Shown piece by piece: positions 1 through 64,000 of a stretch of DNA of 64,000 nt. A model generated the notes under the pieces. The model was not told the origin of the DNA. It made no database searches and saw only the letters and a program-made list of their open reading frames with translations. The position numbers and the translations under genes are program-made. The DNA lies in contig JADGRH010000001.1 of assembly GCA_017881075.1 (NCBI GenBank), positions 59,639 to 123,638 of the forward strand, written 5' to 3'. Each line of letters opens with the position of its first letter. The stretch's first letter is position 1. The stretch is from Minisyncoccota bacterium. GTDB lineage: Bacteria; Patescibacteriota; Minisyncoccia; Phycocordibacterales; CAJBRS01.

Positions 1-3000
1 GCAACCTCATCTATATTCAGGGTGAATGCTAATGGCAACGTCGGCATCGGGACGACGACACCGGGGTATAAGTTACACGTTAAGTCGGCTAGTGATATTC
101 AATTTGCTCTCGACGTTGATAGTGGAGGTAGATACACAAGTCAATATTTTCTGAATAATGGCTCAACTCGTGCGGTTAATTTTTGGGACGAGACGAGTAA
201 TAATTTAACAATTGGAACATCGCACTCGGGCGCAGATTTGATTTTCAATCGGGGATTAAATGCTGCAGCAATGACGATTAGTGGAACTACAGGCAACGTC
301 GGCATCGGGACGACGACGCCTAGTACAAAATTGTCAGTGGCAGGTCAAGGATTCTTTGAAACTTCGACTGAAACCCCAGTGGGTTCTGGAACTCCTGGTC
401 CTGGGATAAGGATTGGGTATCTTACAAGCGGTGATTATGGATATATAACTTCAAGTAATTCTGGTGTAGCGGCTAAAAACTTGGTTTTGCAGCCTGGCGG
501 AACTGGAAATGTGGGTATCAATCAAACTGTGCCATTAGATTTGCTTCATATAGCAGGTGATAACATAGCTACGATAAGATTGCAAAACACAATCTCTGGT
601 GGAAAAACGTACCAAATCGGTTCCGCCATTTCTGGTGTAAGTAATGCAGGTTTTCAAATCTATAATGTTACCAACTCAAGAAGTGAAATGGTAATTGATA
701 CAAACGGCAACGTCGGCATCGGGACGACGGCGCCGGGTGGAAAACTAAGTGTCTCCGGCGGTGCCGCTATTGGCTCATCTTACGCTACCACTGCAGTTTC
801 GGATGGAAATCTCATAGTTTCTGGTTCTTTGGGCATCGGGACGACGACTCCTGGATCTAAACTCGACATCTGGGGAAATCTCAATGTGGCTACTGGCACC
901 ACTCCGGCACTTTTCGTGAATACGGCGACGGGGAATGTGGGAATTGGAGTTATTAATCCCGGTAAACCTTTAGATGTAACGGGAGATATTAGAGCTAGTG
1001 GAAATCTGTTGGCAGGGGGCGGCAATGCTTATCTTTTTAACGGAGGAGTTAGATTAGGAAATTCTTCTGGAGAAATTGATCTTTCTGCTAACGATATGAT
1101 TTACGGACCCAATGCCGGAACAACCAATCATATATTCAAGATCGGAGGAAATGAAATCGCTAGGATAAATTCAACAGGAATCGGCATCGGCACGACAACC
1201 CCAGGAGCAAAGCTACATGCTCTTTCCACCACCGAGCAATTAAGACTAGGATACGATGCTTCAAACTACAATTCCTTCACTGTCGGTTCGACTGGAAGTC
1301 TCACAGTCGCCGCTGTAGGAACTAATCCTAATATCACCCTTACACCTGGTGGAACGGGGTATACCATATTGAACGGCAACGTCGGCATCGGAACGACGGC
1401 GCCGGGTCAAAAACTTGATGTGGCAGGAAACATTAATGTTTCAACTAATTCTGCCTATATGTATAACGGCCTGAATGTCATCACCGCATCAACTACATTG
1501 AGTAATTATTTCTTCGGTGGTTCTGGTAACTTAACAATGACTGGAAACGCCAACACCGCCAGTGGTTATCAGGCGCTCTATAGCAACACCACTGGAACCA
1601 CCAACACCGCCAGTGGTTTTCGTGCGCTCTATAGCAACACCACTGGAACCTACAACACCGCCAGTGGTATTAATGCGCTCTATAGCAACACCACTGGAAC
1701 CCGCAACACCGCCAATGGTCTTGGAGCGCTCTATAGCAACACCACTGGAGGCAATAATGCGGGATATGGTATCAACTCTGGCTACGGCCTCACCACTGGG
1801 AACAATAACACCTTAATCGGACCTTCTGATTCTGTGGTCGCTTCATACAATCAGGTTACTACTGGCTCTAACAACATTTCAATCGGCAACAATGTCGCCG
1901 TGGCCAGCCCAACGGCAAGTAATCAATTGAACATTGGTAATCTTATCTATGGTACAGGCTTGAATGGCACGGGAGCGACGATAAGTGGCGGCAACGTCGG
2001 CATTGGGACGATTGCCCCAGACAAAAAACTCGAAGTCAATTTAGGAACATCAGATGCTCTCCGACTCACTTACAACGACTCTGATGGAAGTGCGGCTAAC
2101 TATACGGATTTCAATGTTTCTTCCGTCGGAAGTTTGACCATTGCTCCCACAGGAACTAATCCTAATATTACTCTCACCCCAGGAGGAACGGGGTATACCA
2201 TATTGAACGGCAATGTTGGGATTGGGACGAGCACGCCGACGTTGCCATTGGTTGTTAACGGCAAAATTATGAGCTATGGGAACAGTACTAACCAGATTAC
2301 TATGTCACCGGCGGGCAATGGCGTAGACAGTTACGCTCATTTGCAAATATTCAACACCGCAGGGTATGGTCAGGGCTATTTGGATTTTTATACCTATCCC
2401 GGCCAGGGTCTGGGTACACCTACGGTAAGATGGCGGGGCGTTGACCTCGGCAGCTACACCGGTGGCCACGTATTCTCGGCTTCCGCCGCCTCGCAGAACG
2501 GCGCTTCCACGGATGTCTTATTCGTTGGAAATACCGGAGCTACTGGCGTACTTACTAATCATTTTGGCGTAGGTGTGTTAACTAACGCGCCAGTATCGGC
2601 GTTGGATGTTAACGGCGGGGTAAGCATCGGTTCATACGCCGCTGTTAACGCGGCCCCGAGCAACGGGTTAATTGTCAGTGGCAACGTCGGCATCGGGACG
2701 ACGACACCAGGATTTAATCTTCAGGTTGCAGGTACTGGAGTTTCAGCGGCATTTGGGGCGGCGGCAAATAATAACGGAGCGGGGGTTGCTTTCTTGGGGT
2801 CAAGCACTGGCAAAAATTTCTTTATCGGTAATCAATATAATATAGGTGGCGCTTTGGAGATTACGCCATCGACTGCCAATGGCGGTTCCACTTTCACGAC
2901 GCCTGTTGTCACAATTTTAAGCACCGGCAACGTCGGCATCGGGACGACGGCGCCAGGCACCAAACTGGAAGTGGTTGGTACGGCTTCTTCTACTGGTTTG

Positions 3001-6000
3001 CAGGTTAATGGCAACGGAGCAATCACAGGAACGATAAGTGCACCAACTTTTGTAGCTACCACAAACAATATCGCGTTCCTTTCACTAAAATCACTTTCTT
3101 CTACAATTGGAGTGGGAGTTACAAATGGAGATGTTCTTTCATTTGACTGGGGCGGAATATATCCAAAGGGGTATCAATTCAGAACATCGGCGACACAGGG
3201 GATTAATATAGATAGTTCAGGCAACGTCGGCATCGGGACGACGGCGCCAGGGGCATCTTTGCAAGTTGCTGGCACTGGTATATGGTCTAGCGTTTACGGT
3301 TTTTCTGCCGGTGGGAACGCGCCACTTGCAGTTGGCACAGCAGTACTTCGTACGGGTAATGACTTCCGTATTCAGGACGATGGTAGTTTTAAAATAAATC
3401 AAAGTGGCGCGGCGGCATTCCTGACAATATTAAACACCGGCAACGTCGGCATCGGCACGACGGCACCTAGGGAAAAACTTGATGTTGCGGGAAATATCAC
3501 CACGGATTGGGCAGACCGCTTCATTGGAACTGAATATCAAGATGGCTCTACTTACAGAATGGGTATGAAAGTAGTTACTTCAGATAGAGATTTGCAGATA
3601 ATTAACAAGAGCGCAGGAGAGAATTTTTCGGGAATTTCCTTTCATACGGGGACTGGTCCAACGGAGCGTATGAGAATTGATAAGGGCGGCAACGTCGGCA
3701 TCGGGACGACGAATCCTGGAAACAAGTTAGTTGTGAGCGGAGCCGGTTATACTTATGCAGAGGTAGATGCAAGTTCGAGCAGCGGAACATATTCCGGAGG
3801 TTATCGTGCATATAATGATGTCGGGGCACAGGTATTATTGGATATTTATGCCAGCTCCAGTGTGGGCACATATCTAGGCCAGCCTCTTTCTAATCTTGTA
3901 AGGTTAACGGATTATAGCGGTTCAAGCGGTATTGCCATAGGCACATACACAAATACTCCGCTCACGTTAGGCACCAATAATTCGGCAAGGTTGGTAATCA
4001 ATGGTGCAGGCAACGTCGGCATCGGGACGACGGCACCGAGTGCGAAGTTACAAGTAAATGTAGCCAGTGGGTATGCAAATACTTGGTGGTCAAATGATAG
4101 TGTAACTACTCCATTTAGCGCTATTTACGGAGCTCACGTTGTTGGGTCATTCGGTCAAAATTATTCAACGGGTGGAGGTGCTGATTTTGCTGGATTTAGT
4201 CACGCAAATAACGAAGTCGGGGTGGAATTTGACGGATATGTAGGGGGAACTAGTCCTACAGCACCTGCACTTTTATTGGCAGGTTGGAAGTCTAATGGCA
4301 CTACGGGTGCTTCGGCGATGAGTGGAACAGATATTATTGCGCAGATTGCGGCTGGTGCGTCTCCTGTTGTGACAGTTCAAGCAAACGGCAACGTCGGCAT
4401 CGGGACGACGTCACCTGTCTCAAAATTAGATGTCTCAGTAACTTCACCAGGGTCAACAAACTTTGGTTTAAGTGTGCGGGATTCTACCGTAACCCCAACG
4501 TATGCCAGTAATGCAGATAATCTTTTAACTGTAAGAGGGGCAGGCAGTTCGGTAACTACTTGGAAAGGAAGAATTACTGCAGGTGGAGATAATGTGGAAT
4601 TTCTTATGGGTGAATACAATTCTCTTGCTTGGTTAGGAGCGCATAATGCCGCCCTCAATGCTTGGACTAACATATATATTAACCCTGATGGTGGGTCAAA
4701 TGCATACATTGGAGATTCAGGTGGTGGAGTTAACAATATCCCAGTTCCGATTCTTGCGGTAATTAACAGCACCGGCAACGTCGGTATCGGGACGACGGCG
4801 CCAGATGTAAATCTAGCAATTGGTTCACAGTTACTTGGTGCGCAAGGATTAAGCGGAGCCGTCTTAAACCTTGGTGGTAGTTCCTCTCAAATGCCAGGCA
4901 TAAATATTGGGCAAGACGCTACTCACGCCATAGAGTTTTATTGGATAGGCAATGCGACACCTGGAAGTGCGACTGCTGCGTTGGAAACCTCTGGCTACTT
5001 AAATCCATTTGCTATTAACGGTTCAAAAACAACCATACAAAGTGCGGCTGGAAATGTGATATTGGCGACAGGTGGTGGCAACGTCGGCATCGGGACGACG
5101 GCACCGGGTGGAAAACTAAGCGTGTCCGGCGGTGCAGCTATTGGCTCATCTTACGCTACCACCGCAGTTTCGGATGGAAATCTCATAGTTTCTGGTTCTT
5201 TGGGCATCGGGACGACGGCGCCGGGGTCAAAGATTCAGGCTGTAGGAGGATATATATCAACTTTTGATAACACTGGATACGGACCTGCATTTATGCAAGG
5301 CGCAAGTGGTGTTTCATATTTCGGCAACACCGGGACTTCAAGAATTGCTTTCGGGAACAATACTAATTATGAAAGGATGACGATTTTAGATAACGGCAAC
5401 GTCGGCATCGGGACGACTACTCCGGGTTTTCTTCTCACTGTTGCTGGCACTTCCAACATCACCGGAGCGGCGATATTCGGATCGACTCTAGGAGTTACTG
5501 GTGCAACAACTCTTTCTTCAACTTTGGGCGTCACCGGCCAAACAACTCTGGCGAATGCTTCATCAACGAATCTCACCGTCTCCACTAATTCATATCTTGG
5601 AACTGTGCAGTCAGGAACTTGGAATGGAACGACCATTGCTGTAGCAAACGGAGGCACTGGCCAAACCACATACACTAATGGCCAACTCCTGATTGGTAAC
5701 ACTACCGGCAATACTCTTACAAAAGCAGCTTTGACAGGCACTACAAATCAAGTAGTAGTGACAAATAGCACAGGTTCAATCACTCTTTCCACTCCGCAGG
5801 ATATTGCTACGGCCTCCACTCCAACCTTCGCCTCAACCACTCTTTCAAACTTTACTCTAGGATCCATCCCATTCTTCGGCAGTAGTGGAAAACTGGGTCA
5901 AAACAATGCCAACTTTTTCTGGGATGGTACCAATAACAGATTAGGGATTGGGACATCTACTCCCGATACGCTCCTTACCGTTGCAGGAAACGGAAGATTC

Positions 6001-9000
6001 ACCGGCACCCTCTCCGCTTCAAATCTCTCCGGCACCAACACTGGCGATGTAACTCTAGGAGCAATTGCTGCTACTCCAAACGCAAACGGAGCTTCTCTTT
6101 CCGGGCAAGTCTTAACTTTGCAGCCAGCCTCGACTTCCTTTGGCGGTGTCGTTACAACCGGAACTCAATCGTTTACAGGAGATAAGACCTTTACATCAAA
6201 CTCACTCGCAGCTTTACAAGTTACGGGGAGTAACACAGGAAGAACCTCTATCACTGTTCAAAATACGAACGCATCAGGTAATGCATCATTCTACTTTCAA
6301 AATGATAGAGGTAGCTTCAATTCATACGGAGGCCTTTTGACAGGAGGTTCGTCAGATGTAGGAGGTACTTTATTTGGGCTTGCTCGTGCGGACAGAACCT
6401 TCTTGATAAATGATGGTACTAATGCTCTAGGACTTGCTCTTGGTACTTTGACAGCACAGCCATTGACACTAGGAACGAATAATTTGGCACGGGTCACAAT
6501 TCTAAGTGGTGGTAATGTCGGAATTGGAACGACAGCACCGACCAGCACACTTGAATTATATAGAGGCGATAACAATATCGGGCCAACTCTTACTTTGAAT
6601 AATCCTACTGGAAATGCAGGCACCGCCGGATCAGCAATAGACTTTCTCGGTTATAGCGGAGCGAGCCAGCCGGTTACTAATAGGATTAAAACCATCGACG
6701 ATGGAGCTTATGGCTATCATTTAGCATTTCTCACCAAAGCGGATTCTTCGGGAGGAGCACTTTTTGAAGCAATGAGGATACAAGGAGGCACGGGCAATGT
6801 TGGGATCGCCACCACCACTCCGGGCTTTCCACTTACAGTGACAGGCGCTTCTAATTTCACCGGCGCCCTCAACTTTAACGGCGCCGCTGGATCTTCCGGA
6901 AACATCCTCCAATCAAACGGATCGGGAAGCGCTCCAAGCTGGGTATCAACCACCACACTCGGTACCATTGCGGTAAACCAAGGCGGCACCGGCCAAACTA
7001 CTTATACAAACGGCCAGCTCTTGATCGGAAACACCACCGGAAATACATTAACAAAAGCAACTCTCACGGGCACCGCTAACCAAGTGAATGTTACGAATGG
7101 TGCTGGTTCAATTACCCTTTCTACTCCTCAAAATATTGGTACCACATCCTCTCCCACATTTAACTCTCTCAATATCGCTAATGGATCAACATATAGCGGT
7201 TGGATAGGTAATTTCGGGCTAGGCTCTGACTGGGTTGGATTTACCGCAGATGGAGCGCAAAGTGCTTCAAAGTATGCATTCGAAGCAACGGCATCATATG
7301 GTGAAACTGTTTTTAATGCTAACGGTGGGGGGACATTGCCCTTCATTGATTTTCGATTTTCCAACGGGGGTGTTGAACCTATTACCAGAATATATGGGTC
7401 TGGCGGGCTCTATTTTGGTAGTGTGGCTGGTGCTGCTGACCCCGGTTTACAGAACCTCTCTATCTTTTCTGGAAAACTTGGTGTTGGGGTTCTAACCGCT
7501 TCTGCCAAAATCCACGCCCTTTCCACCACCGAGCAATTAAGACTAGGCTACGATGCTTCCAACTACAATTCCTTTACTGTCGGTTCAACTGGAAGTCTCA
7601 CAGTCGCCGCTGTAGGAACTAATCCTAATATTACCCTCACGCCGGGCGGAACTGGGTATACCATATTGAACGGCAACGTCGGCATCGGGACGACGACGCC
7701 AGGGGCAAAGTTGAGTGTCAAAGGTGGTGGTACTACAACAGGTCTTAACTTCCAAACTACAAACTCTAATAACCTACCTTTGGTCACAATATTAGACTCC
7801 GGCAACGTCGGCATCGGGACGACGACGCCGGGGAATAAACTCCAGATAAATGCTGCTCTTGCCACTGCTTCTGAATCTTTGCTTCGTCTGTCTGGAGGGT
7901 CAACGGGATTTGCCGGGACCAATGATGCAGGCACTGCGTATTCTCTTGTGTTCGATGGTACTGCATATAGTGTTGGTACTGGAGTTGTGCAACGTGATGG
8001 TGCAAAGATTGAGATGGCAAAAGAGGCATCGTGGAACGAAGCCGGTGGTGGCGGCGGTCCGCTTGGAGCATTATTGTTCTACACGAGTGCAGGTTCAATT
8101 GCATCTCCGAAGCTAACGGAAAAAATGAGAATAACAAGTCTCGGCAACGTCGGTATCGGGACGACGGCGCCGGATTCGAAGTTAACTATTTCATCAAATA
8201 CCGCAACCTTACCGTCTGGGGCAGCCACACTTCGTATTGCTGAAGCCGATACCGTGCAGACTAGCGCGGTTATAGACGCTTTTGCTACTAACGGGCTTTT
8301 TAACTTTCGACGGGCCGACACTACGGCGGCAAGCCCCTCGGCGGTCCAGTCTGGTGAAAATTTGGGCGTGTTCGGCGCCGCTGGCTACGGAACCAGTGCT
8401 TATTCCGGCACCCGCGCCCGCGTTGGATTTTTTGCCGATGAGACTTGGACGAATACTGCTAATGGAACATCCATTCGCTTTAGCACTACGCTCAATGGCG
8501 CCGCCACAGCGGGAGGCACGGAACGCATGAGAATAGATAACGCCGGCAATGTCGGAATTGGCACCTCCACCCCGGACCAAGCTCTAGTTGTATCAGGTAC
8601 GGCAAGAGCTACCAACTTACTCGGAGGTGCCACAACTCTTTCAACCGATGCTTCAGGTAACATTATTCGTACTCCATCAGACATTAGTCTCAAGGAAAAC
8701 ATCCAAAATATCGATAGCGCTGATGCTCTAAGCCAGGTTCTAGCCCTTCAAGGAGTAACCTATTTCTGGAAGGACAAGGCGAGATTTGGCACTGCCCAAG
8801 AAATTGGCTTCATCGCCCAGCAAGTCGAACCGATTGTCCCCCAAGTAGTTAAAAGCGGAGGAGCCTACAAATCCCTTAACTATGGTAACTTAACAGCCGT
8901 CCTTGCCAGCGCCATTCAAGAGCAACAAAAACAGATTACAGCCAATGCTTCAACGACGCGGGCCAATGCCTCAAGCACCGCCTCCGCTCTTTCTTCACTG

Positions 9001-9606
9001 GATCTTAGAGTAAGTACCTTAGAGAACCTGGGACCCCAAAGAGGGGGTGGAGGAGTCAGCACTGGAATCTTTGAAGATCTCCTTTCAACACTACAATCCT
9101 TTGGCACCGAAATCGTTGACGGAGTTTCTTATATGAAGAACTTCCTTGCTGAACATCTCACTACCCAGAACTTGACTATAAAAGGCAAAGATATTACGAA
9201 GACAGGATTCACTATTTATGATCGGGCTACCGGCGATCCTATCTGCGTCTATTTTGAGAACGGGATCCAAAAGACTTCCCCAGGCGAGTGTCCCGACAGC
9301 ACAGCTACTTCAACTCCTCCAACAGACACTACCTCCATTGTCTCAGACAACAACCCCCCAATAGATCCCCTCACCGGATCCAGCACTCCTCCGATCTCCG
9401 ATATCGGATCAAATCCTCCTCCAGACCAACCCCCTCCAACACCACCACCCGCCGACCCCACTCCGCCCTCCGATCCCACCTCCTTGATAGCGCCGAGCGC
9501 CCCAACATCACCACCAGCCCCTGATACGTCAGGATCGAATCCTTCTGATTCGACGTCCGCTCCCGCTGATCCGGGCTCGGCTCCTTCCAATGGGGGAGGC
9601 AATTAG
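1..9606 (+). CDS. Giant repetitive surface/fibre-like protein (5'-truncated at window edge; >3194 aa) with C-terminal phage tail-spike-type intramolecular chaperone (peptidase S74-like) domain and Pro/Thr-rich tail
   Basis: Frame 1 is open from nt 1 with no upstream stop, and the ORF-track start at 22 is GTG. The motif GNVGIGTT(T/A)PGxKL recurs about 18 times. Near the C-terminus, 'SDISLKENIQNI...LQGVTYFWKD...IGFIAQQVEPIVPQVV...YGNLTAVLASAIQEQQ' fits the chaperone-of-endosialidase / S74 consensus. The last ~100 aa are P/T/S-rich low complexity. Stop is TAG at 9604-9606. Confidence 0.8.
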   Translation, partial: ATSSIFRVNANGNVGIGTTTPGYKLHVKSASDIQFALDVDSGGRYTSQYFLNNGSTRAVNFWDETSNNLTIGTSHSGADLIFNRGLNAAAMTISGTTGNVGIGTTTPSTKLSVAGQGFFETSTETPVGSGTPGPGIRIGYLTSGDYGYITSSNSGVAAKNLVLQPGGTGNVGINQTVPLDLLHIAGDNIATIRLQNTISGGKTYQIGSAISGVSNAGFQIYNVTNSRSEMVIDTNGNVGIGTTAPGGKLSVSGGAAIGSSYATTAVSDGNLIVSGSLGIGTTTPGSKLDIWGNLNVATGTTPALFVNTATGNVGIGVINPGKPLDVTGDIRASGNLLAGGGNAYLFNGGVRLGNSSGEIDLSANDMIYGPNAGTTNHIFKIGGNEIARINSTGIGIGTTTPGAKLHALSTTEQLRLGYDASNYNSFTVGSTGSLTVAAVGTNPNITLTPGGTGYTILNGNVGIGTTAPGQKLDVAGNINVSTNSAYMYNGLNVITASTTLSNYFFGGSGNLTMTGNANTASGYQALYSNTTGTTNTASGFRALYSNTTGTYNTASGINALYSNTTGTRNTANGLGALYSNTTGGNNAGYGINSGYGLTTGNNNTLIGPSDSVVASYNQVTTGSNNISIGNNVAVASPTASNQLNIGNLIYGTGLNGTGATISGGNVGIGTIAPDKKLEVNLGTSDALRLTYNDSDGSAANYTDFNVSSVGSLTIAPTGTNPNITLTPGGTGYTILNGNVGIGTSTPTLPLVVNGKIMSYGNSTNQITMSPAGNGVDSYAHLQIFNTAGYGQGYLDFYTYPGQGLGTPTVRWRGVDLGSYTGGHVFSASAASQNGASTDVLFVGNTGATGVLTNHFGVGVLTNAPVSALDVNGGVSIGSYAAVNAAPSNGLIVSGNVGIGTTTPGFNLQVAGTGVSAAFGAAANNNGAGVAFLGSSTGKNFFIGNQYNIGGALEITPSTANGGSTFTTPVVTILSTGNVGIGTTAPGTKLEVVGTASSTGLQVNGNGAITGTISAPTFVATTNNIAFLSLKSLSSTIGVGVTNGDVLSFDWGGIYPKGYQFRTSATQGINIDSSGNVGIGTTAPGASLQVAGTGIWSSVYGFSAGGNAPLAVGTAVLRTGNDFRIQDDGSFKINQSGAAAFLTILNTGNVGIGTTAPREKLDVAGNITTDWADRFIGTEYQDGSTYRMGMKVVTSDRDLQIINKSAGENFSGISFHTGTGPTERMRIDKGGNVGIGTTNPGNKLVVSGAGYTYAEVDASSSSGTYSGGYRAYNDVGAQVLLDIYASSSVGTYLGQPLSNLVRLTDYSGSSGIAIGTYTNTPLTLGTNNSARLVINGAGNVGIGTTAPSAKLQVNVASGYANTWWSNDSVTTPFSAIYGAHVVGSFGQNYSTGGGADFAGFSHANNEVGVEFDGYVGGTSPTAPALLLAGWKSNGTTGASAMSGTDIIAQIAAGASPVVTVQANGNVGIGTTSPVSKLDVSVTSPGSTNFGLSVRDSTVTPTYASNADNLLTVRGAGSSVTTWKGRITAGGDNVEFLMGEYNSLAWLGAHNAALNAWTNIYINPDGGSNAYIGDSGGGVNNIPVPILAVINSTGNVGIGTTAPDVNLAIGSQLLGAQGLSGAVLNLGGSSSQMPGINIGQDATHAIEFYWIGNATPGSATAALETSGYLNPFAINGSKTTIQSAAGNVILATGGGNVGIGTTAPGGKLSVSGGAAIGSSYATTAVSDGNLIVSGSLGIGTTAPGSKIQAVGGYISTFDNTGYGPAFMQGASGVSYFGNTGTSRIAFGNNTNYERMTILDNGNVGIGTTTPGFLLTVAGTSNITGAAIFGSTLGVTGATTLSSTLGVTGQTTLANASSTNLTVSTNSYLGTVQSGTWNGTTIAVANGGTGQTTYTNGQLLIGNTTGNTLTKAALTGTTNQVVVTNSTGSITLSTPQDIATASTPTFASTTLSNFTLGSIPFFGSSGKLGQNNANFFWDGTNNRLGIGTSTPDTLLTVAGNGRFTGTLSASNLSGTNTGDVTLGAIAATPNANGASLSGQVLTLQPASTSFGGVVTTGTQSFTGDKTFTSNSLAALQVTGSNTGRTSITVQNTNASGNASFYFQNDRGSFNSYGGLLTGGSSDVGGTLFGLARADRTFLINDGTNALGLALGTLTAQPLTLGTNNLARVTILSGGNVGIGTTAPTSTLELYRGDNNIGPTLTLNNPTGNAGTAGSAIDFLGYSGASQPVTNRIKTIDDGAYGYHLAFLTKADSSGGALFEAMRIQGGTGNVGIATTTPGFPLTVTGASNFTGALNFNGAAGSSGNILQSNGSGSAPSWVSTTTLGTIAVNQGGTGQTTYTNGQLLIGNTTGNTLTKATLTGTANQVNVTNGAGSITLSTPQNIGTTSSPTFNSLNIANGSTYSGWIGNFGLGSDWVGFTADGAQSASKYAFEATASYGETVFNANGGGTLPFIDFRFSNGGVEPITRIYGSGGLYFGSVAGAADPGLQNLSIFSGKLGVGVLTASAKIHALSTTEQLRLGYDASNYNSFTVGSTGSLTVAAVGTNPNITLTPGGTGYTILNGNVGIGTTTPGAKLSVKGGGTTTGLNFQTTNSNNLPLVTILDSGNVGIGTTTPGNKLQINAALATASESLLRLSGGSTGFAGTNDAGTAYSLVFDGTAYSVGTGVVQRDGAKIEMAKEASWNEAGGGGGPLGALLFYTSAGSIASPKLTEKMRITSLGNVGIGTTAPDSKLTISSNTATLPSGAATLRIAEADTVQTSAVIDAFATNGLFNFRRADTTAASPSAVQSGENLGVFGAAGYGTSAYSGTRARVGFFADETWTNTANGTSIRFSTTLNGAATAGGTERMRIDNAGNVGIGTSTPDQALVVSGTARATNLLGGATTLSTDASGNIIRTPSDISLKENIQNIDSADALSQVLALQGVTYFWKDKARFGTAQEIGFIAQQVEPIVPQVVKSGGAYKSLNYGNLTAVLASAIQEQQKQITANASTTRANASSTASALSSLDLRVSTLENLGPQRGGGGVSTGIFEDLLSTLQSFGTEIVDGVSYMKNFLAEHLTTQNLTIKGKDITKTGFTIYDRATGDPICVYFENGIQKTSPGECPDSTATSTPPTDTTSIVSDNNPPIDPLTGSSTPPISDIGSNPPPDQPPPTPPPADPTPPSDPTSLIAPSAPTSPPAPDTSGSNPSDSTSAPADPGSAPSNGGGN
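1561..1800 (+). repeat. In-frame tandem repeat of a ~60-nt unit (about 4 copies), encoding NTASG(Y/F/I)xALYSNTTGTxNTASG, inside the giant gene
   Basis: 'caccgccagtggt...gcgctctatagcaacaccactggaacc' is visibly repeated at 1553-1612, 1613-1672, 1673-1732 and 1733-1790. Confidence 0.8.
9391..9412. repeat. REP-type palindrome TCCGATATCGGA (family 1), embedded in the 3' coding region of the giant gene (encodes PISDIGS)
   Basis: Perfect 12-nt palindrome tccgatatcgga preceded by the partial duplicate tccgatc. The same core recurs at 10438-10449 and 10520-10531. Confidence 0.7.
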
Positions 9607-9736
9607 GGGTTAATCCCTGGTGGAATATCCATAAGAGGTTAAACCTCTTATGAGCTTAGATCATGATTACTCACATTCTCATTAAAATTTCCATTAGTTT
9701 ACACGGTCTAGTGATGAAATATCGCTTCTTATTGCG

Positions 9737-9762
9737 TTAATCTACGCTCCGATCTCCGATGT
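9737..9762. repeat. REP-type near-palindrome (tccgatgtcgga variant of family 1) overlapping the 3' end of the RAYT gene
   Basis: 'gctccgatctccgatgtcggatcgaattc' has the same core as the other family-1 copies with a central 2-nt change. It encodes the RAYT C-terminus ...PTSEIGA. Confidence 0.6.
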
Positions 9763-10428
9763 CGGATCGAATTCATCAAATGTTTTGGCAGGACTTGTGT
9801 CTACAAAATGCTTGTACTCTTCTTTGTTTTTAAATTGGTCAAGAATGAGATCTGTTTTTAGAAGTTCACCCCATCGATTTTCTCCAATATAGTCTTGATA
9901 ACTTGACCAAGGGTAAAAATGCTCCTTGTCCTTCCACCCCGGCAATTCTCGTGCGTTTCTATGAATATAAGCGGAAAGGTGAAGCAACTGAGTATTGTCT
10001 GCAATCAGGACACTCTTGAAAGCTCCCTGAAATAGGTGCCCGATATGAAGATCTTTATATTTTTCATTATTATATTTTGTAGCGGAGATTATAATTCTTT
10101 GTAAATATTTTGATAAAGCTCCATCTTTTTTCCCTGTCGCACTTAGATGAAAGTGATTTGGCATTAAGCCGAATGAGTGAAGCTCCACAGTACGCGAGGC
10201 GACGATCTCCGAAATGATTTTCTTGCTGACCTGGAATTTCCTATGCTTCTCAAAGTATTTTACATATTGAGATAGGTGGCTAAACTTAATCGGAGACTGG
10301 AAAAATAGTATAGTAAAAAGAAAGCGAATATAATCGCGATTATCGTGGAAAATAATTTGCTTATTATTGCCTCTGCTAAGGAGATGAAATACTTCACCCG
10401 CGGCCAAGTTGTCTTTTCTATATGGCAT
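9742..10428 (-). CDS. REP-associated tyrosine transposase (RAYT; IS200/IS605-like HUH transposase)
   Basis: HUH motif 'LMPNHFHL', size about 228 aa, conserved Tyr-containing C-terminal region, flanked on both sides by family-1 REP palindromes. Confidence 0.75.
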   Translation of the reverse strand: MPYRKDNLAAGEVFHLLSRGNNKQIIFHDNRDYIRFLFTILFFQSPIKFSHLSQYVKYFEKHRKFQVSKKIISEIVASRTVELHSFGLMPNHFHLSATGKKDGALSKYLQRIIISATKYNNEKYKDLHIGHLFQGAFKSVLIADNTQLLHLSAYIHRNARELPGWKDKEHFYPWSSYQDYIGENRWGELLKTDLILDQFKNKEEYKHFVDTSPAKTFDEFDPTSEIGA

Positions 10429-10458
10429 TATCTTCCGATCTCCGATATCGGAAGATTT
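10429..10458. repeat. REP hairpin (family 1): atcttccgat-ctccgat-atcggaagat
   Basis: 10-bp inverted repeat arms atcttccgat/atcggaagat enclosing the tccgatatcgga core, immediately 5' of the RAYT start. Confidence 0.7.
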
Positions 10459-10512
10459 AGTATAATAATAGCAGATGAAATATCCTTAAAGATTTTATGA
10501 AAATTTCTTTTT

Positions 10513-10558
10513 ACACTAGTCCGATATCGGAGAATGGAGGATTCATTATACTAGTGAT
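10513..10558. repeat. REP hairpin (family 1) with outer cactagt/actagtg inverted repeat
   Basis: 'cactagtccgatatcggagaatggaggattcattatactagtg' contains the perfect tccgatatcgga core and 7-bp outer inverted repeats. Confidence 0.6.
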
Positions 10559-10598
10559 TATTTGTTATAATATGGAGTATAAATTAATCAATTAGATT

Positions 10599-11624
10599 AT
10601 GAGCAAAATACGAGTGGCAATAAACGGAGCGGGAAGGATTGGGCGGGCATTTTACAAGGTGGCAAGCAAGCGGCCGGAAGTGGAGATCGTGGCCATCAAT
10701 GACGTGGGTGACATCAATAATATTGCCTATCTTTTTAAATATGACAGTGTCTATGGGCGAAGTGGTCTGGATATTAAAGTTGCTAATGATCAGAGAAGTT
10801 TAAATATAGACGGTAAGAGCGTAGCTTATCTCAGTGAGAAAGATCCAGCCCTGCTTCCGTGGAAGGATTTGAATATTGACGTAGTAGTTGAATCTACAGG
10901 CTTTTTCACTAGTTTTGAAAAATCAAAACCGCATCTTGATGCTGGAGCGAAGAGAGTGGTGATAACCGCGCCAGTCAAAGAAGACGCTTCGGCTGGCGCA
11001 CCGACGGTCTTGATGGGAATCAACGAAGGTGAGCTAAAGAATTCCAAGATAAGTTCGAACGCTTCCTGCACCACTAACTCCGCCAGTCCGATCTTGGCAA
11101 TACTTGACGAAACCATAGGAGTTGAAAAAGCAATATTGACAACAGTGCACGGATACACGGCCAGTCAATCAATTGTGGACGGGCCGAATAAAAAAGATTG
11201 GAAAGAGGGCCGAGCGGCGGCACAAAATATCGTGCCGACTTCCACCGGCTCGGCCATTGCCGTAGCCAAAGCCCTGACACAGTTTAAAAATAAGTTTGAT
11301 GGCATTTCCATGCGAGTGCCGGTTCCGGCAGGATCCATTGCCGATATCACTTTTATTGCAAAGCGAAACACCACTGTTGAAGAGGTTAATTCTATTTTAA
11401 AAAAGGCGGCAACCGATCCCCGCTGGCAGAAAATTTTCACCGTGACCGAAGAGCAGATTGTCTCCACTGATATTATCGGAGCTCCTCACGCCGCTATTGC
11501 TGATCTTGGACTGACTCGGGTAGTTGATAATAATCTGGTGAAAGTGCTGTCCTGGTATGACAATGAGATGGGGTACACTTACTCGTTGGTAGAGCATGTA
11601 ATAGAAGCAGGAAAGTATCTATGA
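10599..11624 (+). CDS. gap: Glyceraldehyde-3-phosphate dehydrogenase
   Basis: N-terminal NAD-binding 'INGAGRIGR', catalytic 'SNASCTTNS', GAPDH-typical length (341 aa). Its stop overlaps the rpiB start (ATGA). Confidence 0.9.
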   Translation: MSKIRVAINGAGRIGRAFYKVASKRPEVEIVAINDVGDINNIAYLFKYDSVYGRSGLDIKVANDQRSLNIDGKSVAYLSEKDPALLPWKDLNIDVVVESTGFFTSFEKSKPHLDAGAKRVVITAPVKEDASAGAPTVLMGINEGELKNSKISSNASCTTNSASPILAILDETIGVEKAILTTVHGYTASQSIVDGPNKKDWKEGRAAAQNIVPTSTGSAIAVAKALTQFKNKFDGISMRVPVPAGSIADITFIAKRNTTVEEVNSILKKAATDPRWQKIFTVTEEQIVSTDIIGAPHAAIADLGLTRVVDNNLVKVLSWYDNEMGYTYSLVEHVIEAGKYL

Positions 11625-12124
11625 AAATTTATCTTGCCTCAGATCACGCCGGTTTTAAATTAAAAGACATACTTACTCCTTTCATTAAGGAGTTGGGATA
11701 CGAGGTATTGGATCTGGGAGCATTCACCTACAAAGCGGGGGATGATTATCCTGATTATATTAAACTGGCGGCAGAAAAAGTCTCGGAAGATCCGGAAAAT
11801 GGTAAGGCTATTATTTTGGGAGCTTCCGGTGAAGGGGAGGCGATCGTTGCCAATAAATATAGGGGTGTTCGTGCAACTGTTTATTACGGAGGTAATAGAG
11901 AAATCATCAAGCTTTCTCGTCATGATAATGATTCAAATATCCTGTCCCTAGGGGCCAGATTTCTAAATGAAAAAGAAGCAAAGGAAATGGTTAAATTATG
12001 GCTTGGCGCTAAATTTTCAGAGGAGGAGACAAGACATGTCCGCCGTATAAAGAAAATAGCCGAAATCGAAAAAGTGGCTGGGAAAGGCAAAAAGACAAAA
12101 CTTCGAAAGTTTTTAAGATTTTAA
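11621..12124 (+). CDS. rpiB: Ribose-5-phosphate isomerase B (RpiB/LacAB family) with Lys-rich C-terminal tail
   Basis: 'MKIYLASDHAGFKLKD...' N-terminus and overall RpiB-like pattern. Translationally coupled to gap. Confidence 0.75.
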   Translation: MKIYLASDHAGFKLKDILTPFIKELGYEVLDLGAFTYKAGDDYPDYIKLAAEKVSEDPENGKAIILGASGEGEAIVANKYRGVRATVYYGGNREIIKLSRHDNDSNILSLGARFLNEKEAKEMVKLWLGAKFSEEETRHVRRIKKIAEIEKVAGKGKKTKLRKFLRF

Positions 12125-12129
12125 ATTGA

Positions 12130-12804
12130 ATGGAGATTCTTCCTGCAATAATGCCCGAAAGTTATGACGACCTGCGCGATAAACTGGCCGAGGTCTCAAC
12201 TTTGGTGACGGTCGTCCAGATAGATGTTATGGACGGCCGGTTCGTGGAATCAAAGAGCTGGCCATACAATCTGCATGGCACTGATACTGATTTTAGTAAG
12301 ATTTTACATGAAGATGAGGGCTTGCCGTTTTGGGATAGGCTGGATTTTGAAATTGATTTAATAGTGGAAGATCCACAGCAACAGGTGGAGAAATGGATGA
12401 AGGCTGGCGCCTCTAGGCTGGTAATTCATATTGAAAGTATTAAAGATGATGCTGTCAGTTTGCTTGAAGAAGTGAAGAGGGGTGAAGTTGGAGTAGGTCT
12501 TGCTTTGGATATGGACACCGATGTTGAAGAGGTGTTACCGTTTTTAGATTATGTGGACTTTGTGCAGTTGATGGGGATCGACCACGATGGTTTTCAGGGC
12601 GCCCCTTTTGACCAGAAAGTGCTTGAGAAAATAAAGAGATTGAAAGAGGAGTCGCCGTCGACATTGATTAGTGTCGACGGCGGAGTCAATTTAGAGACGG
12701 CGCCCGCTTTAATAGAGGCGGGCGCCGACCGACTGATCATCGGCTCAGCTATTTTTGAGAGTGGAGATATTGAGGGCGCTATAACCGATTTTGAGAGTTT
12801 ATAG
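12130..12804 (+). CDS. rpe: Ribulose-phosphate 3-epimerase-like protein
   Basis: 'VVQIDVMDGRFV' metal-binding signature of RPE, TIM-barrel-size protein (224 aa), located in the pentose-phosphate cluster. Confidence 0.6.
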   Translation: MEILPAIMPESYDDLRDKLAEVSTLVTVVQIDVMDGRFVESKSWPYNLHGTDTDFSKILHEDEGLPFWDRLDFEIDLIVEDPQQQVEKWMKAGASRLVIHIESIKDDAVSLLEEVKRGEVGVGLALDMDTDVEEVLPFLDYVDFVQLMGIDHDGFQGAPFDQKVLEKIKRLKEESPSTLISVDGGVNLETAPALIEAGADRLIIGSAIFESGDIEGAITDFESL

Positions 12805-12908
12805 CATCGTCATAAGCGGAACCTACCGCTTTAAAACAGACTAAGACTTGGGCAAACGCCCCGGAGTGGTCTGTTTTAAGGCGCGTAGGTGAGCATTATG
12901 ACGATGAT
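12804..12908. repeat. ~100-nt imperfect palindromic element between rpe and tkt
   Basis: Outer arms atcgtcataa (12804-12813) / ttatgacgat (12896-12905). Inner arms aaaacagac / gtctgtttt and cctaccgc / gcgcgtagg. No coding potential on the forward strand. Confidence 0.5.
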
Positions 12909-12925
12909 AATAGTATAATTGAATT

Positions 12926-13792
12926 ATGTCTTTAACCGACAAAGAGATCCAACATTTAGAAGAAAAAGCGAACGACATCCGTCTTTCTATCATTGAAATG
13001 CTCATTGAAGCCGGCTCCGGCCACACCGCTGGCCCTCTCGGTATGGCCGACATTTTCACTGCTCTTTATTTTCAAATCTTAAATCACGACCCGAAAAAGC
13101 CAGACTGGCCGGAAAGGGATCGATTGGTCTTATCAAATGGCCACATCTGCCCGGTTCTATATTCCACCATGGCTCATTCAGGTTATTTTCCGGTGGAAGA
13201 ATTAAAGACTCTGCGTAAATTTGGCTCCCGTCTCCAAGGTCATCCCCATAGAGATTTTCTTCCATATCTTGAAAATAGTTCCGGCCCACTCGGATCAGGT
13301 CTTTCGCAAGCCACTGGTATGGCCCTTGCCGATAGAATTGATCGCGGTGATAGCAATGATCGCTACATTTATTGCCTGATGAGTGATGGGGAATTGGATG
13401 CCGGAAATAGTTGGGAGGGAGCGATGCTTGCCGGCAAGGAGAAATTGAGAAACCTGATCGCCATCGTTGACCGCAATAATATTCAGATAGACGGCTTTAC
13501 CGAAGACATCATGCCACTTGAAAATCTCCGAGCTCGTTGGGAGGCTTGGAATTGGCACGTGCTCGAGATAGACGGCCACAATTTCAATGAGATCGTTGAT
13601 GCGGTCGGTGAGGCAAAGGCTGTTTTTGAAAAACCAACAGTCATAATTGCCCACACTATTCCCGGCAAAGGAGTAAAGGAATTTGAACGAGACTATCGAT
13701 GGCACGGTAAAGCACCCAATAAAGAAGAAGCGAAAATGGCATTGAACGAATTACGAACATTAGGAGGAAAAATTAAAAGCGAACTTGAATAA
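12926..13792 (+). CDS. Transketolase, N-terminal (TPP-binding) subunit of a split transketolase
   Basis: 'GSGHTAGPLGMADIFTALYF' and 'LSNGH' motifs. 288 aa, matching the N-terminal half only. Overlaps the next gene by 8 nt. Confidence 0.85.
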   Translation: MSLTDKEIQHLEEKANDIRLSIIEMLIEAGSGHTAGPLGMADIFTALYFQILNHDPKKPDWPERDRLVLSNGHICPVLYSTMAHSGYFPVEELKTLRKFGSRLQGHPHRDFLPYLENSSGPLGSGLSQATGMALADRIDRGDSNDRYIYCLMSDGELDAGNSWEGAMLAGKEKLRNLIAIVDRNNIQIDGFTEDIMPLENLRARWEAWNWHVLEIDGHNFNEIVDAVGEAKAVFEKPTVIIAHTIPGKGVKEFERDYRWHGKAPNKEEAKMALNELRTLGGKIKSELE

Positions 13793-14804
13793 TCTAAACC
13801 CCAAAATTTTTGATAAAGATGTAGAACAAGTGCCGATCCGAAAAGGATTCGGCGAAGGGCTTCTCATTGCCGGAGAAAAAAATGAAAATGTTGTCGGGCT
13901 TTGCGCTGATTTAACAGAGTCAACACAAATGCATCTTTTCAAACAAAAATTTCCAAATCGATTCGTTCAAGTCGGTGTGGCCGAGCAGAATTTAGCCACC
14001 GTTGCTTCCGGTATGACCGCTATGGGAAAGATCCCGTTCATATCTTCTTACGCCATGTTCAGTCCCGGCCGCAATTGGGAGCAGATCCGTACCACTATTT
14101 GCTATAACAATGCTAACGTCAAAATTGCCGGCAGCCACGCCGGAGTTTCGGTCGGGCCTGATGGCGGGAGCCATCAGGCCCTTGAAGACATCTCTATTAC
14201 GAGAGTAATCCCTCGAATGACAGTCATTTCGCCTTGTGATGCCATTGAAGCCAGAAAAGCTACTCTCGCCGCGGCCGAGATGGTGGGGCCTGTTTATATC
14301 CGTCTTGCTCGCGAGAAAACTCCCATCATCACTACCGAAGAGACACCTTTTGAGATCGGCCTTGGTCAAATATTTTATGATTCGGATGAGAGGGGTTCGA
14401 CCTCTAAAATTGAGGGGTCGAACCCCTCCAAAAGGGCGGGGATCATTGCCACGGGTGCTCTTGTTTACCAAGCAATAATAGCAGCTAAAGAATTGGAAAA
14501 GGAAGGGATTTCAGTCAAAGTTTTAAATCTTGCCACCATCAAACCACTTGATGAAGCTGCTATCTTGCTCTTGGCAAAAGAGACGAGAGCTATCGTTACT
14601 GTAGAAGAACATCAGATCAATGGGGGAATGGGTTCGGCTGTGGCCGAAAGTTTGGCTAAACATTTTCCAGTACCAGTGGAATTCATTGGTGCCAAAGATA
14701 AGTTTGGTCAGTCCGGAACTCCAGCAGAACTGATTGAGCACTATGGCATGGGCATCGATTCCATCAAAAAAGCAGTGAAGGATGTCTTAGCCCGAAAAAA
14801 ATAA
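13785..14804 (+). CDS. Transketolase, C-terminal (pyrimidine-binding) subunit, carrying an in-frame palindromic insertion
   Basis: 'FVQVGVAEQNLATVASGM...' Pyr-domain signature. Residues ERGSTSKIEGSNPSKR are encoded by a 13-bp perfect inverted repeat. Confidence 0.85.
   Translation: MNNLNPKIFDKDVEQVPIRKGFGEGLLIAGEKNENVVGLCADLTESTQMHLFKQKFPNRFVQVGVAEQNLATVASGMTAMGKIPFISSYAMFSPGRNWEQIRTTICYNNANVKIAGSHAGVSVGPDGGSHQALEDISITRVIPRMTVISPCDAIEARKATLAAAEMVGPVYIRLAREKTPIITTEETPFEIGLGQIFYDSDERGSTSKIEGSNPSKRAGIIATGALVYQAIIAAKELEKEGISVKVLNLATIKPLDEAAILLLAKETRAIVTVEEHQINGGMGSAVAESLAKHFPVPVEFIGAKDKFGQSGTPAELIEHYGMGIDSIKKAVKDVLARKK
14390..14428. repeat. Perfect 13-bp inverted repeat (gaggggttcgacc ... ggtcgaacccctc, 13-nt spacer) lying in frame inside the tkt C-subunit gene
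   Basis: Direct inspection: 14390-14402 is the reverse complement of 14416-14428. Confidence 0.8.
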
Positions 14805-14836
14805 GCGAAATTGTAAGCTTCGTATTAATTTCGTAC

Positions 14837-15829
14837 CTAGATTTTCACCGGTGCCCAACCGTCGGGCTTCTTTTTTAACCAGGCCTCGATTCCAGATTGT
14901 GAGAGCAGGCCTTTTTGGGCGCCCACTTCTTGCACTACAGACATGGCATTTATCGATCCCCATTGAAGAGCCTCCCCTGTAGACTTGCCGAGAATGATGG
15001 CACTGGTAAAGGTAGAAGCAAAAGCATCTCCGGCACCGGTTCTTTCGTATGGTGGTTTTGGATCGGGATAGGGTTTCATAAACCAACTGTCAGTTCCATC
15101 ATAAGCATATGCGCCATTTGGTCCGTCAGTTATCACCACAATCTTCGGTCCCAGATCAGCCATCATTTTTAATAAGATTTTAACATCCGATTCCGCAGTC
15201 TCTAATATTTTTTGAGATTCTTGAACATTACAAAAAAAAAGTTCACTGCGAGCATAAATATCTTTCAGTTTTTCTTTTCCTAATTTAATATCAAAAACTC
15301 CCGGTTGAAATACGAGCTTAATCTTTGAATGTTCTTTCAAATAGGAAATAATCTTTTCATACATCGCCGAGGCCCCTTCTCGCAGAGAGCTAAGATAAAT
15401 AAATTTCGGTTCTCCAACGTTTGGTAATTCGTACTCGTATTCCTCATGTTTTATCAGTATGGTTCGCTCATCATGGAACCAAAGGACATAATGATGGTTG
15501 GTCTTCATGTCCTGGTTGATCTTGATAAAAGTGGTATCTACGGCGTTTTGGTGTAGGCTCTCCAAGCAGTCTTTGCCTAATTGATCATCCCCTAGATTAG
15601 AGATTAAGGCCGATTTCAAGCCAAGACGAGAGGCGGAAACTGCCGCATTAGGGCTATTTCCAACGGCGTTCACAATCTCTTCAAATTCGTACGGGATCTT
15701 ACTGGCAAAGGAAAGACAGAGCTTCTCGCTAGTGTGTTCTGCATTCCAGAGATCCTCAGCCTGCTCTAATCGAATAAAAGTATCGACTACGGTATCTCCC
15801 AAGGCGATGAAATCAAAGTCATTTTTCAT
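14837..15829 (-). CDS. PfkB-family carbohydrate/nucleoside kinase (ribokinase-like)
   Basis: C-terminal 'TGAGDAFASTF' anion-hole/ATP motif and N-terminal 'ALGDTVVD' of the ribokinase fold. 330 aa. Confidence 0.7.
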   Translation of the reverse strand: MKNDFDFIALGDTVVDTFIRLEQAEDLWNAEHTSEKLCLSFASKIPYEFEEIVNAVGNSPNAAVSASRLGLKSALISNLGDDQLGKDCLESLHQNAVDTTFIKINQDMKTNHHYVLWFHDERTILIKHEEYEYELPNVGEPKFIYLSSLREGASAMYEKIISYLKEHSKIKLVFQPGVFDIKLGKEKLKDIYARSELFFCNVQESQKILETAESDVKILLKMMADLGPKIVVITDGPNGAYAYDGTDSWFMKPYPDPKPPYERTGAGDAFASTFTSAIILGKSTGEALQWGSINAMSVVQEVGAQKGLLSQSGIEAWLKKKPDGWAPVKI

Positions 15830-15860
15830 GAGAATATTATATCAGAAGTTATGTTAAAAT

Positions 15861-16733
15861 ATGATTATGCATTCGCTTAAATATCACCTAGAACAGGCGG
15901 TAAAAAATAAGGTGGCTATTGGCCATTTTAATATTTCCAACATTGAGGGTTTATGGGCCGTTTTTAATGCGGCCAAGGCTTTAAATCTGCCGGTCATTGT
16001 TGGCACATCCGAGAAGGAGCGTGATTTTATCGGTCTAAAACAGTCGGTAGCTTTGATTCGTAGTTTGCGGGAAGAATTTGATTATCCGATCTTTCTCAAC
16101 GCCGATCATACTTATTCATTTGAAAAAGTGAAGGAAGCGGTGGACGCGGGCTACGATGCCGTCATTTACGATGGGGCAGAACAACCCCTTGAAGAAAATA
16201 TAAAAATAACTAGGCAGTGTGTTGAATATGCCAGAAGTAAAAATCCGAACATTGTGGTGGAAGGGGAGCTCGGCTACAAAGGAACTTCTTCTCAAGTCCT
16301 GGATTCAATTCCAAAAGGCGTGGAACTAGATAAGGAATATTTAACCAGCGTAGAGGAAGCGGCTCGATTTGTAAAAGAAACGGGAGTGGATCTTTTGGCT
16401 CCAGCCATAGGTAATTTTCATGGAATGCTCTCAAGTGGACATGACCCAGCCTTGAATATTGATGTGGCCAGAGAGGTGGCAGAGGCAGCCGGTATCCCTC
16501 TGGTTCTTCATGGTGCTTCCGGCAATTCCGCCGAAGACATTAAAGCCTCCATTGACGCCGGTGTTTCCATTGTGCATGTCAGCACCGAGCTACGGGTAGC
16601 ATTCAGGAAGAGTCTTGAAGAAACTTTGGCTGCCAATCCTAAGGAGGTCGCCACTTACAAAATTTTAGGACCGTCAGTAGAGGCAGTGCAGAAAGTGGTG
16701 ACAGATAAATTAAAAATATTCAATGAAAGATGA
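15861..16733 (+). CDS. fba: Class II fructose/tagatose-bisphosphate aldolase
   Basis: 'KVAIGHFNISN', 'LNADHT', 'LHGASG' class II aldolase signatures. 290 aa. Confidence 0.8.
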   Translation: MIMHSLKYHLEQAVKNKVAIGHFNISNIEGLWAVFNAAKALNLPVIVGTSEKERDFIGLKQSVALIRSLREEFDYPIFLNADHTYSFEKVKEAVDAGYDAVIYDGAEQPLEENIKITRQCVEYARSKNPNIVVEGELGYKGTSSQVLDSIPKGVELDKEYLTSVEEAARFVKETGVDLLAPAIGNFHGMLSSGHDPALNIDVAREVAEAAGIPLVLHGASGNSAEDIKASIDAGVSIVHVSTELRVAFRKSLEETLAANPKEVATYKILGPSVEAVQKVVTDKLKIFNER

Positions 16734-18360
16734 AATTCAGAAGATAATCAAAGGAGAGGCCGAAGACGATGAAACCACTCTCAAAACTTATAGCCGTGAC
16801 GCTAGTCTTTTTTTGGTCCGGCCGAGTTTGGTGGTTTTTCCGAAAGACACAGAAGATTTGAAAGCTTTAGTTAAATATGTAAATGAAAATAAAGCGGACC
16901 GGCCGGAACTTTCTCTTACCGGCCGGTCTGCCGGAACGGATATGACTGGCGGACCGCTGAACGACTCCATCATTCTGGATTTCACACGCCATTTCAAAAA
17001 GGAAAAAGTGGACGTTGAGGCTCTTTCCGCTGTGGTAGAGCCGGGCGTATTCTATCATGATTTTGAGACCGACACTCTGCCGAAACACATCTCACTACCC
17101 GTTTATCCGGCCTCAAAACAGTTGGCCGCTCTCGGTGGCATGATTATGAATAATGCTGCTGGCGAAAAGACTCTTCGTTATGGTCAAATCAGAGATTTCG
17201 TTAATGAAATTTCCATGATCCTTTCCGATGGAAATGAGTATTCATTTCGGAAACTGAATAAAAAAGAATTGGATGAAAAGCTCGCCCTCCAGAATTTCGA
17301 GGGCGAGCTCTACCGAAAAGTCCACACTTTAATTGAAAATAATTATGATCTAATTCAAAAGGCTAAGCCAAAAACTACTAAAAATTCATCCGGCTATTCT
17401 CTTTGGCGAGTGTGGGACCGCCAGACTTTTGATATGAGTCAACTATTCGTCGGCTCGCAGGGGACTCTCGGGTTGCTCGCCGAAGCCAAGATGAGATTGA
17501 TAAAAGAAAAACCATATCGAAAATTAATTGCCACCTTTTTTAAATCTTGGGATGATCTACCGGCGATGGTTAATGCCATCTTGCCGTTTAATCCTGAAAG
17601 TATGGAAGCTTTTGATGACACCACTCTTAAGTTGGGAATTCAGTTTATGCCGGAAATTGCCAAACGAGCACATGAGCATTTCTGGCGCTTTGCATTACGT
17701 TTTCTGCCGGAAGCTTTTATCGGAATAGAAATGGGTGGCCTCCCTAAATTAATTGTTCTTGTTGAATTATCAGAGGACTCTCAAGAGGAAATAGATAAAA
17801 AGGTTCCAGAGATTGAAAATATTCTAAAAACTTTTCCAGTGCATGTGCGGGTACTTGATGATGGGCCCGATGCGGAGAAATATTGGATAATGCGACGGGA
17901 GAGTTTCAATCTTCTTCGTCAACATGTTCATGGCCTGAGCACTGCTCCTTTCATTGACGACTTTGCCATTGATCCGGCCAAGATGCCGGAATTTCTGCCA
18001 AAGCTTTTGAAAATTCTTAAAGATCATGGCATTAAGGCCAACATTGCCGGCCACGCCGGTAATGGAAATTATCATATTATTCCACTAATGGATCTGAAGG
18101 AGGCAAGCGAGAGAGACAAAATATTGCCAGTAGCCAAGCTGGTCTATGATTTGATCATTCAATCGGGTGGCACCATTACTGCCGAACACAATGATGGTAT
18201 CATTCGCACTCCATTTGTGGAGCAAATGTTTGGTCACGAAATGTATCATCTATTTGAAGAAGTAAAGAAGATTCTTGATCCGCAGGATATTTTTAACCCT
18301 GGCAAGAAGGTAGGGGGTACCTTAAAATATCTAGAAGAGCATATTGCCAAAGGCGCCTGA
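16723..18360 (+). CDS. FAD-linked oxidase (GlcD / D-lactate dehydrogenase-like FAD-binding oxidoreductase)
   Basis: PCMH-type FAD-binding N-terminal region ('PSLVVFPKDTEDLKALV...LTGRSAGTDMTGGPL') and a C-terminal FAD-oxidase domain. 545 aa. Confidence 0.6.
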   Translation: MKDEIQKIIKGEAEDDETTLKTYSRDASLFLVRPSLVVFPKDTEDLKALVKYVNENKADRPELSLTGRSAGTDMTGGPLNDSIILDFTRHFKKEKVDVEALSAVVEPGVFYHDFETDTLPKHISLPVYPASKQLAALGGMIMNNAAGEKTLRYGQIRDFVNEISMILSDGNEYSFRKLNKKELDEKLALQNFEGELYRKVHTLIENNYDLIQKAKPKTTKNSSGYSLWRVWDRQTFDMSQLFVGSQGTLGLLAEAKMRLIKEKPYRKLIATFFKSWDDLPAMVNAILPFNPESMEAFDDTTLKLGIQFMPEIAKRAHEHFWRFALRFLPEAFIGIEMGGLPKLIVLVELSEDSQEEIDKKVPEIENILKTFPVHVRVLDDGPDAEKYWIMRRESFNLLRQHVHGLSTAPFIDDFAIDPAKMPEFLPKLLKILKDHGIKANIAGHAGNGNYHIIPLMDLKEASERDKILPVAKLVYDLIIQSGGTITAEHNDGIIRTPFVEQMFGHEMYHLFEEVKKILDPQDIFNPGKKVGGTLKYLEEHIAKGA

Positions 18361-18403
18361 CCAGTGTTTGATTTTTTAATTTCAGTCTATATAATAGGTT
18401 TCT

Positions 18404-19078
18404 ATGCTGACTTTATCGATAGAAAAGCGCCAAAAGAAAGAGAAATTAGAGAAAATTAGGAAAAACGGCAAAATCCCGGCTGTTTTTTATGGACGCAAAG
18501 AAGCGGCTACCTCTATCGCTCTGTCTGAAGTGGATTTTCTAAAAGCCTGGAAAGAAGCGGGAGAATCATCCGTCCTAGTATTGAAAGGGGTAGGTGATGA
18601 GCATGAGGCTCTGATTCACGCCGTTGACACCGATCCGGTAACAGGCCGAGTTCGTCACGCTGATTTTTATGTAATTGAGAAAGGTAAGAAGCTGAAGATC
18701 AAAGTGCCGATTGAATTTACTGGCATTGCTCCGGCAGTGAAAGAGCTTGGAGGTATGTTGGTCAAAGTTCTTTATGAGTTGGAAGTCGAGGCTTTACCAA
18801 AAGATCTACCTCATAAAATTGAAGTTAGTATTTCCACACTTGTTAATTTTGAAAGTCAGATTCTGGCCAAGGATGTTAATTTACCGGCCGGTGTAGAATT
18901 AGTTATTGACCCGGAAGAAGTAGTGGCTCTGACCGCCGAAGCCAAAGAAGAAGTGGAGGAAGTGGTTGCACCGGTAGATCTTTCCGCCATTGAAGTAGAA
19001 GAGAAAGGTAAGAAGAAAGAAGAAGGGGAAGAGGCGGCGGCCGAAGAGAAGCCGGCCGCCGCCGCCGAAACGAAGTAA
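18404..19078 (+). CDS. rplY: 50S ribosomal protein L25 / general stress protein Ctc, with acidic C-terminal tail
   Basis: 'RKNGKIPAVFYG' N-terminus, beta-barrel pattern, Glu/Ala-rich tail. Confidence 0.75.
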   Translation: MLTLSIEKRQKKEKLEKIRKNGKIPAVFYGRKEAATSIALSEVDFLKAWKEAGESSVLVLKGVGDEHEALIHAVDTDPVTGRVRHADFYVIEKGKKLKIKVPIEFTGIAPAVKELGGMLVKVLYELEVEALPKDLPHKIEVSISTLVNFESQILAKDVNLPAGVELVIDPEEVVALTAEAKEEVEEVVAPVDLSAIEVEEKGKKKEEGEEAAAEEKPAAAAETK

Positions 19079-19098
19079 TTATTCTAATCATTAAATTT

Positions 19099-20466
19099 GT
19101 GATCAAATTTGGCAAAAGTTTTTTAAAATTGGTCATTTTATTTACAGCTGTAATTTCCTTGATGGCTTTACCGATCTCTTTTCAACCGCTTCCTAATGTT
19201 TTGGCCCAAACGGCTAATCCGGACCTAACTCCAGAACAGCGCAAAGCTCTGGAAGATCAATTGGCTAAGATTGAGCAGGAGATCGCGGCCCAACAACAGA
19301 TCTTAGACCAAAAGAAGCAGGAAGGATCGTCAATTTCTCGTGATATAGCTATTCTTGATGCTCAAATTAAACAGGCTCAACTAAAAATCCAGGCGCACAA
19401 TTTGGCTATTAGTCGATTAGGAAAAGACATCACGGTCAAAGTTCAGGTAATTGATAATTTAAATATCCATATTAGTAGCGAACAGGAATCTCTGGCTCAA
19501 ATTCTCCGCCAGACCAATCAATTGGATTCCTACTCATTAGCCGAAGCCATGTTGAGCAAGCAGGATCTCTCTGCTTTTCTCTTAGATATGGACACTTTTT
19601 CTACCATCAATCAATCTTTAAAACAGAAGATGGATGATATTACCAATGCCAAGAATCAGAATGAACAAGCAAAGAATTCTCTCGATCAGCAACGCAACCA
19701 GGAAATTGATACTAAAGTTAATGTTGAAAACGAACAGAAGAAAATCAAGACGGCTGAGGCCCAAAAACAAGCTCTGCTTAATATCAATAAAAATCAGCAG
19801 CAGGGCTATCAGACGGTTATTGCTAATAAACAGGCCCAAGCGGCGACCATCAGAAACACCCTCTTTCCTTTGCGAGATGTTCCGGCTATTAAATTCGGTG
19901 ATGCCGTAACCTACGCCACGGTGGCGTTCAGAGCTACCGGTGTAGATCCAGCTTTTATTCTGGCTATCATTACTCAGGAAAGTAATCTAGGGGCCAATGT
20001 TGGAGCGTGTTATTTGAAAGATGCTTCCGGGGCAGGCACCCGGATCAGTTCTGGCGTTACGGTTTCAAATCTAATGAAGCCTGATCGAGATATTCAACCA
20101 TTTTTGGAAATTACTAAATTGGTTGGACGCGACCCATTTCAGACCAAAGTATCTTGTCCGTTATCGGTGGGGTACGGCGGAGCGATGGGACCGGCTCAAT
20201 TTATTCCTTCTACCTGGAAACTTATGGCATCAAAAATTGCTGCCGCTGTAGGGAAACCAGCGGCTGACCCCTGGAATCCTCAAGATGCAATCATGGCCTC
20301 AGCTCTCTTTTTGAGGGACCTCGGAGCTGTGTCCGGCAGTTATACCTCGGAAATCAAGGCCGCCTGTAAATACTATGGTTCAGGCGGTTCCGCATGTGCT
20401 TACGGAACTCAAGTAATGGCAAAAGTGCAAGCCATTCAGGCTAATATTGATGTGTTGAATAGCTAA
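19099..20466 (+). CDS. Secreted coiled-coil protein with C-terminal lytic transglycosylase (SLT-like) domain
   Basis: Signal peptide, then a ~200-aa Q/K/E-rich coiled coil. C-terminal 'ITQESNLG...GAMGPAQFIPSTW' resembles the SLT catalytic Glu and substrate-binding motif. Confidence 0.55.
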   Translation: MIKFGKSFLKLVILFTAVISLMALPISFQPLPNVLAQTANPDLTPEQRKALEDQLAKIEQEIAAQQQILDQKKQEGSSISRDIAILDAQIKQAQLKIQAHNLAISRLGKDITVKVQVIDNLNIHISSEQESLAQILRQTNQLDSYSLAEAMLSKQDLSAFLLDMDTFSTINQSLKQKMDDITNAKNQNEQAKNSLDQQRNQEIDTKVNVENEQKKIKTAEAQKQALLNINKNQQQGYQTVIANKQAQAATIRNTLFPLRDVPAIKFGDAVTYATVAFRATGVDPAFILAIITQESNLGANVGACYLKDASGAGTRISSGVTVSNLMKPDRDIQPFLEITKLVGRDPFQTKVSCPLSVGYGGAMGPAQFIPSTWKLMASKIAAAVGKPAADPWNPQDAIMASALFLRDLGAVSGSYTSEIKAACKYYGSGGSACAYGTQVMAKVQAIQANIDVLNS

Positions 20467-20491
20467 CGCAGATTTGATATAGTCTATCAAC

Positions 20492-20728
20492 ATGAAAAAA
20501 GACATTCACCCACAATATTTTCCAAAAGCGACCATTACTTGCGCCTGCGGAGTGGTCTATACTCTTGGCTCTACTAAGGAGAAGATGGAAGTGGAAATCT
20601 GCTCTGCTTGCCATCCACTTTATACCGGCAATGAGAAGGTGCTTGATTCGGCTGGGCGAGTGGAGAAGTTTAAGGCACGACAGTCTGGTGCTAAAACTAG
20701 GAAAGCTGTCTCAAAGAAAGAGAAATAG
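20492..20728 (+). CDS. rpmE: 50S ribosomal protein L31
   Basis: 'MKKDIHPQY...CxxC...CSACHP' zinc-ribbon pattern. 78 aa. Confidence 0.85.
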   Translation: MKKDIHPQYFPKATITCACGVVYTLGSTKEKMEVEICSACHPLYTGNEKVLDSAGRVEKFKARQSGAKTRKAVSKKEK

Positions 20729-20887
20729 ATTTGTACAGCTGGTGTGGCCCGTATCGCTCCTGCCCGACTTTCCTCCTCTGATGACTCGGAAGAGTCGTTC
20801 ACGAGCTCTCCGGGAACAACCTGGACGATTGGGTATTTCACAGCATGTCTATTGTGGTGCTGCTAATCCAGGTTCCAAATTGATATC

Positions 20888-21817
20888 ATGCAAAAAGAAC
20901 AACTTGATGGATTAAAACAAAATCACAAGACCTCCTATCTCGCCGGCGAATATGAAAGATTAGAAAAGCAGGAAGAGGAGATCAGGAAGATGTCGGAGAA
21001 CGATCCGGCTCTTTTGGCATTGGCCGAAGATGAATTAAAAGATCTGGATGTACAAAAGAAAATGATAGAAGAGCAAATTGAAAATATTACCAAGGTAGAA
21101 GAGTCGGAAGATGATTTTCCTTCTGAAATTGTTTTGGAAGTGAGGGCTGGCGCCGGTGGGGAAGAGGCAACTCTTTTTGCCGAAGAGCTCGCTCTAATGT
21201 ATCAGAAGTATGCCGCCGCCGAGGGTTGGGCGACTCATAAGATTAACGACACCTCATTTGAAATTAAAGGCAAGGATGTTTATCGAAAACTTCGATTTGA
21301 AACTGGCGTCCATCGTATTCAGCGCGTTCCGGAGACTGAAAAAATGGGCCGAGTCCATACTTCCACCGCCTCAGTGGCCATTCTTCCTATTCGTAAGAAA
21401 ACTAGTATCGTTATTAATCTCGTCGATATTGAGATGGAATTCTCCCGTTCCGGTGGAGCGGGAGGTCAGAATGTGAACAAAGTAGAAACTGCCGTGCGTC
21501 TCATCCATAAACCAACAGGCATTGATGTTCGCTCTACTCAAGAGCGAAGCCAATTGAAAAATCGGGAGAAGGCCATGAGCATTTTGATTGCCAAACTGGA
21601 GTTGATGAAAGAAGAAGAGGAAGCCAAAAAATTCTCCAAAGAGCGCTCCGACCAGATTGGCACCGCCGACCGCTCCGAAAAGATCCGCACTTACAACATC
21701 CTCCAAGACCGCGTCACCGACCACCGCATCAAAGAATCCTGGCACAATATAGAAAAGATCTTCGCTGGCGGCCTTGGACCGATCGTGGAGGCAATGAATC
21801 AGGCCTCAGGGGTATAA
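20888..21817 (+). CDS. prfA: Peptide chain release factor 1 (compact form)
   Basis: GGQ motif ('[18 protein letters not shown]'). 'RVPETE' is a PxT-type tripeptide position (RF1-like, not the SPF of RF2). 309 aa. Confidence 0.7.
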
Positions 21818-21819
21818 AA

Positions 21820-22062
21820 TTAGTGAATGAATTTAAGAGAAGTGGAAGTGCTCGTCGTTGTTGCATTCATGGTAGAAGTGCTGAAAGTTGAAATTATGGA
21901 ATTCCAAATATTTCCTGGGCGCTCCAATTGGCTCATAATTTGACCGGTAAGGCCTCCCTGCTGATTATGATAACTGCTATATCCGATAGTGGCGACGAAT
22001 GCCACAGCAACAATAAGAACAATCAACAGCCCGATAAAGCCGTGTTTTTTAGTGGTTTTCAT
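21820..22062 (-). CDS. Small hypothetical membrane/secreted protein
   Basis: 80-aa ORF with an N-terminal hydrophobic segment and no recognisable domain. Confidence 0.3.
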   Translation of the reverse strand: MKTTKKHGFIGLLIVLIVAVAFVATIGYSSYHNQQGGLTGQIMSQLERPGNIWNSIISTFSTSTMNATTTSTSTSLKFIH

Positions 22063-22088
22063 ACGCTTAAAATCATAACATATCTCTT

Positions 22089-22107
22089 GCAGAGGTCTGA
22101 CCTCTGC
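22089..22107. repeat. REP palindrome family 2: GCAGAGGTCTGACCTCTGC
   Basis: Perfect 19-nt palindrome. Copies occur at 22089-22107, 22190-22208 and 22916-22934. Confidence 0.8.
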
Positions 22108-22189
22108 AGCCGAGTTTCTGCAGATTTTTTTTATCTATAATTTATATTTCCTTTAATGTTTCTTCATAGTCGGTACTATAAAATATCTT

Positions 22190-22208
22190 GCAGAGGTCAG
22201 ACCTCTGC
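22190..22208. repeat. REP palindrome family 2 copy (central A variant) directly abutting the RAYT start codon
   Basis: gcagaggtcagacctctgc, followed 3 nt later by the RAYT ATG at 22212. Confidence 0.8.
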
Positions 22209-22211
22209 AAG

Positions 22212-22907
22212 ATGAGAAAAGAACCATTTAATGTCGGATCATACATTCATGTAATAAAAAGAGGCCATAGAAAGTCTCTCATTGTTCGGGATGAGAATGA
22301 CAGAAATCATTTTGAGCGAATCTTGTATTACCTGAATCATAAGAAATCATTGCCCGAACGTTGGTCTCAGATTTTAAGAGAAAAGAGAATTAAGAATTTT
22401 GATTTTCCTAAGGAGTGGGGAAAAAGAAAGCCTTTGGTAAAAATTGTAGCTTATGCTCTAATGCCGAACCATCTTCATCTATTTCTGAAAGAAATTGTTG
22501 AAGGAGGAGTAACGACTTTCATGAGAAAAATAGGCAATAGCATGACAGCTCATTTTAATCTCAGACATGAAGAATCTGGAACGCTTTTTCCAGGTGCCTA
22601 TCGGTCTAAAACAATTGAAGACGATGCTTATTTTCGTTACTGTGGAGTATATATCATGGTCAAAAATATTTTTGAGCTTTATCCTGGTGGACTCGAGCGA
22701 GCAAAAAAAGAATTTGAGATAGCATTTCAATGGGCTTTAAATTATAGATTCAGCAGTTTGCCGGAATATCTGAATATCAGGACTCAACCGATAATCGATA
22801 AGGAATTGTTAGGGGAACTCTTTTTCGGTCCTAAGGACTTCAAGGATTTTGCTAGAGATTGTATTTTAGGAAGGAAACCTGATTTTAATGAGATAAATCT
22901 AGAGTAA
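22212..22907 (+). CDS. REP-associated tyrosine transposase (RAYT, second distinct copy/family)
   Basis: HUH motif 'LMPNHLHLF', about 231 aa, bracketed by family-2 REP palindromes. The ORF-track start at 22188 lies inside the REP, so the second Met (22212) was chosen. Confidence 0.75.
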   Translation: MRKEPFNVGSYIHVIKRGHRKSLIVRDENDRNHFERILYYLNHKKSLPERWSQILREKRIKNFDFPKEWGKRKPLVKIVAYALMPNHLHLFLKEIVEGGVTTFMRKIGNSMTAHFNLRHEESGTLFPGAYRSKTIEDDAYFRYCGVYIMVKNIFELYPGGLERAKKEFEIAFQWALNYRFSSLPEYLNIRTQPIIDKELLGELFFGPKDFKDFARDCILGRKPDFNEINLE

Positions 22908-22915
22908 ATGAAATC

Positions 22916-22934
22916 TGCAGAGGTCTGACCTCTG
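22916..22934. repeat. REP palindrome family 2 copy 3' of the RAYT gene
   Basis: ctgcagaggtctgacctctgcag is a 23-nt palindrome 9 nt after the RAYT stop. Confidence 0.8.
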
Positions 22935-22990
22935 CAGGAAATTTATGGGTTGCGCCGATAATTCTAATTTGCTACACTACCTCCTACACT

Positions 22991-23716
22991 ATGGAAAAAA
23001 CCAATACAAATAGCCTCGTTATAGAAAAAATGTTCCAAGCCGGTGCTCATTTTGGCTATTCTAAATCCCGGCGCCACCCGACCACCAGCCCCTACATTTT
23101 CGGGGTCAAAAATAAGGTAGAGATTATTGATTTAGAAAAGACCGAGGAATCTCTCACTGCCGCATTGGAATTCGTCAAGAAACTAGCCTCTGAAGGCAAA
23201 ACTATTCTTTTTGCTTCCGGCAAAAATGAAGGAAAGTCTGCTATTCAGAAAGGGGCAGAGGCCATTGAAATGCCATTTGTTGCCGGCCGCTGGGTAGGAG
23301 GAACTTTCACCAATTTTGACAATATCAAAAAACGAGTAGAGAAGATGCAGGACCTTCTATCTCAACGAGAGAAAGGAGAATTGGCCAAATATACCAAGAA
23401 AGAAAGATTGATGATTGATCGCCAGATCGACAAATTGAATCTGCTTTTCTCAGGATTGGTCTTATTGAAACAACTTCCCGCAGCACTTTTTGTAATTGAT
23501 TCAAGACGCGAGCATATCGCCGTAGAGGAAGCGAAGTGCATGAAGATTCCGGTGATCGCTCTTAGTGGCTCAGATTGCAATCTCAAAGAAGTTGACTACC
23601 CGATCGTCGCTAATGATTCTGCCATGGCCAGCATTAAATTTTTTGTTGATAAAGTGACCGACGCCTACAAAGAAGGGAAGTTAATGAAAAAAACTGAACC
23701 AATCAAAGCTGTATAA
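22991..23716 (+). CDS. rpsB: 30S ribosomal protein S2
   Basis: 'MFQAGAHFGYSKSRRHP' S2 N-terminal signature. 241 aa. Confidence 0.9.
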   Translation: MEKTNTNSLVIEKMFQAGAHFGYSKSRRHPTTSPYIFGVKNKVEIIDLEKTEESLTAALEFVKKLASEGKTILFASGKNEGKSAIQKGAEAIEMPFVAGRWVGGTFTNFDNIKKRVEKMQDLLSQREKGELAKYTKKERLMIDRQIDKLNLLFSGLVLLKQLPAALFVIDSRREHIAVEEAKCMKIPVIALSGSDCNLKEVDYPIVANDSAMASIKFFVDKVTDAYKEGKLMKKTEPIKAV

Positions 23717-23719
23717 GTC

Positions 23720-24310
23720 ATGACTATCACTACCGAACAAGTAAAAGAATTACGTGACAAGACCGGTATTTCGGTGATGCAATGCAAGAAGGCTTTGGAA
23801 GAAGCCGGTGGCGACATGGAAAAGGCCACGGTCATTTTGCGAAAGAAAGGAGCGGAAATTGCTTCTAAGAAATCGGACCGAACGCTCGGCGCTGGCACCG
23901 TCGCCGCCTACATTCATTCTAATGGTACTGTCGGAGCGATGGTGGAGCTCGTTTCAGAGACAGATTTCGTTTCCAAGAATGAGGAATTTAAAACTCTGGC
24001 CTATAATATCGCCATGCACGTTGCTGCATCCAAACCAGAATTTCTCACCACCGAAGAAATAGACAAAACAACCAAGAAGAATGCCGCTGAAGTGTTTCAA
24101 AAAGAGGTGGAAGGAAAACCAAAAGAAATGCAGGCAAAGATACTGGAAGGGAAACTTAACTCTTATTTCGCCGACAAAATTCTATTGGAACAACCATTCA
24201 TCAAAAATCCGGAACTAACCATCAATCAACTTATTCAGAACGCTATTCAAAAATTCGGCGAGAAAATAGAAGTGGCCAAATTCACTCGCTTCTCTGTCTT
24301 AGAAAAATAA
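23720..24310 (+). CDS. tsf: Elongation factor Ts (short form)
   Basis: 'VKELRDKTGISVMQCKKALEEAGGDMEKA' UBA-like N-terminus typical of EF-Ts. Immediately downstream of rpsB. Confidence 0.85.
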   Translation: MTITTEQVKELRDKTGISVMQCKKALEEAGGDMEKATVILRKKGAEIASKKSDRTLGAGTVAAYIHSNGTVGAMVELVSETDFVSKNEEFKTLAYNIAMHVAASKPEFLTTEEIDKTTKKNAAEVFQKEVEGKPKEMQAKILEGKLNSYFADKILLEQPFIKNPELTINQLIQNAIQKFGEKIEVAKFTRFSVLEK

Positions 24311-24320
24311 GCAAACATTC

Positions 24321-24698
24321 ATGATTATTGCTCTCTCATTGCTGATTGTCTCTTTTTTGGCCATGATGGGTATGGTTTATCTGAAACTGACCGAGACCAG
24401 AACTGGTAAGTCCTACCTCTTTTTCAATAAAAAAAGTGATCAGTTTGTGGAAAATAGTTATACTGGTGCAAAGAAATTCTTTCATCGCTGGAATTGGCGG
24501 ACCATCCAATTGCTTTACCACCTTGTTTTGGAGAAAATTGAGGATTTCTTTCTGAATATCTATCGATATACTAGAAAGAAGTTTGATAAACCGGTCAGTA
24601 TGGTAAAAGGACAAGGTGACCTTCCAACTGAAAAATCAGACAGCTCCTTTTTCTTGAAAAACATAGAGGAGCATAAAAATAATAATAAGCCGAAGTAG
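24321..24698 (+). CDS. Hypothetical small membrane protein
   Basis: One N-terminal TM helix and no recognisable domain. Its stop overlaps the tRNA 5' end. Confidence 0.35.
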   Translation: MIIALSLLIVSFLAMMGMVYLKLTETRTGKSYLFFNKKSDQFVENSYTGAKKFFHRWNWRTIQLLYHLVLEKIEDFFLNIYRYTRKKFDKPVSMVKGQGDLPTEKSDSSFFLKNIEEHKNNNKPK

Positions 24699-24764
24699 CT
24701 CAGTTGGTAGAGCAGCTGTTTTGTAAACAGCAGGTCGTCGGTTCAAACCCGACCTTCGGCTCCA
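24689..24764 (+). tRNA. tRNA-Thr (anticodon UGU), CCA encoded
   Basis: Cloverleaf drawn by hand. Acceptor gccgaag/cttcggc, D-arm gctc-agttggta-gagc, anticodon stem gctgt/acagc with loop tttgtaa (anticodon TGT), T-arm gtcgg-ttcaaac-ccgac, then discriminator t + cca. Confidence 0.8.
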
Positions 24765-24767
24765 AGA

Positions 24768-25463
24768 TTATTTCTTCTTACTACTAGTGCTTGTGGTGGA
24801 AGTGGCGCTGGTGGAGCTCGCCAGTAATGTTTGAAGAATTGGCAAGTCTTTCTCAATGTCTTCAATGCTGGTGAAACCGTAATAGGTCTTGTCTTCAATG
24901 ATGGTGGCCGGCAATGATCCATTCAATTTATAAATGGAAATGAGAGTCTTGACGGCAGAGAGGTCAAGATCATAATCAAAAGAATAAACTCGGAGAGACG
25001 GATATTTCTGTCTCATGGCGGTCAGAACATAGCCCTGTTTAGTACAATCATCGCAGTGAGTGTTGTTGGAATAAAAATATAGAATGAATACGGAAGGCAC
25101 ATGGCATCTTTCGCTCACCTGTTTCATTAAGAGATAATCTTTAATTTCCAAGAGAGAATAATCTTTCTTCAGCTGAACAATGTTGCTGTCTTGATTGCCA
25201 ATATTTTCTTCTCCGTATTGAATCTTATCGGCCAGAGAGTTTAGTTCGGGGGATAAGATAGAATCATTGACGTCCTTGCAGGAAAGCTCTCCAAGTAAAG
25301 AGAACTGAACCTCCGAGGAGGCAATGTCCGTAGAAATGGAACTCTGGATTGATTGAATGTCGGCAATTCTTTTGCCGTTGAAATAATTATTCAGATAAAG
25401 GGCCGTAAAGAAAATAGCGGCCGTGATCAGAAGAGTAATAAGATATTTTTTCCAATCCATCAT
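24768..25463 (-). CDS. Membrane-anchored thioredoxin-like (CxxC) protein
   Basis: N-terminal TM helix. The C-terminal region with 'CDDC' and flanking pattern is consistent with a thioredoxin/DsbA-like fold. Ser/Thr-rich tail. Confidence 0.4.
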   Translation of the reverse strand: MMDWKKYLITLLITAAIFFTALYLNNYFNGKRIADIQSIQSSISTDIASSEVQFSLLGELSCKDVNDSILSPELNSLADKIQYGEENIGNQDSNIVQLKKDYSLLEIKDYLLMKQVSERCHVPSVFILYFYSNNTHCDDCTKQGYVLTAMRQKYPSLRVYSFDYDLDLSAVKTLISIYKLNGSLPATIIEDKTYYGFTSIEDIEKDLPILQTLLASSTSATSTTSTSSKKK

Positions 25464-25476
25464 GAGTGTGTCGCCC

Positions 25477-26733
25477 CTATCTCCAGGAGCTTTGTCTTCC
25501 GAATAAAGTATTGTAAAAAGCCTTGATAAGCCAGAGTGGAGCGATCATGGAATAAAGGAAGAGAGAATAAACCACATCCATATATCGGCGGTCTCTCACT
25601 CCGGCCATTCGCTTTCCGGTAAAAATAATGATCAGTGTAAGAACGATGAGCAAGGCATTAATGAAGGAAATAGCTTTCGTATTAATAAAGAACCAATCGA
25701 AATGAAAATTACTAAGGCTCCAATGAAAACCGACAGTTTGGAATCTAACGGTTTCTTTAATAAGAAATTTCAAGATGCCATAATAGATGACAAAGACTAG
25801 ATAGATAGTGCCAAAGAAAGAGACAAAGGCTAGCGGTAGGATAAAAAGGCCCAGATTGCCATATTTTTTATTAAAGACCAGATGCCGATAATCCTTGATA
25901 TTTTCCAGAAAGCCGTGGGTCCAGCGCACCCTCTGCTTGTAAAGCTTCGGTAAGGTTTTCGGACCAACAGTATAGACTACGGCCTTATGGGCGTTCACAA
26001 TCTTATAATGATTGCTCTGAAGACGTAGTGCCATCTCCATATCTTCGGTGTTGTGAGCATGATGATAATTACCTAGCTCGGTAAAAACTCGGGTTCTGAA
26101 AATGGAAAACGGACCGGGCGTGACATAAATAGCATTCAGAATACTGAAAACTTTTCGGGCGAAGATACCAAGATTATATTCAACATTCTGGATCATTCTG
26201 ATAATACTGTTCGGACTGTGGATTTTAAGCGACGGGGTAACAGCCATGACTTTTGGGTCTCTGAAATAGACCATGATATTTTTCAGAGCGTCCGGATGGA
26301 CGAAGGAATCAGCATCAAGACAGCCGACATAGTCTGTGACGGTATGTTCCAGGCCAAGATTGAGTGCAGTATATTTACCCCCGTTTTCTTTTTGAAATGT
26401 TTGAATTTGGGAAATATCTTTAAATTCGGAGATAACTTTGAAAGTATTGTCAGTACTGCCGTCATCAATAATTAAAATATGTAATTTCTCTTTAGGGTAA
26501 TTCAGTTTCAGTAAAGATTCTACAGTGGTTCTAATAGTGTTCTCTTCATTGAAGCAAGGAACGATAACGGTGACAGCCGGATGATCAATCAATTGCCACG
26601 ACTCTTCTTCCCGAATTTGCCCCTTTTTTTCCCAAAAAGTGAGCAACAGGAAGACTTCAAAATATAAAGACATGAAGAGAATGGTATATGTAACAATATC
26701 GGAGGCAATATGAAAAGGCATAGGTCGTTCCAT
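25477..26733 (-). CDS. Family-2 glycosyltransferase, processive beta-glycan synthase-like (PgaC/NodC/cellulose-synthase-like)
   Basis: 'VIVPCFNEE', 'DDGSTD', 'DADS' and 'QRVRWTHG' (QxxRW) motifs, with multiple C-terminal TM helices. Confidence 0.75.
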   Translation of the reverse strand: MERPMPFHIASDIVTYTILFMSLYFEVFLLLTFWEKKGQIREEESWQLIDHPAVTVIVPCFNEENTIRTTVESLLKLNYPKEKLHILIIDDGSTDNTFKVISEFKDISQIQTFQKENGGKYTALNLGLEHTVTDYVGCLDADSFVHPDALKNIMVYFRDPKVMAVTPSLKIHSPNSIIRMIQNVEYNLGIFARKVFSILNAIYVTPGPFSIFRTRVFTELGNYHHAHNTEDMEMALRLQSNHYKIVNAHKAVVYTVGPKTLPKLYKQRVRWTHGFLENIKDYRHLVFNKKYGNLGLFILPLAFVSFFGTIYLVFVIYYGILKFLIKETVRFQTVGFHWSLSNFHFDWFFINTKAISFINALLIVLTLIIIFTGKRMAGVRDRRYMDVVYSLFLYSMIAPLWLIKAFYNTLFGRQSSWR

Positions 26734-26797
26734 CCTATCTCATTTTGACCTCCTTTTCAACCTTTATTTTAAGGCTTAATTTGGCTATAATCGACTT

Positions 26798-27946
26798 ATG
26801 AGAAATATTTTTGAGGTGTCATATGAGGATCAAAAGAAGGCTTTAACCACGCTCGATGCTCTACATGATCCTGAAAACGAACGAATTAAAAGGTTTTTAA
26901 AAATGTCGGATTTATCTCGAACAGTCGGCAGTCCTATTGCCGAAATGGTAGAGAAAATTCTGGCCCGCCCGGAATTCAAAGATTTCGATGTTATTGAAAC
27001 GCCCGAAGTGGTGCCTACAACTATTAGTTTTGATCTTTTCGATTTTCCAAAAGATCATCCGGCCAGAAGCCGCTCCGATACCTACTACGTGAACGATGAA
27101 AATATTCTCCGAACTCACACCACCGTAATGTGGTATTACTATTTAAAGGAGAAAGATGTCCAAAAAAGAATGAGTAAGGGAGAGCCGGTCGGCTGTTTTT
27201 CCTTCGGAAAAGTTTATCGAAAGGATGAGATTGATCGAAATCACATGAATGTCTTCCATCAGCTGGACGGCTGGTATCTTGCCCCAAAAGAGAGAGAAAA
27301 AATTGGCGCAGATGAATTGAAAAAAGTTTTAGGAGCTATTGCCGAAGCGGTATATGGCCCGAAAATGGAAAAACGATATAACCCCGATGAATTTCCATAC
27401 ACTGACCCGTCTCTTGAAATGGAAATCAAGCCGGATGATCGATGGATTGAAGTTTTGGGGAGCGGAGTGGTGAAAGACAGCGTTTTGGATAAGCTCGGCA
27501 TTGATTCAAATAAATGGAATGGCTGGGCTTTCGGCTTTGGACTGGAGCGGTTAGCCATAGTTTCAATGGAATTGCCGGACATCCGCCTCCTCTGGTCGGA
27601 AGACGAAAGAGTGAAGAAGCAGTTGAAGCTCGGTTCTAAATTCAAAGAAGTCAGCAAATTTCCGCCGGTTATCCGCGACATTTCTTTTATTGCTCCCAAA
27701 AATTTAATTTTAAATCACTACTTTGATCGCATTCGCGATATTGTCGACGATCAAATCGAGGAAATGAAACTAACCGATAAATATGAGAATGATGCCAAGT
27801 TCGGTGTGGATAAAATGAGTTATACCTGGAGACTGACTTATCGAGATTTGAATAAAACTTTAACTAGTGAGGAAGTAAACGGTTTGCACGCTAAAGTTGA
27901 AGAAATGACAGAAAAGGAATTCAACGCCGCTGTAAGAAGAGCATAA
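26798..27946 (+). CDS. pheS: Phenylalanine--tRNA ligase alpha-type catalytic domain fused to a C-terminal FDX-ACB (PheT-type anticodon-binding) domain; monomeric/mitochondrial-type architecture
   Basis: Class II motifs 'HPARSRSDTYY', 'FGKVYRKDEIDRNHMNVFHQLDG' and 'GWAFGFGLERLAIVSMELPDIRLLW'. These are followed by ~100 aa 'KFPPVIRDISFIAP...YTWRLTYRDLNKTLTSEEVN' resembling the FDX-ACB domain. No pheT is adjacent. Confidence 0.7.
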   Translation: MRNIFEVSYEDQKKALTTLDALHDPENERIKRFLKMSDLSRTVGSPIAEMVEKILARPEFKDFDVIETPEVVPTTISFDLFDFPKDHPARSRSDTYYVNDENILRTHTTVMWYYYLKEKDVQKRMSKGEPVGCFSFGKVYRKDEIDRNHMNVFHQLDGWYLAPKEREKIGADELKKVLGAIAEAVYGPKMEKRYNPDEFPYTDPSLEMEIKPDDRWIEVLGSGVVKDSVLDKLGIDSNKWNGWAFGFGLERLAIVSMELPDIRLLWSEDERVKKQLKLGSKFKEVSKFPPVIRDISFIAPKNLILNHYFDRIRDIVDDQIEEMKLTDKYENDAKFGVDKMSYTWRLTYRDLNKTLTSEEVNGLHAKVEEMTEKEFNAAVRRA

Positions 27947-27951
27947 AACAC

Positions 27952-28278
27952 ATGGAAGATAAAATTCGACAAATTCTTTCGGATATAGGTTTCGTGGAAT
28001 CCGATAATGGAAATAAAATTTTTAAAATTAAGGATGGCATCCTTACCGTTGCTATTTCTAAACCTTCTTCGGGTAAGACGGTAAACGAAGAAATTCGCCA
28101 AACTCGTGAATATCTCTTGAAAAACCTTGATGCTAAAATTTTGACTCTCTGCACCATTGATGATACAGGTGGAATTTTAATGCTAGGAAAGGAGAAAATC
28201 GGTGAAATTAATAGAATAGATGGAGTAATGGAGATAAATCTCCATAAATTACTAAATAGTGCCTCAACTAAGGGTTAA
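27952..28278 (+). CDS. Hypothetical protein
   Basis: 108-aa ORF with good coding appearance, following pheS by 5 nt. No recognisable motif. Confidence 0.35.
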   Translation: MEDKIRQILSDIGFVESDNGNKIFKIKDGILTVAISKPSSGKTVNEEIRQTREYLLKNLDAKILTLCTIDDTGGILMLGKEKIGEINRIDGVMEINLHKLLNSASTKG

Positions 28279-28296
28279 ATTGAGTCAGTGTTAGCT

Positions 28297-28326
28297 TGGC
28301 AAAGAGGCCAGTAAAATGCTATAATA
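28297..28326 (+). promoter_or_regulatory. Candidate sigma70-type promoter (TTGGCA-N18-TATAAT) upstream of gyrB
   Basis: ttggca at 28297-28302 and tataat at 28321-28326, about 30 nt upstream of the gyrB start. Confidence 0.4.
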
Positions 28327-28358
28327 TGAGTAAATAAAGCCATTAAAAGGGGCTTTGT

Positions 28359-30476
28359 TTGTTTCAAAAAATGGCAAAAGATAGCAAAGAAAAAGATGTA
28401 AAAAAGGGCTCATATGGGGCTGCTGATATTACGGTATTAGAAGGGTTGGAACCGGTCCGAAAGCGGCCGGGAATGTATATCGGTACCACCGGCCCGGACG
28501 GCCTCCACCACCTCATTACAGAAATATTTGACAATGCCCGCGATGAAGCCATGGGTGGTTTTGCTAATGATATTGAAATTGCCTTTCTGCCAAACAACCG
28601 AATCCGAGTAGTAGACAATGGCCGAGGTATTCCGGTGGATATGCACAAGCAGACGAAAGTTTCGGCGTTGGAGACTATCATGACCACACTCCACGCCGGA
28701 GGAAAATTCGGAGGTGAGAACAGTAGCTACAAAGTTTCCGGCGGGCTTCACGGTGTGGGTGCCTCAGTGGTCAATGCCCTTTCAATTTATACCAAGGTGA
28801 CAGTACATAAAGATGGGGGAGTGTATGTTCAGGAATATTCTCAAGGCAAGCGAAAAGCAGCAGTCAAAAAGATTGGTAACACAAAACTTTCCGGCACCAT
28901 TGTTATCTTTGAACCGGATCCGGCCATTTTCAGTGAGATTAAATTTGATTTTGAAAAGATAGTTTCTCATATGCGACAGCAGGCGTATTTAGTGAAGAGT
29001 TTGCGCATCTCTCTCCTTAATTTTACGGAAGTAAAAGAAAAAATTGAAACGGATAAGGTCTTCTATCTGCGAGAACTTGATCTAGAGGGACCATCACAAA
29101 CTTTTTATTTTGAAGGTGGACTTTTGTCTTTGGTCAAATTCTATAACCAACTCCAAAAACCGATCCACAAAAATATTTTTTATGTAGAGAAGAAAGTGGA
29201 AGGGGTGGAATCAGTGGAAGTAGCTTTGCAATACGTAGATGATATTGCTTCAAGAGTAGTGACTTTTGCCAATAATATTAATACTCCCGAAGGAGGAACA
29301 CATCTCACTGGTTTTAAAACCGCTCTGACTAGAACTCTAAACAGCTACGGCCGCAAAACGAACATTATTAAAGAATCGGAAGACAATTTTACTGGTGATG
29401 ATGTTCTGGAAGGTCTTACCGCCATCGTTTCGGTAAAGCTCCGAGAGATCCAATTTGAGGGCCAAACAAAGGCTAAATTAGGCAGCATGGAGGCCCAGAG
29501 TGCAGTAAACACGGTCTTTGGCGAGGCCTTTTCGGCGTATCTCGAGGAGAATCCGGATGATGCTCGATCTATCATCAACAAATCAATATTGGCTCTGAAG
29601 TCTCGGAAGGCAGCCAAGGCGGCCAAAGATTCCATCTTGCGCAAAGGTGCCTTGGAAGGAATGACCTTACCCGGAAAGCTGGCTGACTGCCAGTCAAAAG
29701 AAGCTAGTGAATCGGAGCTATTCATCGTAGAGGGGGATTCGGCCGGCGGTACGGCCAAGATGGGGCGCGACCGAAGGACTCAGGCCATACTGCCTCTCCG
29801 AGGAAAGATTTTAAATATTGAACGGGCACGACTTGATAAGATGCTTGCTTCCGAGCAGATCAAGAATTTGGTTATTGCTATCGGCACGGCTATCGGCGAC
29901 ACCTTTGATATTTCCAAACTTCGCTATCACAAAATTATTATCGCCACCGATGCCGACGTTGACGGTGCGCACATTCGCACTCTTATTTTGACTTTGTTCT
30001 ACCGATATTTCCGGCCGCTTCTCGATGGCGGCTTTATTTACATCGCCCAGCCGCCACTTTATAAAGTGAAATATGGAAAAGAAGTCTTGTATTTCTATAC
30101 TGAAGAAGAGAAAGATAAATTTCTGGTCAAAGAAAAAGTGGAAGTGGAGGAGGTGAAGGAAAGTGATGACAACAATAATGAGGTGGAAGTTTCGGAAGAG
30201 GAGAACGAGGAATCAGCCGAAGTGTCGACTGGTAAAAAAGCGGTCGCTTCGGCAAAAAAGAAAATCAGTATCCAAAGATATAAAGGTCTCGGAGAAATGA
30301 ACGCCGAAGAGCTTGGTGAGACCACTATGAATGTAAACAATCGCATCTTGAAACAAGTAAATGTAGATGACGCCGAAGCGGCTGACAAAGTGATTGAGGT
30401 CCTCATGGGCACCGACGTCCCTTCTCGCAAATCCTTCATCCAATCAAACGCCAAGGCTGCGAATATTGATATATAA
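28359..30476 (+). CDS. gyrB: DNA gyrase subunit B (type IIA topoisomerase B subunit)
   Basis: GHKL ATPase 'LEGLEPVRKRPGMYIG', 'HHLITEIFDNARDEA', Toprim 'FIVEGDSAGG', 'PLRGKILN'. Contains an acidic low-complexity insertion before the C-terminal region. Confidence 0.85.
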   Translation: MFQKMAKDSKEKDVKKGSYGAADITVLEGLEPVRKRPGMYIGTTGPDGLHHLITEIFDNARDEAMGGFANDIEIAFLPNNRIRVVDNGRGIPVDMHKQTKVSALETIMTTLHAGGKFGGENSSYKVSGGLHGVGASVVNALSIYTKVTVHKDGGVYVQEYSQGKRKAAVKKIGNTKLSGTIVIFEPDPAIFSEIKFDFEKIVSHMRQQAYLVKSLRISLLNFTEVKEKIETDKVFYLRELDLEGPSQTFYFEGGLLSLVKFYNQLQKPIHKNIFYVEKKVEGVESVEVALQYVDDIASRVVTFANNINTPEGGTHLTGFKTALTRTLNSYGRKTNIIKESEDNFTGDDVLEGLTAIVSVKLREIQFEGQTKAKLGSMEAQSAVNTVFGEAFSAYLEENPDDARSIINKSILALKSRKAAKAAKDSILRKGALEGMTLPGKLADCQSKEASESELFIVEGDSAGGTAKMGRDRRTQAILPLRGKILNIERARLDKMLASEQIKNLVIAIGTAIGDTFDISKLRYHKIIIATDADVDGAHIRTLILTLFYRYFRPLLDGGFIYIAQPPLYKVKYGKEVLYFYTEEEKDKFLVKEKVEVEEVKESDDNNNEVEVSEEENEESAEVSTGKKAVASAKKKISIQRYKGLGEMNAEELGETTMNVNNRILKQVNVDDAEAADKVIEVLMGTDVPSRKSFIQSNAKAANIDI

Positions 30477-30488
30477 TTTAATGATCAT

Positions 30489-30638
30489 ATGAAACGACAA
30501 AATCCTATGAATAAGAAAAAACTCTTGCGGCAGGTAGATCACTTTACCCGCCCGCCACGGCTTGAGGGCAAGGCAAAAAATGCAGGAATGAACCCAATTC
30601 GCAAGAAGAAAAGAATTATTTATAAAGATAAAAAATGA
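30489..30638 (+). CDS. Candidate 49-aa highly basic small protein, translationally coupled (ATGA) to the VKOR gene
   Basis: ATG at 30489. Translation is MKRQNPMNKKKLLRQVDHFTRPPRLEGKAKNAGMNPIRKKKRIIYKDKK. Its stop overlaps the VKOR start. Too short for the ORF track. Confidence 0.35.
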   Translation: MKRQNPMNKKKLLRQVDHFTRPPRLEGKAKNAGMNPIRKKKRIIYKDKK

Positions 30639-31054
30639 ATAAAAAAATAATAATACTCTCAACGCTCGCCCTTGTTGGTTTTATCGATGCGGCATATCTT
30701 ACGATCCAACACTACGCGAACGCTATCCCACCCTGCACCATCCATGGTTGCGAGACGGTGCTCTCGAGTGCCTACTCGGTTGTTTTCGGTCTGCCGGTCG
30801 CTCTCCTCGGTGTTGCTTACTACTTTGTATTGTTAATTCTTTATTTCATTTATTTTCAAAAAAAGAATACCAGTCTGCTCATCTTTACTCTACGTCTATC
30901 AATCGTGGGCTTTCTGGCCGATCTCTGGTTTGTCTCGGCCCAAGCCTTTCTCATCCATGCGTGGTGTGTGTACTGCCTTTTGTCCGCTCTGATGTCGACT
31001 CTCATTTTTATCCTCTCGTATTGGGAACTTTTCCACAAAAAGAATTTGTTGTAA
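30635..31054 (+). CDS. Vitamin K epoxide reductase (VKOR) family membrane protein
   Basis: Loop cysteines 'CTIHGC' and active-site 'CVYC' in the last TM helix, with about 4 TM helices. 139 aa. Confidence 0.75.
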   Translation: MNKKIIILSTLALVGFIDAAYLTIQHYANAIPPCTIHGCETVLSSAYSVVFGLPVALLGVAYYFVLLILYFIYFQKKNTSLLIFTLRLSIVGFLADLWFVSAQAFLIHAWCVYCLLSALMSTLIFILSYWELFHKKNLL

Positions 31055-31098
31055 CATTTGAAAGAAATAGGCAGTTCAGACGTATATATAGGTACAAT

Positions 31099-31629
31099 AT
31101 GAAAAAATTCTTTACCTCACTTATCTTTGTGTTGATTTTTGCTGGCTATGGACTCCAGCAGCATTTTGGCAATGCATCTCAGATGGCTCCTATTGTCTCT
31201 GATATAACTCCCACAACACAACTTGTCGATACTGGTATCCAGACTAGCCTTACTCCTACACCGCCGCCGCCTCCCTCAACCAACAATCACACACCTACCC
31301 CAGTTCCTACCCCCACCCCCACACCACCACCAACGCCTAGAGGGCAATATATTGACGGTTCTTACACAGGGGGTGTAGCCGACGCCTATTACGGCTATGT
31401 GCAGGTACGAGTTACGGTGCGCGGTGGCAAAATGACGGACGTGGCTTTTCTTCAATATCCGAACGATCGGAACACCTCCCGTTACATAAATAGTCAGGCA
31501 ATGCCAATCCTTCGAAGCGAAGCGATCCAGGCTCAAAGTGCTCAAGTAGACACTGTCTCGGGAGCAAGCGCTACTAGTGGAGCTTTCCAGCAGTCGCTTG
31601 CCGATGCACTTTCGCAAGCCAGAGCCTAA
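31099..31629 (+). CDS. Secreted FMN-binding-domain protein (ApbE flavinylation substrate type)
   Basis: Signal peptide, PT-rich linker, then an FMN_bind-like domain ending 'AQVDTVSGASATSGAF', which carries the Dxx(S/T)GA(T/S) flavinylation motif. The ORF-track 5' extension (30748) overlaps VKOR and is rejected. Confidence 0.65.
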   Translation: MKKFFTSLIFVLIFAGYGLQQHFGNASQMAPIVSDITPTTQLVDTGIQTSLTPTPPPPPSTNNHTPTPVPTPTPTPPPTPRGQYIDGSYTGGVADAYYGYVQVRVTVRGGKMTDVAFLQYPNDRNTSRYINSQAMPILRSEAIQAQSAQVDTVSGASATSGAFQQSLADALSQARA

Positions 31630-31630
31630 T

Positions 31631-32377
31631 ATGAAGCAGAATCGTGACATTATGGGAATGCCAGTGGCTCTCGAGATTACTGACGCCATAGTGAAGCAAG
31701 AATACTTTGATAAAGTGTTTGATTATTTCGTGCACATTGATCAGAAATTCAGCACGTACAAGAATGAAAGTGAAATTTCTCGTATCAACCGAGGAGAGCT
31801 ATCTCCCGCCGAATATAGTGATGAAATGAAAATTGTTTTTGACCTATCGGAAGAAACCAAGAAAATGACGGGAGGATATTTTGATATACGAAAAGCAGAT
31901 GGCACTTATGATCCGTCGGGCCTAGTGAAGGGTTGGGCAATCAATAACGGCGCTCTTATTTTGAAAAATCTCGGCTGTAAAAATTTTTATGTTGATATTG
32001 GGGGAGATATTCAAGTGAATGGAAAGAATGGTCAGAGTGAGGAATGGAGCATCGGTATTCGCAACCCTTTCAATCGAGAGGAGATAATTAAAGTGATATA
32101 TCCGCGTGGCCAAGGAGTGGCTACCTCCGGTACTTATATTAGAGGAGACCACATCCTAGATCCGTTCTCCAAGAAAGCGGTTGAATCCGATATAATTAGT
32201 CTTACGGTCATAGGGCCGAATATTTATGAAGCGGACCGCTTTGCTACTGCTGCATTTGCCATGGGTTCAGAGGCAATTCAGTTTATAGAAAATCTAGAAG
32301 GCTTTGAAGGTTATGCTGTAAATAAAAATGGCATTGCCACAATGACAAGCGGATTTGAGCATTACACAAAATTATGA
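31631..32377 (+). CDS. apbE: ApbE-family FAD:protein FMN transferase
   Basis: 'MGMPVALEI' N-terminus and the overall ApbE pattern ('GGYFDIRKADGTYDPSGLVKGWA', 'GVATSGTYIRGDHILDP'). Immediately downstream of the FMN-binding substrate gene. Confidence 0.65.
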   Translation: MKQNRDIMGMPVALEITDAIVKQEYFDKVFDYFVHIDQKFSTYKNESEISRINRGELSPAEYSDEMKIVFDLSEETKKMTGGYFDIRKADGTYDPSGLVKGWAINNGALILKNLGCKNFYVDIGGDIQVNGKNGQSEEWSIGIRNPFNREEIIKVIYPRGQGVATSGTYIRGDHILDPFSKKAVESDIISLTVIGPNIYEADRFATAAFAMGSEAIQFIENLEGFEGYAVNKNGIATMTSGFEHYTKL

Positions 32378-33897
32378 TCAAAATTATTGATAATTTCCTG
32401 AATAAGATAACTATGTATCGTTTGGTGTTCTACGAGCTATTCTTTCTATTGTTTGTGGCCGGAGTGCTCGGCTATTTTGGAATGCTACCCTATAACCCTT
32501 TAGCCCTAGCTTTTTCCGTAGCTTTTATTTTCGCAATCTGTTGGCTGGTGAATAAAATCTTTGCTCAGATGTTTAACGTACCGTCAAATCCGGAGTCAGT
32601 TTGGATAACCGCTTTTATTTTGGCTCTTATTATTATGCCCACCAGCAGTTTTTTAGATATGCATTTTTTGCCGCTGGCATTCTGGGCATCGGCTTCTGCA
32701 ATCGCTTCTAAATATATCTTGGCCATACGGGGGAAACATCTCTTTAATCCGACCGCCATGGGTGTTGCTGTGACCAGTTTAGTCCTAGGCTTATCCGCCA
32801 ACTGGTGGATAGGCACTCCCATCATGATACCGTTCGTACTTCTCGGCGGATTATTGGTGGTGCGAAAAATCCATCGATTCGATTTAATGTGGGCCTTTAT
32901 CGGAACTTTTGTCGTCGGAATCGTCTTTTCTAATTTTGCCCGAGGGTCTGGTTTGATACACCTCTTGAGCCAATCTTTATTCTACGCACCGGCATTTTTC
33001 TTTGCCACGGTAATGCTCACCGAACCAGCCACCATGCCACCGACACGCGTACTACGTATTTTCTACGGAATGCTTGTCGGGCTCCTATTCTTGCCCAATT
33101 TTAATATTGCCGGTTTCTATTTCACTCCCGAGCTCGCTCTGATTGCTGGCAACCTGTTTTCATATATAGTCAGTCCAAAATATAAACTTATGCTGAGGCT
33201 TAAAAAAATCATTCGCTTGTCTCCCGATGTTTACGAGTTTGCTTTTGCCACAAACAGAACGATTTCATTTAAACCGGGACAATTTATGGAATGGACACTG
33301 GCGCACGAGCATGCCGACAGTCGAAGCGTGCGACGCTATTTCACTTTAGCTTCCTCTCCGACAGAAAGAGAAGTGAAAGTGGGAGTAAAGTTTTATGCCC
33401 CGGCGAGCACTTTCAAGAAAGCACTTATATCGATGGGTGAGGGAGAGTCCCTTGTAGCCTCACAGTTATCAGGTGATTTCACTTTGCCTAGAAATAAAAA
33501 GAAAAAGCTGGTATTTATTGCCGGGGGAATTGGTGTTACGCCATTCAGAAGTATGATTAAATATTTACTTGATAAGCGAGAGAGACGCTCCATAACTCTT
33601 TTGTATGCCAACAAAACTCCGGCTGATGTTGTTTACTCCAATATTTTTACCATGGCCGAACGTGATCTTGGGATAAAAACAATCTACGCCTTTACCGACA
33701 AAAATGCTCAGCTTCCTTATGGAGCGGTTTCTATTATTGATGCTGAGACGATTAGGCGAGAAGTACCTGATTATTTTGATCGGCTATTCTATATTTCCGG
33801 ACCGCAAGGGATGGTGACCGCTTTCAAAGAGACTTTGTTAGAAATGAATATTCCAAGATCTCAAATCAAAACGGATTATTTTCCCGGGTTTGCATAG
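32374..33897 (+). CDS. Membrane oxidoreductase: N-terminal polytopic TM domain fused to a C-terminal FNR-like FAD/NAD(P)-binding domain
   Basis: About 7 predicted TM helices in the first ~270 aa. Then 'RRYFTLASSP' (RxYS FAD motif), 'LVFIAGGIGVTPFRSM' (NAD(P) Rossmann) and a C-terminal 'YISGP' region. Confidence 0.6.
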   Translation: MIKIIDNFLNKITMYRLVFYELFFLLFVAGVLGYFGMLPYNPLALAFSVAFIFAICWLVNKIFAQMFNVPSNPESVWITAFILALIIMPTSSFLDMHFLPLAFWASASAIASKYILAIRGKHLFNPTAMGVAVTSLVLGLSANWWIGTPIMIPFVLLGGLLVVRKIHRFDLMWAFIGTFVVGIVFSNFARGSGLIHLLSQSLFYAPAFFFATVMLTEPATMPPTRVLRIFYGMLVGLLFLPNFNIAGFYFTPELALIAGNLFSYIVSPKYKLMLRLKKIIRLSPDVYEFAFATNRTISFKPGQFMEWTLAHEHADSRSVRRYFTLASSPTEREVKVGVKFYAPASTFKKALISMGEGESLVASQLSGDFTLPRNKKKKLVFIAGGIGVTPFRSMIKYLLDKRERRSITLLYANKTPADVVYSNIFTMAERDLGIKTIYAFTDKNAQLPYGAVSIIDAETIRREVPDYFDRLFYISGPQGMVTAFKETLLEMNIPRSQIKTDYFPGFA

Positions 33898-33968
33898 ATA
33901 ACTTTTTGTCGCTCTTTTATTTGACTTTGACCCGGAAGAAGATTAATCTCAGGTGAGGAAAACAGCTC

Positions 33969-34682
33969 ATGAAAAACACAAATAAGAAGAGATTTTTACC
34001 GGTGATTCACGTTGAAAAACTCTACGAGACAGAAGAAAATGCCAAAATTGCTTTTGACAACGGCGCCGATGGCATCTTTCTGATTATTTACAACATTCAG
34101 ACTTATAAACTGCTCGAAATCTACGATCGAGTGCGGATTCTATATCCAGATCGCTACATCGGCCTTAACCTACTTGACCTCGGGGCCGGAAGCGCTTTGA
34201 GACAAATTCCAAGGACGGCTAACGCCTTGTGGGTTGATAGTCCCGCTTTGGTTGGCAGTCCTTCCAACTGGCCTTTTTGTAAGAAAGCTAGGGAGTTCTG
34301 GGAACGCCGCCAGCAATATCCAGATTGGGAAGGTGAATGCTTCGTGGGTGTCGCCTTCAAGCATCAACCGACAATTCCTATGGCTGAACTGGCTGCGGTC
34401 ACAAAGGCCTCGGCGCCATTTATGGATGTTGTTGTCACAAGTGGTAAGGCGACAGGAGTGCCGCCGATACCGAGGAAGCTGGAGATCATGCGAGAGGCAA
34501 TTGGGAATGAAAAACGTCTCGCTCAAGCAAGCGGCATCACACCCAAAAATGTCTTTGACTCCTTGCCGTTCATTGACGATTTTATTGCCAACACTGGTGT
34601 CAGCAGGAGTCCGACAGAGTTGGAGCCGCGTCTCGTTAGGGTGACAGGGGACATCATTCACAATTACTCCTGTAGAAATTAA
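33969..34682 (+). CDS. BtpA/SgcQ-family TIM-barrel protein (function unknown)
   Basis: Pattern 'GADGIFLI...VVVTSGKATG...ASGITPKNV' resembles the BtpA family. Identification is weak. Confidence 0.35.
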   Translation: MKNTNKKRFLPVIHVEKLYETEENAKIAFDNGADGIFLIIYNIQTYKLLEIYDRVRILYPDRYIGLNLLDLGAGSALRQIPRTANALWVDSPALVGSPSNWPFCKKAREFWERRQQYPDWEGECFVGVAFKHQPTIPMAELAAVTKASAPFMDVVVTSGKATGVPPIPRKLEIMREAIGNEKRLAQASGITPKNVFDSLPFIDDFIANTGVSRSPTELEPRLVRVTGDIIHNYSCRN

Positions 34683-34787
34683 GGGAGAGAATGTCGGGCG
34701 AAAACCGAAGGTTTTCGCCCATTTTTATATCACAGGAATTAAAAATATCGAAGTCTGACTTCGATAAATCCTTGTTATAATGGCGAA

Positions 34788-35105
34788 ATGAAAGAGAGTT
34801 TTGGTGACAGGGTCATAAAGATAGCTCTTCGGATTCCATCCGGCCGGGTGACGACTTACGGCCGGATTGCTCGAGCGGCGGGCGGCGGGGCGATGGCGAG
34901 CCAGAGTATTACAAGTATTCTCAGCAAAGCATATGATAATGGAGAGAAGAAGATCCCATTTCACCGCATCGTCTATGCTGATGGCAGAATTTGGGTGAAC
35001 TCACGCTACCGCAAGGAGCGCATGAAGCTCTACAAAAAAGAGGGAATTGAAATTGATAATAAAGACCGAATCAAAGATTTTCGAGACATTCTTTTGGATT
35101 TTTAA
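34788..35105 (+). CDS. Alkyltransferase-like (ATL) protein: MGMT DNA-binding domain lacking the acceptor Cys
   Basis: 'IPSGRVTTYGRIARAAG' and 'PFHRIV', where canonical MGMT has PCHR. 105 aa. Confidence 0.55.
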   Translation: MKESFGDRVIKIALRIPSGRVTTYGRIARAAGGGAMASQSITSILSKAYDNGEKKIPFHRIVYADGRIWVNSRYRKERMKLYKKEGIEIDNKDRIKDFRDILLDF

Positions 35106-35345
35106 ATGAGTGAAATAATTTTTAATGACGTTTGTAATAGAGATTGAGGCGGAGGAATTCGCTTCGACCATGGTGATTATTAGTCCCGACGTCTCTGTCG
35201 GGGCCCCGATCAAAGCATTGGGGATAATTTATCAAAAATTGTAACAACATGTGAAGATTCGTTTGGGCAAAACCCGCCTTCGGCGGCTTTTGCCGTGTTT
35301 AGAATAAGCTTGCTATCAAATTGCATAAAAGATATAACATAATTT

Positions 35346-35924
35346 ATGGATCCGACCGATCTCACACTCTCCGATGAAGAAGTAGCCCTGCTCATTCAAA
35401 AAGGAGATAAAGAAAAATTCAGTCTTTTAGTCAAACGCTATGAAGACAAACTGTTTCGATATGGACGCAGGTTTCTTTCCAGTCGCGAAAATATTGAGGA
35501 TATAGTTCAGGACGTCTTTGTCAGCACATTTCAAAATATTAATAATTTTGACTCATCGCTCCGATTTTCGTCCTGGATTTATCGAATTGCCCACAACGCT
35601 TTTGTTAACAGTCTGAAGAAAAATAGCAAAAGCCCTATTATTTATATCGATTTCGATACATTAATTTCGCATCCCGTATATGAAGAGCCTAAGGATTTTG
35701 AAAAAGAGCAGAAGGAAATGAAGGAAATGGTAGACAAAGGGTTGGAAAAACTTTCATCAAAATACAAAGAAGTGATCATCCTGCACTATTTGGAAGAAAT
35801 GAGCTATAAGGAAATATCGGATATTTTAAGAATACCAATGGGCACCGTCGGCATTCGTATTAAAAGAGCCAAGGAATCCTTAAGAGTAGCGTACGCCAAA
35901 ATGAATTTAAATTATGGAAAATAA
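35346..35924 (+). CDS. ECF-type RNA polymerase sigma factor
   Basis: Region 2 ('SWIYRIAHNAFVNSLKK') and region 4 ('YKEISDILRIPMGTVGIRIKRAKESLR') patterns. 192 aa. Confidence 0.75.
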   Translation: MDPTDLTLSDEEVALLIQKGDKEKFSLLVKRYEDKLFRYGRRFLSSRENIEDIVQDVFVSTFQNINNFDSSLRFSSWIYRIAHNAFVNSLKKNSKSPIIYIDFDTLISHPVYEEPKDFEKEQKEMKEMVDKGLEKLSSKYKEVIILHYLEEMSYKEISDILRIPMGTVGIRIKRAKESLRVAYAKMNLNYGK

Positions 35925-36648
35925 TCAAGACCAAAAACCAAATAAAATCCAGCAAATTCTGGAGAAGATAAAGAAAAATGAGATCACTCCTCATTCAAAG
36001 TTTTATTTCAAATTACGAATGACCTCGGTGATAATTGTGGCCGTGGCCGTCTTCCTTATCACCGCCCTTCTGCTCAGCTTCATTATTTTTAGTATGAAAA
36101 TAGGCGGTCAGTTTGCTTTGATCGGTTTCGGTCATCACGGCTGGGAAGTATTCCTGGTCACTTTTCCTTGGATCTTATTCTTTCTTGATCTTATTTTAAT
36201 GATTCTTCTCGGCTGGCTTTTAAGGACTTTCCGATTTGGATATAAGAGCCCGGCCCTTTATTTATTGGCCGGGCTTCTAGGCCTTACTATTTTAAGCGCG
36301 GTTGTATTTGAGGGCGAGACCTCGTTTCATAATCGTCTATTTCTCGAGGCGGAAAAGGATAATCTACCCTCACCTTTTGAAGAGCTATATGAACATGTTC
36401 ACCGCCCACCACCCTCAGGCCACGGCATATTTCGAGGAATGATTGCCTCCATTAGTGATGGCACTCTCGTAGTTAATATTGAGAGCCCGGATAGTACCTC
36501 AACCATGCCCTTCAAAGTCATAATCTCACCATCTCAAAATACCGATGCCTACCAAGTCGGTCAGTTGATCTTTATAGACGGCGTAATCATTAATGATCAG
36601 ATTCAGGCTGAAGGTATTCGCGAAGCCCCCGAAGTGCCGGGCGAATAA
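35914..36648 (+). CDS. Putative anti-sigma factor / membrane protein (overlaps the sigma gene by 11 nt)
   Basis: N-terminal cytoplasmic segment, then a TM helix and further hydrophobic segments. Assigned by genomic context only. Confidence 0.4.
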   Translation: MENNQDQKPNKIQQILEKIKKNEITPHSKFYFKLRMTSVIIVAVAVFLITALLLSFIIFSMKIGGQFALIGFGHHGWEVFLVTFPWILFFLDLILMILLGWLLRTFRFGYKSPALYLLAGLLGLTILSAVVFEGETSFHNRLFLEAEKDNLPSPFEELYEHVHRPPPSGHGIFRGMIASISDGTLVVNIESPDSTSTMPFKVIISPSQNTDAYQVGQLIFIDGVIINDQIQAEGIREAPEVPGE

Positions 36649-36751
36649 TTAGTAGTGATCGGAAAGATAATGGTGTCCTAATTATAGCTTAGTCTGTCCT
36701 TGAAATTATATGTAGAGGGCTCACTGCATGTTATAAGCAGGAACTAAGCTT

Positions 36752-36792
36752 GACAGAATTCTATATTTAGTTAAGATACTTAACTAAATATG
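36752..36792 (+). promoter_or_regulatory. Candidate promoter (TTGACA) plus perfect 12-bp inverted-repeat operator overlapping the MarR start
   Basis: ttgaca at 36752-36757. tatttagttaag-ata-cttaactaaata at 36766-36792 is a perfect palindrome ending at the MarR ATG (36790). Confidence 0.55.
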
Positions 36793-37215
36793 GATACCCG
36801 AAAACAGGCTACTTTGGCCATTATGGAGAGCATGCAAGTCGTTAGACGACGTCTAATGGTGCGTAAAACTATTACTGACATTACCTTTTCACAATGGGCG
36901 GTTTTGTCTGCGGTCATGAAGATGAAACGTGGTGGTATAAAAGAGATCGCTACAGAGCTCGATATTACCCCAAGCGCCGCTACTCAACTAGTTGATGAAT
37001 TGGTTCTGAAAGGGTATCTCTTAAGGGAGGGCAGTGACCGCGACAGGCGGGCCATTTTCATTAAATTATCTCCAAAACAAGAGAAAAACCTCAAAGATCT
37101 TAAAGCTAAACGGCTAAAGAAATTTAACATCATGTTTCGCGTCTTAGATGATGAGGAGTTGCGAACATATGCCGTTCTGAACAAGAAAATTGCAGTCGGC
37201 CTTTTAAACAGATAA
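36790..37215 (+). CDS. MarR-family transcriptional regulator
   Basis: Winged-helix region 'IKEIATELDITPSAATQLVDELVLKGYLLREGSDRDRRAIFIKLS'. Confidence 0.8.
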   Translation: MDTRKQATLAIMESMQVVRRRLMVRKTITDITFSQWAVLSAVMKMKRGGIKEIATELDITPSAATQLVDELVLKGYLLREGSDRDRRAIFIKLSPKQEKNLKDLKAKRLKKFNIMFRVLDDEELRTYAVLNKKIAVGLLNR

Positions 37216-37235
37216 ATAAACATTAATTTTAATAT

Positions 37236-38897
37236 ATGAAAAATTTTTTTAGCGGAATCAAAATCTGGGTGGTCAAGCATAAAGTCATCAGTGCCATTAT
37301 AGTCATTGTTATTTTGGGCGGTGGCTATTGGAGTTATACGAAATTTTTTGTCGGTACACCAGCAACCCAATATGTTTTGGGGCAAGTTACCAAAGGAACG
37401 CTTATCTCATCTATTGACGGTACCGGCCAAGTCTCCGCCACTAATCAAATAGATTTAAAACCAAAAGTTTCCGCTAAGATTACCTCCATTTCCGTTAAAG
37501 CCGGACAGGAAGTGAAGCAAGGGGCGGTCATTGCTAGTCTAGATGCAGGGGATGCCTCAAAGGCTGTACGTGACGCAGAACTCAGTCTTCAAAGCGCCCA
37601 ATTATCTCTGGCTAAGCAAAATCAATCTTTGTCTCAGACTGATGTCAGGAAGGCTTATGACGATGGTTTTAATGCGGTAGGGAACTCATTCCTTGATTTG
37701 CCCGGAATGCTTACAAAATTAGAAGACCTGGTATATAACGGAAAGGGCTATCTTTCCAACAACTCAATTAATGCTTTAGGACAGGTTGCCCAAACATATA
37801 GTCAAACGGCTGTCGCTTCTTATTTCAAAACCAAGAAGAGCTACGACCAAAATTTAGTAGACTATAAACTCACTTCTCGCGATTCAGCGACCAGTACCAT
37901 TGAATCCTTAATTTCAGAAACCTATAATACCATTCAAGATTTATCGGAAGCCATTAAGGATGCTAATACCTTAGTGGATTATTTAAATACACAGTATGAT
38001 ACCCAGAATAAACCTCCCCAACTTATGATTGATCAGAGTAGTTTAAACACTTTTACTAATACCACCAACAGTCACGCAACTGCTCTTATAAATTCAAAAT
38101 CCAGTATTCAAAGTGCCACAGATGCCGTAGGCAACAATGGCCTAGATACTCAATCATCGGAGTTGACAGTGGCAGTGCGTCAAAATGCTCTGAACGATGC
38201 TCGAGAAAAATTGGCCGACTACACTATTCGAGCACCCTTTAGTGGCATTATTGGTAATGTTGTTGCCTCTCTTTCCGATGACGTTGGCCCATCTTCAGTA
38301 ATCGCCACTTTAGTGACAAAACAAAAAATTGCCGTTATTCAATTAAATGAAGTAGACGAGGCGAAGATCGCTTTGGGTAATAAAGCCACCTTAACCTTTG
38401 ACGCTCTTCCGGATCTCTCCTTGACTGGCACGGTGGAAGAAATTGAGAATGTTGGAGTGCTTTCACAAGGAGTAGTGACCTACAATATTAAAATTACATT
38501 TGACACTCAAGACGACAGGGTTAAACCAACCATGACTGTTTCAGCTTCCATCATCACTGATTCCAAAGAAGGAGTATTAATGGTTCCAAGTTCGGCTGTT
38601 AAGACTGATGCCAACGGAGGGAAATACGTTCAGGAAATTGCCGGAGCATCCGCCGGAGCCGGAAATGTTTCGACTAAGACTGCTCCACAATCGGTTGCAG
38701 TGGAAGTTGGCAACTCCAATGATACAGATACGGAAATAGTTTCCGGATTGAATGAGGGCGATACGATTGTCATTAGATCAATTGCCTCTAGCGCCACAAC
38801 CGCAGTCGCTTCTGCGCCCAGCCTCTTTGGCGGCAGTACCGGTGGAAACAGAGGAGGAACCACCGGAGCAACCACCAGAGCTCTTCGTTCAAATTAA
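37236..38897 (+). CDS. Periplasmic adaptor / membrane fusion protein (MacA/HlyD family) with Gly-rich C-terminal tail
   Basis: N-terminal TM, lipoyl-like 'ISVKAGQEVKQGAVIASLD', coiled coil, 'IRAPFSGIIGNV' beta-barrel motif. Confidence 0.7.
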   Translation: MKNFFSGIKIWVVKHKVISAIIVIVILGGGYWSYTKFFVGTPATQYVLGQVTKGTLISSIDGTGQVSATNQIDLKPKVSAKITSISVKAGQEVKQGAVIASLDAGDASKAVRDAELSLQSAQLSLAKQNQSLSQTDVRKAYDDGFNAVGNSFLDLPGMLTKLEDLVYNGKGYLSNNSINALGQVAQTYSQTAVASYFKTKKSYDQNLVDYKLTSRDSATSTIESLISETYNTIQDLSEAIKDANTLVDYLNTQYDTQNKPPQLMIDQSSLNTFTNTTNSHATALINSKSSIQSATDAVGNNGLDTQSSELTVAVRQNALNDAREKLADYTIRAPFSGIIGNVVASLSDDVGPSSVIATLVTKQKIAVIQLNEVDEAKIALGNKATLTFDALPDLSLTGTVEEIENVGVLSQGVVTYNIKITFDTQDDRVKPTMTVSASIITDSKEGVLMVPSSAVKTDANGGKYVQEIAGASAGAGNVSTKTAPQSVAVEVGNSNDTDTEIVSGLNEGDTIVIRSIASSATTAVASAPSLFGGSTGGNRGGTTGATTRALRSN

Positions 38898-38900
38898 ATA

Positions 38901-39605
38901 ATGATTGAATGCAAAGACATCACTAAAATCTACAAAAACGGTGACAACGAAACGGTTGCTCTGAAAGATGTCTCTTTATCTATTAATGATGGTGAATTCG
39001 TGGCGATCATGGGACCGTCAGGATCCGGCAAATCAACCCTAATGCATATTTTAGGAGCTCTTGATACACCCACTTCCGGCACTTATTTTCTGGATGGCGA
39101 AGATGTATCTAAACTTTCTGACGATGAATTGGCCGATATTAGAGCCAAAAAAATCGGCTTTGTTTTTCAAACTTTTAATTTACTTTCCCGAGCAACAGTG
39201 ATGAGAAATGTAATGTTGCCGTTAGTCTACTCCAATGTGGATGAGGCGGCGCGGAAGGAAAGGAGCGCCGCCGCTCTTCGGTCGGCAGGTCTTCCTGAAG
39301 ATCGTTGGCAACATCGGTCCAATCAACTCTCCGGTGGCCAGATCCAACGAGTAGCCATCGCCAGAGCTTTGGTTAATGACCCATCCGTAATTATGGCCGA
39401 TGAGCCAACCGGAAATCTTGATACTAAGACCGGTCAGATTGTCCTAGGCACATTTGAGAGACTGAACAAGGAGCACGGGCGAACTATTGTTCTCATCACT
39501 CACGAAGTAGAAGTGGCAGAATATGCTGATCGCATCATTTATATCAGGGATGGAATGATCACTGAAGATAAGAAAAGCCATAAGAAGCGAAAAGCACATA
39601 TATGA
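38901..39605 (+). CDS. ABC transporter ATP-binding protein (MacB/LolD-type)
   Basis: Walker A 'GPSGSGKST', signature '[15 protein letters not shown]', Walker B '[12 protein letters not shown]'. Confidence 0.9.
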
Positions 39606-40813
39606 CCATAAGAGATCTATTTAACGAAACTTCTTCCGCCTTGCTTAGCAATAAAGTCAGATCGTCTTTGACCATGCTCGGTATTGTTATTGGTATTGCT
39701 TCAGTCATTGCTATGCTCGCTATCGGTAATGGAGCTAAGGTTCAAATCCAATCAAGCATTGAAGGTCTAGGGTCAAATCTTTTAACTATTCTGCCTGGAG
39801 TGGTTCAGCCGGGTCGTGGCATTGTCTCTAGTGGTCGTGGCGCCGCTCAGACCCTGAAGACAGACGATATTGCCGTCATTGCGTCTGTTGATGGTATTAG
39901 CGCTATCTCTCCAGAGAACTCTCGTCGCTTCCAGATAGTGTCTCAAGTCGGTAATAATACCAATACTACTGTCACAGGAGGGCTCTCTGCCTATGCCACT
40001 ATTCATAATCTAGTAATATCAGAAGGTACATTTATCACCGATGAGTCGGAACGAAGCATCCGCCGCCAAGCCGTACTGGGCGCTACTGTCGCCACAGACC
40101 TCTTTGGTGATGTGGATCCTCTTGGCAAGACTGTTCGAGTAAACAATGTCCTCTTCACGGTTATTGGAATATTGCAGAAAAAAGGTGGGGTTGGTTTTTC
40201 CGGTCCGGATGATATGGTCATTGTGCCGCTCTCGGCCATGCAAAAAATTCTAACCGGGGATGATTATTTCTCCACTATTACTGTTAGTGTCGCCGACAAA
40301 AATAATACCAATAATATTCGTGACGAGATAACTTCTGCGCTGATGGCGAAACATCGCGTAGCTGAAGCCGACTTTTCTATTATCTCTCAAGAAGATATCT
40401 TGGGAGCACTCTCTCAAGTAGTAAATACCTTCACTCTATTTCTTGCTTCAATTGCCGGTATTTCTCTATTGGTGGGGGGTATCGGTATTATGAATATGAT
40501 GCTTACTACAGTTACAGAAAGAACCAGGGAGATTGGTTTAAGAAAGGCCGTAGGAGCAAAGAGCAAGGATATCAACAATCAATTTCTGACTGAGGCCATC
40601 TTGCTTACTTTTGTCGGAGGAGTGGTCGGAGTAATTCTCGGTTGGGTTGTGGCTTTTGGTGTATCATCTACTGGGATAGTAAATGCCCAAATCAGCCTTT
40701 TCTCCGTAATTTTGGCTTTCGGTGTCTCTGCCGTCATCGGTATCGCCTTCGGATATTATCCAGCCAGACGTGCGGCCAATCTTAATCCAATTGAAGCATT
40801 GAGGTATGAATAA
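39602..40813 (+). CDS. ABC transporter permease (MacB-type periplasmic domain + FtsX domain)
   Basis: N-terminal TM, large periplasmic domain, C-terminal 3-TM FtsX-like region ('GGIGIMNMMLTTVTERTREIGLRKAVGA'). Confidence 0.8.
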   Translation: MTIRDLFNETSSALLSNKVRSSLTMLGIVIGIASVIAMLAIGNGAKVQIQSSIEGLGSNLLTILPGVVQPGRGIVSSGRGAAQTLKTDDIAVIASVDGISAISPENSRRFQIVSQVGNNTNTTVTGGLSAYATIHNLVISEGTFITDESERSIRRQAVLGATVATDLFGDVDPLGKTVRVNNVLFTVIGILQKKGGVGFSGPDDMVIVPLSAMQKILTGDDYFSTITVSVADKNNTNNIRDEITSALMAKHRVAEADFSIISQEDILGALSQVVNTFTLFLASIAGISLLVGGIGIMNMMLTTVTERTREIGLRKAVGAKSKDINNQFLTEAILLTFVGGVVGVILGWVVAFGVSSTGIVNAQISLFSVILAFGVSAVIGIAFGYYPARRAANLNPIEALRYE

Positions 40814-40854
40814 CAGAGCTATAATGTTCAAAATTATTAATAAAAATTTATAAA

Positions 40855-41292
40855 ATGAATAAAAATAAATCAATAGGGTTCATAATAATCGGGTTAGTAA
40901 TTGCTGCCGGCCTCTTTTATGGCGGGCTGAAATATGGAGAAGCTCATGCACAGCCTGTGGCGGGAGCGTTCGCTCGTGGAGCAGGGGGAGCTGGTGCCAA
41001 TTTTGCCGGCCGGCAGACCGCAGGTGGCGGAGCACGGGCTGGTGCGAACGGCGGCCTGGTTCTAGGTCAGATCTTAAATAAGGATAGCCAGAGTATTACT
41101 ATCGGTCTCTCGGGAGGTGGTTCAAAAATCGTTTTTCTGGCCACTTCTACACCCATAACGAAATCAGTATCAGGATCTCGGAATGATCTTCAAACAGGAA
41201 CAACAGTTTCGGTTATCGGCAGTGCTAATTCAGACGGTAGTGTCACTGCACAATCAATTCAAATTAGAACAGCTACTTCAACACCAAGATAA
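40855..41292 (+). CDS. Hypothetical secreted Gly/Ala-rich protein
   Basis: Signal-anchor, G/A-rich low-complexity region, then a small beta-rich C-terminal region. Confidence 0.4.
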   Translation: MNKNKSIGFIIIGLVIAAGLFYGGLKYGEAHAQPVAGAFARGAGGAGANFAGRQTAGGGARAGANGGLVLGQILNKDSQSITIGLSGGGSKIVFLATSTPITKSVSGSRNDLQTGTTVSVIGSANSDGSVTAQSIQIRTATSTPR

Positions 41293-42115
41293 TTAACGAA
41301 AGAAGTCCGGCCAGGATGCAGTAAATGGCAAAAGGTTTAAGAGTGTGAGTTTTAAAATATTTAGTCAGGAATCGAATGGAAAAGTAGGCAGCTATGGCGG
41401 CCGATATAAAACCAGCAAGAATTGGACTATACACAGTTTGATCGGCCTGTATTAATTGCGGCAATTTTAATACGGCGGCAGCCAATATAATTGGTGTTGC
41501 CAGCAGAAAAGAAAAGCGGGCGGCGGCCTCGTGATCAAGGCCAGAAAGGAGACCTCCGCCGAGGCTCGCTCCGGTTCGGGAAAAACCGGGCAAAAGTGCT
41601 ATGGCCTCTGAAAGACCGATTCCCAAAGTATTTTTCCAGGAAAGTTTGGCGATTTCCTCGTCCGGCCGACTACCCTCTATTTTTCTATGCCTGATTTTTT
41701 CCATCAGAAATAGCATCAGGCCGTTCAAAATCAGAAAGATGGCAATAATGAAGGAAGAAGCAAAGAGGCTTCTGAATTGCTTTTCAAAAAGCAATCCTAA
41801 AATACCGGCTGGAATAGTAGCGACGATGATAAACCAGGAAAGTTTCTCATAAGTATCCGTAATTTTTCTCTTTCCAATTGAACGAAAAAATCCTCGAATA
41901 ATCAAGAGCCAGTCTTTATAGAAAAAGACCAATAGAACTAAGGCGGTAGCCAGATGAGTAGCCACTAAGAAAATGAGGAAAAAGTTATTACTCTCATTGA
42001 TTGGCCAATTTAAAATTGCCGGCAGAAGGACACCATGCCCAAGACTGGAGATTGGAAAAAGTTCTGTCACCCCCTGAACCAACCCCAAAATTATTGCTTG
42101 AGTAAAGCTAATCAC
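41273..42115 (-). CDS. uppP: Undecaprenyl-diphosphatase (BacA/UppP)
   Basis: 'QGVTELFPISSLGHGVL' and 'SRTGASL' conserved BacA motifs. Polytopic membrane protein. Confidence 0.85.
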   Translation of the reverse strand: MISFTQAIILGLVQGVTELFPISSLGHGVLLPAILNWPINESNNFFLIFLVATHLATALVLLVFFYKDWLLIIRGFFRSIGKRKITDTYEKLSWFIIVATIPAGILGLLFEKQFRSLFASSFIIAIFLILNGLMLFLMEKIRHRKIEGSRPDEEIAKLSWKNTLGIGLSEAIALLPGFSRTGASLGGGLLSGLDHEAAARFSFLLATPIILAAAVLKLPQLIQADQTVYSPILAGFISAAIAAYFSIRFLTKYFKTHTLKPFAIYCILAGLLSLIILVLK

Positions 42116-42143
42116 CCCTCTATTTTATCACTTCCTAGCGAAC

Positions 42144-42683
42144 ATGCTAGAATTATGTATGGCTAAGATAACTATTGATGGGTTGGCAGGAACGGGGAAG
42201 AGCACGGCCACCAAGATGTTGGCCGAAAAGCTCGGCTACCAGTTCTCCTCAAGTGGTGATTTTATAAGAATGCAGGCAAAAGAGCTTGGTCTTTCTATTC
42301 ACCAATTCGATGATTTGGCCAGAACCGACTCTAAGTATGATATTACACGGGACAAAATGGTAGAAAAATACGGAAAGATCCACAATGATTTTATTGTCGA
42401 GGGTAGATTAGGTTGGAAATTTATTCCCGATGCCCATAAAGTAAAATTGCACTGCGATTTTGACGCAAGGGTGCGAAGGGCGGCTGACCGAGATGGTCTT
42501 GATTTTGAAACGGCTAAACGACACACTATTCAGCGGGAAGAAGCCATTGCGGACAGATTTTTTCGTTATTATGGAATTGAAAATGCCATCGACGATTCTC
42601 ATTTTGATTTGATTATAGATACTACCAATACAAAAAAAGGTGAGGCAATGGAAATAATTTGCCGCCATTTCAACCTAAAATAA
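42144..42683 (+). CDS. Cytidylate kinase-like P-loop kinase
   Basis: 'ITIDGLAGTGKSTATKMLAEKLGY' P-loop, with LID/NMP regions consistent with a short CMP-kinase-like protein. Confidence 0.5.
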   Translation: MLELCMAKITIDGLAGTGKSTATKMLAEKLGYQFSSSGDFIRMQAKELGLSIHQFDDLARTDSKYDITRDKMVEKYGKIHNDFIVEGRLGWKFIPDAHKVKLHCDFDARVRRAADRDGLDFETAKRHTIQREEAIADRFFRYYGIENAIDDSHFDLIIDTTNTKKGEAMEIICRHFNLK

Positions 42684-42796
42684 GTCAAAAATCTACAACC
42701 GGGTTATCCCCACCCCTCCTATTGACTACCCCCCCCTTATGCTATTCTTATAGGTGAGGGAAGTAACTCTAAACTTTATTAATAAATATTTTTTCT

Positions 42797-44692
42797 ATGT
42801 CTAAAAATCATTTCAGACTGATTTTATCAGTTTTCTTTATAAGTGCTTTCTTTTTGGCCCATGGAGCTCTGGCGGCGACCCACCCTACACCAGTCTTTAC
42901 AGTGGATATGCATGATTACACTTACCCGCCTGAAGCTTCTACTGATGCCAACACTGGCGGGCAGGTTAGTGGTCTCCAGAACTTTTTGACAACCACTGGT
43001 TATTTCCACGGCCCAGTCAGCGGATATTTCGGTTCTGTCACCAAGACCGCCGTTGTAAACTTTCAAGTAGGCAACTGTATTGATCCTGCTTCTGGATATG
43101 TTGGGTCTGTCACCCGCGCAAGAATTGCCACTGGAAATTATGTAAACGGAGGCCCTAATCCTACAACTTGCGTTCCTGCTCCCTCTAATCCATTTATCCA
43201 AATCTATTCTCCAAATGGGGGAGAGCACTTAGTAAGCGGACAAACAGCCAACATCTCCTGGAATGCTCACAATATTCCACTTGGGGCAACACTCTCTCTA
43301 GGCTTAATACCTGTAGGAGCGCCTTGCAGTCCTCTTCCTTGTGTTGGTACTATGATGCTTATAACTACCCTTCATAATGATTCAGGTCAATACACTAATT
43401 CTGCTAGCTATGATTGGTTAGTGCCGATTATGCCTGGTCCTCAACAGTACAATATTAATATTATTGTTCGGCAAGGTAATAATCCAGAGACTCTTGCATC
43501 CGACCAGACAGATGCGCCATTTACTATCGGACCACTAACTACGACAGGACCTCACATCTCTTTTCTTTCTTCGGTCTCTGGTCGAGCCGGCAGTCAACTG
43601 ACGATTTACGGATCGGGATTTGCGCCGACATATAATACCGTTAACTTTATTGGCCCGCCTCCTTTGGGTGCTGGCCTTGCTGTATTACCATCAAACGGAA
43701 CATCTATAACGGTCACTGTGCCAAATATTGCAAATCTTCCACCGGGCATATATATGGTTGCTGTCTCGCATGATCCAGACAATTCGCCAAGCAACCTAAT
43801 GACTTTTGTCGTGCTCTCTAGTAATCAAACAGGATCTCCGGTCATCTCTTCTCTTTCTCCCAACCCTGCCCCTGTGGAGTCATCAGTAGATATTATTGGC
43901 TCAGGTCAAATAATTAGCGGCATCTTTTATCCCGTCTTAACAGACAATGGTTGTCCTGCAGTAATACTCCCGATTCATTTCAGCCCGACTACCGGAAGAC
44001 CAATATTCGACGTCCCGTTTCATTATGGGTGCTCGAACGGCTATCACCCGGTCGTCCCAGGCAACTACATCGTCCAGGGACTAGACACCAATAACTGGAA
44101 GATAAGCAATGCGGTCAATTTTGTGGTTAATGCTGGAACTGTGACGACCTGTATTCCGTACACCACTCCGGGTGTCCAGTATACTTGTGCGCCTTCATAT
44201 TCTTACATCGATCCTTCTTTTGGTCCGGTAGGCAGCACAGTTTATCTATATGGCTCAAACTTCAACCCAAACACTTTTGTCGCCCTTGATGGAAGCTATG
44301 GACAATCGATTACTCCAACCTTAATATCCTCTACTACTCTCCGTTTTATCATTCCATCAAACACCAGTCTTGGCACGCACCTTGTTCAAGTCAATGATAG
44401 AGCGTCAAGTTTTTCTTTGAGTGGCTACGGTAACTTCACTGTCACCTCCGGGCCTGCTCCTACTCCTCCGCAGAAAGACCCAATTACTACAGTCAAACCA
44501 GCTCCAAGTGTCACCCCCAGCACTTCAGCCACACCAAAATCAAATGACTCGGCTAATAAGATGCAGACAGCCAATGTTATTGATTCCTTGAACAATCTGG
44601 TCAACATAGCTAATGGAAATAATATGACAGCGGAAGTGCGTAGTGCTATCAATCTATTGTTGAGAAATTTGCAGATATTTGGCAGGTATTAG
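42797..44692 (+). CDS. Secreted cell-surface protein with an N-terminal peptidoglycan-binding-like domain and multiple IPT/TIG-like Ig-fold repeats
   Basis: Signal peptide. 'LQNFLTTTGYFHGPVSGYFGSVTKTAVVNFQ' resembles PG_binding_1. Repeated 'I..ISP..G..G..VTI.GSGF' IPT-like modules. PT-rich stalk near the C-terminus. Confidence 0.5.
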   Translation: MSKNHFRLILSVFFISAFFLAHGALAATHPTPVFTVDMHDYTYPPEASTDANTGGQVSGLQNFLTTTGYFHGPVSGYFGSVTKTAVVNFQVGNCIDPASGYVGSVTRARIATGNYVNGGPNPTTCVPAPSNPFIQIYSPNGGEHLVSGQTANISWNAHNIPLGATLSLGLIPVGAPCSPLPCVGTMMLITTLHNDSGQYTNSASYDWLVPIMPGPQQYNINIIVRQGNNPETLASDQTDAPFTIGPLTTTGPHISFLSSVSGRAGSQLTIYGSGFAPTYNTVNFIGPPPLGAGLAVLPSNGTSITVTVPNIANLPPGIYMVAVSHDPDNSPSNLMTFVVLSSNQTGSPVISSLSPNPAPVESSVDIIGSGQIISGIFYPVLTDNGCPAVILPIHFSPTTGRPIFDVPFHYGCSNGYHPVVPGNYIVQGLDTNNWKISNAVNFVVNAGTVTTCIPYTTPGVQYTCAPSYSYIDPSFGPVGSTVYLYGSNFNPNTFVALDGSYGQSITPTLISSTTLRFIIPSNTSLGTHLVQVNDRASSFSLSGYGNFTVTSGPAPTPPQKDPITTVKPAPSVTPSTSATPKSNDSANKMQTANVIDSLNNLVNIANGNNMTAEVRSAINLLLRNLQIFGRY

Positions 44693-44705
44693 AAAGGATT
44701 CTATT

Positions 44706-44737
44706 AAAAAAACGCCGCCCAAAAGGCGGCGTTTTTT
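44706..44737. terminator. Bidirectional Rho-independent terminator
   Basis: aaaaaaa-cgccgcc-caaaa-ggcggcg-tttttt between convergent genes. Confidence 0.8.
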
Positions 44738-44743
44738 GTTAAT

Positions 44744-45145
44744 TTATTCCTTTCTCCTCAACTCAATCTCTTCTTTTGATAAATCAAATTTAACCACAAA
44801 ATGTTCAAAGAATCCTTTTTGACCAAGTATTCCATACGGCACAACACTTCCAGAAACGTTAGGCATAAATCCTGCATCAATCTCAAAAGGCCAGCCACCA
44901 ACCATGATACTAATTCGGTGTAAGTAATAAATAGAAACTTTTCCTCCAACTCCAAAAACTTCCTCCGGTCTGCCACTTGTCAAATCAATACCAAGCAGGT
45001 CTCCAATATTAGAGTGAAAAATACATATATCAGAACCGGAATCTATCAAAACATCGTACGGAACAGTTCTATCATTATAGGTAAGTTCAATAGGAATAAC
45101 TGGCCGCAATATTTGCGACCCATAGTTCTTGTATCGAAATTTCAT
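44744..45145 (-). CDS. Retropepsin-like (clan AA) aspartic protease
   Basis: 'VLIDSGSDICIFHSNIGDLLGI' D-S/T-G active-site pattern in a ~130-aa protein. Start placed at the internal Met, which overlaps the upstream gene's stop (ATGA). Confidence 0.55.
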   Translation of the reverse strand: MKFRYKNYGSQILRPVIPIELTYNDRTVPYDVLIDSGSDICIFHSNIGDLLGIDLTSGRPEEVFGVGGKVSIYYLHRISIMVGGWPFEIDAGFMPNVSGSVVPYGILGQKGFFEHFVVKFDLSKEEIELRRKE

Positions 45146-45339
45146 AGTGCACCAATGTATGTCGCCAGCGTTTCCGGCATGCGAGTAAGAATAGGTTTTT
45201 TGTAACCATTCTTTTGAGCCTTCTCCCAAGCTTCTTTTGCGGTCTTGCCACTTCCCACAACCGTGATCTCATCTTTCTTAAGTGCCACCCACAAGCCTTT
45301 ATATTTTTTATATATTTTAGTCCAATCTATAGCTGTCAT
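45142..45339 (-). CDS. Small hypothetical protein encoded upstream of, and translationally coupled to, the retropepsin-like gene
   Basis: 65-aa ORF 'MTAIDWTKIYKKYKGLWVALKKDEITVVGSGKTAKEAWEKAQKNGYKKPILTRMPE...'. Its stop TGA overlaps the ATG of the next gene. Confidence 0.45.
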   Translation of the reverse strand: MTAIDWTKIYKKYKGLWVALKKDEITVVGSGKTAKEAWEKAQKNGYKKPILTRMPETLATYIGAL

Positions 45340-45590
45340 AGTTACGTTATATCAAAATTAAGGATAATTCTCAAGACGTTCGACCGAGACACTATGATAA
45401 AGATCACAGATGAATTTTCGCCAAAGGAAAGATAAAGAAAAAAGCTTCTACTGAGACTTATTTTACACACAGGATTATCCACAGCCAATTTTTTCGGTCT
45501 TCAAAAAAGCCATTTTCTCTGGTATGATTATATAGTTAGTTAAAAGTAAGGGTCGATTTAATTACAAACTTAAATACAAACCCAATCTAT

Positions 45591-45968
45591 ATGGCAAAGA
45601 ATTTAGCTGTTATTTTTGGAGTAGTATTTGTTCTTGTCGGCCTTTTGGGCTTTATTGGCGGAGTTGGTATTGTCGGACCAAATGGCACTTTTGCCACCGA
45701 CACTGTCCACGATCTTATTCACTTCCTTTCTGGTGTGATTATGTTGATTGTGGCCTTTTCCGCTCCTCAGTCTTCTGCTGGAGTTCTGAAGGTCTTCGGT
45801 ATCATCTATCTCTTAGTCACCCTGCTCGGATTTCTCACTCCCGGTCTGCTTGGTAGCCTAATGCTTTCTAACGGAACTGATAATTGGCTACATTTAGTGC
45901 TAGGCGTCGTTATCACTTGGGCTGGCTTTAGTGGCGCAAACAACACCAGCGCTCCGATGACAGCGTAA
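45591..45968 (+). CDS. Hypothetical small membrane protein (3-4 TM)
   Basis: Hydrophobic profile. No catalytic motif. Confidence 0.45.
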   Translation: MAKNLAVIFGVVFVLVGLLGFIGGVGIVGPNGTFATDTVHDLIHFLSGVIMLIVAFSAPQSSAGVLKVFGIIYLLVTLLGFLTPGLLGSLMLSNGTDNWLHLVLGVVITWAGFSGANNTSAPMTA

Positions 45969-45999
45969 GCAATTTTTCTCACTAGAAATTTTTTAGAGA

Positions 46000-46037
46000 C
46001 CCACCCCGTCGCTTCAAAACGACGGGGTGGGTTTTTA
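46000..46037 (+). terminator. Rho-independent terminator
   Basis: acccaccccgtcg-cttcaaaac-gacggggtgggt followed by ttttt. Confidence 0.75.
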
Positions 46038-46245
46038 TGATATTATAAAATGGATGGAAATAAAAAACATTGATCATTACGTTTGTGCCGGAGAGTGCCG
46101 GAGCGAATCGGAAAAGCCCGCCACCTGTGTTGTTAAAAGCTGCTCAAAATATGGAGAACCTCTGGTTTCCTGCACTTGTGCCGATGGTCGTCACAAGGAA
46201 GTTTGGGATAAGGAACTGCCTTCGCCGACGAGGGATGGGTTTTGA
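46027..46245 (+). CDS. Small Cys-rich hypothetical protein (7 Cys in 72 aa)
   Basis: ORF separated from the CAP-domain gene by 3 nt. Its start is embedded in the terminator T-run, so its reality is uncertain. Confidence 0.25.
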   Translation: MGFYDIIKWMEIKNIDHYVCAGECRSESEKPATCVVKSCSKYGEPLVSCTCADGRHKEVWDKELPSPTRDGF

Positions 46246-46248
46246 AAT

Positions 46249-47106
46249 ATGAACTTTCTCCGACCATTAGGCTTCCTATCCTTAATCGTTCTCGTGGGGT
46301 TTTTTCTCCAACACTACCATTTCAACTTTACCGATTTCAAAAATACTACCAGCGCTCTTGAACAGAAAGTTCAGCAAAAAGTAGAAGAGAATCTGCCTCC
46401 ACCGCTCCGCGGCGGCTCCTCTATCACTCCTCCCCAAAGCGGAACGATCAGCCGCTCCGGCATCATCGCTACCACTAACAAGGAAAGGGCCAAAAATGGG
46501 GGCTTCTCCGCGCTCACAGAAAATGCCAAACTTGATGCTGCTGCGGCTGCCAAGGTAACAGACATGTTCGCCAATCAATATTTTGAACACACTTCTCCGA
46601 GTGGTAAGGGGCCAGCGGACCTGGCGAATGCACAGGGCTACTCCTACATTCTCATCGGCGAGAATTTGGCACTCGGCAATTTTACCGACAATCAGGATTT
46701 ACTGACCGCTTGGATGAATAGCCCGGGACATCGGGCCAACATTTTGAATAATCGTTTTATTGAAATGGGAGCGGCGGCCACAATGGGAATGTATGAGGGA
46801 AGAAAAGTATGGTTGGCAGTTCAGGAGTTTGGTTTGCCCCTGTCTTCTTGCCCATCAATTAATTCTAATCTTGAAGCAAGGATCCAAATAATGAAGAACG
46901 ATCTTGATATTAAGGTGGCCGCCCTTCAAGCAAAGAAAAAGGATATTGACAATACCTATCCAAAATCCGGCGATACTTATAATCAAAAGGCGGCAGAATA
47001 CAACCAAATGATAGCTGATTACAACGCTGAAGTGAAAGAAACCAGAACTGATATTGATACTTACAACAAAGGAGTCAAGGCTTTTAATAATTGTGCTCAA
47101 ACCTAA
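46249..47106 (+). CDS. CAP/SCP/PR-1 domain secreted protein with C-terminal coiled coil
   Basis: 'YFEHTSPSGKGPADLA...GENLALG...NSPGHRANIL' CAP-domain signatures. N-terminal signal anchor. Confidence 0.7.
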   Translation: MNFLRPLGFLSLIVLVGFFLQHYHFNFTDFKNTTSALEQKVQQKVEENLPPPLRGGSSITPPQSGTISRSGIIATTNKERAKNGGFSALTENAKLDAAAAAKVTDMFANQYFEHTSPSGKGPADLANAQGYSYILIGENLALGNFTDNQDLLTAWMNSPGHRANILNNRFIEMGAAATMGMYEGRKVWLAVQEFGLPLSSCPSINSNLEARIQIMKNDLDIKVAALQAKKKDIDNTYPKSGDTYNQKAAEYNQMIADYNAEVKETRTDIDTYNKGVKAFNNCAQT

Positions 47107-47113
47107 GATCTAA

Positions 47114-48280
47114 ATGCTAAATTTTTTTCACAGCTTTCATGGTAATGATCTATTAGATGTTATTCTGGTAGCCCTTTTTATCTATGTTGTTTTTATTTTT
47201 ATCAAACAGACTCGCTCTTACTTCATTTTCAATACCTTTCTGCTTCTTTTTGTCATTACCTATTTGTCGCGAACACTGGACCTTGCCCTAAGTCGTAAAC
47301 TATTTGAACCGTTAGTGGCTTTTTTCGCCATCATTTTTGTAGTGGTCTTTCAGCGTGAGATCCGTCGTTTTTTTAAATGGTTTGTTATCTCCCGTAATCG
47401 ACTGGGACGAAAAACCGAAACCATGATTACAACTCGCATTACCGACGCCATTGTGGAAGCGGTGGCTATAATGGCCAAGAAGAGAACAGGGGCTCTGATT
47501 ATTCTCTCCGGCGAATATCCTTTAGATGGCGTGGTAGAAGGAGGATTTTCTCTTGGTGGAGAAGTTTCCACCCCGCTTCTTTTAAGTATCTTTGACAGTC
47601 ATACTCCGGGTCACGACGGAGCGGTGTTGATTGATAATAAACGGGTCAAGAGTTTTGGTTTACATTTGCCTCTCACTGAAGAGTTCCGCGGCTCGCCAAC
47701 CCTAATGGGAACACGTCATCGGGCAGCTCTCGGGCTTTCAGAAAGAACGGACGCCATGATTATTGTGGTCTCGGAAGAGAGGGGAGCTATCTCTATCGCT
47801 CAAAATGGGGCACTACGAACAGTCCCCGATAGTGATAGTTTGGCGACCATCATCCGTGATTTCATTAAGGAAAATCCGCAAGAGACGCATGATTTCTGGT
47901 ATTACATTGTGGTTAAAAATTTTTTTATCAAGATTCTTTCTATTGTTATTGCTCTGGCTCTTTGGATTCTTCTTGTATTTCAGGGCAATATTTCTAATCG
48001 CGAGATCACGGTGCCGATTGAATTCAGTCATATTCCGGCGAGCGTCATTGTAGAGAAAGTGATTCCACCTGAAGTGAAGATTAATGTTTCAGGCAACAGC
48101 CGTGACGTTGCCGCTCTAAAAGAACAAGATGTAAGGGTTATTATTGATCTCTCTAAAGCGGTGGAGGGTAGCGAGCAATTTGATGTCACCAAAAAGGAAG
48201 TCGTTCTGCCGTCCTATCTTAATCTAGTCAGCATCAGCCCAACCAGAACCTTGGTCGGGCTACATAAAGTCGGACCGTGA
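47114..48280 (+). CDS. cdaA: Diadenylate cyclase CdaA fused to a YbbR-like (CdaR) domain
   Basis: 3 N-terminal TM helices. DAC domain with 'TPGHDGAVLI' and 'GTRHRAALGLSERTDAMIIVVSEERG'. Then an additional TM and ~130 aa 'REITVPIEFSHIPASVIVEKVIPPEVKINVSGNSRDVAAL...' resembling YbbR repeats. Confidence 0.75.
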   Translation: MLNFFHSFHGNDLLDVILVALFIYVVFIFIKQTRSYFIFNTFLLLFVITYLSRTLDLALSRKLFEPLVAFFAIIFVVVFQREIRRFFKWFVISRNRLGRKTETMITTRITDAIVEAVAIMAKKRTGALIILSGEYPLDGVVEGGFSLGGEVSTPLLLSIFDSHTPGHDGAVLIDNKRVKSFGLHLPLTEEFRGSPTLMGTRHRAALGLSERTDAMIIVVSEERGAISIAQNGALRTVPDSDSLATIIRDFIKENPQETHDFWYYIVVKNFFIKILSIVIALALWILLVFQGNISNREITVPIEFSHIPASVIVEKVIPPEVKINVSGNSRDVAALKEQDVRVIIDLSKAVEGSEQFDVTKKEVVLPSYLNLVSISPTRTLVGLHKVGP

Positions 48281-48411
48281 GCCTGGTGGTTTTGAGTTCG
48301 AGTCCTTAACCCCCAACAAATAAATAAAAGATAATTTTAAGATAATGTTATTGACAAAATGGCTAAATAGGCGTAGTTATATATTATTATTTGCTTAATA
48401 ATTATATTGCC

Positions 48412-49557
48412 ATGAAAAAACTTCAATTTTCAGCCATATTTTTCAGCCTAATTTTGACAGTGATGTTCTTTCCACATTTCGGATTGGCTGACACCGTTGG
48501 TCTCTCTGTGAGTAGTATGAGCAATAACAGGGTTCAGATTAACGTAAATGGCGACAGTAATTATTCTGTAGATCTTTTTTACCAAGTATCTCCGTCATCG
48601 CCCACCATCCCTGTTGGTTCTATTGGCACCACCGACTCAAGTGGTTACTTTTCTGCCATTCTAAATAGTGGCAGCTACAATCTCTCATCGGGTTATAGAG
48701 TATATGTGGAAGTGAATGGCCAGCAATCAAACACCGTGATCTGGCCGTCTTCTGACAATAACAATAACGACCAAATCACTTTCAGTCAGAACAATATAGA
48801 ATTGGATTATAACCAAAGCATCACCGTAAATATTTATGGTGGCTCCGGCTCGTATTATATTTCTTCCAATTCAAATTCTGATTTTGTCAACGCCTCAATC
48901 AGCGGTAATCAAATTTATCTCTCAACTGACAATAATAATCAGTATAACGGTGACTCGGCTACCATCCGTGTCTGTTCTCGTAATGGTAATTCAAGTTGTG
49001 GTTATCTGTATGTAACCCAGAGTGGCAATAATAATAATGAACAGGTTAGTTTCAGCCAAAATAATATTAATCTCAATATCGGCCAACAAGTTCAAACCAC
49101 TATCTACGGTTCCGGCAGTTACTACATTTCTAACAATTCTAATTCAAATGTGGTCAACGCTTATCTAAACGGCAATACTCTGAATATTACAGGAAGTCAA
49201 AGTGGTTCAGCCACTATCAGAGTTTGTTCCAATAATAGTAATTCAAGTTGTGGCAATCTTCATGTCAGTGTCAGTGGCAACTATTATAATAATAACAATG
49301 GCTACTACAATAATCCTCCCATCGTCTACGTTCAGAATCCAACCACTCCTATGTATACTCAGTCTATTTATGGCGGATTAGGCACGCCGTCCGCCGGAGT
49401 ATTCTTAAGCCATGTGCCTTCAACCGGCATCAGTTTCAATCTGAAAATGGCTCTCTTTTTCATCGGCCTCTTTATGTGGAGTGCTTTCGGTGCTTTTATG
49501 ATTCTTTCCTACCAAGAAAGCAAGAAATTACTGGCTGACCTAGAAAAGAGAAATTAA
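48412..49557 (+). CDS. Secreted surface protein with repeated Ig-like modules and a C-terminal VPSTG + TM + charged-tail sorting-signal-like module
   Basis: Signal peptide from the ATG at 48412. Repeated '...ATIRVCS.N.NSSCG.L.V..SG' modules. C-terminus 'HVPSTGISFNLKMALFFIGLFMWSAFGAFMILSYQESKK...'. Confidence 0.6.
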   Translation: MKKLQFSAIFFSLILTVMFFPHFGLADTVGLSVSSMSNNRVQINVNGDSNYSVDLFYQVSPSSPTIPVGSIGTTDSSGYFSAILNSGSYNLSSGYRVYVEVNGQQSNTVIWPSSDNNNNDQITFSQNNIELDYNQSITVNIYGGSGSYYISSNSNSDFVNASISGNQIYLSTDNNNQYNGDSATIRVCSRNGNSSCGYLYVTQSGNNNNEQVSFSQNNINLNIGQQVQTTIYGSGSYYISNNSNSNVVNAYLNGNTLNITGSQSGSATIRVCSNNSNSSCGNLHVSVSGNYYNNNNGYYNNPPIVYVQNPTTPMYTQSIYGGLGTPSAGVFLSHVPSTGISFNLKMALFFIGLFMWSAFGAFMILSYQESKKLLADLEKRN

Positions 49558-51008
49558 TTGGTGTAAATATTTACGCTGGCAGTATTATTATTTTCTTCAG
49601 TCTCGTTAATATTGTTATTAGGATCAACAGTGATTCTGATATTATTATTGCTCTGATTGTTTAATCCATCTAAACCGACGGTGTAGATTCGGCTTTCGCC
49701 ACCAGCCAGAGAGGGTTGGGTGCTATCAGTATCAAAGTTATTATTTGAGTAGTAATTGTTGTTTGAATTAGGCAAGCTGATCCGGAAGACCCAAGTGCCA
49801 CTAGAAGCCGAGCCATTGTTGGTGACTTGAAAACGGACGCCAGCTCGATCGCCATTATTGATTGAAGAAGTCTGAATGTATTGTCCGCTGGATCGATCAA
49901 TAATGCCGGTATCAAGGATACTTACCGAGAGATCTACTCCGTTTGAAGTTACTCCAGAATTAGTGGCGTTGATGGTGATTGATGCCATGTTATTATCTTT
50001 TCGCAATTCTTTCAATTGATCGGTCGGATCGATATTGATCTGCACCAGTCGGTTTTGTCCGGTCTGAACGTAATCAAAGTAGACTTCACCCGCCAGAGCA
50101 ATTCCGGGCGGAATAGAAGACTGATTGTAGAGATATTTGGTTTGATCAGAAGGGGAGACGGCGGGCAAAATAGCTCGTAAAGTCCAAGGGCCGGAAGGAG
50201 CGCTGCCAATATTATCTACTTGAAATTGAACGGTCACTCGGTCATTGGTATTGACGTCGGTGGTAGGAGTAAAGACTCCAGTATTTCGGTCTCGCACACC
50301 AATGGCCGTGATACGCACCACTAGGTCCGCTGTGCCACCGGCGGTTGGGGGATTGGAATAATTTGGATTGGCGTTTGAAGAAGAGGTGGCCTTCGGAGAA
50401 GTGTTGTTATTGTTTGATCCGTTATTGTTGGGTGGAATAGAAACAGCCGTATTAATAACTACTGAAGTTTCACCACTGACTACAATTTTTCCATCTAATT
50501 TAGAAATGAAATCAACCGAAACAGGGGCGGTGACGGCAGAGCCACTGTTATTAACGCCGATGAGTGTGAATGAAGTACTGGATGCTTCAAGGCGTAATTT
50601 ATTATTGCAGTCGACTGATTGATGATTATTGCCGGTCTGATATTCCAATTTAAAATTATTCTGGCAAGTGGTACTCAAATTGTAGTAGCCATCGATGGTT
50701 GCGCCAATGTGTTTAAAAGAAACGGTAAACGATTCTTCGGAATTGATTCGACTCTTGTCAGAGCTAACAGTGATTTTCTCTTTTGGAGAGAAAAGGGAAG
50801 AAAAGGAAAAGTTTACGGAAGCGAAAGAGGAGAGAGCGGCCGGTACCAGTTTAACGATACCGATGCTTAGAACGATTAAGACGATTAGAACAACTCCCAA
50901 GATCAAAATACGCAGGAGAATACTGCGAGAAGGGGTCTTTTCAGGAAGTTCCTCTCGGATTTCCTGTCGATTAATTGAAAAGTTATCGATGTTTTTGTCT
51001 TTTTCCAT
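49554..51008 (-). CDS. Membrane-anchored protein with two CARDB-like adhesion domains
   Basis: N-terminal TM anchor and Asn-rich linkers. Two modules end '...G.N.I.I.VDP.N.INE..E.NN', which is a CARDB-like ending. Confidence 0.5.
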   Translation of the reverse strand: MEKDKNIDNFSINRQEIREELPEKTPSRSILLRILILGVVLIVLIVLSIGIVKLVPAALSSFASVNFSFSSLFSPKEKITVSSDKSRINSEESFTVSFKHIGATIDGYYNLSTTCQNNFKLEYQTGNNHQSVDCNNKLRLEASSTSFTLIGVNNSGSAVTAPVSVDFISKLDGKIVVSGETSVVINTAVSIPPNNNGSNNNNTSPKATSSSNANPNYSNPPTAGGTADLVVRITAIGVRDRNTGVFTPTTDVNTNDRVTVQFQVDNIGSAPSGPWTLRAILPAVSPSDQTKYLYNQSSIPPGIALAGEVYFDYVQTGQNRLVQINIDPTDQLKELRKDNNMASITINATNSGVTSNGVDLSVSILDTGIIDRSSGQYIQTSSINNGDRAGVRFQVTNNGSASSGTWVFRISLPNSNNNYYSNNNFDTDSTQPSLAGGESRIYTVGLDGLNNQSNNNIRITVDPNNNINETEENNNTASVNIYTN

Positions 51009-51065
51009 AGTGTCGCTATTATATACTACATTTACTTTTTTGTCAAATAGAGCTATAATTGGCCT

Positions 51066-51719
51066 ATGAAACAGTCAGTAAAGTGGTATAAACACAAAGA
51101 GACCCTTTTCATTCTGCTCTTCGTTGGTATATTTTTCGTCTCCTTTGTCATTTTGTATTTTCTGGGACTAATTCCTAATGAGTTGATTGTTGATACCAGT
51201 AAGCCGAGCGCTCTGGACCAATTGAATGAACACTCCATTGAAAGTGTTGTTGGGGGCAATAACTCGAATAATTATTCAGTCACCATTCTCCAAGAAGAGC
51301 CCATCAAGATTGAGGCGGCCACAATCGGTTTAAGTTTCAGTATTGAAAACCCGACCACTGATAATTATCAGGCTCTGGATTCGGCACTGGTGAGGGGGGC
51401 GGTCCATTATCCCGGCTCCGGTTTTCCCGGTGCAGGCAACATGTTTATTTTTGGTCACAGCACCGGCTTCAAAGTAGTGAACAACAAGGCTTATCAAGTT
51501 TTCAATAATATTCACAATCTTCAGCAAGGTGATGAAATAAAAATTTATTCCAAGGACAAAGTTTATTCATATCGTGTCAGTTCGGTGAAGTTGGAAAAAG
51601 ACAGTAATGCTTATGTCAACTTCTCCACCAATATCAACAAATTAACTCTCTCTACCTGCAACAGTTTCGGCGCGAAAGAAGATAGGTATGTTGTGGAGGC
51701 AGACTACGTTAGCAGCTAA
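51066..51719 (+). CDS. Sortase-family transpeptidase
   Basis: N-terminal TM anchor. Catalytic His in 'IFGHSTG', Cys in 'LTLSTC' (TLXTC) and Arg in 'EDRYVVEADY'. Followed by a GC-rich hairpin ggggccggcgc-gga-gcgccggcccc. Confidence 0.75.
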   Translation: MKQSVKWYKHKETLFILLFVGIFFVSFVILYFLGLIPNELIVDTSKPSALDQLNEHSIESVVGGNNSNNYSVTILQEEPIKIEAATIGLSFSIENPTTDNYQALDSALVRGAVHYPGSGFPGAGNMFIFGHSTGFKVVNNKAYQVFNNIHNLQQGDEIKIYSKDKVYSYRVSSVKLEKDSNAYVNFSTNINKLTLSTCNSFGAKEDRYVVEADYVSS

Positions 51720-51853
51720 GGGGCCGGCGCGGAGCGCCGGCCCCGTTGACTATTTCTTCATATAGTGGTAGCAATTAGAGTGGGTAAAACCAACTATTTT
51801 CAATAGAAATTTGACAAATCAATAAAACAAAAAACAAGAAAGGGCAGTTACAG

Positions 51854-53821
51854 ATGCAACAGAACGAACCAACGCAACAGATTTCACATGCTCGCCTTCA
51901 AAAACGCTACCCCACTATGAGGATCGGTGAAGATGAGGATGAGTTCGCAGTAGATCTTGACACCACGAACACTGAGAAAAAAGGGAGACCAGTTAAGGAC
52001 CTGGATCGGGGTGAAAAACAACTTCATTTCGATCATCGGCTTCTCCGATATAATAAACCTGAATTGGCTGCAATGGCCGAACCGCTTTTGCCGGGAGATG
52101 TGAGAGAGACAAGCAATCTCTCCCTTATTTCGGGAAAGACTGGCCATGAAAGCGACGCCAGTCTTCACCGGGTTGTAAAACCCGAAATGGTCGGAGACGG
52201 AGAGAGAGGACGTGCTCTGGCTGAGAGACGACAAAAGAGACGGTTTCCCCGTGAAAATTTCGGCTTAGGAAAGCTCCAAGACGATCACATCAGAATCTAC
52301 GGCAATGCCATTGACGCCTTCGGCTCTCTAGGTCTGGTTAAAGGAAAATTCGAGGAAGGTTTCATTATCGACCTCGACCAGGGTGAAATCGAAGGAAACG
52401 TCGGCGGAAAGAGTGGCTTTAATCACAACACTCACAATATCAGTAATGTCGAGGGCGATGTCACCGGAACAACAGGAAATCCCAGCGGTTTCATAACAAA
52501 GGTAAATGTCACGGATTGGGGTAACTGGGAACAGATACTTCTTCTCTTTTTCGGGTACGATCCGCTTTTGTGGGATGGAACACCTCTTCCCTCTGATCTG
52601 GCTCCTAAGCCAGGAAGCGCCGTTGATCTTTATCGAATCGCCCGAAAAGCATACGAGACTGGCGGTGGAGGTTACACCCCTGAAATCAAGGCACTCTACG
52701 ATCTCTATCGGGTTGAGCTCGCAAGGGTTTGGAAAATCGCCGAAGAGATGCAACTGCCGTGTTATCTCGATCTGGTAACGACCGCCGACTGGAATGCCGG
52801 CGACTGGGTCTATCGAGATTTTTTCGAAAAGTGCCAAGCCAGGTACGAACAAGCGAAAAAAGACGGGGTAGAAAATCCCGTGGAAACACCATTCGTCCTT
52901 GTAAGACACGAAAGTGGCAATCTTCGCACCACGATCGCCTTGTTCTCGGAACTCGACGGTCGTTCTGATGCGGAAAAACAGTGGGAACTGCCGGATGAAC
53001 CAGTCATTCGGAACATCAGCGCGACAGTGCATTGGAGATCAGAGTGGATGCCTCAAGAAGAGATCGAGTGGCGAACGCGAGCTAATGAAAAAATCTCGCG
53101 TAAGAATATTCGTCGTCAGTTGCGTGGCAAAGAACCTTTGCCTCTGTGGCCTGTTGGATCTCTGATTCCAGAATGCGTGCGGCATGGATGGGACGGGGAG
53201 AGGAAGCTCACCCTAAGGCCCATCATAGAGTTTCCTAAACAGCCCGACAGGGAGGTCTGGAACTTTAAGCCGAGATCGGAAAGTGACGAACATTTCCACG
53301 CTCGAATGTTTCGGAAATATAGGATCTGTCCGCGACACCCACCCTTCTGGATTGAGGATTTCTATGTCTCGGTACCAGTCTATGCAGGTACAGGGAAAGT
53401 GAAATACCTCATTTGTCCGAAGATGTTGAAGATGCCGCCCGGTCCGATGCTACACGTTTCTCATGTGCGTGAATTGCTTCATAGGCCAAGAGCTGAAGCT
53501 CTGGCTTATGTGGATCGTCTTCAACCCAAAAAGCCGCAACTCAGCGCTAAAGCGCTTCAGTACATTAAAGGAAAGATGAAACCTTTGCCAAAGGAAGAGC
53601 GAAGAAGTAAAGCCAAACAGAAAACCAAGACTATCCCTCGGATTTCGGAACAACCTCCGAATTTGCCGAAGGAAGTTAATCTTCCTGCTTCAGCTACAAC
53701 TTCAACTTTAGTAGCACCGGCGCCGAATTCTTCCAAAACTCCGCCGGAACCCGAGACCCCAAAGACGGGGGTAATACGACGGCTTGCGGGTGCCGCCGCC
53801 TCCTTCTACATTAGGCAATAG
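51854..53821 (+). CDS. Large (655 aa) orphan protein, first gene of a compositionally distinct island
   Basis: Long ORF with coding-like periodicity and codon usage distinct from its neighbours (more GCC/CGC/GAG/AAG). No recognisable motif. Basic, Lys-rich C-terminal region. Confidence 0.5.
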   Translation: MQQNEPTQQISHARLQKRYPTMRIGEDEDEFAVDLDTTNTEKKGRPVKDLDRGEKQLHFDHRLLRYNKPELAAMAEPLLPGDVRETSNLSLISGKTGHESDASLHRVVKPEMVGDGERGRALAERRQKRRFPRENFGLGKLQDDHIRIYGNAIDAFGSLGLVKGKFEEGFIIDLDQGEIEGNVGGKSGFNHNTHNISNVEGDVTGTTGNPSGFITKVNVTDWGNWEQILLLFFGYDPLLWDGTPLPSDLAPKPGSAVDLYRIARKAYETGGGGYTPEIKALYDLYRVELARVWKIAEEMQLPCYLDLVTTADWNAGDWVYRDFFEKCQARYEQAKKDGVENPVETPFVLVRHESGNLRTTIALFSELDGRSDAEKQWELPDEPVIRNISATVHWRSEWMPQEEIEWRTRANEKISRKNIRRQLRGKEPLPLWPVGSLIPECVRHGWDGERKLTLRPIIEFPKQPDREVWNFKPRSESDEHFHARMFRKYRICPRHPPFWIEDFYVSVPVYAGTGKVKYLICPKMLKMPPGPMLHVSHVRELLHRPRAEALAYVDRLQPKKPQLSAKALQYIKGKMKPLPKEERRSKAKQKTKTIPRISEQPPNLPKEVNLPASATTSTLVAPAPNSSKTPPEPETPKTGVIRRLAGAAASFYIRQ

Positions 53822-53840
53822 TAGGGAAATAACGATAGTC

Positions 53841-53870
53841 GGCGTCGCGTCTTGCGCGACGCCTTTTTAA
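53841..53870 (+). terminator. Rho-independent terminator
   Basis: ggcgtcgcg-tctt-gcgcgacgcc + ttttt. Confidence 0.75.
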
Positions 53871-53960
53871 TTTTCCATTGACACCAGCTACTTATCATGA
53901 TAGATATCTGACTAGATATTGTAGGAAAAAACAACGAACAAAAACAAAAAGAAAGGTATT

Positions 53961-55424
53961 ATGATTAGTTTTTTGATAACACCGTGCAGGAAAATTTGGC
54001 CGAAAAAGCTGAAACCATGGCTTACGGCCACCATAGCCGTCGATATCGGCACCGACAATCTCGACATTTGTCTATGTGATTCAGACGGAAAGCCCGATGT
54101 CGACAAGATTCTTCAGCTGCCCACCGTTGCGCTCAAAATGGCTGATGGAGAAACTCTTCTCGCCATTGGGGATGAAGCTCGAGCGGTGATAGATCGTGTC
54201 TCTAATGATGCGGAAGAAAAAAGGCGTGTGGAGGTGATCCAGCCGGTCAGAAACGGCAAGATCGTCAATCGTCCAGTGGCGACAGCTCTTCTTAAGATGG
54301 GCCTCCGAGAGTTTTGGAAGCAGTATCCTCAAATCACGGATCAAACGCAAATCCGCCTGATTGTCACAGTGCCAATCAAGTTATCTCATGTCCAGGAACG
54401 AGAGGTAGTCAATGTGGCGCAAAACGCGACCACGAGGAATGACGATAGCAGCACCACTTCCGTCTCGGTTATCGATCAGCCGATGGCAGCAGCCATTGGT
54501 TCGGGAGTTTATAACCCGAAGAAAGTTATTGGGTCACTGATTTGTGACATCGGAGGGGGTACTCACCAGGTGATGGCCGTTTCCGGAGTAGCAGGTAACA
54601 TGGCCTCCAGGCTTTTGGAAGAAGGAGGCAACGCTTATACGGAGGTCATACAGGAGTATTGCCGCACCAAGCACAAGATCGATCCTGACTTCAACGAAGC
54701 CGAAAGGGTAAAGTGCGAGATCGGAGCAGCCGAGGTGGTTCCTGAAAAAGACGAGAACAACAAGATGACAGATGGTAATCGAACTACCAGAATCTATGGC
54801 AAACATCTCGAGACGCACTTGGGTGATTCGGTTGAATTGACCAGCGAGGAGTTGGTACCGGTCTTTGCTTCAATCCTTGGTCGTTTCGTGAGACTGATCA
54901 AGGAAGTGGGAGATGTCGCGCCCAAAGGAGTGGTTGCTGACATGGCAAAGCCAAACTCGGGTCTTTATCTTGCAGGCGGAGGCTCTCTGCTTCGCGGTCT
55001 GCCAGAATACCTGAAGAAAGAAACTGGTTACAATGTCTATGACATCCCGAATCCTCAAAGAGTTGTTGTGATTGGGGCGGCCATGGCACTGGGGAGTCCC
55101 ATCCTCTCCTTCAACTTTGTCCGGGAGCCTATCATTGAAGATCCAAAACGAAAGGGTTTGCCGAAAGCTGTCAAACGACCGTCGTTCAGCAACTTGAGCG
55201 GTCAAAGTCCGACCTTCAGATGCTCAACTCTTCCATCGGAGGATGGAGAATCGGATCCGGTCACCCAATACTCGAAGGGCACAACTTCTGATGGTAAGAC
55301 CTTCGAGGAGAAGGCCTTGCTCCTGGGTGTAGGCGTGAAGTATCTCGACGATCTCACACCCGCTGAGAAGAGACGACTCGCGGCGCAGAAGAAAATGCCG
55401 GTAATGGAGACGCAGACAGCCTAA
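53961..55424 (+). CDS. Divergent MreB-like actin-family ATPase with ~90-aa C-terminal extension
   Basis: 'IAVDIGTDNL' (phosphate 1), 'IDQPMAAAIGSG', 'GSLICDIGGGTHQVMAVS' (phosphate 2), 'GGNAYTEVIQEY...ERVKCEIGAA', 'GLYLAGGGSLLRGLPEYLKKETG' (adenosine motif). These align in the MreB order. Confidence 0.7.
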   Translation: MISFLITPCRKIWPKKLKPWLTATIAVDIGTDNLDICLCDSDGKPDVDKILQLPTVALKMADGETLLAIGDEARAVIDRVSNDAEEKRRVEVIQPVRNGKIVNRPVATALLKMGLREFWKQYPQITDQTQIRLIVTVPIKLSHVQEREVVNVAQNATTRNDDSSTTSVSVIDQPMAAAIGSGVYNPKKVIGSLICDIGGGTHQVMAVSGVAGNMASRLLEEGGNAYTEVIQEYCRTKHKIDPDFNEAERVKCEIGAAEVVPEKDENNKMTDGNRTTRIYGKHLETHLGDSVELTSEELVPVFASILGRFVRLIKEVGDVAPKGVVADMAKPNSGLYLAGGGSLLRGLPEYLKKETGYNVYDIPNPQRVVVIGAAMALGSPILSFNFVREPIIEDPKRKGLPKAVKRPSFSNLSGQSPTFRCSTLPSEDGESDPVTQYSKGTTSDGKTFEEKALLLGVGVKYLDDLTPAEKRRLAAQKKMPVMETQTA

Positions 55425-55442
55425 GGGTAGTAATTAGTCAGC

Positions 55443-55472
55443 GCCGCGGAAACCTAGTTTCCGCGGCTTTTT
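55443..55472 (+). terminator. Rho-independent terminator
   Basis: gccgcggaaacc-tag-tttccgcggc + ttttt. Confidence 0.8.
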
Positions 55473-55596
55473 ATATAAAGTAGCTTCTACGGTAAAATTT
55501 AATTGACGTATAAGATTTAGTGTGATAAGGTCAAAAAGAATTTTCATTTCGTCGAATTCTCGACGAAACAGCTCTTAAACAAAGAAAGGAACATAA

Positions 55597-56319
55597 ATGG
55601 CTAAACCAGCCGTAAAGAAAGTCTCAGTGCAGAGGCGCGCGGTTCAATTGGTCAGTCAATTCATTTGCGCTGGCCGCAAGTTTCATTGGCGCAGGGTCGG
55701 AATTACTCTTCTCATGCTTGTAGTTTTTCCAATCTTGATGTGCACTCTTTGGCATCACGGAGGAAAAATCGCTTCTCTCGGGTGGCGTACAACCACTCAA
55801 GGATTGCAATATTTTGGTAGTCACATGCAGATGGCAACGAAGTTGGCAAAAGTGCAGACAGCGCTCAACCTTACCGACTACGATCTTCGAGTGACACAGC
55901 AAAAGTTTGCCAACAAAACCGAAGAAGCGGCGGAAAATGCAGACGAGGCAAAGGCCGCGCACAAATCGGAAGCGGAGTTGCGTGAGTCCCTAGCTGCGAA
56001 GAAGGAATCTTTGGACGCCGAGAAAAAAGCCACCACTAGACTTGAGGGAGAGGTCACACAGGCAAACCTTAATGGCCAGAAGCGGGTGGAGAAAGCTCAA
56101 GCGGAAGCAGCTTCAAAGATCGCTGATGCCAATGGTGTAGCAGCGGCTGCCGTTAATCGCGCCAAAGTAGCCGAAGCTGCGGTAAACAAACTTCCAGACG
56201 AAAGTTTGAGCAAAGCCAAAGCCGAAGCGGAGCAAAAAAACGCCAGATTGGAAGCGGAGCTTAGACAATCGAGAGCGCGACACCTCGCAGACGTCAAAGA
56301 ATTACTGAAGGGCTATTAG
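55597..56319 (+). CDS. Membrane-anchored coiled-coil protein (island gene)
   Basis: One TM helix ('ITLLMLVVFPILMCTLW'), then a ~170-aa Ala/Glu/Lys-rich coiled coil. Followed by the terminator at 56334-56360. Confidence 0.45.
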   Translation: MAKPAVKKVSVQRRAVQLVSQFICAGRKFHWRRVGITLLMLVVFPILMCTLWHHGGKIASLGWRTTTQGLQYFGSHMQMATKLAKVQTALNLTDYDLRVTQQKFANKTEEAAENADEAKAAHKSEAELRESLAAKKESLDAEKKATTRLEGEVTQANLNGQKRVEKAQAEAASKIADANGVAAAAVNRAKVAEAAVNKLPDESLSKAKAEAEQKNARLEAELRQSRARHLADVKELLKGY

Positions 56320-56382
56320 TGCTCAATCAGGACGCAGTGCGGAACACCGATTCCCGCACTGCTTTTTATTTTAGGGCTGTTT

Positions 56383-56411
56383 CAAATTGCCCTTGACTTT
56401 ATTTCAGGGAT
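56383..56411 (+). promoter_or_regulatory. Candidate sigma70 promoter GCCC-TTGACT-N17-TAATAA (extended -10 TGa)
   Basis: ttgact at 56383-56388. tgataataa at 56403-56411. Confidence 0.5.
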
Positions 56412-56512
56412 GTGATAATAAGAGAAATGAATCGTCAATAGTTAATAAATCTTGAACAAGTATTCAGGGTTTATGTTGACAAACAAACAACGCAGACAAC
56501 CCGGGAGGGTTT

Positions 56513-57097
56513 ATGAATATATCGAAAACAAACAAGCCATTCGCTCTCATTCTCGCGCTCATCGCGGCCGTTTCCTTCGTCGCCACCCCCGTGGCGTTCG
56601 CTGGCGACAGGAACGAAGCGAAGCCGAAGCAATCGGCGATACCTACTAAAGCAGCCGCCAAGAAACTACCAAACGAATTCACTGGCATTCCTGAAGCCAC
56701 GCCAGTGGATCAAATGATCGCAATTGATACGACACCGACCGGAAACGATCCGAACAAAAAGAAACTCCAACAGCTAGCTACAGCTGCCGACCCCACGGCG
56801 TCAGCAACTCCGGACCCTACGGTGGAAGCCAAAGCTGGGATCGTCGCCGAGATTCGCAGGATGGCGAAAGCCAAGATTGACGAGATCACAGCCGAAAAAG
56901 ATGATGTTTCGAGCAAGTACAACGAACTGGTCAAAGGCTACAACAATCTGCTCACGCAACTAAACACTGCGAATGGCGATAAGGCTAAGTTGCAAGCCAA
57001 TTACAACGTCTTGGCGGCAGCGTTGGATGGAGCCGACGACATCAAAACGACGCTCAAGCCGAAAGAAAACCCGGCACCGACGGTCGTTAAGAAATAA
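56513..57097 (+). CDS. Secreted coiled-coil protein (island gene)
   Basis: Signal peptide 'ALILALIAAVSFVATPVAFA', then a predicted helical/coiled-coil C-terminal half. Terminator at 57116-57152. Confidence 0.45.
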   Translation: MNISKTNKPFALILALIAAVSFVATPVAFAGDRNEAKPKQSAIPTKAAAKKLPNEFTGIPEATPVDQMIAIDTTPTGNDPNKKKLQQLATAADPTASATPDPTVEAKAGIVAEIRRMAKAKIDEITAEKDDVSSKYNELVKGYNNLLTQLNTANGDKAKLQANYNVLAAALDGADDIKTTLKPKENPAPTVVKK

Positions 57098-57169
57098 GAC
57101 ACGATCAATTTCGATCAGCGAGCGCAGGGAAGTCCTTTGCGCTCGCTATTTTATTTAGAGACGAAGCCC

Positions 57170-57198
57170 TTGACTTTCTACTACTAGTATGATAATAT
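57170..57198 (+). promoter_or_regulatory. Candidate sigma70 promoter GCCC-TTGACT-N17-TAATAT (same architecture as 56383)
   Basis: ttgact at 57170-57175. tgataatat at 57190-57198. Confidence 0.5.
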
Positions 57199-57256
57199 AC
57201 AGGTAAATCAGGTTCTAGACACTATGTTTAGGGCCGCAACACGGAGAAGTATACAG

Positions 57257-58057
57257 ATGAAAAAACAGATCTTTGCAACACTGATCATGGCCCTAGTGGC
57301 TGGATCGATGATCAATAACGTCTCAGCCCAGACTTCAGCATCAGTGGCCGCTGACGCTGACGTTGTGGCACGCGCGGAAAAATTCAAGGCAAACAGGGTG
57401 CATATCGCAACTCTGGAGCAGGAAAATGCTCGGCTCACAGCAAACGCCGAAGTCTACAAAGAAGCTTTGGGAACAGAGCCCGTTGTGACTTCCTCGCCTG
57501 CGGCAAGCACAACCGCTTCACCAAGCGCGACGACAGACACCAAAGCGGAGAGCGCGACGAAGGACGCCACCGAAGCCGAGATCAAGAGATTGGTCGAGGA
57601 CAAACGGCGCGAAATCGCGGCAAGGAAAAATCTTCCTGGCCCGACAGCGAACAACACCTCTGCGGCACCGGCGAGCACGCCCGCAGACCCAATGGATCGT
57701 GAAGGCTACACCAAGACCTTGGTGGGTAGCTACATCCAGAAGGTGGAAGACCCGCGTTCTAAGCCCGTCGAAATCTTGGCCCGCAAGATTACCCTGGTTG
57801 GAGAAACCGAGGGAAAGATGCGCGAGCTTTGTTTCTGGACTGATGGGCACCACAACATTACCACGGGGTATGTGAGTGGTGGGGTGAAGGCGCATTTGAA
57901 TCGTCCGGATCATCAAACCTGGAAAAGGGGAGAGATCCGCGACGGACAGACAGGCAACATTCTTGTCGTCTATTACGTCGATTCGCCGGAAGGGAAGGTG
58001 GTCACAGCCTCCCGCCGGGAGTACCATCAAAAGCCGTCAAAGAATCAGCGTCGATAG
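57257..58057 (+). CDS. Secreted protein with coiled-coil N-terminal part, Ala/Thr/Ser-rich linker and a C-terminal globular domain (island gene)
   Basis: Signal peptide from the internal Met (MKKQIFATLIMALVAGS). C-terminal region 'CFWTDGHHNITTGYVSGGVKAHLNRPDHQTWKRGEI' has no match I recognise. Terminator at 58080-58107. Confidence 0.45.
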   Translation: MKKQIFATLIMALVAGSMINNVSAQTSASVAADADVVARAEKFKANRVHIATLEQENARLTANAEVYKEALGTEPVVTSSPAASTTASPSATTDTKAESATKDATEAEIKRLVEDKRREIAARKNLPGPTANNTSAAPASTPADPMDREGYTKTLVGSYIQKVEDPRSKPVEILARKITLVGETEGKMRELCFWTDGHHNITTGYVSGGVKAHLNRPDHQTWKRGEIRDGQTGNILVVYYVDSPEGKVVTASRREYHQKPSKNQRR

Positions 58058-58116
58058 GACGCAAAACGACTATAAGCGACAAGTGCAGGGAAAAAGTCCC
58101 ACACTTGCCGCCGTTT

Positions 58117-58144
58117 ATTTAAAAACTTGACAAATTAATGATAT
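58117..58144 (+). promoter_or_regulatory. Near-consensus sigma70 promoter TTGACA-N16-TATAAT
   Basis: ttgaca at 58117-58122 and tataat at 58139-58144, about 65 nt upstream of the 58212 gene. Confidence 0.55.
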
Positions 58145-58211
58145 AGTGTATAATACTTAAATCATTGATTTTTAGCCAAAAAAGCATAATTTAAAAATAA
58201 TCAACAAAAAC

Positions 58212-59663
58212 ATGAACAAAATTTTAAAAACAATTAAATACAGCTTAGGAATTATGGTAATCCTTGCCTTTGCTTCTATTTCTATGGGGCAAGTTGTTTA
58301 TGCGGATACCCCATCTGATTATGGATCAGGAAGCTACTACGACTACACTCCTGATTATGGATCTGGAAGTTATTACAACTATACCCCTGATTATGGATCC
58401 GGCAGTTACTATAATTATACTCCTGACTATGGCTCAGGCAGTTACTACGATTCTTCTCCGACCTACACTGATAATACTTCCGGCAATGGTTACGGCACCG
58501 ACTATGGTTATTACTACGGAGACAACTGTGGCTCTAGTTGCGACACTACTAATTATGGCACTGACCAGGGTTATTACTATGGTAATAACTGTGATACTAG
58601 TTGCGACACCGCTAGCAATGATTATGGTTACGGTGGCTCTGGTGGTGGCTACGGAGGCTGTTCTTACGGTTGTGGTAGTAGTAACTCCGGAAGTTATGGC
58701 ATGCCATCCTACAATTCCTACGGCACTCCCTCTTACAATCCACCATCTTACAATTACAACCCCACCCCTACCTATTACAATCCTCCATCTTCTAACGGCT
58801 CCGGCGCTATCGTAGTGAATAACAACAATAACAATACAAATAACAACACCAACAACAATAATGTGGTAGTGAATATTCCTCCGGTCAATACTGTCACTCC
58901 TCCGCCACCCCCACCTCCTCCTGTCTACAACAACCTTACTGCTTACTGTGTTGGCACCCCTTCTAATCCTCAAATTGGAGATAATGTTACATGGAGAGTC
59001 TATGCCTCGGGGGGTAATGGTAACTACAATTATTCTTGGAGAGGAGATGTCTCTGGTAATAACACAACTGAAAACGCCAACTATTATAATAGTGGTACAG
59101 AGAGTGCTTCAGTCAGGGTAACAACCTCAAATGGCGATAGCTTTACTACCGACCAATGTGAAGTAAACGTGCAACCACGAGGATCAACCATTTCTAATGT
59201 TACGGTCTATACTCCACCAACAGGCACTCCTAGCGCAGGTGTATTCCTTAGCCAAATTCCTGCTACTGGCATCAGCCCTACGATGAAATTGGCTCTCTTC
59301 ATTCTCGGACTCTTTCTCTGGAGCGCCTTCGGAGCCTACATGATTCTGGAACGACGCAAGATGGGTACATTGGCTACTGCTGGTATCAATGCTTCCGACA
59401 TGGAAGATGAGGCCGACGAAGTGGTCACTGAACCGACGGAATCAATTCCAGCTGACGATCTTGAAAGTAATCTTTCTTTCCGAGCGCGCGAGAACAATGT
59501 TCTCATCTCTCGAGATGGTCTTGCCGTCATAATGAATCGAGCCAATGGCAATCAGGGCGAGGCTGAAAACATCCTTTCACAACTCGTGAGCAAGGTTTCC
59601 AGAAATGACGGAGATTACGCTACACTGAACGGAGAAAAAATTAATAAATTACTTAATAGTTAA
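58212..59663 (+). CDS. Secreted Tyr/Gly/Ser-rich repeat protein with a C-terminal IPATG + conserved TM module followed by a ~105-aa cytoplasmic tail
   Basis: Signal peptide. 4 tandem 36-nt repeats encoding YGSGSYY(D/N)YTPD. Cys-rich and Asn-rich stretches and a Pro8 run. 'TPSAGVFLSQIPATGISPTMKLALFILGLFLWSAFGAYMILERRK' is shared with the 48412 gene. Confidence 0.6.
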   Translation: MNKILKTIKYSLGIMVILAFASISMGQVVYADTPSDYGSGSYYDYTPDYGSGSYYNYTPDYGSGSYYNYTPDYGSGSYYDSSPTYTDNTSGNGYGTDYGYYYGDNCGSSCDTTNYGTDQGYYYGNNCDTSCDTASNDYGYGGSGGGYGGCSYGCGSSNSGSYGMPSYNSYGTPSYNPPSYNYNPTPTYYNPPSSNGSGAIVVNNNNNNTNNNTNNNNVVVNIPPVNTVTPPPPPPPPVYNNLTAYCVGTPSNPQIGDNVTWRVYASGGNGNYNYSWRGDVSGNNTTENANYYNSGTESASVRVTTSNGDSFTTDQCEVNVQPRGSTISNVTVYTPPTGTPSAGVFLSQIPATGISPTMKLALFILGLFLWSAFGAYMILERRKMGTLATAGINASDMEDEADEVVTEPTESIPADDLESNLSFRARENNVLISRDGLAVIMNRANGNQGEAENILSQLVSKVSRNDGDYATLNGEKINKLLNS

Positions 59664-59666
59664 CAA

Positions 59667-59713
59667 AAAAGAAAACAGCGGCCGCCTAAAGGCGGCCGCT
59701 GTTTTCTTTTTGG
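59667..59713. terminator. Bidirectional Rho-independent terminator overlapping the thrS stop
   Basis: aaaagaaaacagcggccgcc-taaa-ggcggccgctgttttcttttt. Confidence 0.8.
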
Positions 59714-61434
59714 AATTTTTCGATCAATTTTGCTATTTTAATTGTCTCCGCATTTCCTTTGTCACGGCTCTCTAGTGTTACGGTCTGCGACCCAACCTCT
59801 TTGTCACCAATGACGGCCATGTAGGGGACTTTCTCTACCTTTCCTTCTCGTATCTTCTTGCCGAGACTTTCATTAGAATCATCCAACTCCGCTCTGATGC
59901 CGGCGCTTTTCAATTGCTGAAATACTTCGCCGGCATACTCTTGATGTGTCTCACCAATAGAGAGGATCTTTATCTGAACAGGGGAGAGCCAGAAGGGGAA
60001 TGCACCGGCGTAATGTTCGATCAAAAAACCGATGAATCTCTCATGAGTACCAAGAGGGGCGCGGTGAATGCAAAGAGGAGTTTCCTTTTCTCCTTTAGCA
60101 TTAACATAATTTAAATCGAATCGTTTTGGTACCGAAAAATCTACTTGATTAGTAGCCAGAGTAAACTCCCGGCCAATAGCACTCCAAACTTCCACGTCAA
60201 TCTTAGGGCCATAGAAAGCCGCTTCGTTGGCTATTTCTACATAAGGAATTTTTGATTCCACCAAAACATCTCGAACCATTTTTTCCGTTTCAATCCAGAG
60301 CAGAGGCTCATCAACATATTTCTCGCCCAGTCTGGCCGGATCATGAGTGGAAAAACGCATCTGATATTTTTCTATACCAAAAATCTTAAAATATTTAAGA
60401 TACATTTCATTTACTTGTCGAAACTCTTCCGCAAATTGATCCTTACTGCAATAAATATGGGCATCATTCATTTGCATAGAACGCGTCCTCATGATGCCGA
60501 AAAGTTCTCCCGATTTTTCCTGCCTGTAAACAGTGCCATATTCAGCCAGGCGCAGAGGTAGGTCTTTATAACTCGGATGCATCGCCGCAAATATTTTATG
60601 ATGATGCGGACAATTCATGGCCTTTAGATAATACTTTCCGCCCTCATATTCCATTGGTGGAAACATGCTCTCCTGGTAATAGGGAAGATGGCCGCTTTTT
60701 ATATACATTGATTCCTTGGCGATGTGAGGTGTGCGAACTCTTTGGTATCCTGCTTCAAACTCTGTTTCTTTGGCAAGCTTTTCCAGCTCCTCAATAATAA
60801 TGGCTCCGTTCGGAAGCCAGAGCGGCAGCCCTGGCCCGGTATCTTCATCAAAAACAAAAATTTTTAATTCACGGCCGAGTTTTCGATGATCTCGTTTTTC
60901 GGCCTCAATCTGTTGTTTCTCATAATTTTCCAATTCTTCTCTTGTTTCAAACGCTAACCCATAAATACGAGTGAGCATTTTGTTTTTCTCGTCTCCGCGC
61001 CAATAGGCACCGGCGATGTGGGAGAGCTTAAATGCATCAATATTGACATCCTGCATGTTGTCAACGTGTCCGCCGCGACAGAGGTCGGTGAATTTTCCAG
61101 CAGTGTAAAGAGTGATCGGCTCCTTTTTGGCGACAATCTCATCAATCAATTCCAGTTTGTAGGGATTGTCGGTGAATAGGGCCCTCGACTCGCTCGGGCT
61201 CACTTCTTTATGCTCAAACCCTTTCCACCCATTATAAATTTTCTTCATCTTCTTCTCGATCTCCTTCAGGTCTTTATCCGAAATAGGGGACACGAAATCA
61301 AAGTCGTAATAGAACCCATTCTCAATAGCTGGCCCGATAGTATTTAAAGCATCAGGATGCAATTCCAAAACTGCCGCCGCAAGCAAATGTGCCAGCGAAT
61401 GTCGCATTTTAGCCAGTTTGTCGTTTGAATCCAT
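59686..61434 (-). CDS. thrS: Threonine--tRNA ligase (short form lacking the N-terminal TGS domain)
   Basis: Editing-domain 'HSLAHLLAAAV', class II motifs ('FRQVNEMY...', 'HRAPLGTHERFIGFLIEHYAGAFPFWLSP') and a C-terminal anticodon-binding domain. 582 aa. Confidence 0.85.
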   Translation of the reverse strand: MDSNDKLAKMRHSLAHLLAAAVLELHPDALNTIGPAIENGFYYDFDFVSPISDKDLKEIEKKMKKIYNGWKGFEHKEVSPSESRALFTDNPYKLELIDEIVAKKEPITLYTAGKFTDLCRGGHVDNMQDVNIDAFKLSHIAGAYWRGDEKNKMLTRIYGLAFETREELENYEKQQIEAEKRDHRKLGRELKIFVFDEDTGPGLPLWLPNGAIIIEELEKLAKETEFEAGYQRVRTPHIAKESMYIKSGHLPYYQESMFPPMEYEGGKYYLKAMNCPHHHKIFAAMHPSYKDLPLRLAEYGTVYRQEKSGELFGIMRTRSMQMNDAHIYCSKDQFAEEFRQVNEMYLKYFKIFGIEKYQMRFSTHDPARLGEKYVDEPLLWIETEKMVRDVLVESKIPYVEIANEAAFYGPKIDVEVWSAIGREFTLATNQVDFSVPKRFDLNYVNAKGEKETPLCIHRAPLGTHERFIGFLIEHYAGAFPFWLSPVQIKILSIGETHQEYAGEVFQQLKSAGIRAELDDSNESLGKKIREGKVEKVPYMAVIGDKEVGSQTVTLESRDKGNAETIKIAKLIEKFQKENSGRL

Positions 61435-61449
61435 ATTTCAGAATATTAA

Positions 61450-61600
61450 CATATTTATTTCTGTCATTCCCGTGAAGACGGGAATCCAGGTCTTCCTCCC
61501 CTCCTCAGATGAGGAGGGGATTGAGGGGTGGTTGAAGAATCTTAATTTCAGACCACCCCCTGCCCCCTCCTTGTCTAATGAGGGGGTTTCAAAACGGAGT
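61450..61600 (-). promoter_or_regulatory. Cluster of four GC-rich stem-loops in the thrS 5' leader / dnaE 3' region
   Basis: ttcccgt-gaag-acgggaa, cccctcctc-aga-tgaggagggg, ggggtgg-...-ccaccccc and ccccctc-cttgtctaatga-ggggg, all seen directly in an otherwise AT-rich spacer. Confidence 0.5.
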
Positions 61601-61620
61601 CAAAAACTGGCTTTGACACA

Positions 61621-64000
61621 TCATAATTCTTTAATCGCCTCCGCGATCATGCTGGTCTCGCCGTTGCGGTCGGACATCCGGCCTTTGACCGCAATGCATT
61701 TTTCCAGTGCGATAAAAGATTTGTATTTCTCACAAGTCTTTGGAAACACCACCACCTCAATATTTCCGGAGAAATCGGCGATCTTCAGGAAATACATATT
61801 TTCTCCTTTTTTAGTCCTCACCTCTTTTAATTCTTCTACAATACCTTCAACTACGCCGAGCATCCCTTCTCTTAACTCCGCTTTCGTCTTGGCGATATTT
61901 GTTTGTTTTTTCTCTAGCTGTTCTTTGAATTTATCCAAAGGATGACCGCTGATGTAAAGGCCGAGAAGCTCCTTTTCCCAGATGAGCTTCTCGGCCGCCG
62001 TTGCTTCTGGCGCCGCCGAGAGGCGCAAGGATGGTAGGGAAATGCTCGCTCCCAGAGCCCCGAATAATGACTCCTGATTAGTTGGAGCGCGATGTGTTTC
62101 CTTATTGTATTGAATAATGTCTTCAATATTGGCAAGTAACTGGCCTCTTTCGCCGAAGTGATCCATCGCCCCCGCCTTTATCAAAGCTTCCAATGATTTT
62201 TTATTTAAATTTTTATCGCTTACTCGGTTCAGCAAATCCTCCAGAGATTTGAACTTACCGCCCTTCTTCCTCTCATTGATAATGGAATGAGCAATGCCTT
62301 CGCCGAAATTCTTGATGGTCGTTAGGCCGAAACGAATTTGATCTGGCGGTAAGGAAGTCTGACTTCCCTTAGGAAGTCTGACTTCCTTACCGCTCTTTAT
62401 CACCGTAAAATCCTCAAAACTTTCATTGATATCCGGCGGCAGAACGGGGATCCTCATTCGTTTGCATTCCGTGATGATCTCCGAGATCTTCTCCACATCT
62501 CCCGATTCTGCCGTCATCACTGCAGCCATATAAATACATGGGAAGTTGGCCTTCATGTAAGCGGTCTGGTAAGCCACCTTGCCGTAGCTGGCAGCATGGG
62601 CTTTGTTGAATCCGTAGGCCTGAAAAGGTTCAAAAAGTTTCCATAATTTCTCGGCAAAATCTTTTGTCTGACCCTTCTTGATGATACCCTCGATCAATTT
62701 TTCTTTTTGAGCGGCCATTTCTTTTGGAATTTTCTTACCCATAGCCTTTCGGAATTTATCCGCCTCGAGCCAGGAGTAGCCGGCAAGCTCTATGGCGCTA
62801 AGGAGTACGTCGTCCTGATAGACAATAAGACCATAAGATTCCTCCAGATATTTTTTCATTCGGGGATCGGGGTAGGAAATAAGATTCGGATTATTTTTTC
62901 TTCGGACATATTCCGGGATCACTTCCATCGGGCCGGGGCGATAGAGAGCCACCATGGCGTTAATGTCGTGAATGGTGGAAGGTCGAAGGTCTTTCAAGTA
63001 ACGGGTCATGCCGGAGCCGTTCAACTGAAAGAGTCCGGCCGTTTCTCCTTTGGCTAGAAGTTCAAATGTTTTCTTATCATTTAAAGGAACGTTTTCAATA
63101 TCAATATCAATTCCCTCAATGGTTTTCACCAGAGAGACGGAGTCGGCTAAAATGGCAAGATTTCGGATACCGAGAAAATCAAATTTTAAAAGCCCGGCAT
63201 TACTTTCATCTACAGAATGCATGTCGTATTGGGTGATGATCTTACCCTCATCTAATCCGGCGCTTTTCGGATCAAATTGTAGCGGCACAATTTCAGTCAG
63301 AGGAATAGGGGAGATAACCACTCCGGCGGCGTGAACGCTAATGTGTCTTGCCAAGCCTTCAATTTTTTTAGCCATGTCAATGATCGTTGCCACATCTTTG
63401 TCTTGTTGGTAAAGCTGTTTCAGCTCCGACACTTTCGCAAAGGCCCGATCAATGGTCATGGGAAATCCTTGGGCGCCGATAGGAATTAATTTTGAAATTT
63501 TGTCACCCACGTCGTAAGGGAAGCCGAGAGCCCGGGCAACGTCACGCACCGCTCCGCGGGCCATCATCGTTCCGAATGTTCCAATTTGCGCCACTTTGTC
63601 TTTTCCATATTTCTCTTTAGCATAAGCAATAACTTCATCACGACGATTGTCGGCAAAATCCATATCAATGTCCGGCGCCGATGGTCGCTCAAGATTAAGG
63701 AATCTTTCAAAAGGTAATTTATATTCAAGTGGGTCTACATTGGTAATACCGGCGAGATATGTGACTATGGAACCGGCGACAGAACCTCGGATAGTGGTCA
63801 GGATCTTGTTCTCGTGTGCAAAACGCATCAGGTCGGACACTACCAGGAAATAGGAGGCATAGCCCTTCTTTTCAATGATATTCAGTTCGTATTCAATCCT
63901 TTCTTTTACCTTTTCCGATAGTTCCAATTTCCGCCTTTCAAGACCGCTATATACAAGCTCGCGCAATTCCTCATCGATCGATTTGCCTTTTGTCGCTTTA
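61621..64000 (-). CDS. dnaE: DNA polymerase III alpha subunit, C-terminal ~790 aa (5' part lies beyond the window end)
   Basis: '...GTFGTMMARGAVRDVARALG', 'DIDIDF', fingers/beta-binding region and a C-terminal OB fold. The frame stays open to nt 64000 (the ORF-track 'start' at 63966 is a TTG inside a continuing frame). Confidence 0.85.
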   Translation of the reverse strand, partial: KATKGKSIDEELRELVYSGLERRKLELSEKVKERIEYELNIIEKKGYASYFLVVSDLMRFAHENKILTTIRGSVAGSIVTYLAGITNVDPLEYKLPFERFLNLERPSAPDIDMDFADNRRDEVIAYAKEKYGKDKVAQIGTFGTMMARGAVRDVARALGFPYDVGDKISKLIPIGAQGFPMTIDRAFAKVSELKQLYQQDKDVATIIDMAKKIEGLARHISVHAAGVVISPIPLTEIVPLQFDPKSAGLDEGKIITQYDMHSVDESNAGLLKFDFLGIRNLAILADSVSLVKTIEGIDIDIENVPLNDKKTFELLAKGETAGLFQLNGSGMTRYLKDLRPSTIHDINAMVALYRPGPMEVIPEYVRRKNNPNLISYPDPRMKKYLEESYGLIVYQDDVLLSAIELAGYSWLEADKFRKAMGKKIPKEMAAQKEKLIEGIIKKGQTKDFAEKLWKLFEPFQAYGFNKAHAASYGKVAYQTAYMKANFPCIYMAAVMTAESGDVEKISEIITECKRMRIPVLPPDINESFEDFTVIKSGKEVRLPKGSQTSLPPDQIRFGLTTIKNFGEGIAHSIINERKKGGKFKSLEDLLNRVSDKNLNKKSLEALIKAGAMDHFGERGQLLANIEDIIQYNKETHRAPTNQESLFGALGASISLPSLRLSAAPEATAAEKLIWEKELLGLYISGHPLDKFKEQLEKKQTNIAKTKAELREGMLGVVEGIVEELKEVRTKKGENMYFLKIADFSGNIEVVVFPKTCEKYKSFIALEKCIAVKGRMSDRNGETSMIAEAIKEL

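Follow-up and report, generated by a model that had tools for sequence, protein, structure and literature searches.

A predicted, extremely divergent MreB-family protein encoded in a five-gene insertion of a Paceibacteria genome

MreB is usually among the most conserved of bacterial proteins and is tied to cell wall synthesis. The MreB-like gene considered here lies outside that context. It is an intact open reading frame for a protein of 487 aa (53961..55424, plus strand) in the 64-kb window, that is, the whole stretch of 64,000 nucleotides that was analyzed. The initial annotation described its product as a divergent actin borne on a foreign island and likened it to the Alp and ParM filaments of plasmids and phages, with the adjacent coiled-coil proteins as possible partners. 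The locus thereby raises the question of whether this gene specifies a partition filament, the shape-determining MreB of the host itself, or an actin-like protein with another role.

Family assignment, fold and active site

All motif strings reported in the initial annotation (AVDIGTDN, QPMAAAIGSG, DIGGGTHQV, ERVKCEIGAA, LAGGGSLLRGLPEYLKKETG, and NATTRNDDSSTTSVSV) are present in the translation. The protein falls within the Pfam family of MreB-like proteins (PF06723, MreB_Mbl) with a score of 154.4 bits against a gathering cutoff of 27 (E 4e-45), its residues 23-377 covering profile positions 2-319 of 327, and it matches C. crescentus MreB (4cze, hereafter CcMreB) at E 1e-27; by sequence comparison, the MreB match is far above chance. 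Among NCBIfam models, MreB scores 159 bits, MamK 41 and FtsA 24, and Hsc66 is likewise far below MreB. The scores for the canonical rod-shape MreB models NF010539 and TIGR00904 lie under their cutoffs (158.8 vs. 293 and 129.6 vs. 365.75 bits, respectively), as does that for MamK (40.7 vs. 400 bits), whose structures also rank beneath all MreBs in the fold search. The AF2 model (pLDDT 80, with a confident core) displays the MreB-type actin fold with subdomains IA, IB, IIA, and IIB; the top 25 Foldseek matches in the PDB are all MreB (E 2e-30 to 4e-24, target-normalized TM 0.81-0.92) and the top 50 include no ParM or Alp structure, but the input alignment of the model consisted of canonical MreBs, so its likeness to MreB is partly built in. 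Judged from these sequence and model comparisons, the gene is intact and its product belongs to the MreB family, within which it is extremely divergent, rather than to ParM, Alp, or MamK.

The predicted actin fold spans residues ~22-390 and is preceded by a hydrophobic and basic N-terminal extension (residues 1-22), located where Gram-negative MreBs have an amphipathic helix, and followed by a disordered tail (~391-487). About six small insertions distinguish the protein from canonical MreB. The Ser/Thr-rich insertion noted earlier is real and comprises 7 residues in pairwise alignments with both canonical MreB and the best-scoring relative, P0122; the others fall at approximately residues 35-50, 81-86, 125-128, 263-270, and 329-330. 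Pfam, the AF2 fold, and the pairwise alignments bear out the description of the product as an MreB-like actin that is divergent and carries both insertions and a C-terminal extension. The extension itself, as delimited by AF2 pLDDT and homologue coverage, amounts to ~97 aa (residues 391-487, encoded at 55131..55421 of the plus strand), and its characterization as basic and Ser/Pro-rich is roughly right, since it is rich in Lys, Ser, Thr, and Pro with a net charge of only +3. Most of it has a pLDDT below 50, with two short predicted helices (448-454 and 467-475). No homologue from an exhaustive phmmer scan covers this region; the tail of P0122 is of similar length and aligns with it weakly.

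The five actin-fold motifs occur in the canonical order, and the glycines of the phosphate-1, phosphate-2, and adenosine motifs are invariant, all Gly-rich nucleotide-binding motifs being kept (D28, G30, T31, D196, G198, G200, G339-341, and G372). With regard to antiparallel double filaments on the membrane, the hints at residue level are that the equivalent of CcMreB V118, at the inter-protofilament position, is also hydrophobic (V144), that S283 corresponds to A326, and that Q124/I125 stand in place of F102/V103, the hydrophobic loop by which CcMreB contacts the membrane. The catalytic motif E...T-X-[D/E], which is kept in 95.8% of MreBs (PMC9597168; motif also defined in PMC4051119), is absent: in place of E140...T167-T-E169 of CcMreB the protein has Q173...T201-H202-Q203, with both acids changed to Gln, and P0122 has Q202...T230-S-Q232. 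Gln at the E140 position also occurs in ~11% of the divergent MreB representatives sampled and is therefore not unique. In Spiroplasma MreB3, loss of this motif accompanies slow Pi release (PMC9597168, PMC4051119).

Among known systems, the canonical MreB/Mbl/MreBH proteins (PF06723; CcMreB 4CZE-4CZM, T. maritima 1JCE) provide the best sequence, HMM, and fold matches, with a target-normalized TM of ~0.9; the differences lie in the insertions, the tail, Gln at both E140 and E169, and a location away from mreC, mreD, rodA, and pbp2. Spiroplasma MreB3 (7E1C/7E1G) is comparable as an MreB paralogue that lacks the E...T-X-[D/E] motif and has an accessory cytoskeletal role rather than one in the elongasome. 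However, its corresponding residues are D/K/S as opposed to Q/T/Q here, it belongs to an unrelated lineage, it gives a weaker fold match than canonical MreB, and it has neither a C-terminal tail nor a comparable gene cassette. Eukaryotic actin (Q137/H161) likewise carries Gln at the water-positioning site equivalent to CcMreB E140 (PMC9597168); in contrast, it is only 10-14% identical in the fold matches and has His at the position of E169, where the present protein has Gln, His202 being the neighboring X residue. The Gln resemblance to the actin active site is at most convergent.

Gene content and insertion of the cassette

The MreB-like gene is the second of five co-oriented genes (51854-58057). 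It is preceded by the gene for a 655-aa orphan and followed by those for a bitopic TM coiled-coil protein and for two coiled-coil proteins with signal peptides. The first gene, orf655 (51854..53821, plus strand), encodes a predicted cytoplasmic protein without TM segments, with a net charge of +10 and a Lys/Pro-rich C-terminal tail. Its counterpart at the same position of the second cassette described below (o570) is 36% identical over 490 aa (E 5e-73), and by this comparison orf655 is the one partner of the MreB-like gene whose conservation is clear. The orf655 product has no match in Pfam, NCBIfam, PHROG, PADLOC, or PDB, and the profile of orf655 and o570 has none among PDB sequences at E<=10. 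Word-indexed protein searches with orf655 or with this profile returned the query alone, which is a weak negative, given that the profile search missed o570 although it is present in the collection. The AF2 single-sequence model of orf655 has a pLDDT of 34 and is unusable. The initial annotation did not mention this gene.

The remaining three genes, also on the plus strand, encode coiled-coil proteins with N-terminal TM or signal sequences that are predicted to be mostly extracytoplasmic. The product of orf240 (55597..56319, 240 aa) is a putative bitopic membrane protein with a strongly basic cytoplasmic N-tail of 33 aa, a TM segment (34-52), and an Ala/Lys/Glu-rich coiled coil; its counterpart o290 combines a basic loop with a TM segment and a coiled coil but shows no detectable sequence similarity. 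The fourth gene (56513..57097, 194 aa) encodes a coiled-coil protein that begins with a signal peptide, and both its product and the counterpart o210 have the same weak DUF3450 match over equivalent residues (E ~1e-3, under the Pfam cutoff). In the product of the fifth (57224..58057, 277 aa, or more likely 266 aa from the start ATG at 57257), a signal peptide is joined by an Ala/Thr-rich coiled coil and a C-terminal domain of ~120 aa; o243 has the same architecture and no detectable similarity. Relaxed Pfam scans (E<=5) of these three small proteins gave sub-threshold coiled-coil noise and no MreC, RodZ, PilN, PilO, or GspM.

Nearly every cassette gene in both genomes has a host-type promoter-like site, with the layout TTGAC(A/T)-17-TGnTAA, as well as a ribosome-binding site and its own terminator. 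The MreB-like gene had been credited with its own promoter and terminator. The terminator agrees with the consensus: an 11-bp GC-rich hairpin (GCCGCGGAAAC/GTTTCCGCGGC) with a T-run (55443..55467, plus strand) begins 19 nt past the stop codon. The promoter-like site (53878..53906, plus strand), composed of TTGACA at 53878-53883, a 17-nt spacer, and the extended -10 element TGaTAGATA, was read by eye and was not listed by the consensus scan; a GAAAGG ribosome-binding site follows at ~53950. Further terminator-like hairpins on the plus strand follow the first gene (53841..53863, 10-bp stem with 8 GC pairs and a T-run) and the fourth gene (57117..57147, 13-bp stem).

The cassette lies within a sortase/CARDB/surface-protein cluster, between the host sortase gene (51066..51719, plus strand; Pfam Sortase E 6e-20) and the gene for its likely substrate, a repeat-rich surface protein (58212..59663, plus strand) whose IPATG-like sorting motif precedes a TM segment. 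The genes around the cassette are housekeeping genes. The claim of an island stands on three lines of evidence, namely GC, GC3, and comparative synteny. The GC content of the block is ~0.50 vs. 0.40-0.44 in the flanks, and its GC3 is 0.49-0.61 vs. 0.38-0.49 in host genes, an excess of 0.10-0.15 being found in both cassette genomes. In two more distant relatives recovered by a ThrRS-based scan of genome contigs (L017 and L008), which also supplied the taxonomy of the host, the sortase gene lies 110 and 101 bp from the surface-protein gene, respectively; because the two genes directly adjoin each other there, the five-gene block (51854-58057) represents a real insertion. An assembly chimera was considered and rejected, since both cassette junctions recur in an independent Logan assembly (SRR10489828) and the same arrangement occurs in a second genome.

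A second cassette and the placement of the MreB-like protein

An exhaustive phmmer scan of 1.84 billion representative proteins with the MreB-like protein gave a single match at E<1e-30, the 509-aa protein P0122, and identity over the matched stretch was at most ~35-36% across the whole collection; identity to the canonical MreBs that an initial search listed is 28-32%. By these comparisons the MreB-like protein is an extreme outlier within its family. P0122, which is 29-32% identical to it and scores 138 bits against Pfam MreB_Mbl, is encoded in a second Paceibacteria genome (locus L082). The gene order there is that of the window: sortase, 570-655-aa orphan, MreB-like protein, TM coiled-coil protein, two signal-peptide coiled-coil proteins, surface protein, ThrRS, and DnaE. 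The flanking sortases of the two loci are 61% identical, and the surface protein is 43% identical to its counterpart (o487). Between these genomes DnaE is 81% identical, thus the MreB-like proteins are evolving far faster than canonical MreB.

The adjacent coiled-coil genes do belong with the MreB-like gene, as previously supposed, in that the gene order and the TM/signal and coiled-coil architecture are kept in both loci. The known cassettes number two, and three of the five genes share no sequence similarity between them; thus, the term "conserved cassette" rests on two homologous genes together with positional and architectural parallels. Scanning of genome contigs with the MreB-like protein gave no match, and scans of metagenomes and IMG/VR with alignments A1 and A2 revealed no further cassette. 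The 28 metagenome matches, at 26-30% identity, are ordinary MreB-family genes, and none has a further cassette gene in its vicinity.

Among the observations that the initial annotation named as speaking for an ordinary, vertically inherited MreB were clustering with such sequences and a position beside mreCD/rodA. Among 268 MreB-family sequences, the query (P0001) and P0122 alone share 7 out of 7 derived states, and they are sisters in 99 of 100 neighbor-joining bootstraps, apart from the canonical MreBs. Neither cassette copy lies beside mreCD or rodA.

Competing explanations and a proposed role

A type II (ParM/Alp-like) partition or positioning filament derived from an integrated plasmid or phage, with the neighboring genes as adaptors, appears highly improbable. 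The cassette shares with the ParM, AlfA, and Alp7A systems an actin fold and acquired-looking DNA: the block stands out in composition and forms an insertion when compared with two relatives, the raised GC3 of both copies fits a foreign gene pool, and there are weak PHROG matches, to phrog_22570 of unknown function (E 7e-15) and to the ParM-type "partition protein" phrog_691 (E 9e-6). The analogy nevertheless fails on the HMM scores and the fold, which place the protein in MreB and not with ParM, Alp, or MamK. The coiled-coil neighbors are unlike adaptors of the ParR, AlfB, or Alp7R type, being exported or membrane proteins, and the cassette contains no small DNA-binding adaptor gene, the gene directly downstream being that for the TM coiled-coil protein. 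Its intergenic regions contain no tandem or iterated repeats or centromere-like iterons, and no integrase, replication gene, relaxase, att-type direct repeats, or adjacent tRNA was found at the cassette or its borders. Searches by tblastn of 50,697 phage and 72,556 plasmid records gave no related sequence, the matches being canonical MreBs on misfiled chromosomes, chromids, and jumbo phages at <=30% identity, and the phage, plasmid, and IMG/VR collections hold no relative closer than canonical MreBs. Given that no integrase, replication gene, iterons, adaptor, or plasmid or phage relative was found, the segregation reading is not supported; the shared chromosomal site in the second genome and the host-type promoters also argue against it. 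The raised GC3 and the 29-36% identity, set against 81% for DnaE, could reflect two independent acquisitions from a mobile pool, in which case the reading as a chromosomal accessory module would be weaker. That the gene is the host's own shape-determining MreB, a highly derived elongasome scaffold relocated from mreCD, would agree with its family, with the kept nucleotide-binding motifs and V118-equivalent residue, with the absence of another mreB from the 64-kb window, and with an order of actin and bitopic coiled-coil genes superficially like mreB-mreC. We consider this quite improbable, because neither cassette has a MreC, MreD, RodA, or PBP2 signature (the corresponding domains were absent from the ORFs scanned across the window and from the L082 locus), whereas the contrast case P0005 keeps the canonical context mreB-mreC-...-PBP2. 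Moreover, L017 and L008 lack the cassette at this site, the two copies of the gene diverge far faster than canonical MreB, the catalytic acids are lost, the scores are under the NCBIfam MreB cutoffs, and canonical MreB, MreC, and RodA have been reported from 75-95% of Patescibacteria MAGs (PMC8672522, PMC11809585).

Decaying or functionless horizontally acquired DNA, with ORFs under little selection, would also account for the orphan status and the extreme divergence, a reading that strikes us as rather unlikely. Clustering at 90% leaves each of the five proteins a singleton, and the absence of similarity for three of them, the foreign-like GC3, and the lost catalytic acids can be read in this way. 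However, the long ORFs are intact in both genomes despite saturating divergence (487/509 aa and 655/570 aa), the invariant Gly and Asp positions of the nucleotide-binding site are retained, promoter-like sites, ribosome-binding sites, and terminators accompany nearly every gene, and the TM/signal and coiled-coil architecture is kept position by position. Unlikely, too, is a host-interaction or conflict module, either an episymbiont attachment or invasion apparatus or a phage-related one, in which the actin-like protein would drive or position a surface machine under diversifying selection. The location within the surface-protein cluster, the two exported components and one bitopic membrane protein, a divergence that is very fast relative to housekeeping genes, and the fast evolution of the flanking surface proteins as well are all consistent with such a module; on the other hand, no cassette protein matches the PADLOC defense models or known secretion, pilus, or adhesin families. 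This explanation overlaps with the one that we prefer, differing only in the biological role assigned.

The preferred explanation, to which we give about an even chance, is a lineage-specific, fast-evolving, membrane-associated MreB-like filament encoded by a five-gene chromosomal insertion in Nomurabacteria-like Paceibacteria (CPR), its function being proposed from architecture and analogy. Actin-fold proteins form modules with partners in MreB-MreC/RodZ, PilM-PilN-PilO, and crenactin-arcadins, most of which include a bitopic coiled-coil partner, the arcadins being cytoplasmic. The cassette shares with MreB-MreC/RodZ and PilM-PilN-PilO a general resemblance in the logic of gene order: the gene for a cytoplasmic actin-fold protein precedes that for a bitopic protein (short basic cytoplasmic tail, TM segment, and extracytoplasmic coiled coil), and genes for exported coiled-coil proteins come next. 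In the proposed mechanism, the MreB-like protein would still bind nucleotide and polymerize, and ATP hydrolysis would be slow or would rely on Gln in the manner of actin, so that the filaments would be long-lived. The filament may attach to the membrane through its hydrophobic and basic N-terminal extension, which is a guess, and would work with the conserved 655-aa cytoplasmic partner. The bitopic protein, through its basic cytoplasmic tail, would couple the filament to the two exported coiled-coil proteins, the product being a lineage-specific envelope or cell-surface scaffold within the sortase/surface-protein locus. Such a module would be accessory and fast-evolving, and neither a housekeeping elongasome MreB nor a DNA-segregation system. 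A bolder version, which we regard as improbable, is that the cassette encodes a novel envelope-spanning cytoskeletal apparatus of ultra-small episymbionts, in which a Gln-site MreB filament, a cytoplasmic partner, a bitopic linker, and exported coiled-coil fibers would together serve to position or drive a structure for host attachment or motility, evolving fast under host-symbiont conflict.

The locus illustrates that an actin gene within a compositional island is not necessarily part of a plasmid or phage partition system. It also shows the value of gene context, as synteny recovered a relative that similarity ranking barely separates from thousands of canonical MreBs. The predicted MreB described here has both catalytic acids changed to Gln as well as terminal extensions, and it is fixed in a five-gene block with a conserved orphan partner and exported coiled-coil proteins. 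The host belongs to the CPR bacteria, about whose cell biology very little is known. If functional, the cassette would be a compact natural case of MreB repurposing, comparable to that in Spiroplasma motility, and may offer a way into how ultra-small symbionts organize their surface.

A five-gene cassette at the sortase/surface-protein locus

The MreB-like gene (53961-55424, plus strand) lies second in a cassette of five co-oriented genes (51854-58057), followed by orf240, orf194 and gene 5 (277 aa) and preceded by orf655, in a Nomurabacteria-like host of the Paceibacteria whose ThrRS is 72% identical to that of MFUU01000014. The window segment 49554-63966 is matched gene for gene by locus L082 of a second Paceibacteria genome (contig JBBQRF010000004.1, GCA_038215155.1), in the order CARDB protein (minus strand), sortase, 570-aa orphan (o570), MreB-like protein (P0122, 509 aa), 290-, 210- and 243-aa proteins, repeat-rich surface protein, ThrRS and DnaE (both minus strand). 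Identity between the two loci is 81% for DnaE, 61% for the sortase, 56% for the CARDB protein and 43% for the surface protein, 36% over 490 aa (E 5e-73) for orf655 and o570, and 29-32% for the MreB-like proteins. No similarity was detected between the three small cassette genes of the window and L082; their order and architecture are kept, gene 3 combining a TM segment with a basic cytoplasmic stretch and a coiled coil, and genes 4 and 5 each encoding a coiled coil behind a signal peptide, with a weak DUF3450 match common to orf194 and o210 (210 aa). A word-indexed homologue search missed o570, which is 36% identical and present in the collection, even with o570 in the query profile; an 'orphan' verdict from such a search alone is weak.

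In two cassette-free relatives (loci L017 and L008; DnaE 64-67% identical), the DnaE-ThrRS-surface-sortase-CARDB synteny is kept with sortase-to-surface-gene gaps of 110 and 101 bp, respectively, and the gap in the window is 6.5 kb. The island proposed by the initial annotation is borne out by a GC content of ~0.50 in the block versus 0.40-0.44 in its flanks, and GC3 is 0.49-0.61 in the cassette versus 0.38-0.49 in host genes. Both cassette junctions are reproduced by an independent Logan assembly. The five-gene block is an insertion. It may have been acquired once, long ago, and have evolved very fast since; successive replacements at a single site, drawn from a divergent pool of higher GC, are slightly favoured, since the GC3 offset persists (the L082 cassette has the same offset, +0.10-0.15).

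Almost all cassette genes of the two genomes have a hairpin terminator upstream, together with a TTGAC(A/T)-17-TGnTAA promoter-like site, and a similar promoter-like site is found at the flanking host surface gene. A 32-nt repeat (GCCCTTGACTTT...TGATAATA) upstream of genes 4 and 5 (56389-56420 and 57166-57197) is a predicted shared promoter module. The first ATG of gene 5 is at 57224; the alternative ATG at 57257, with GGAGAAG 9 nt upstream, is the more likely start, from which the product would open with MKKQ... and carry a signal peptide.

Several features of the surroundings were also recorded. Surface proteins around the sortase (48391-49557 and 58212-59663; L082 14269-15732) carry a C-terminal PSAGVFLS(H/Q)(V/I)P(S/A)TGIS motif and then a TM segment, which resembles a sortase signal of non-canonical type; the ORF at 58212 and its L082 orthologue have ~110 conserved residues past the TM segment, unusual for a sortase substrate. 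Between this gene and the convergent thrS, a perfect 22-nt palindrome bordered by A/T runs (59666-59711) is probably a bidirectional terminator. The ThrRS (59686-61434, minus strand) shares 72% identity with a Nomurabacteria ThrRS (locus L002) and only 54% with its L082 counterpart at the same position (15784-17544), where the adjacent DnaE is 81% identical; a xenologous replacement may have occurred in one lineage. Some 17-19 kb (~30700-49500) encoding an ECF sigma factor, a MacB-type ABC exporter, BacA, a CAP-domain protein and CdaA separate gyrB from the CARDB/sortase genes; in L082, compared at 6078-6151, the stretch is lacking and gyrB lies directly upstream. Distant from the cassette are two IS200/Y1-transposase-like ORFs (9742-10428, minus strand; 22188-22907, plus strand), and a giant ORF (22-9606, plus strand), 3194 aa long at the least, enters from the window start, with GC raised via codon position 2 (GC2 0.55) and not GC3.

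Family assignment and sequence features of the MreB-like protein

The initial annotation described this gene correctly overall: it is real, and every motif string quoted there was found in the 487-aa translation. The product matches Pfam MreB_Mbl (154 bits, E 4e-45, residues 23-377) and Caulobacter crescentus MreB (4cze, CcMreB; E 1e-27). NCBIfam models give 159 and 130 bits for MreB, 41 for MamK and 24 for FtsA, the MreB scores being well under the cutoffs of 293 and 366 bits, and the match to the ParM-type PHROG has an E value of just 9e-6. Its AF2 model (pLDDT 80, confident core) matches MreB in all of the best 25 PDB folds (target-normalised TM ~0.9), followed by BeeR, MamK, Hsp70 and actin, with no ParM or Alp among the top 50. 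From these scores and fold matches, the protein is an MreB-family member, albeit an outlier. When 1.84 billion representative proteins were scanned exhaustively with HMMER, only P0122 (32% identity) reached E<1e-30; the remaining hits were MreB-family proteins, mostly of canonical length, whose identity across the matched stretches did not exceed 36%. The window protein and P0122 alone among 268 MreB-family sequences have seven derived states in common, including three E-to-Q changes and TPPEL to AP(K/N)G(V/L), and are sisters in 99 of 100 NJ bootstraps.

Pairwise alignments confirm NATTRNDDSSTTS as a 7-residue insertion, alongside about five further small ones. The reported C-terminal extension spans residues ~391-487 (~97 aa), is largely disordered in the AF2 model, and is covered by none of the database proteins matched in the HMMER scan. 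The first 22 residues (ISFLITPCRKIWPKKLKPWL) are basic and hydrophobic, include a PKK..W element common to P0122, and could, as a guess, form a membrane anchor. A GC-rich hairpin with a T-run, 19 nt past the stop codon (55443-55467), corresponds to the annotated terminator, and another lies 3' of the preceding gene (53841-53863). The annotated promoter has its counterpart in a TTGACA-17-TGaTAGATA promoter-like site (53878-53906), found by eye and unflagged by the scan.

Altered catalytic residues

For the mapping of residues onto CcMreB, the chain index was shifted by +7, a value verified against the pairwise alignment. The catalytic residues E140, T167 and E169 correspond to Q173, T201 and Q203, respectively, and the Q...T-X-Q pattern recurs in P0122. 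The E...T-X-[D/E] motif is kept in 95.8% of MreBs; E140 and T167 hold the attacking water in place, activation of T167 has been proposed for E169, and loss of the motif in Spiroplasma MreB3 is accompanied by slow Pi release (PMC9597168; PMC4051119). The E140 position is occupied by Gln in actin as well (Q137), as it is by Q173 in the window protein (PMC9597168; PMC4051119). All Gly/Asp nucleotide-binding positions are kept. At the interfaces, inter-protofilament V118 is V144, intra-protofilament S283 is A326, and the hydrophobic membrane loop F102/V103 is Q124/I125. Judging from these residues, nucleotide binding and polymerisation probably both persist, with hydrolysis slowed or altered.

Alternative readings and a possible function

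The initial annotation likened the protein to Alp/ParM-type filaments of mobile elements, an interpretation that is not supported. No integrase, replication or relaxase genes, att repeats, adjacent tRNA or iterons were found at the cassette, its neighbours are housekeeping genes, and no close relatives were found in phage collections, plasmid collections or IMG/VR; the cassette does not look like a mobile element, and a partition system is very improbable. A housekeeping MreB would agree with the family assignment. Against this role stand the Q...T-X-Q pattern and published reports of canonical MreB, MreC and RodA in most Patescibacteria (PMC8672522, PMC11809585), and we consider it improbable. 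That the block is dead DNA is quite unlikely, with gene order and architecture kept in both genomes, and a host-interaction or conflict module, for which PADLOC gave no match to the cassette, is unlikely.

The five-gene cassette is a new one, conserved in CPR bacteria, in two genomes so far, and centred on an MreB paralogue with altered catalytic residues. MreB-MreC/RodZ and PilM-PilN-PilO offer a similar logic by analogy, and a relaxed Pfam scan detected no homology of the three small cassette proteins to MreC/RodZ or PilN/PilO. We give an even chance to an accessory MreB-derived membrane filament coupled to an exported coiled-coil scaffold. This lineage-specific filament would work at the membrane with the conserved 655-aa cytoplasmic protein; the bitopic orf240 product would couple it, through a basic 33-aa tail in the cytoplasm, to two exported coiled-coil proteins, and the assembled parts would constitute a scaffold tied to the sortase/surface-protein locus.
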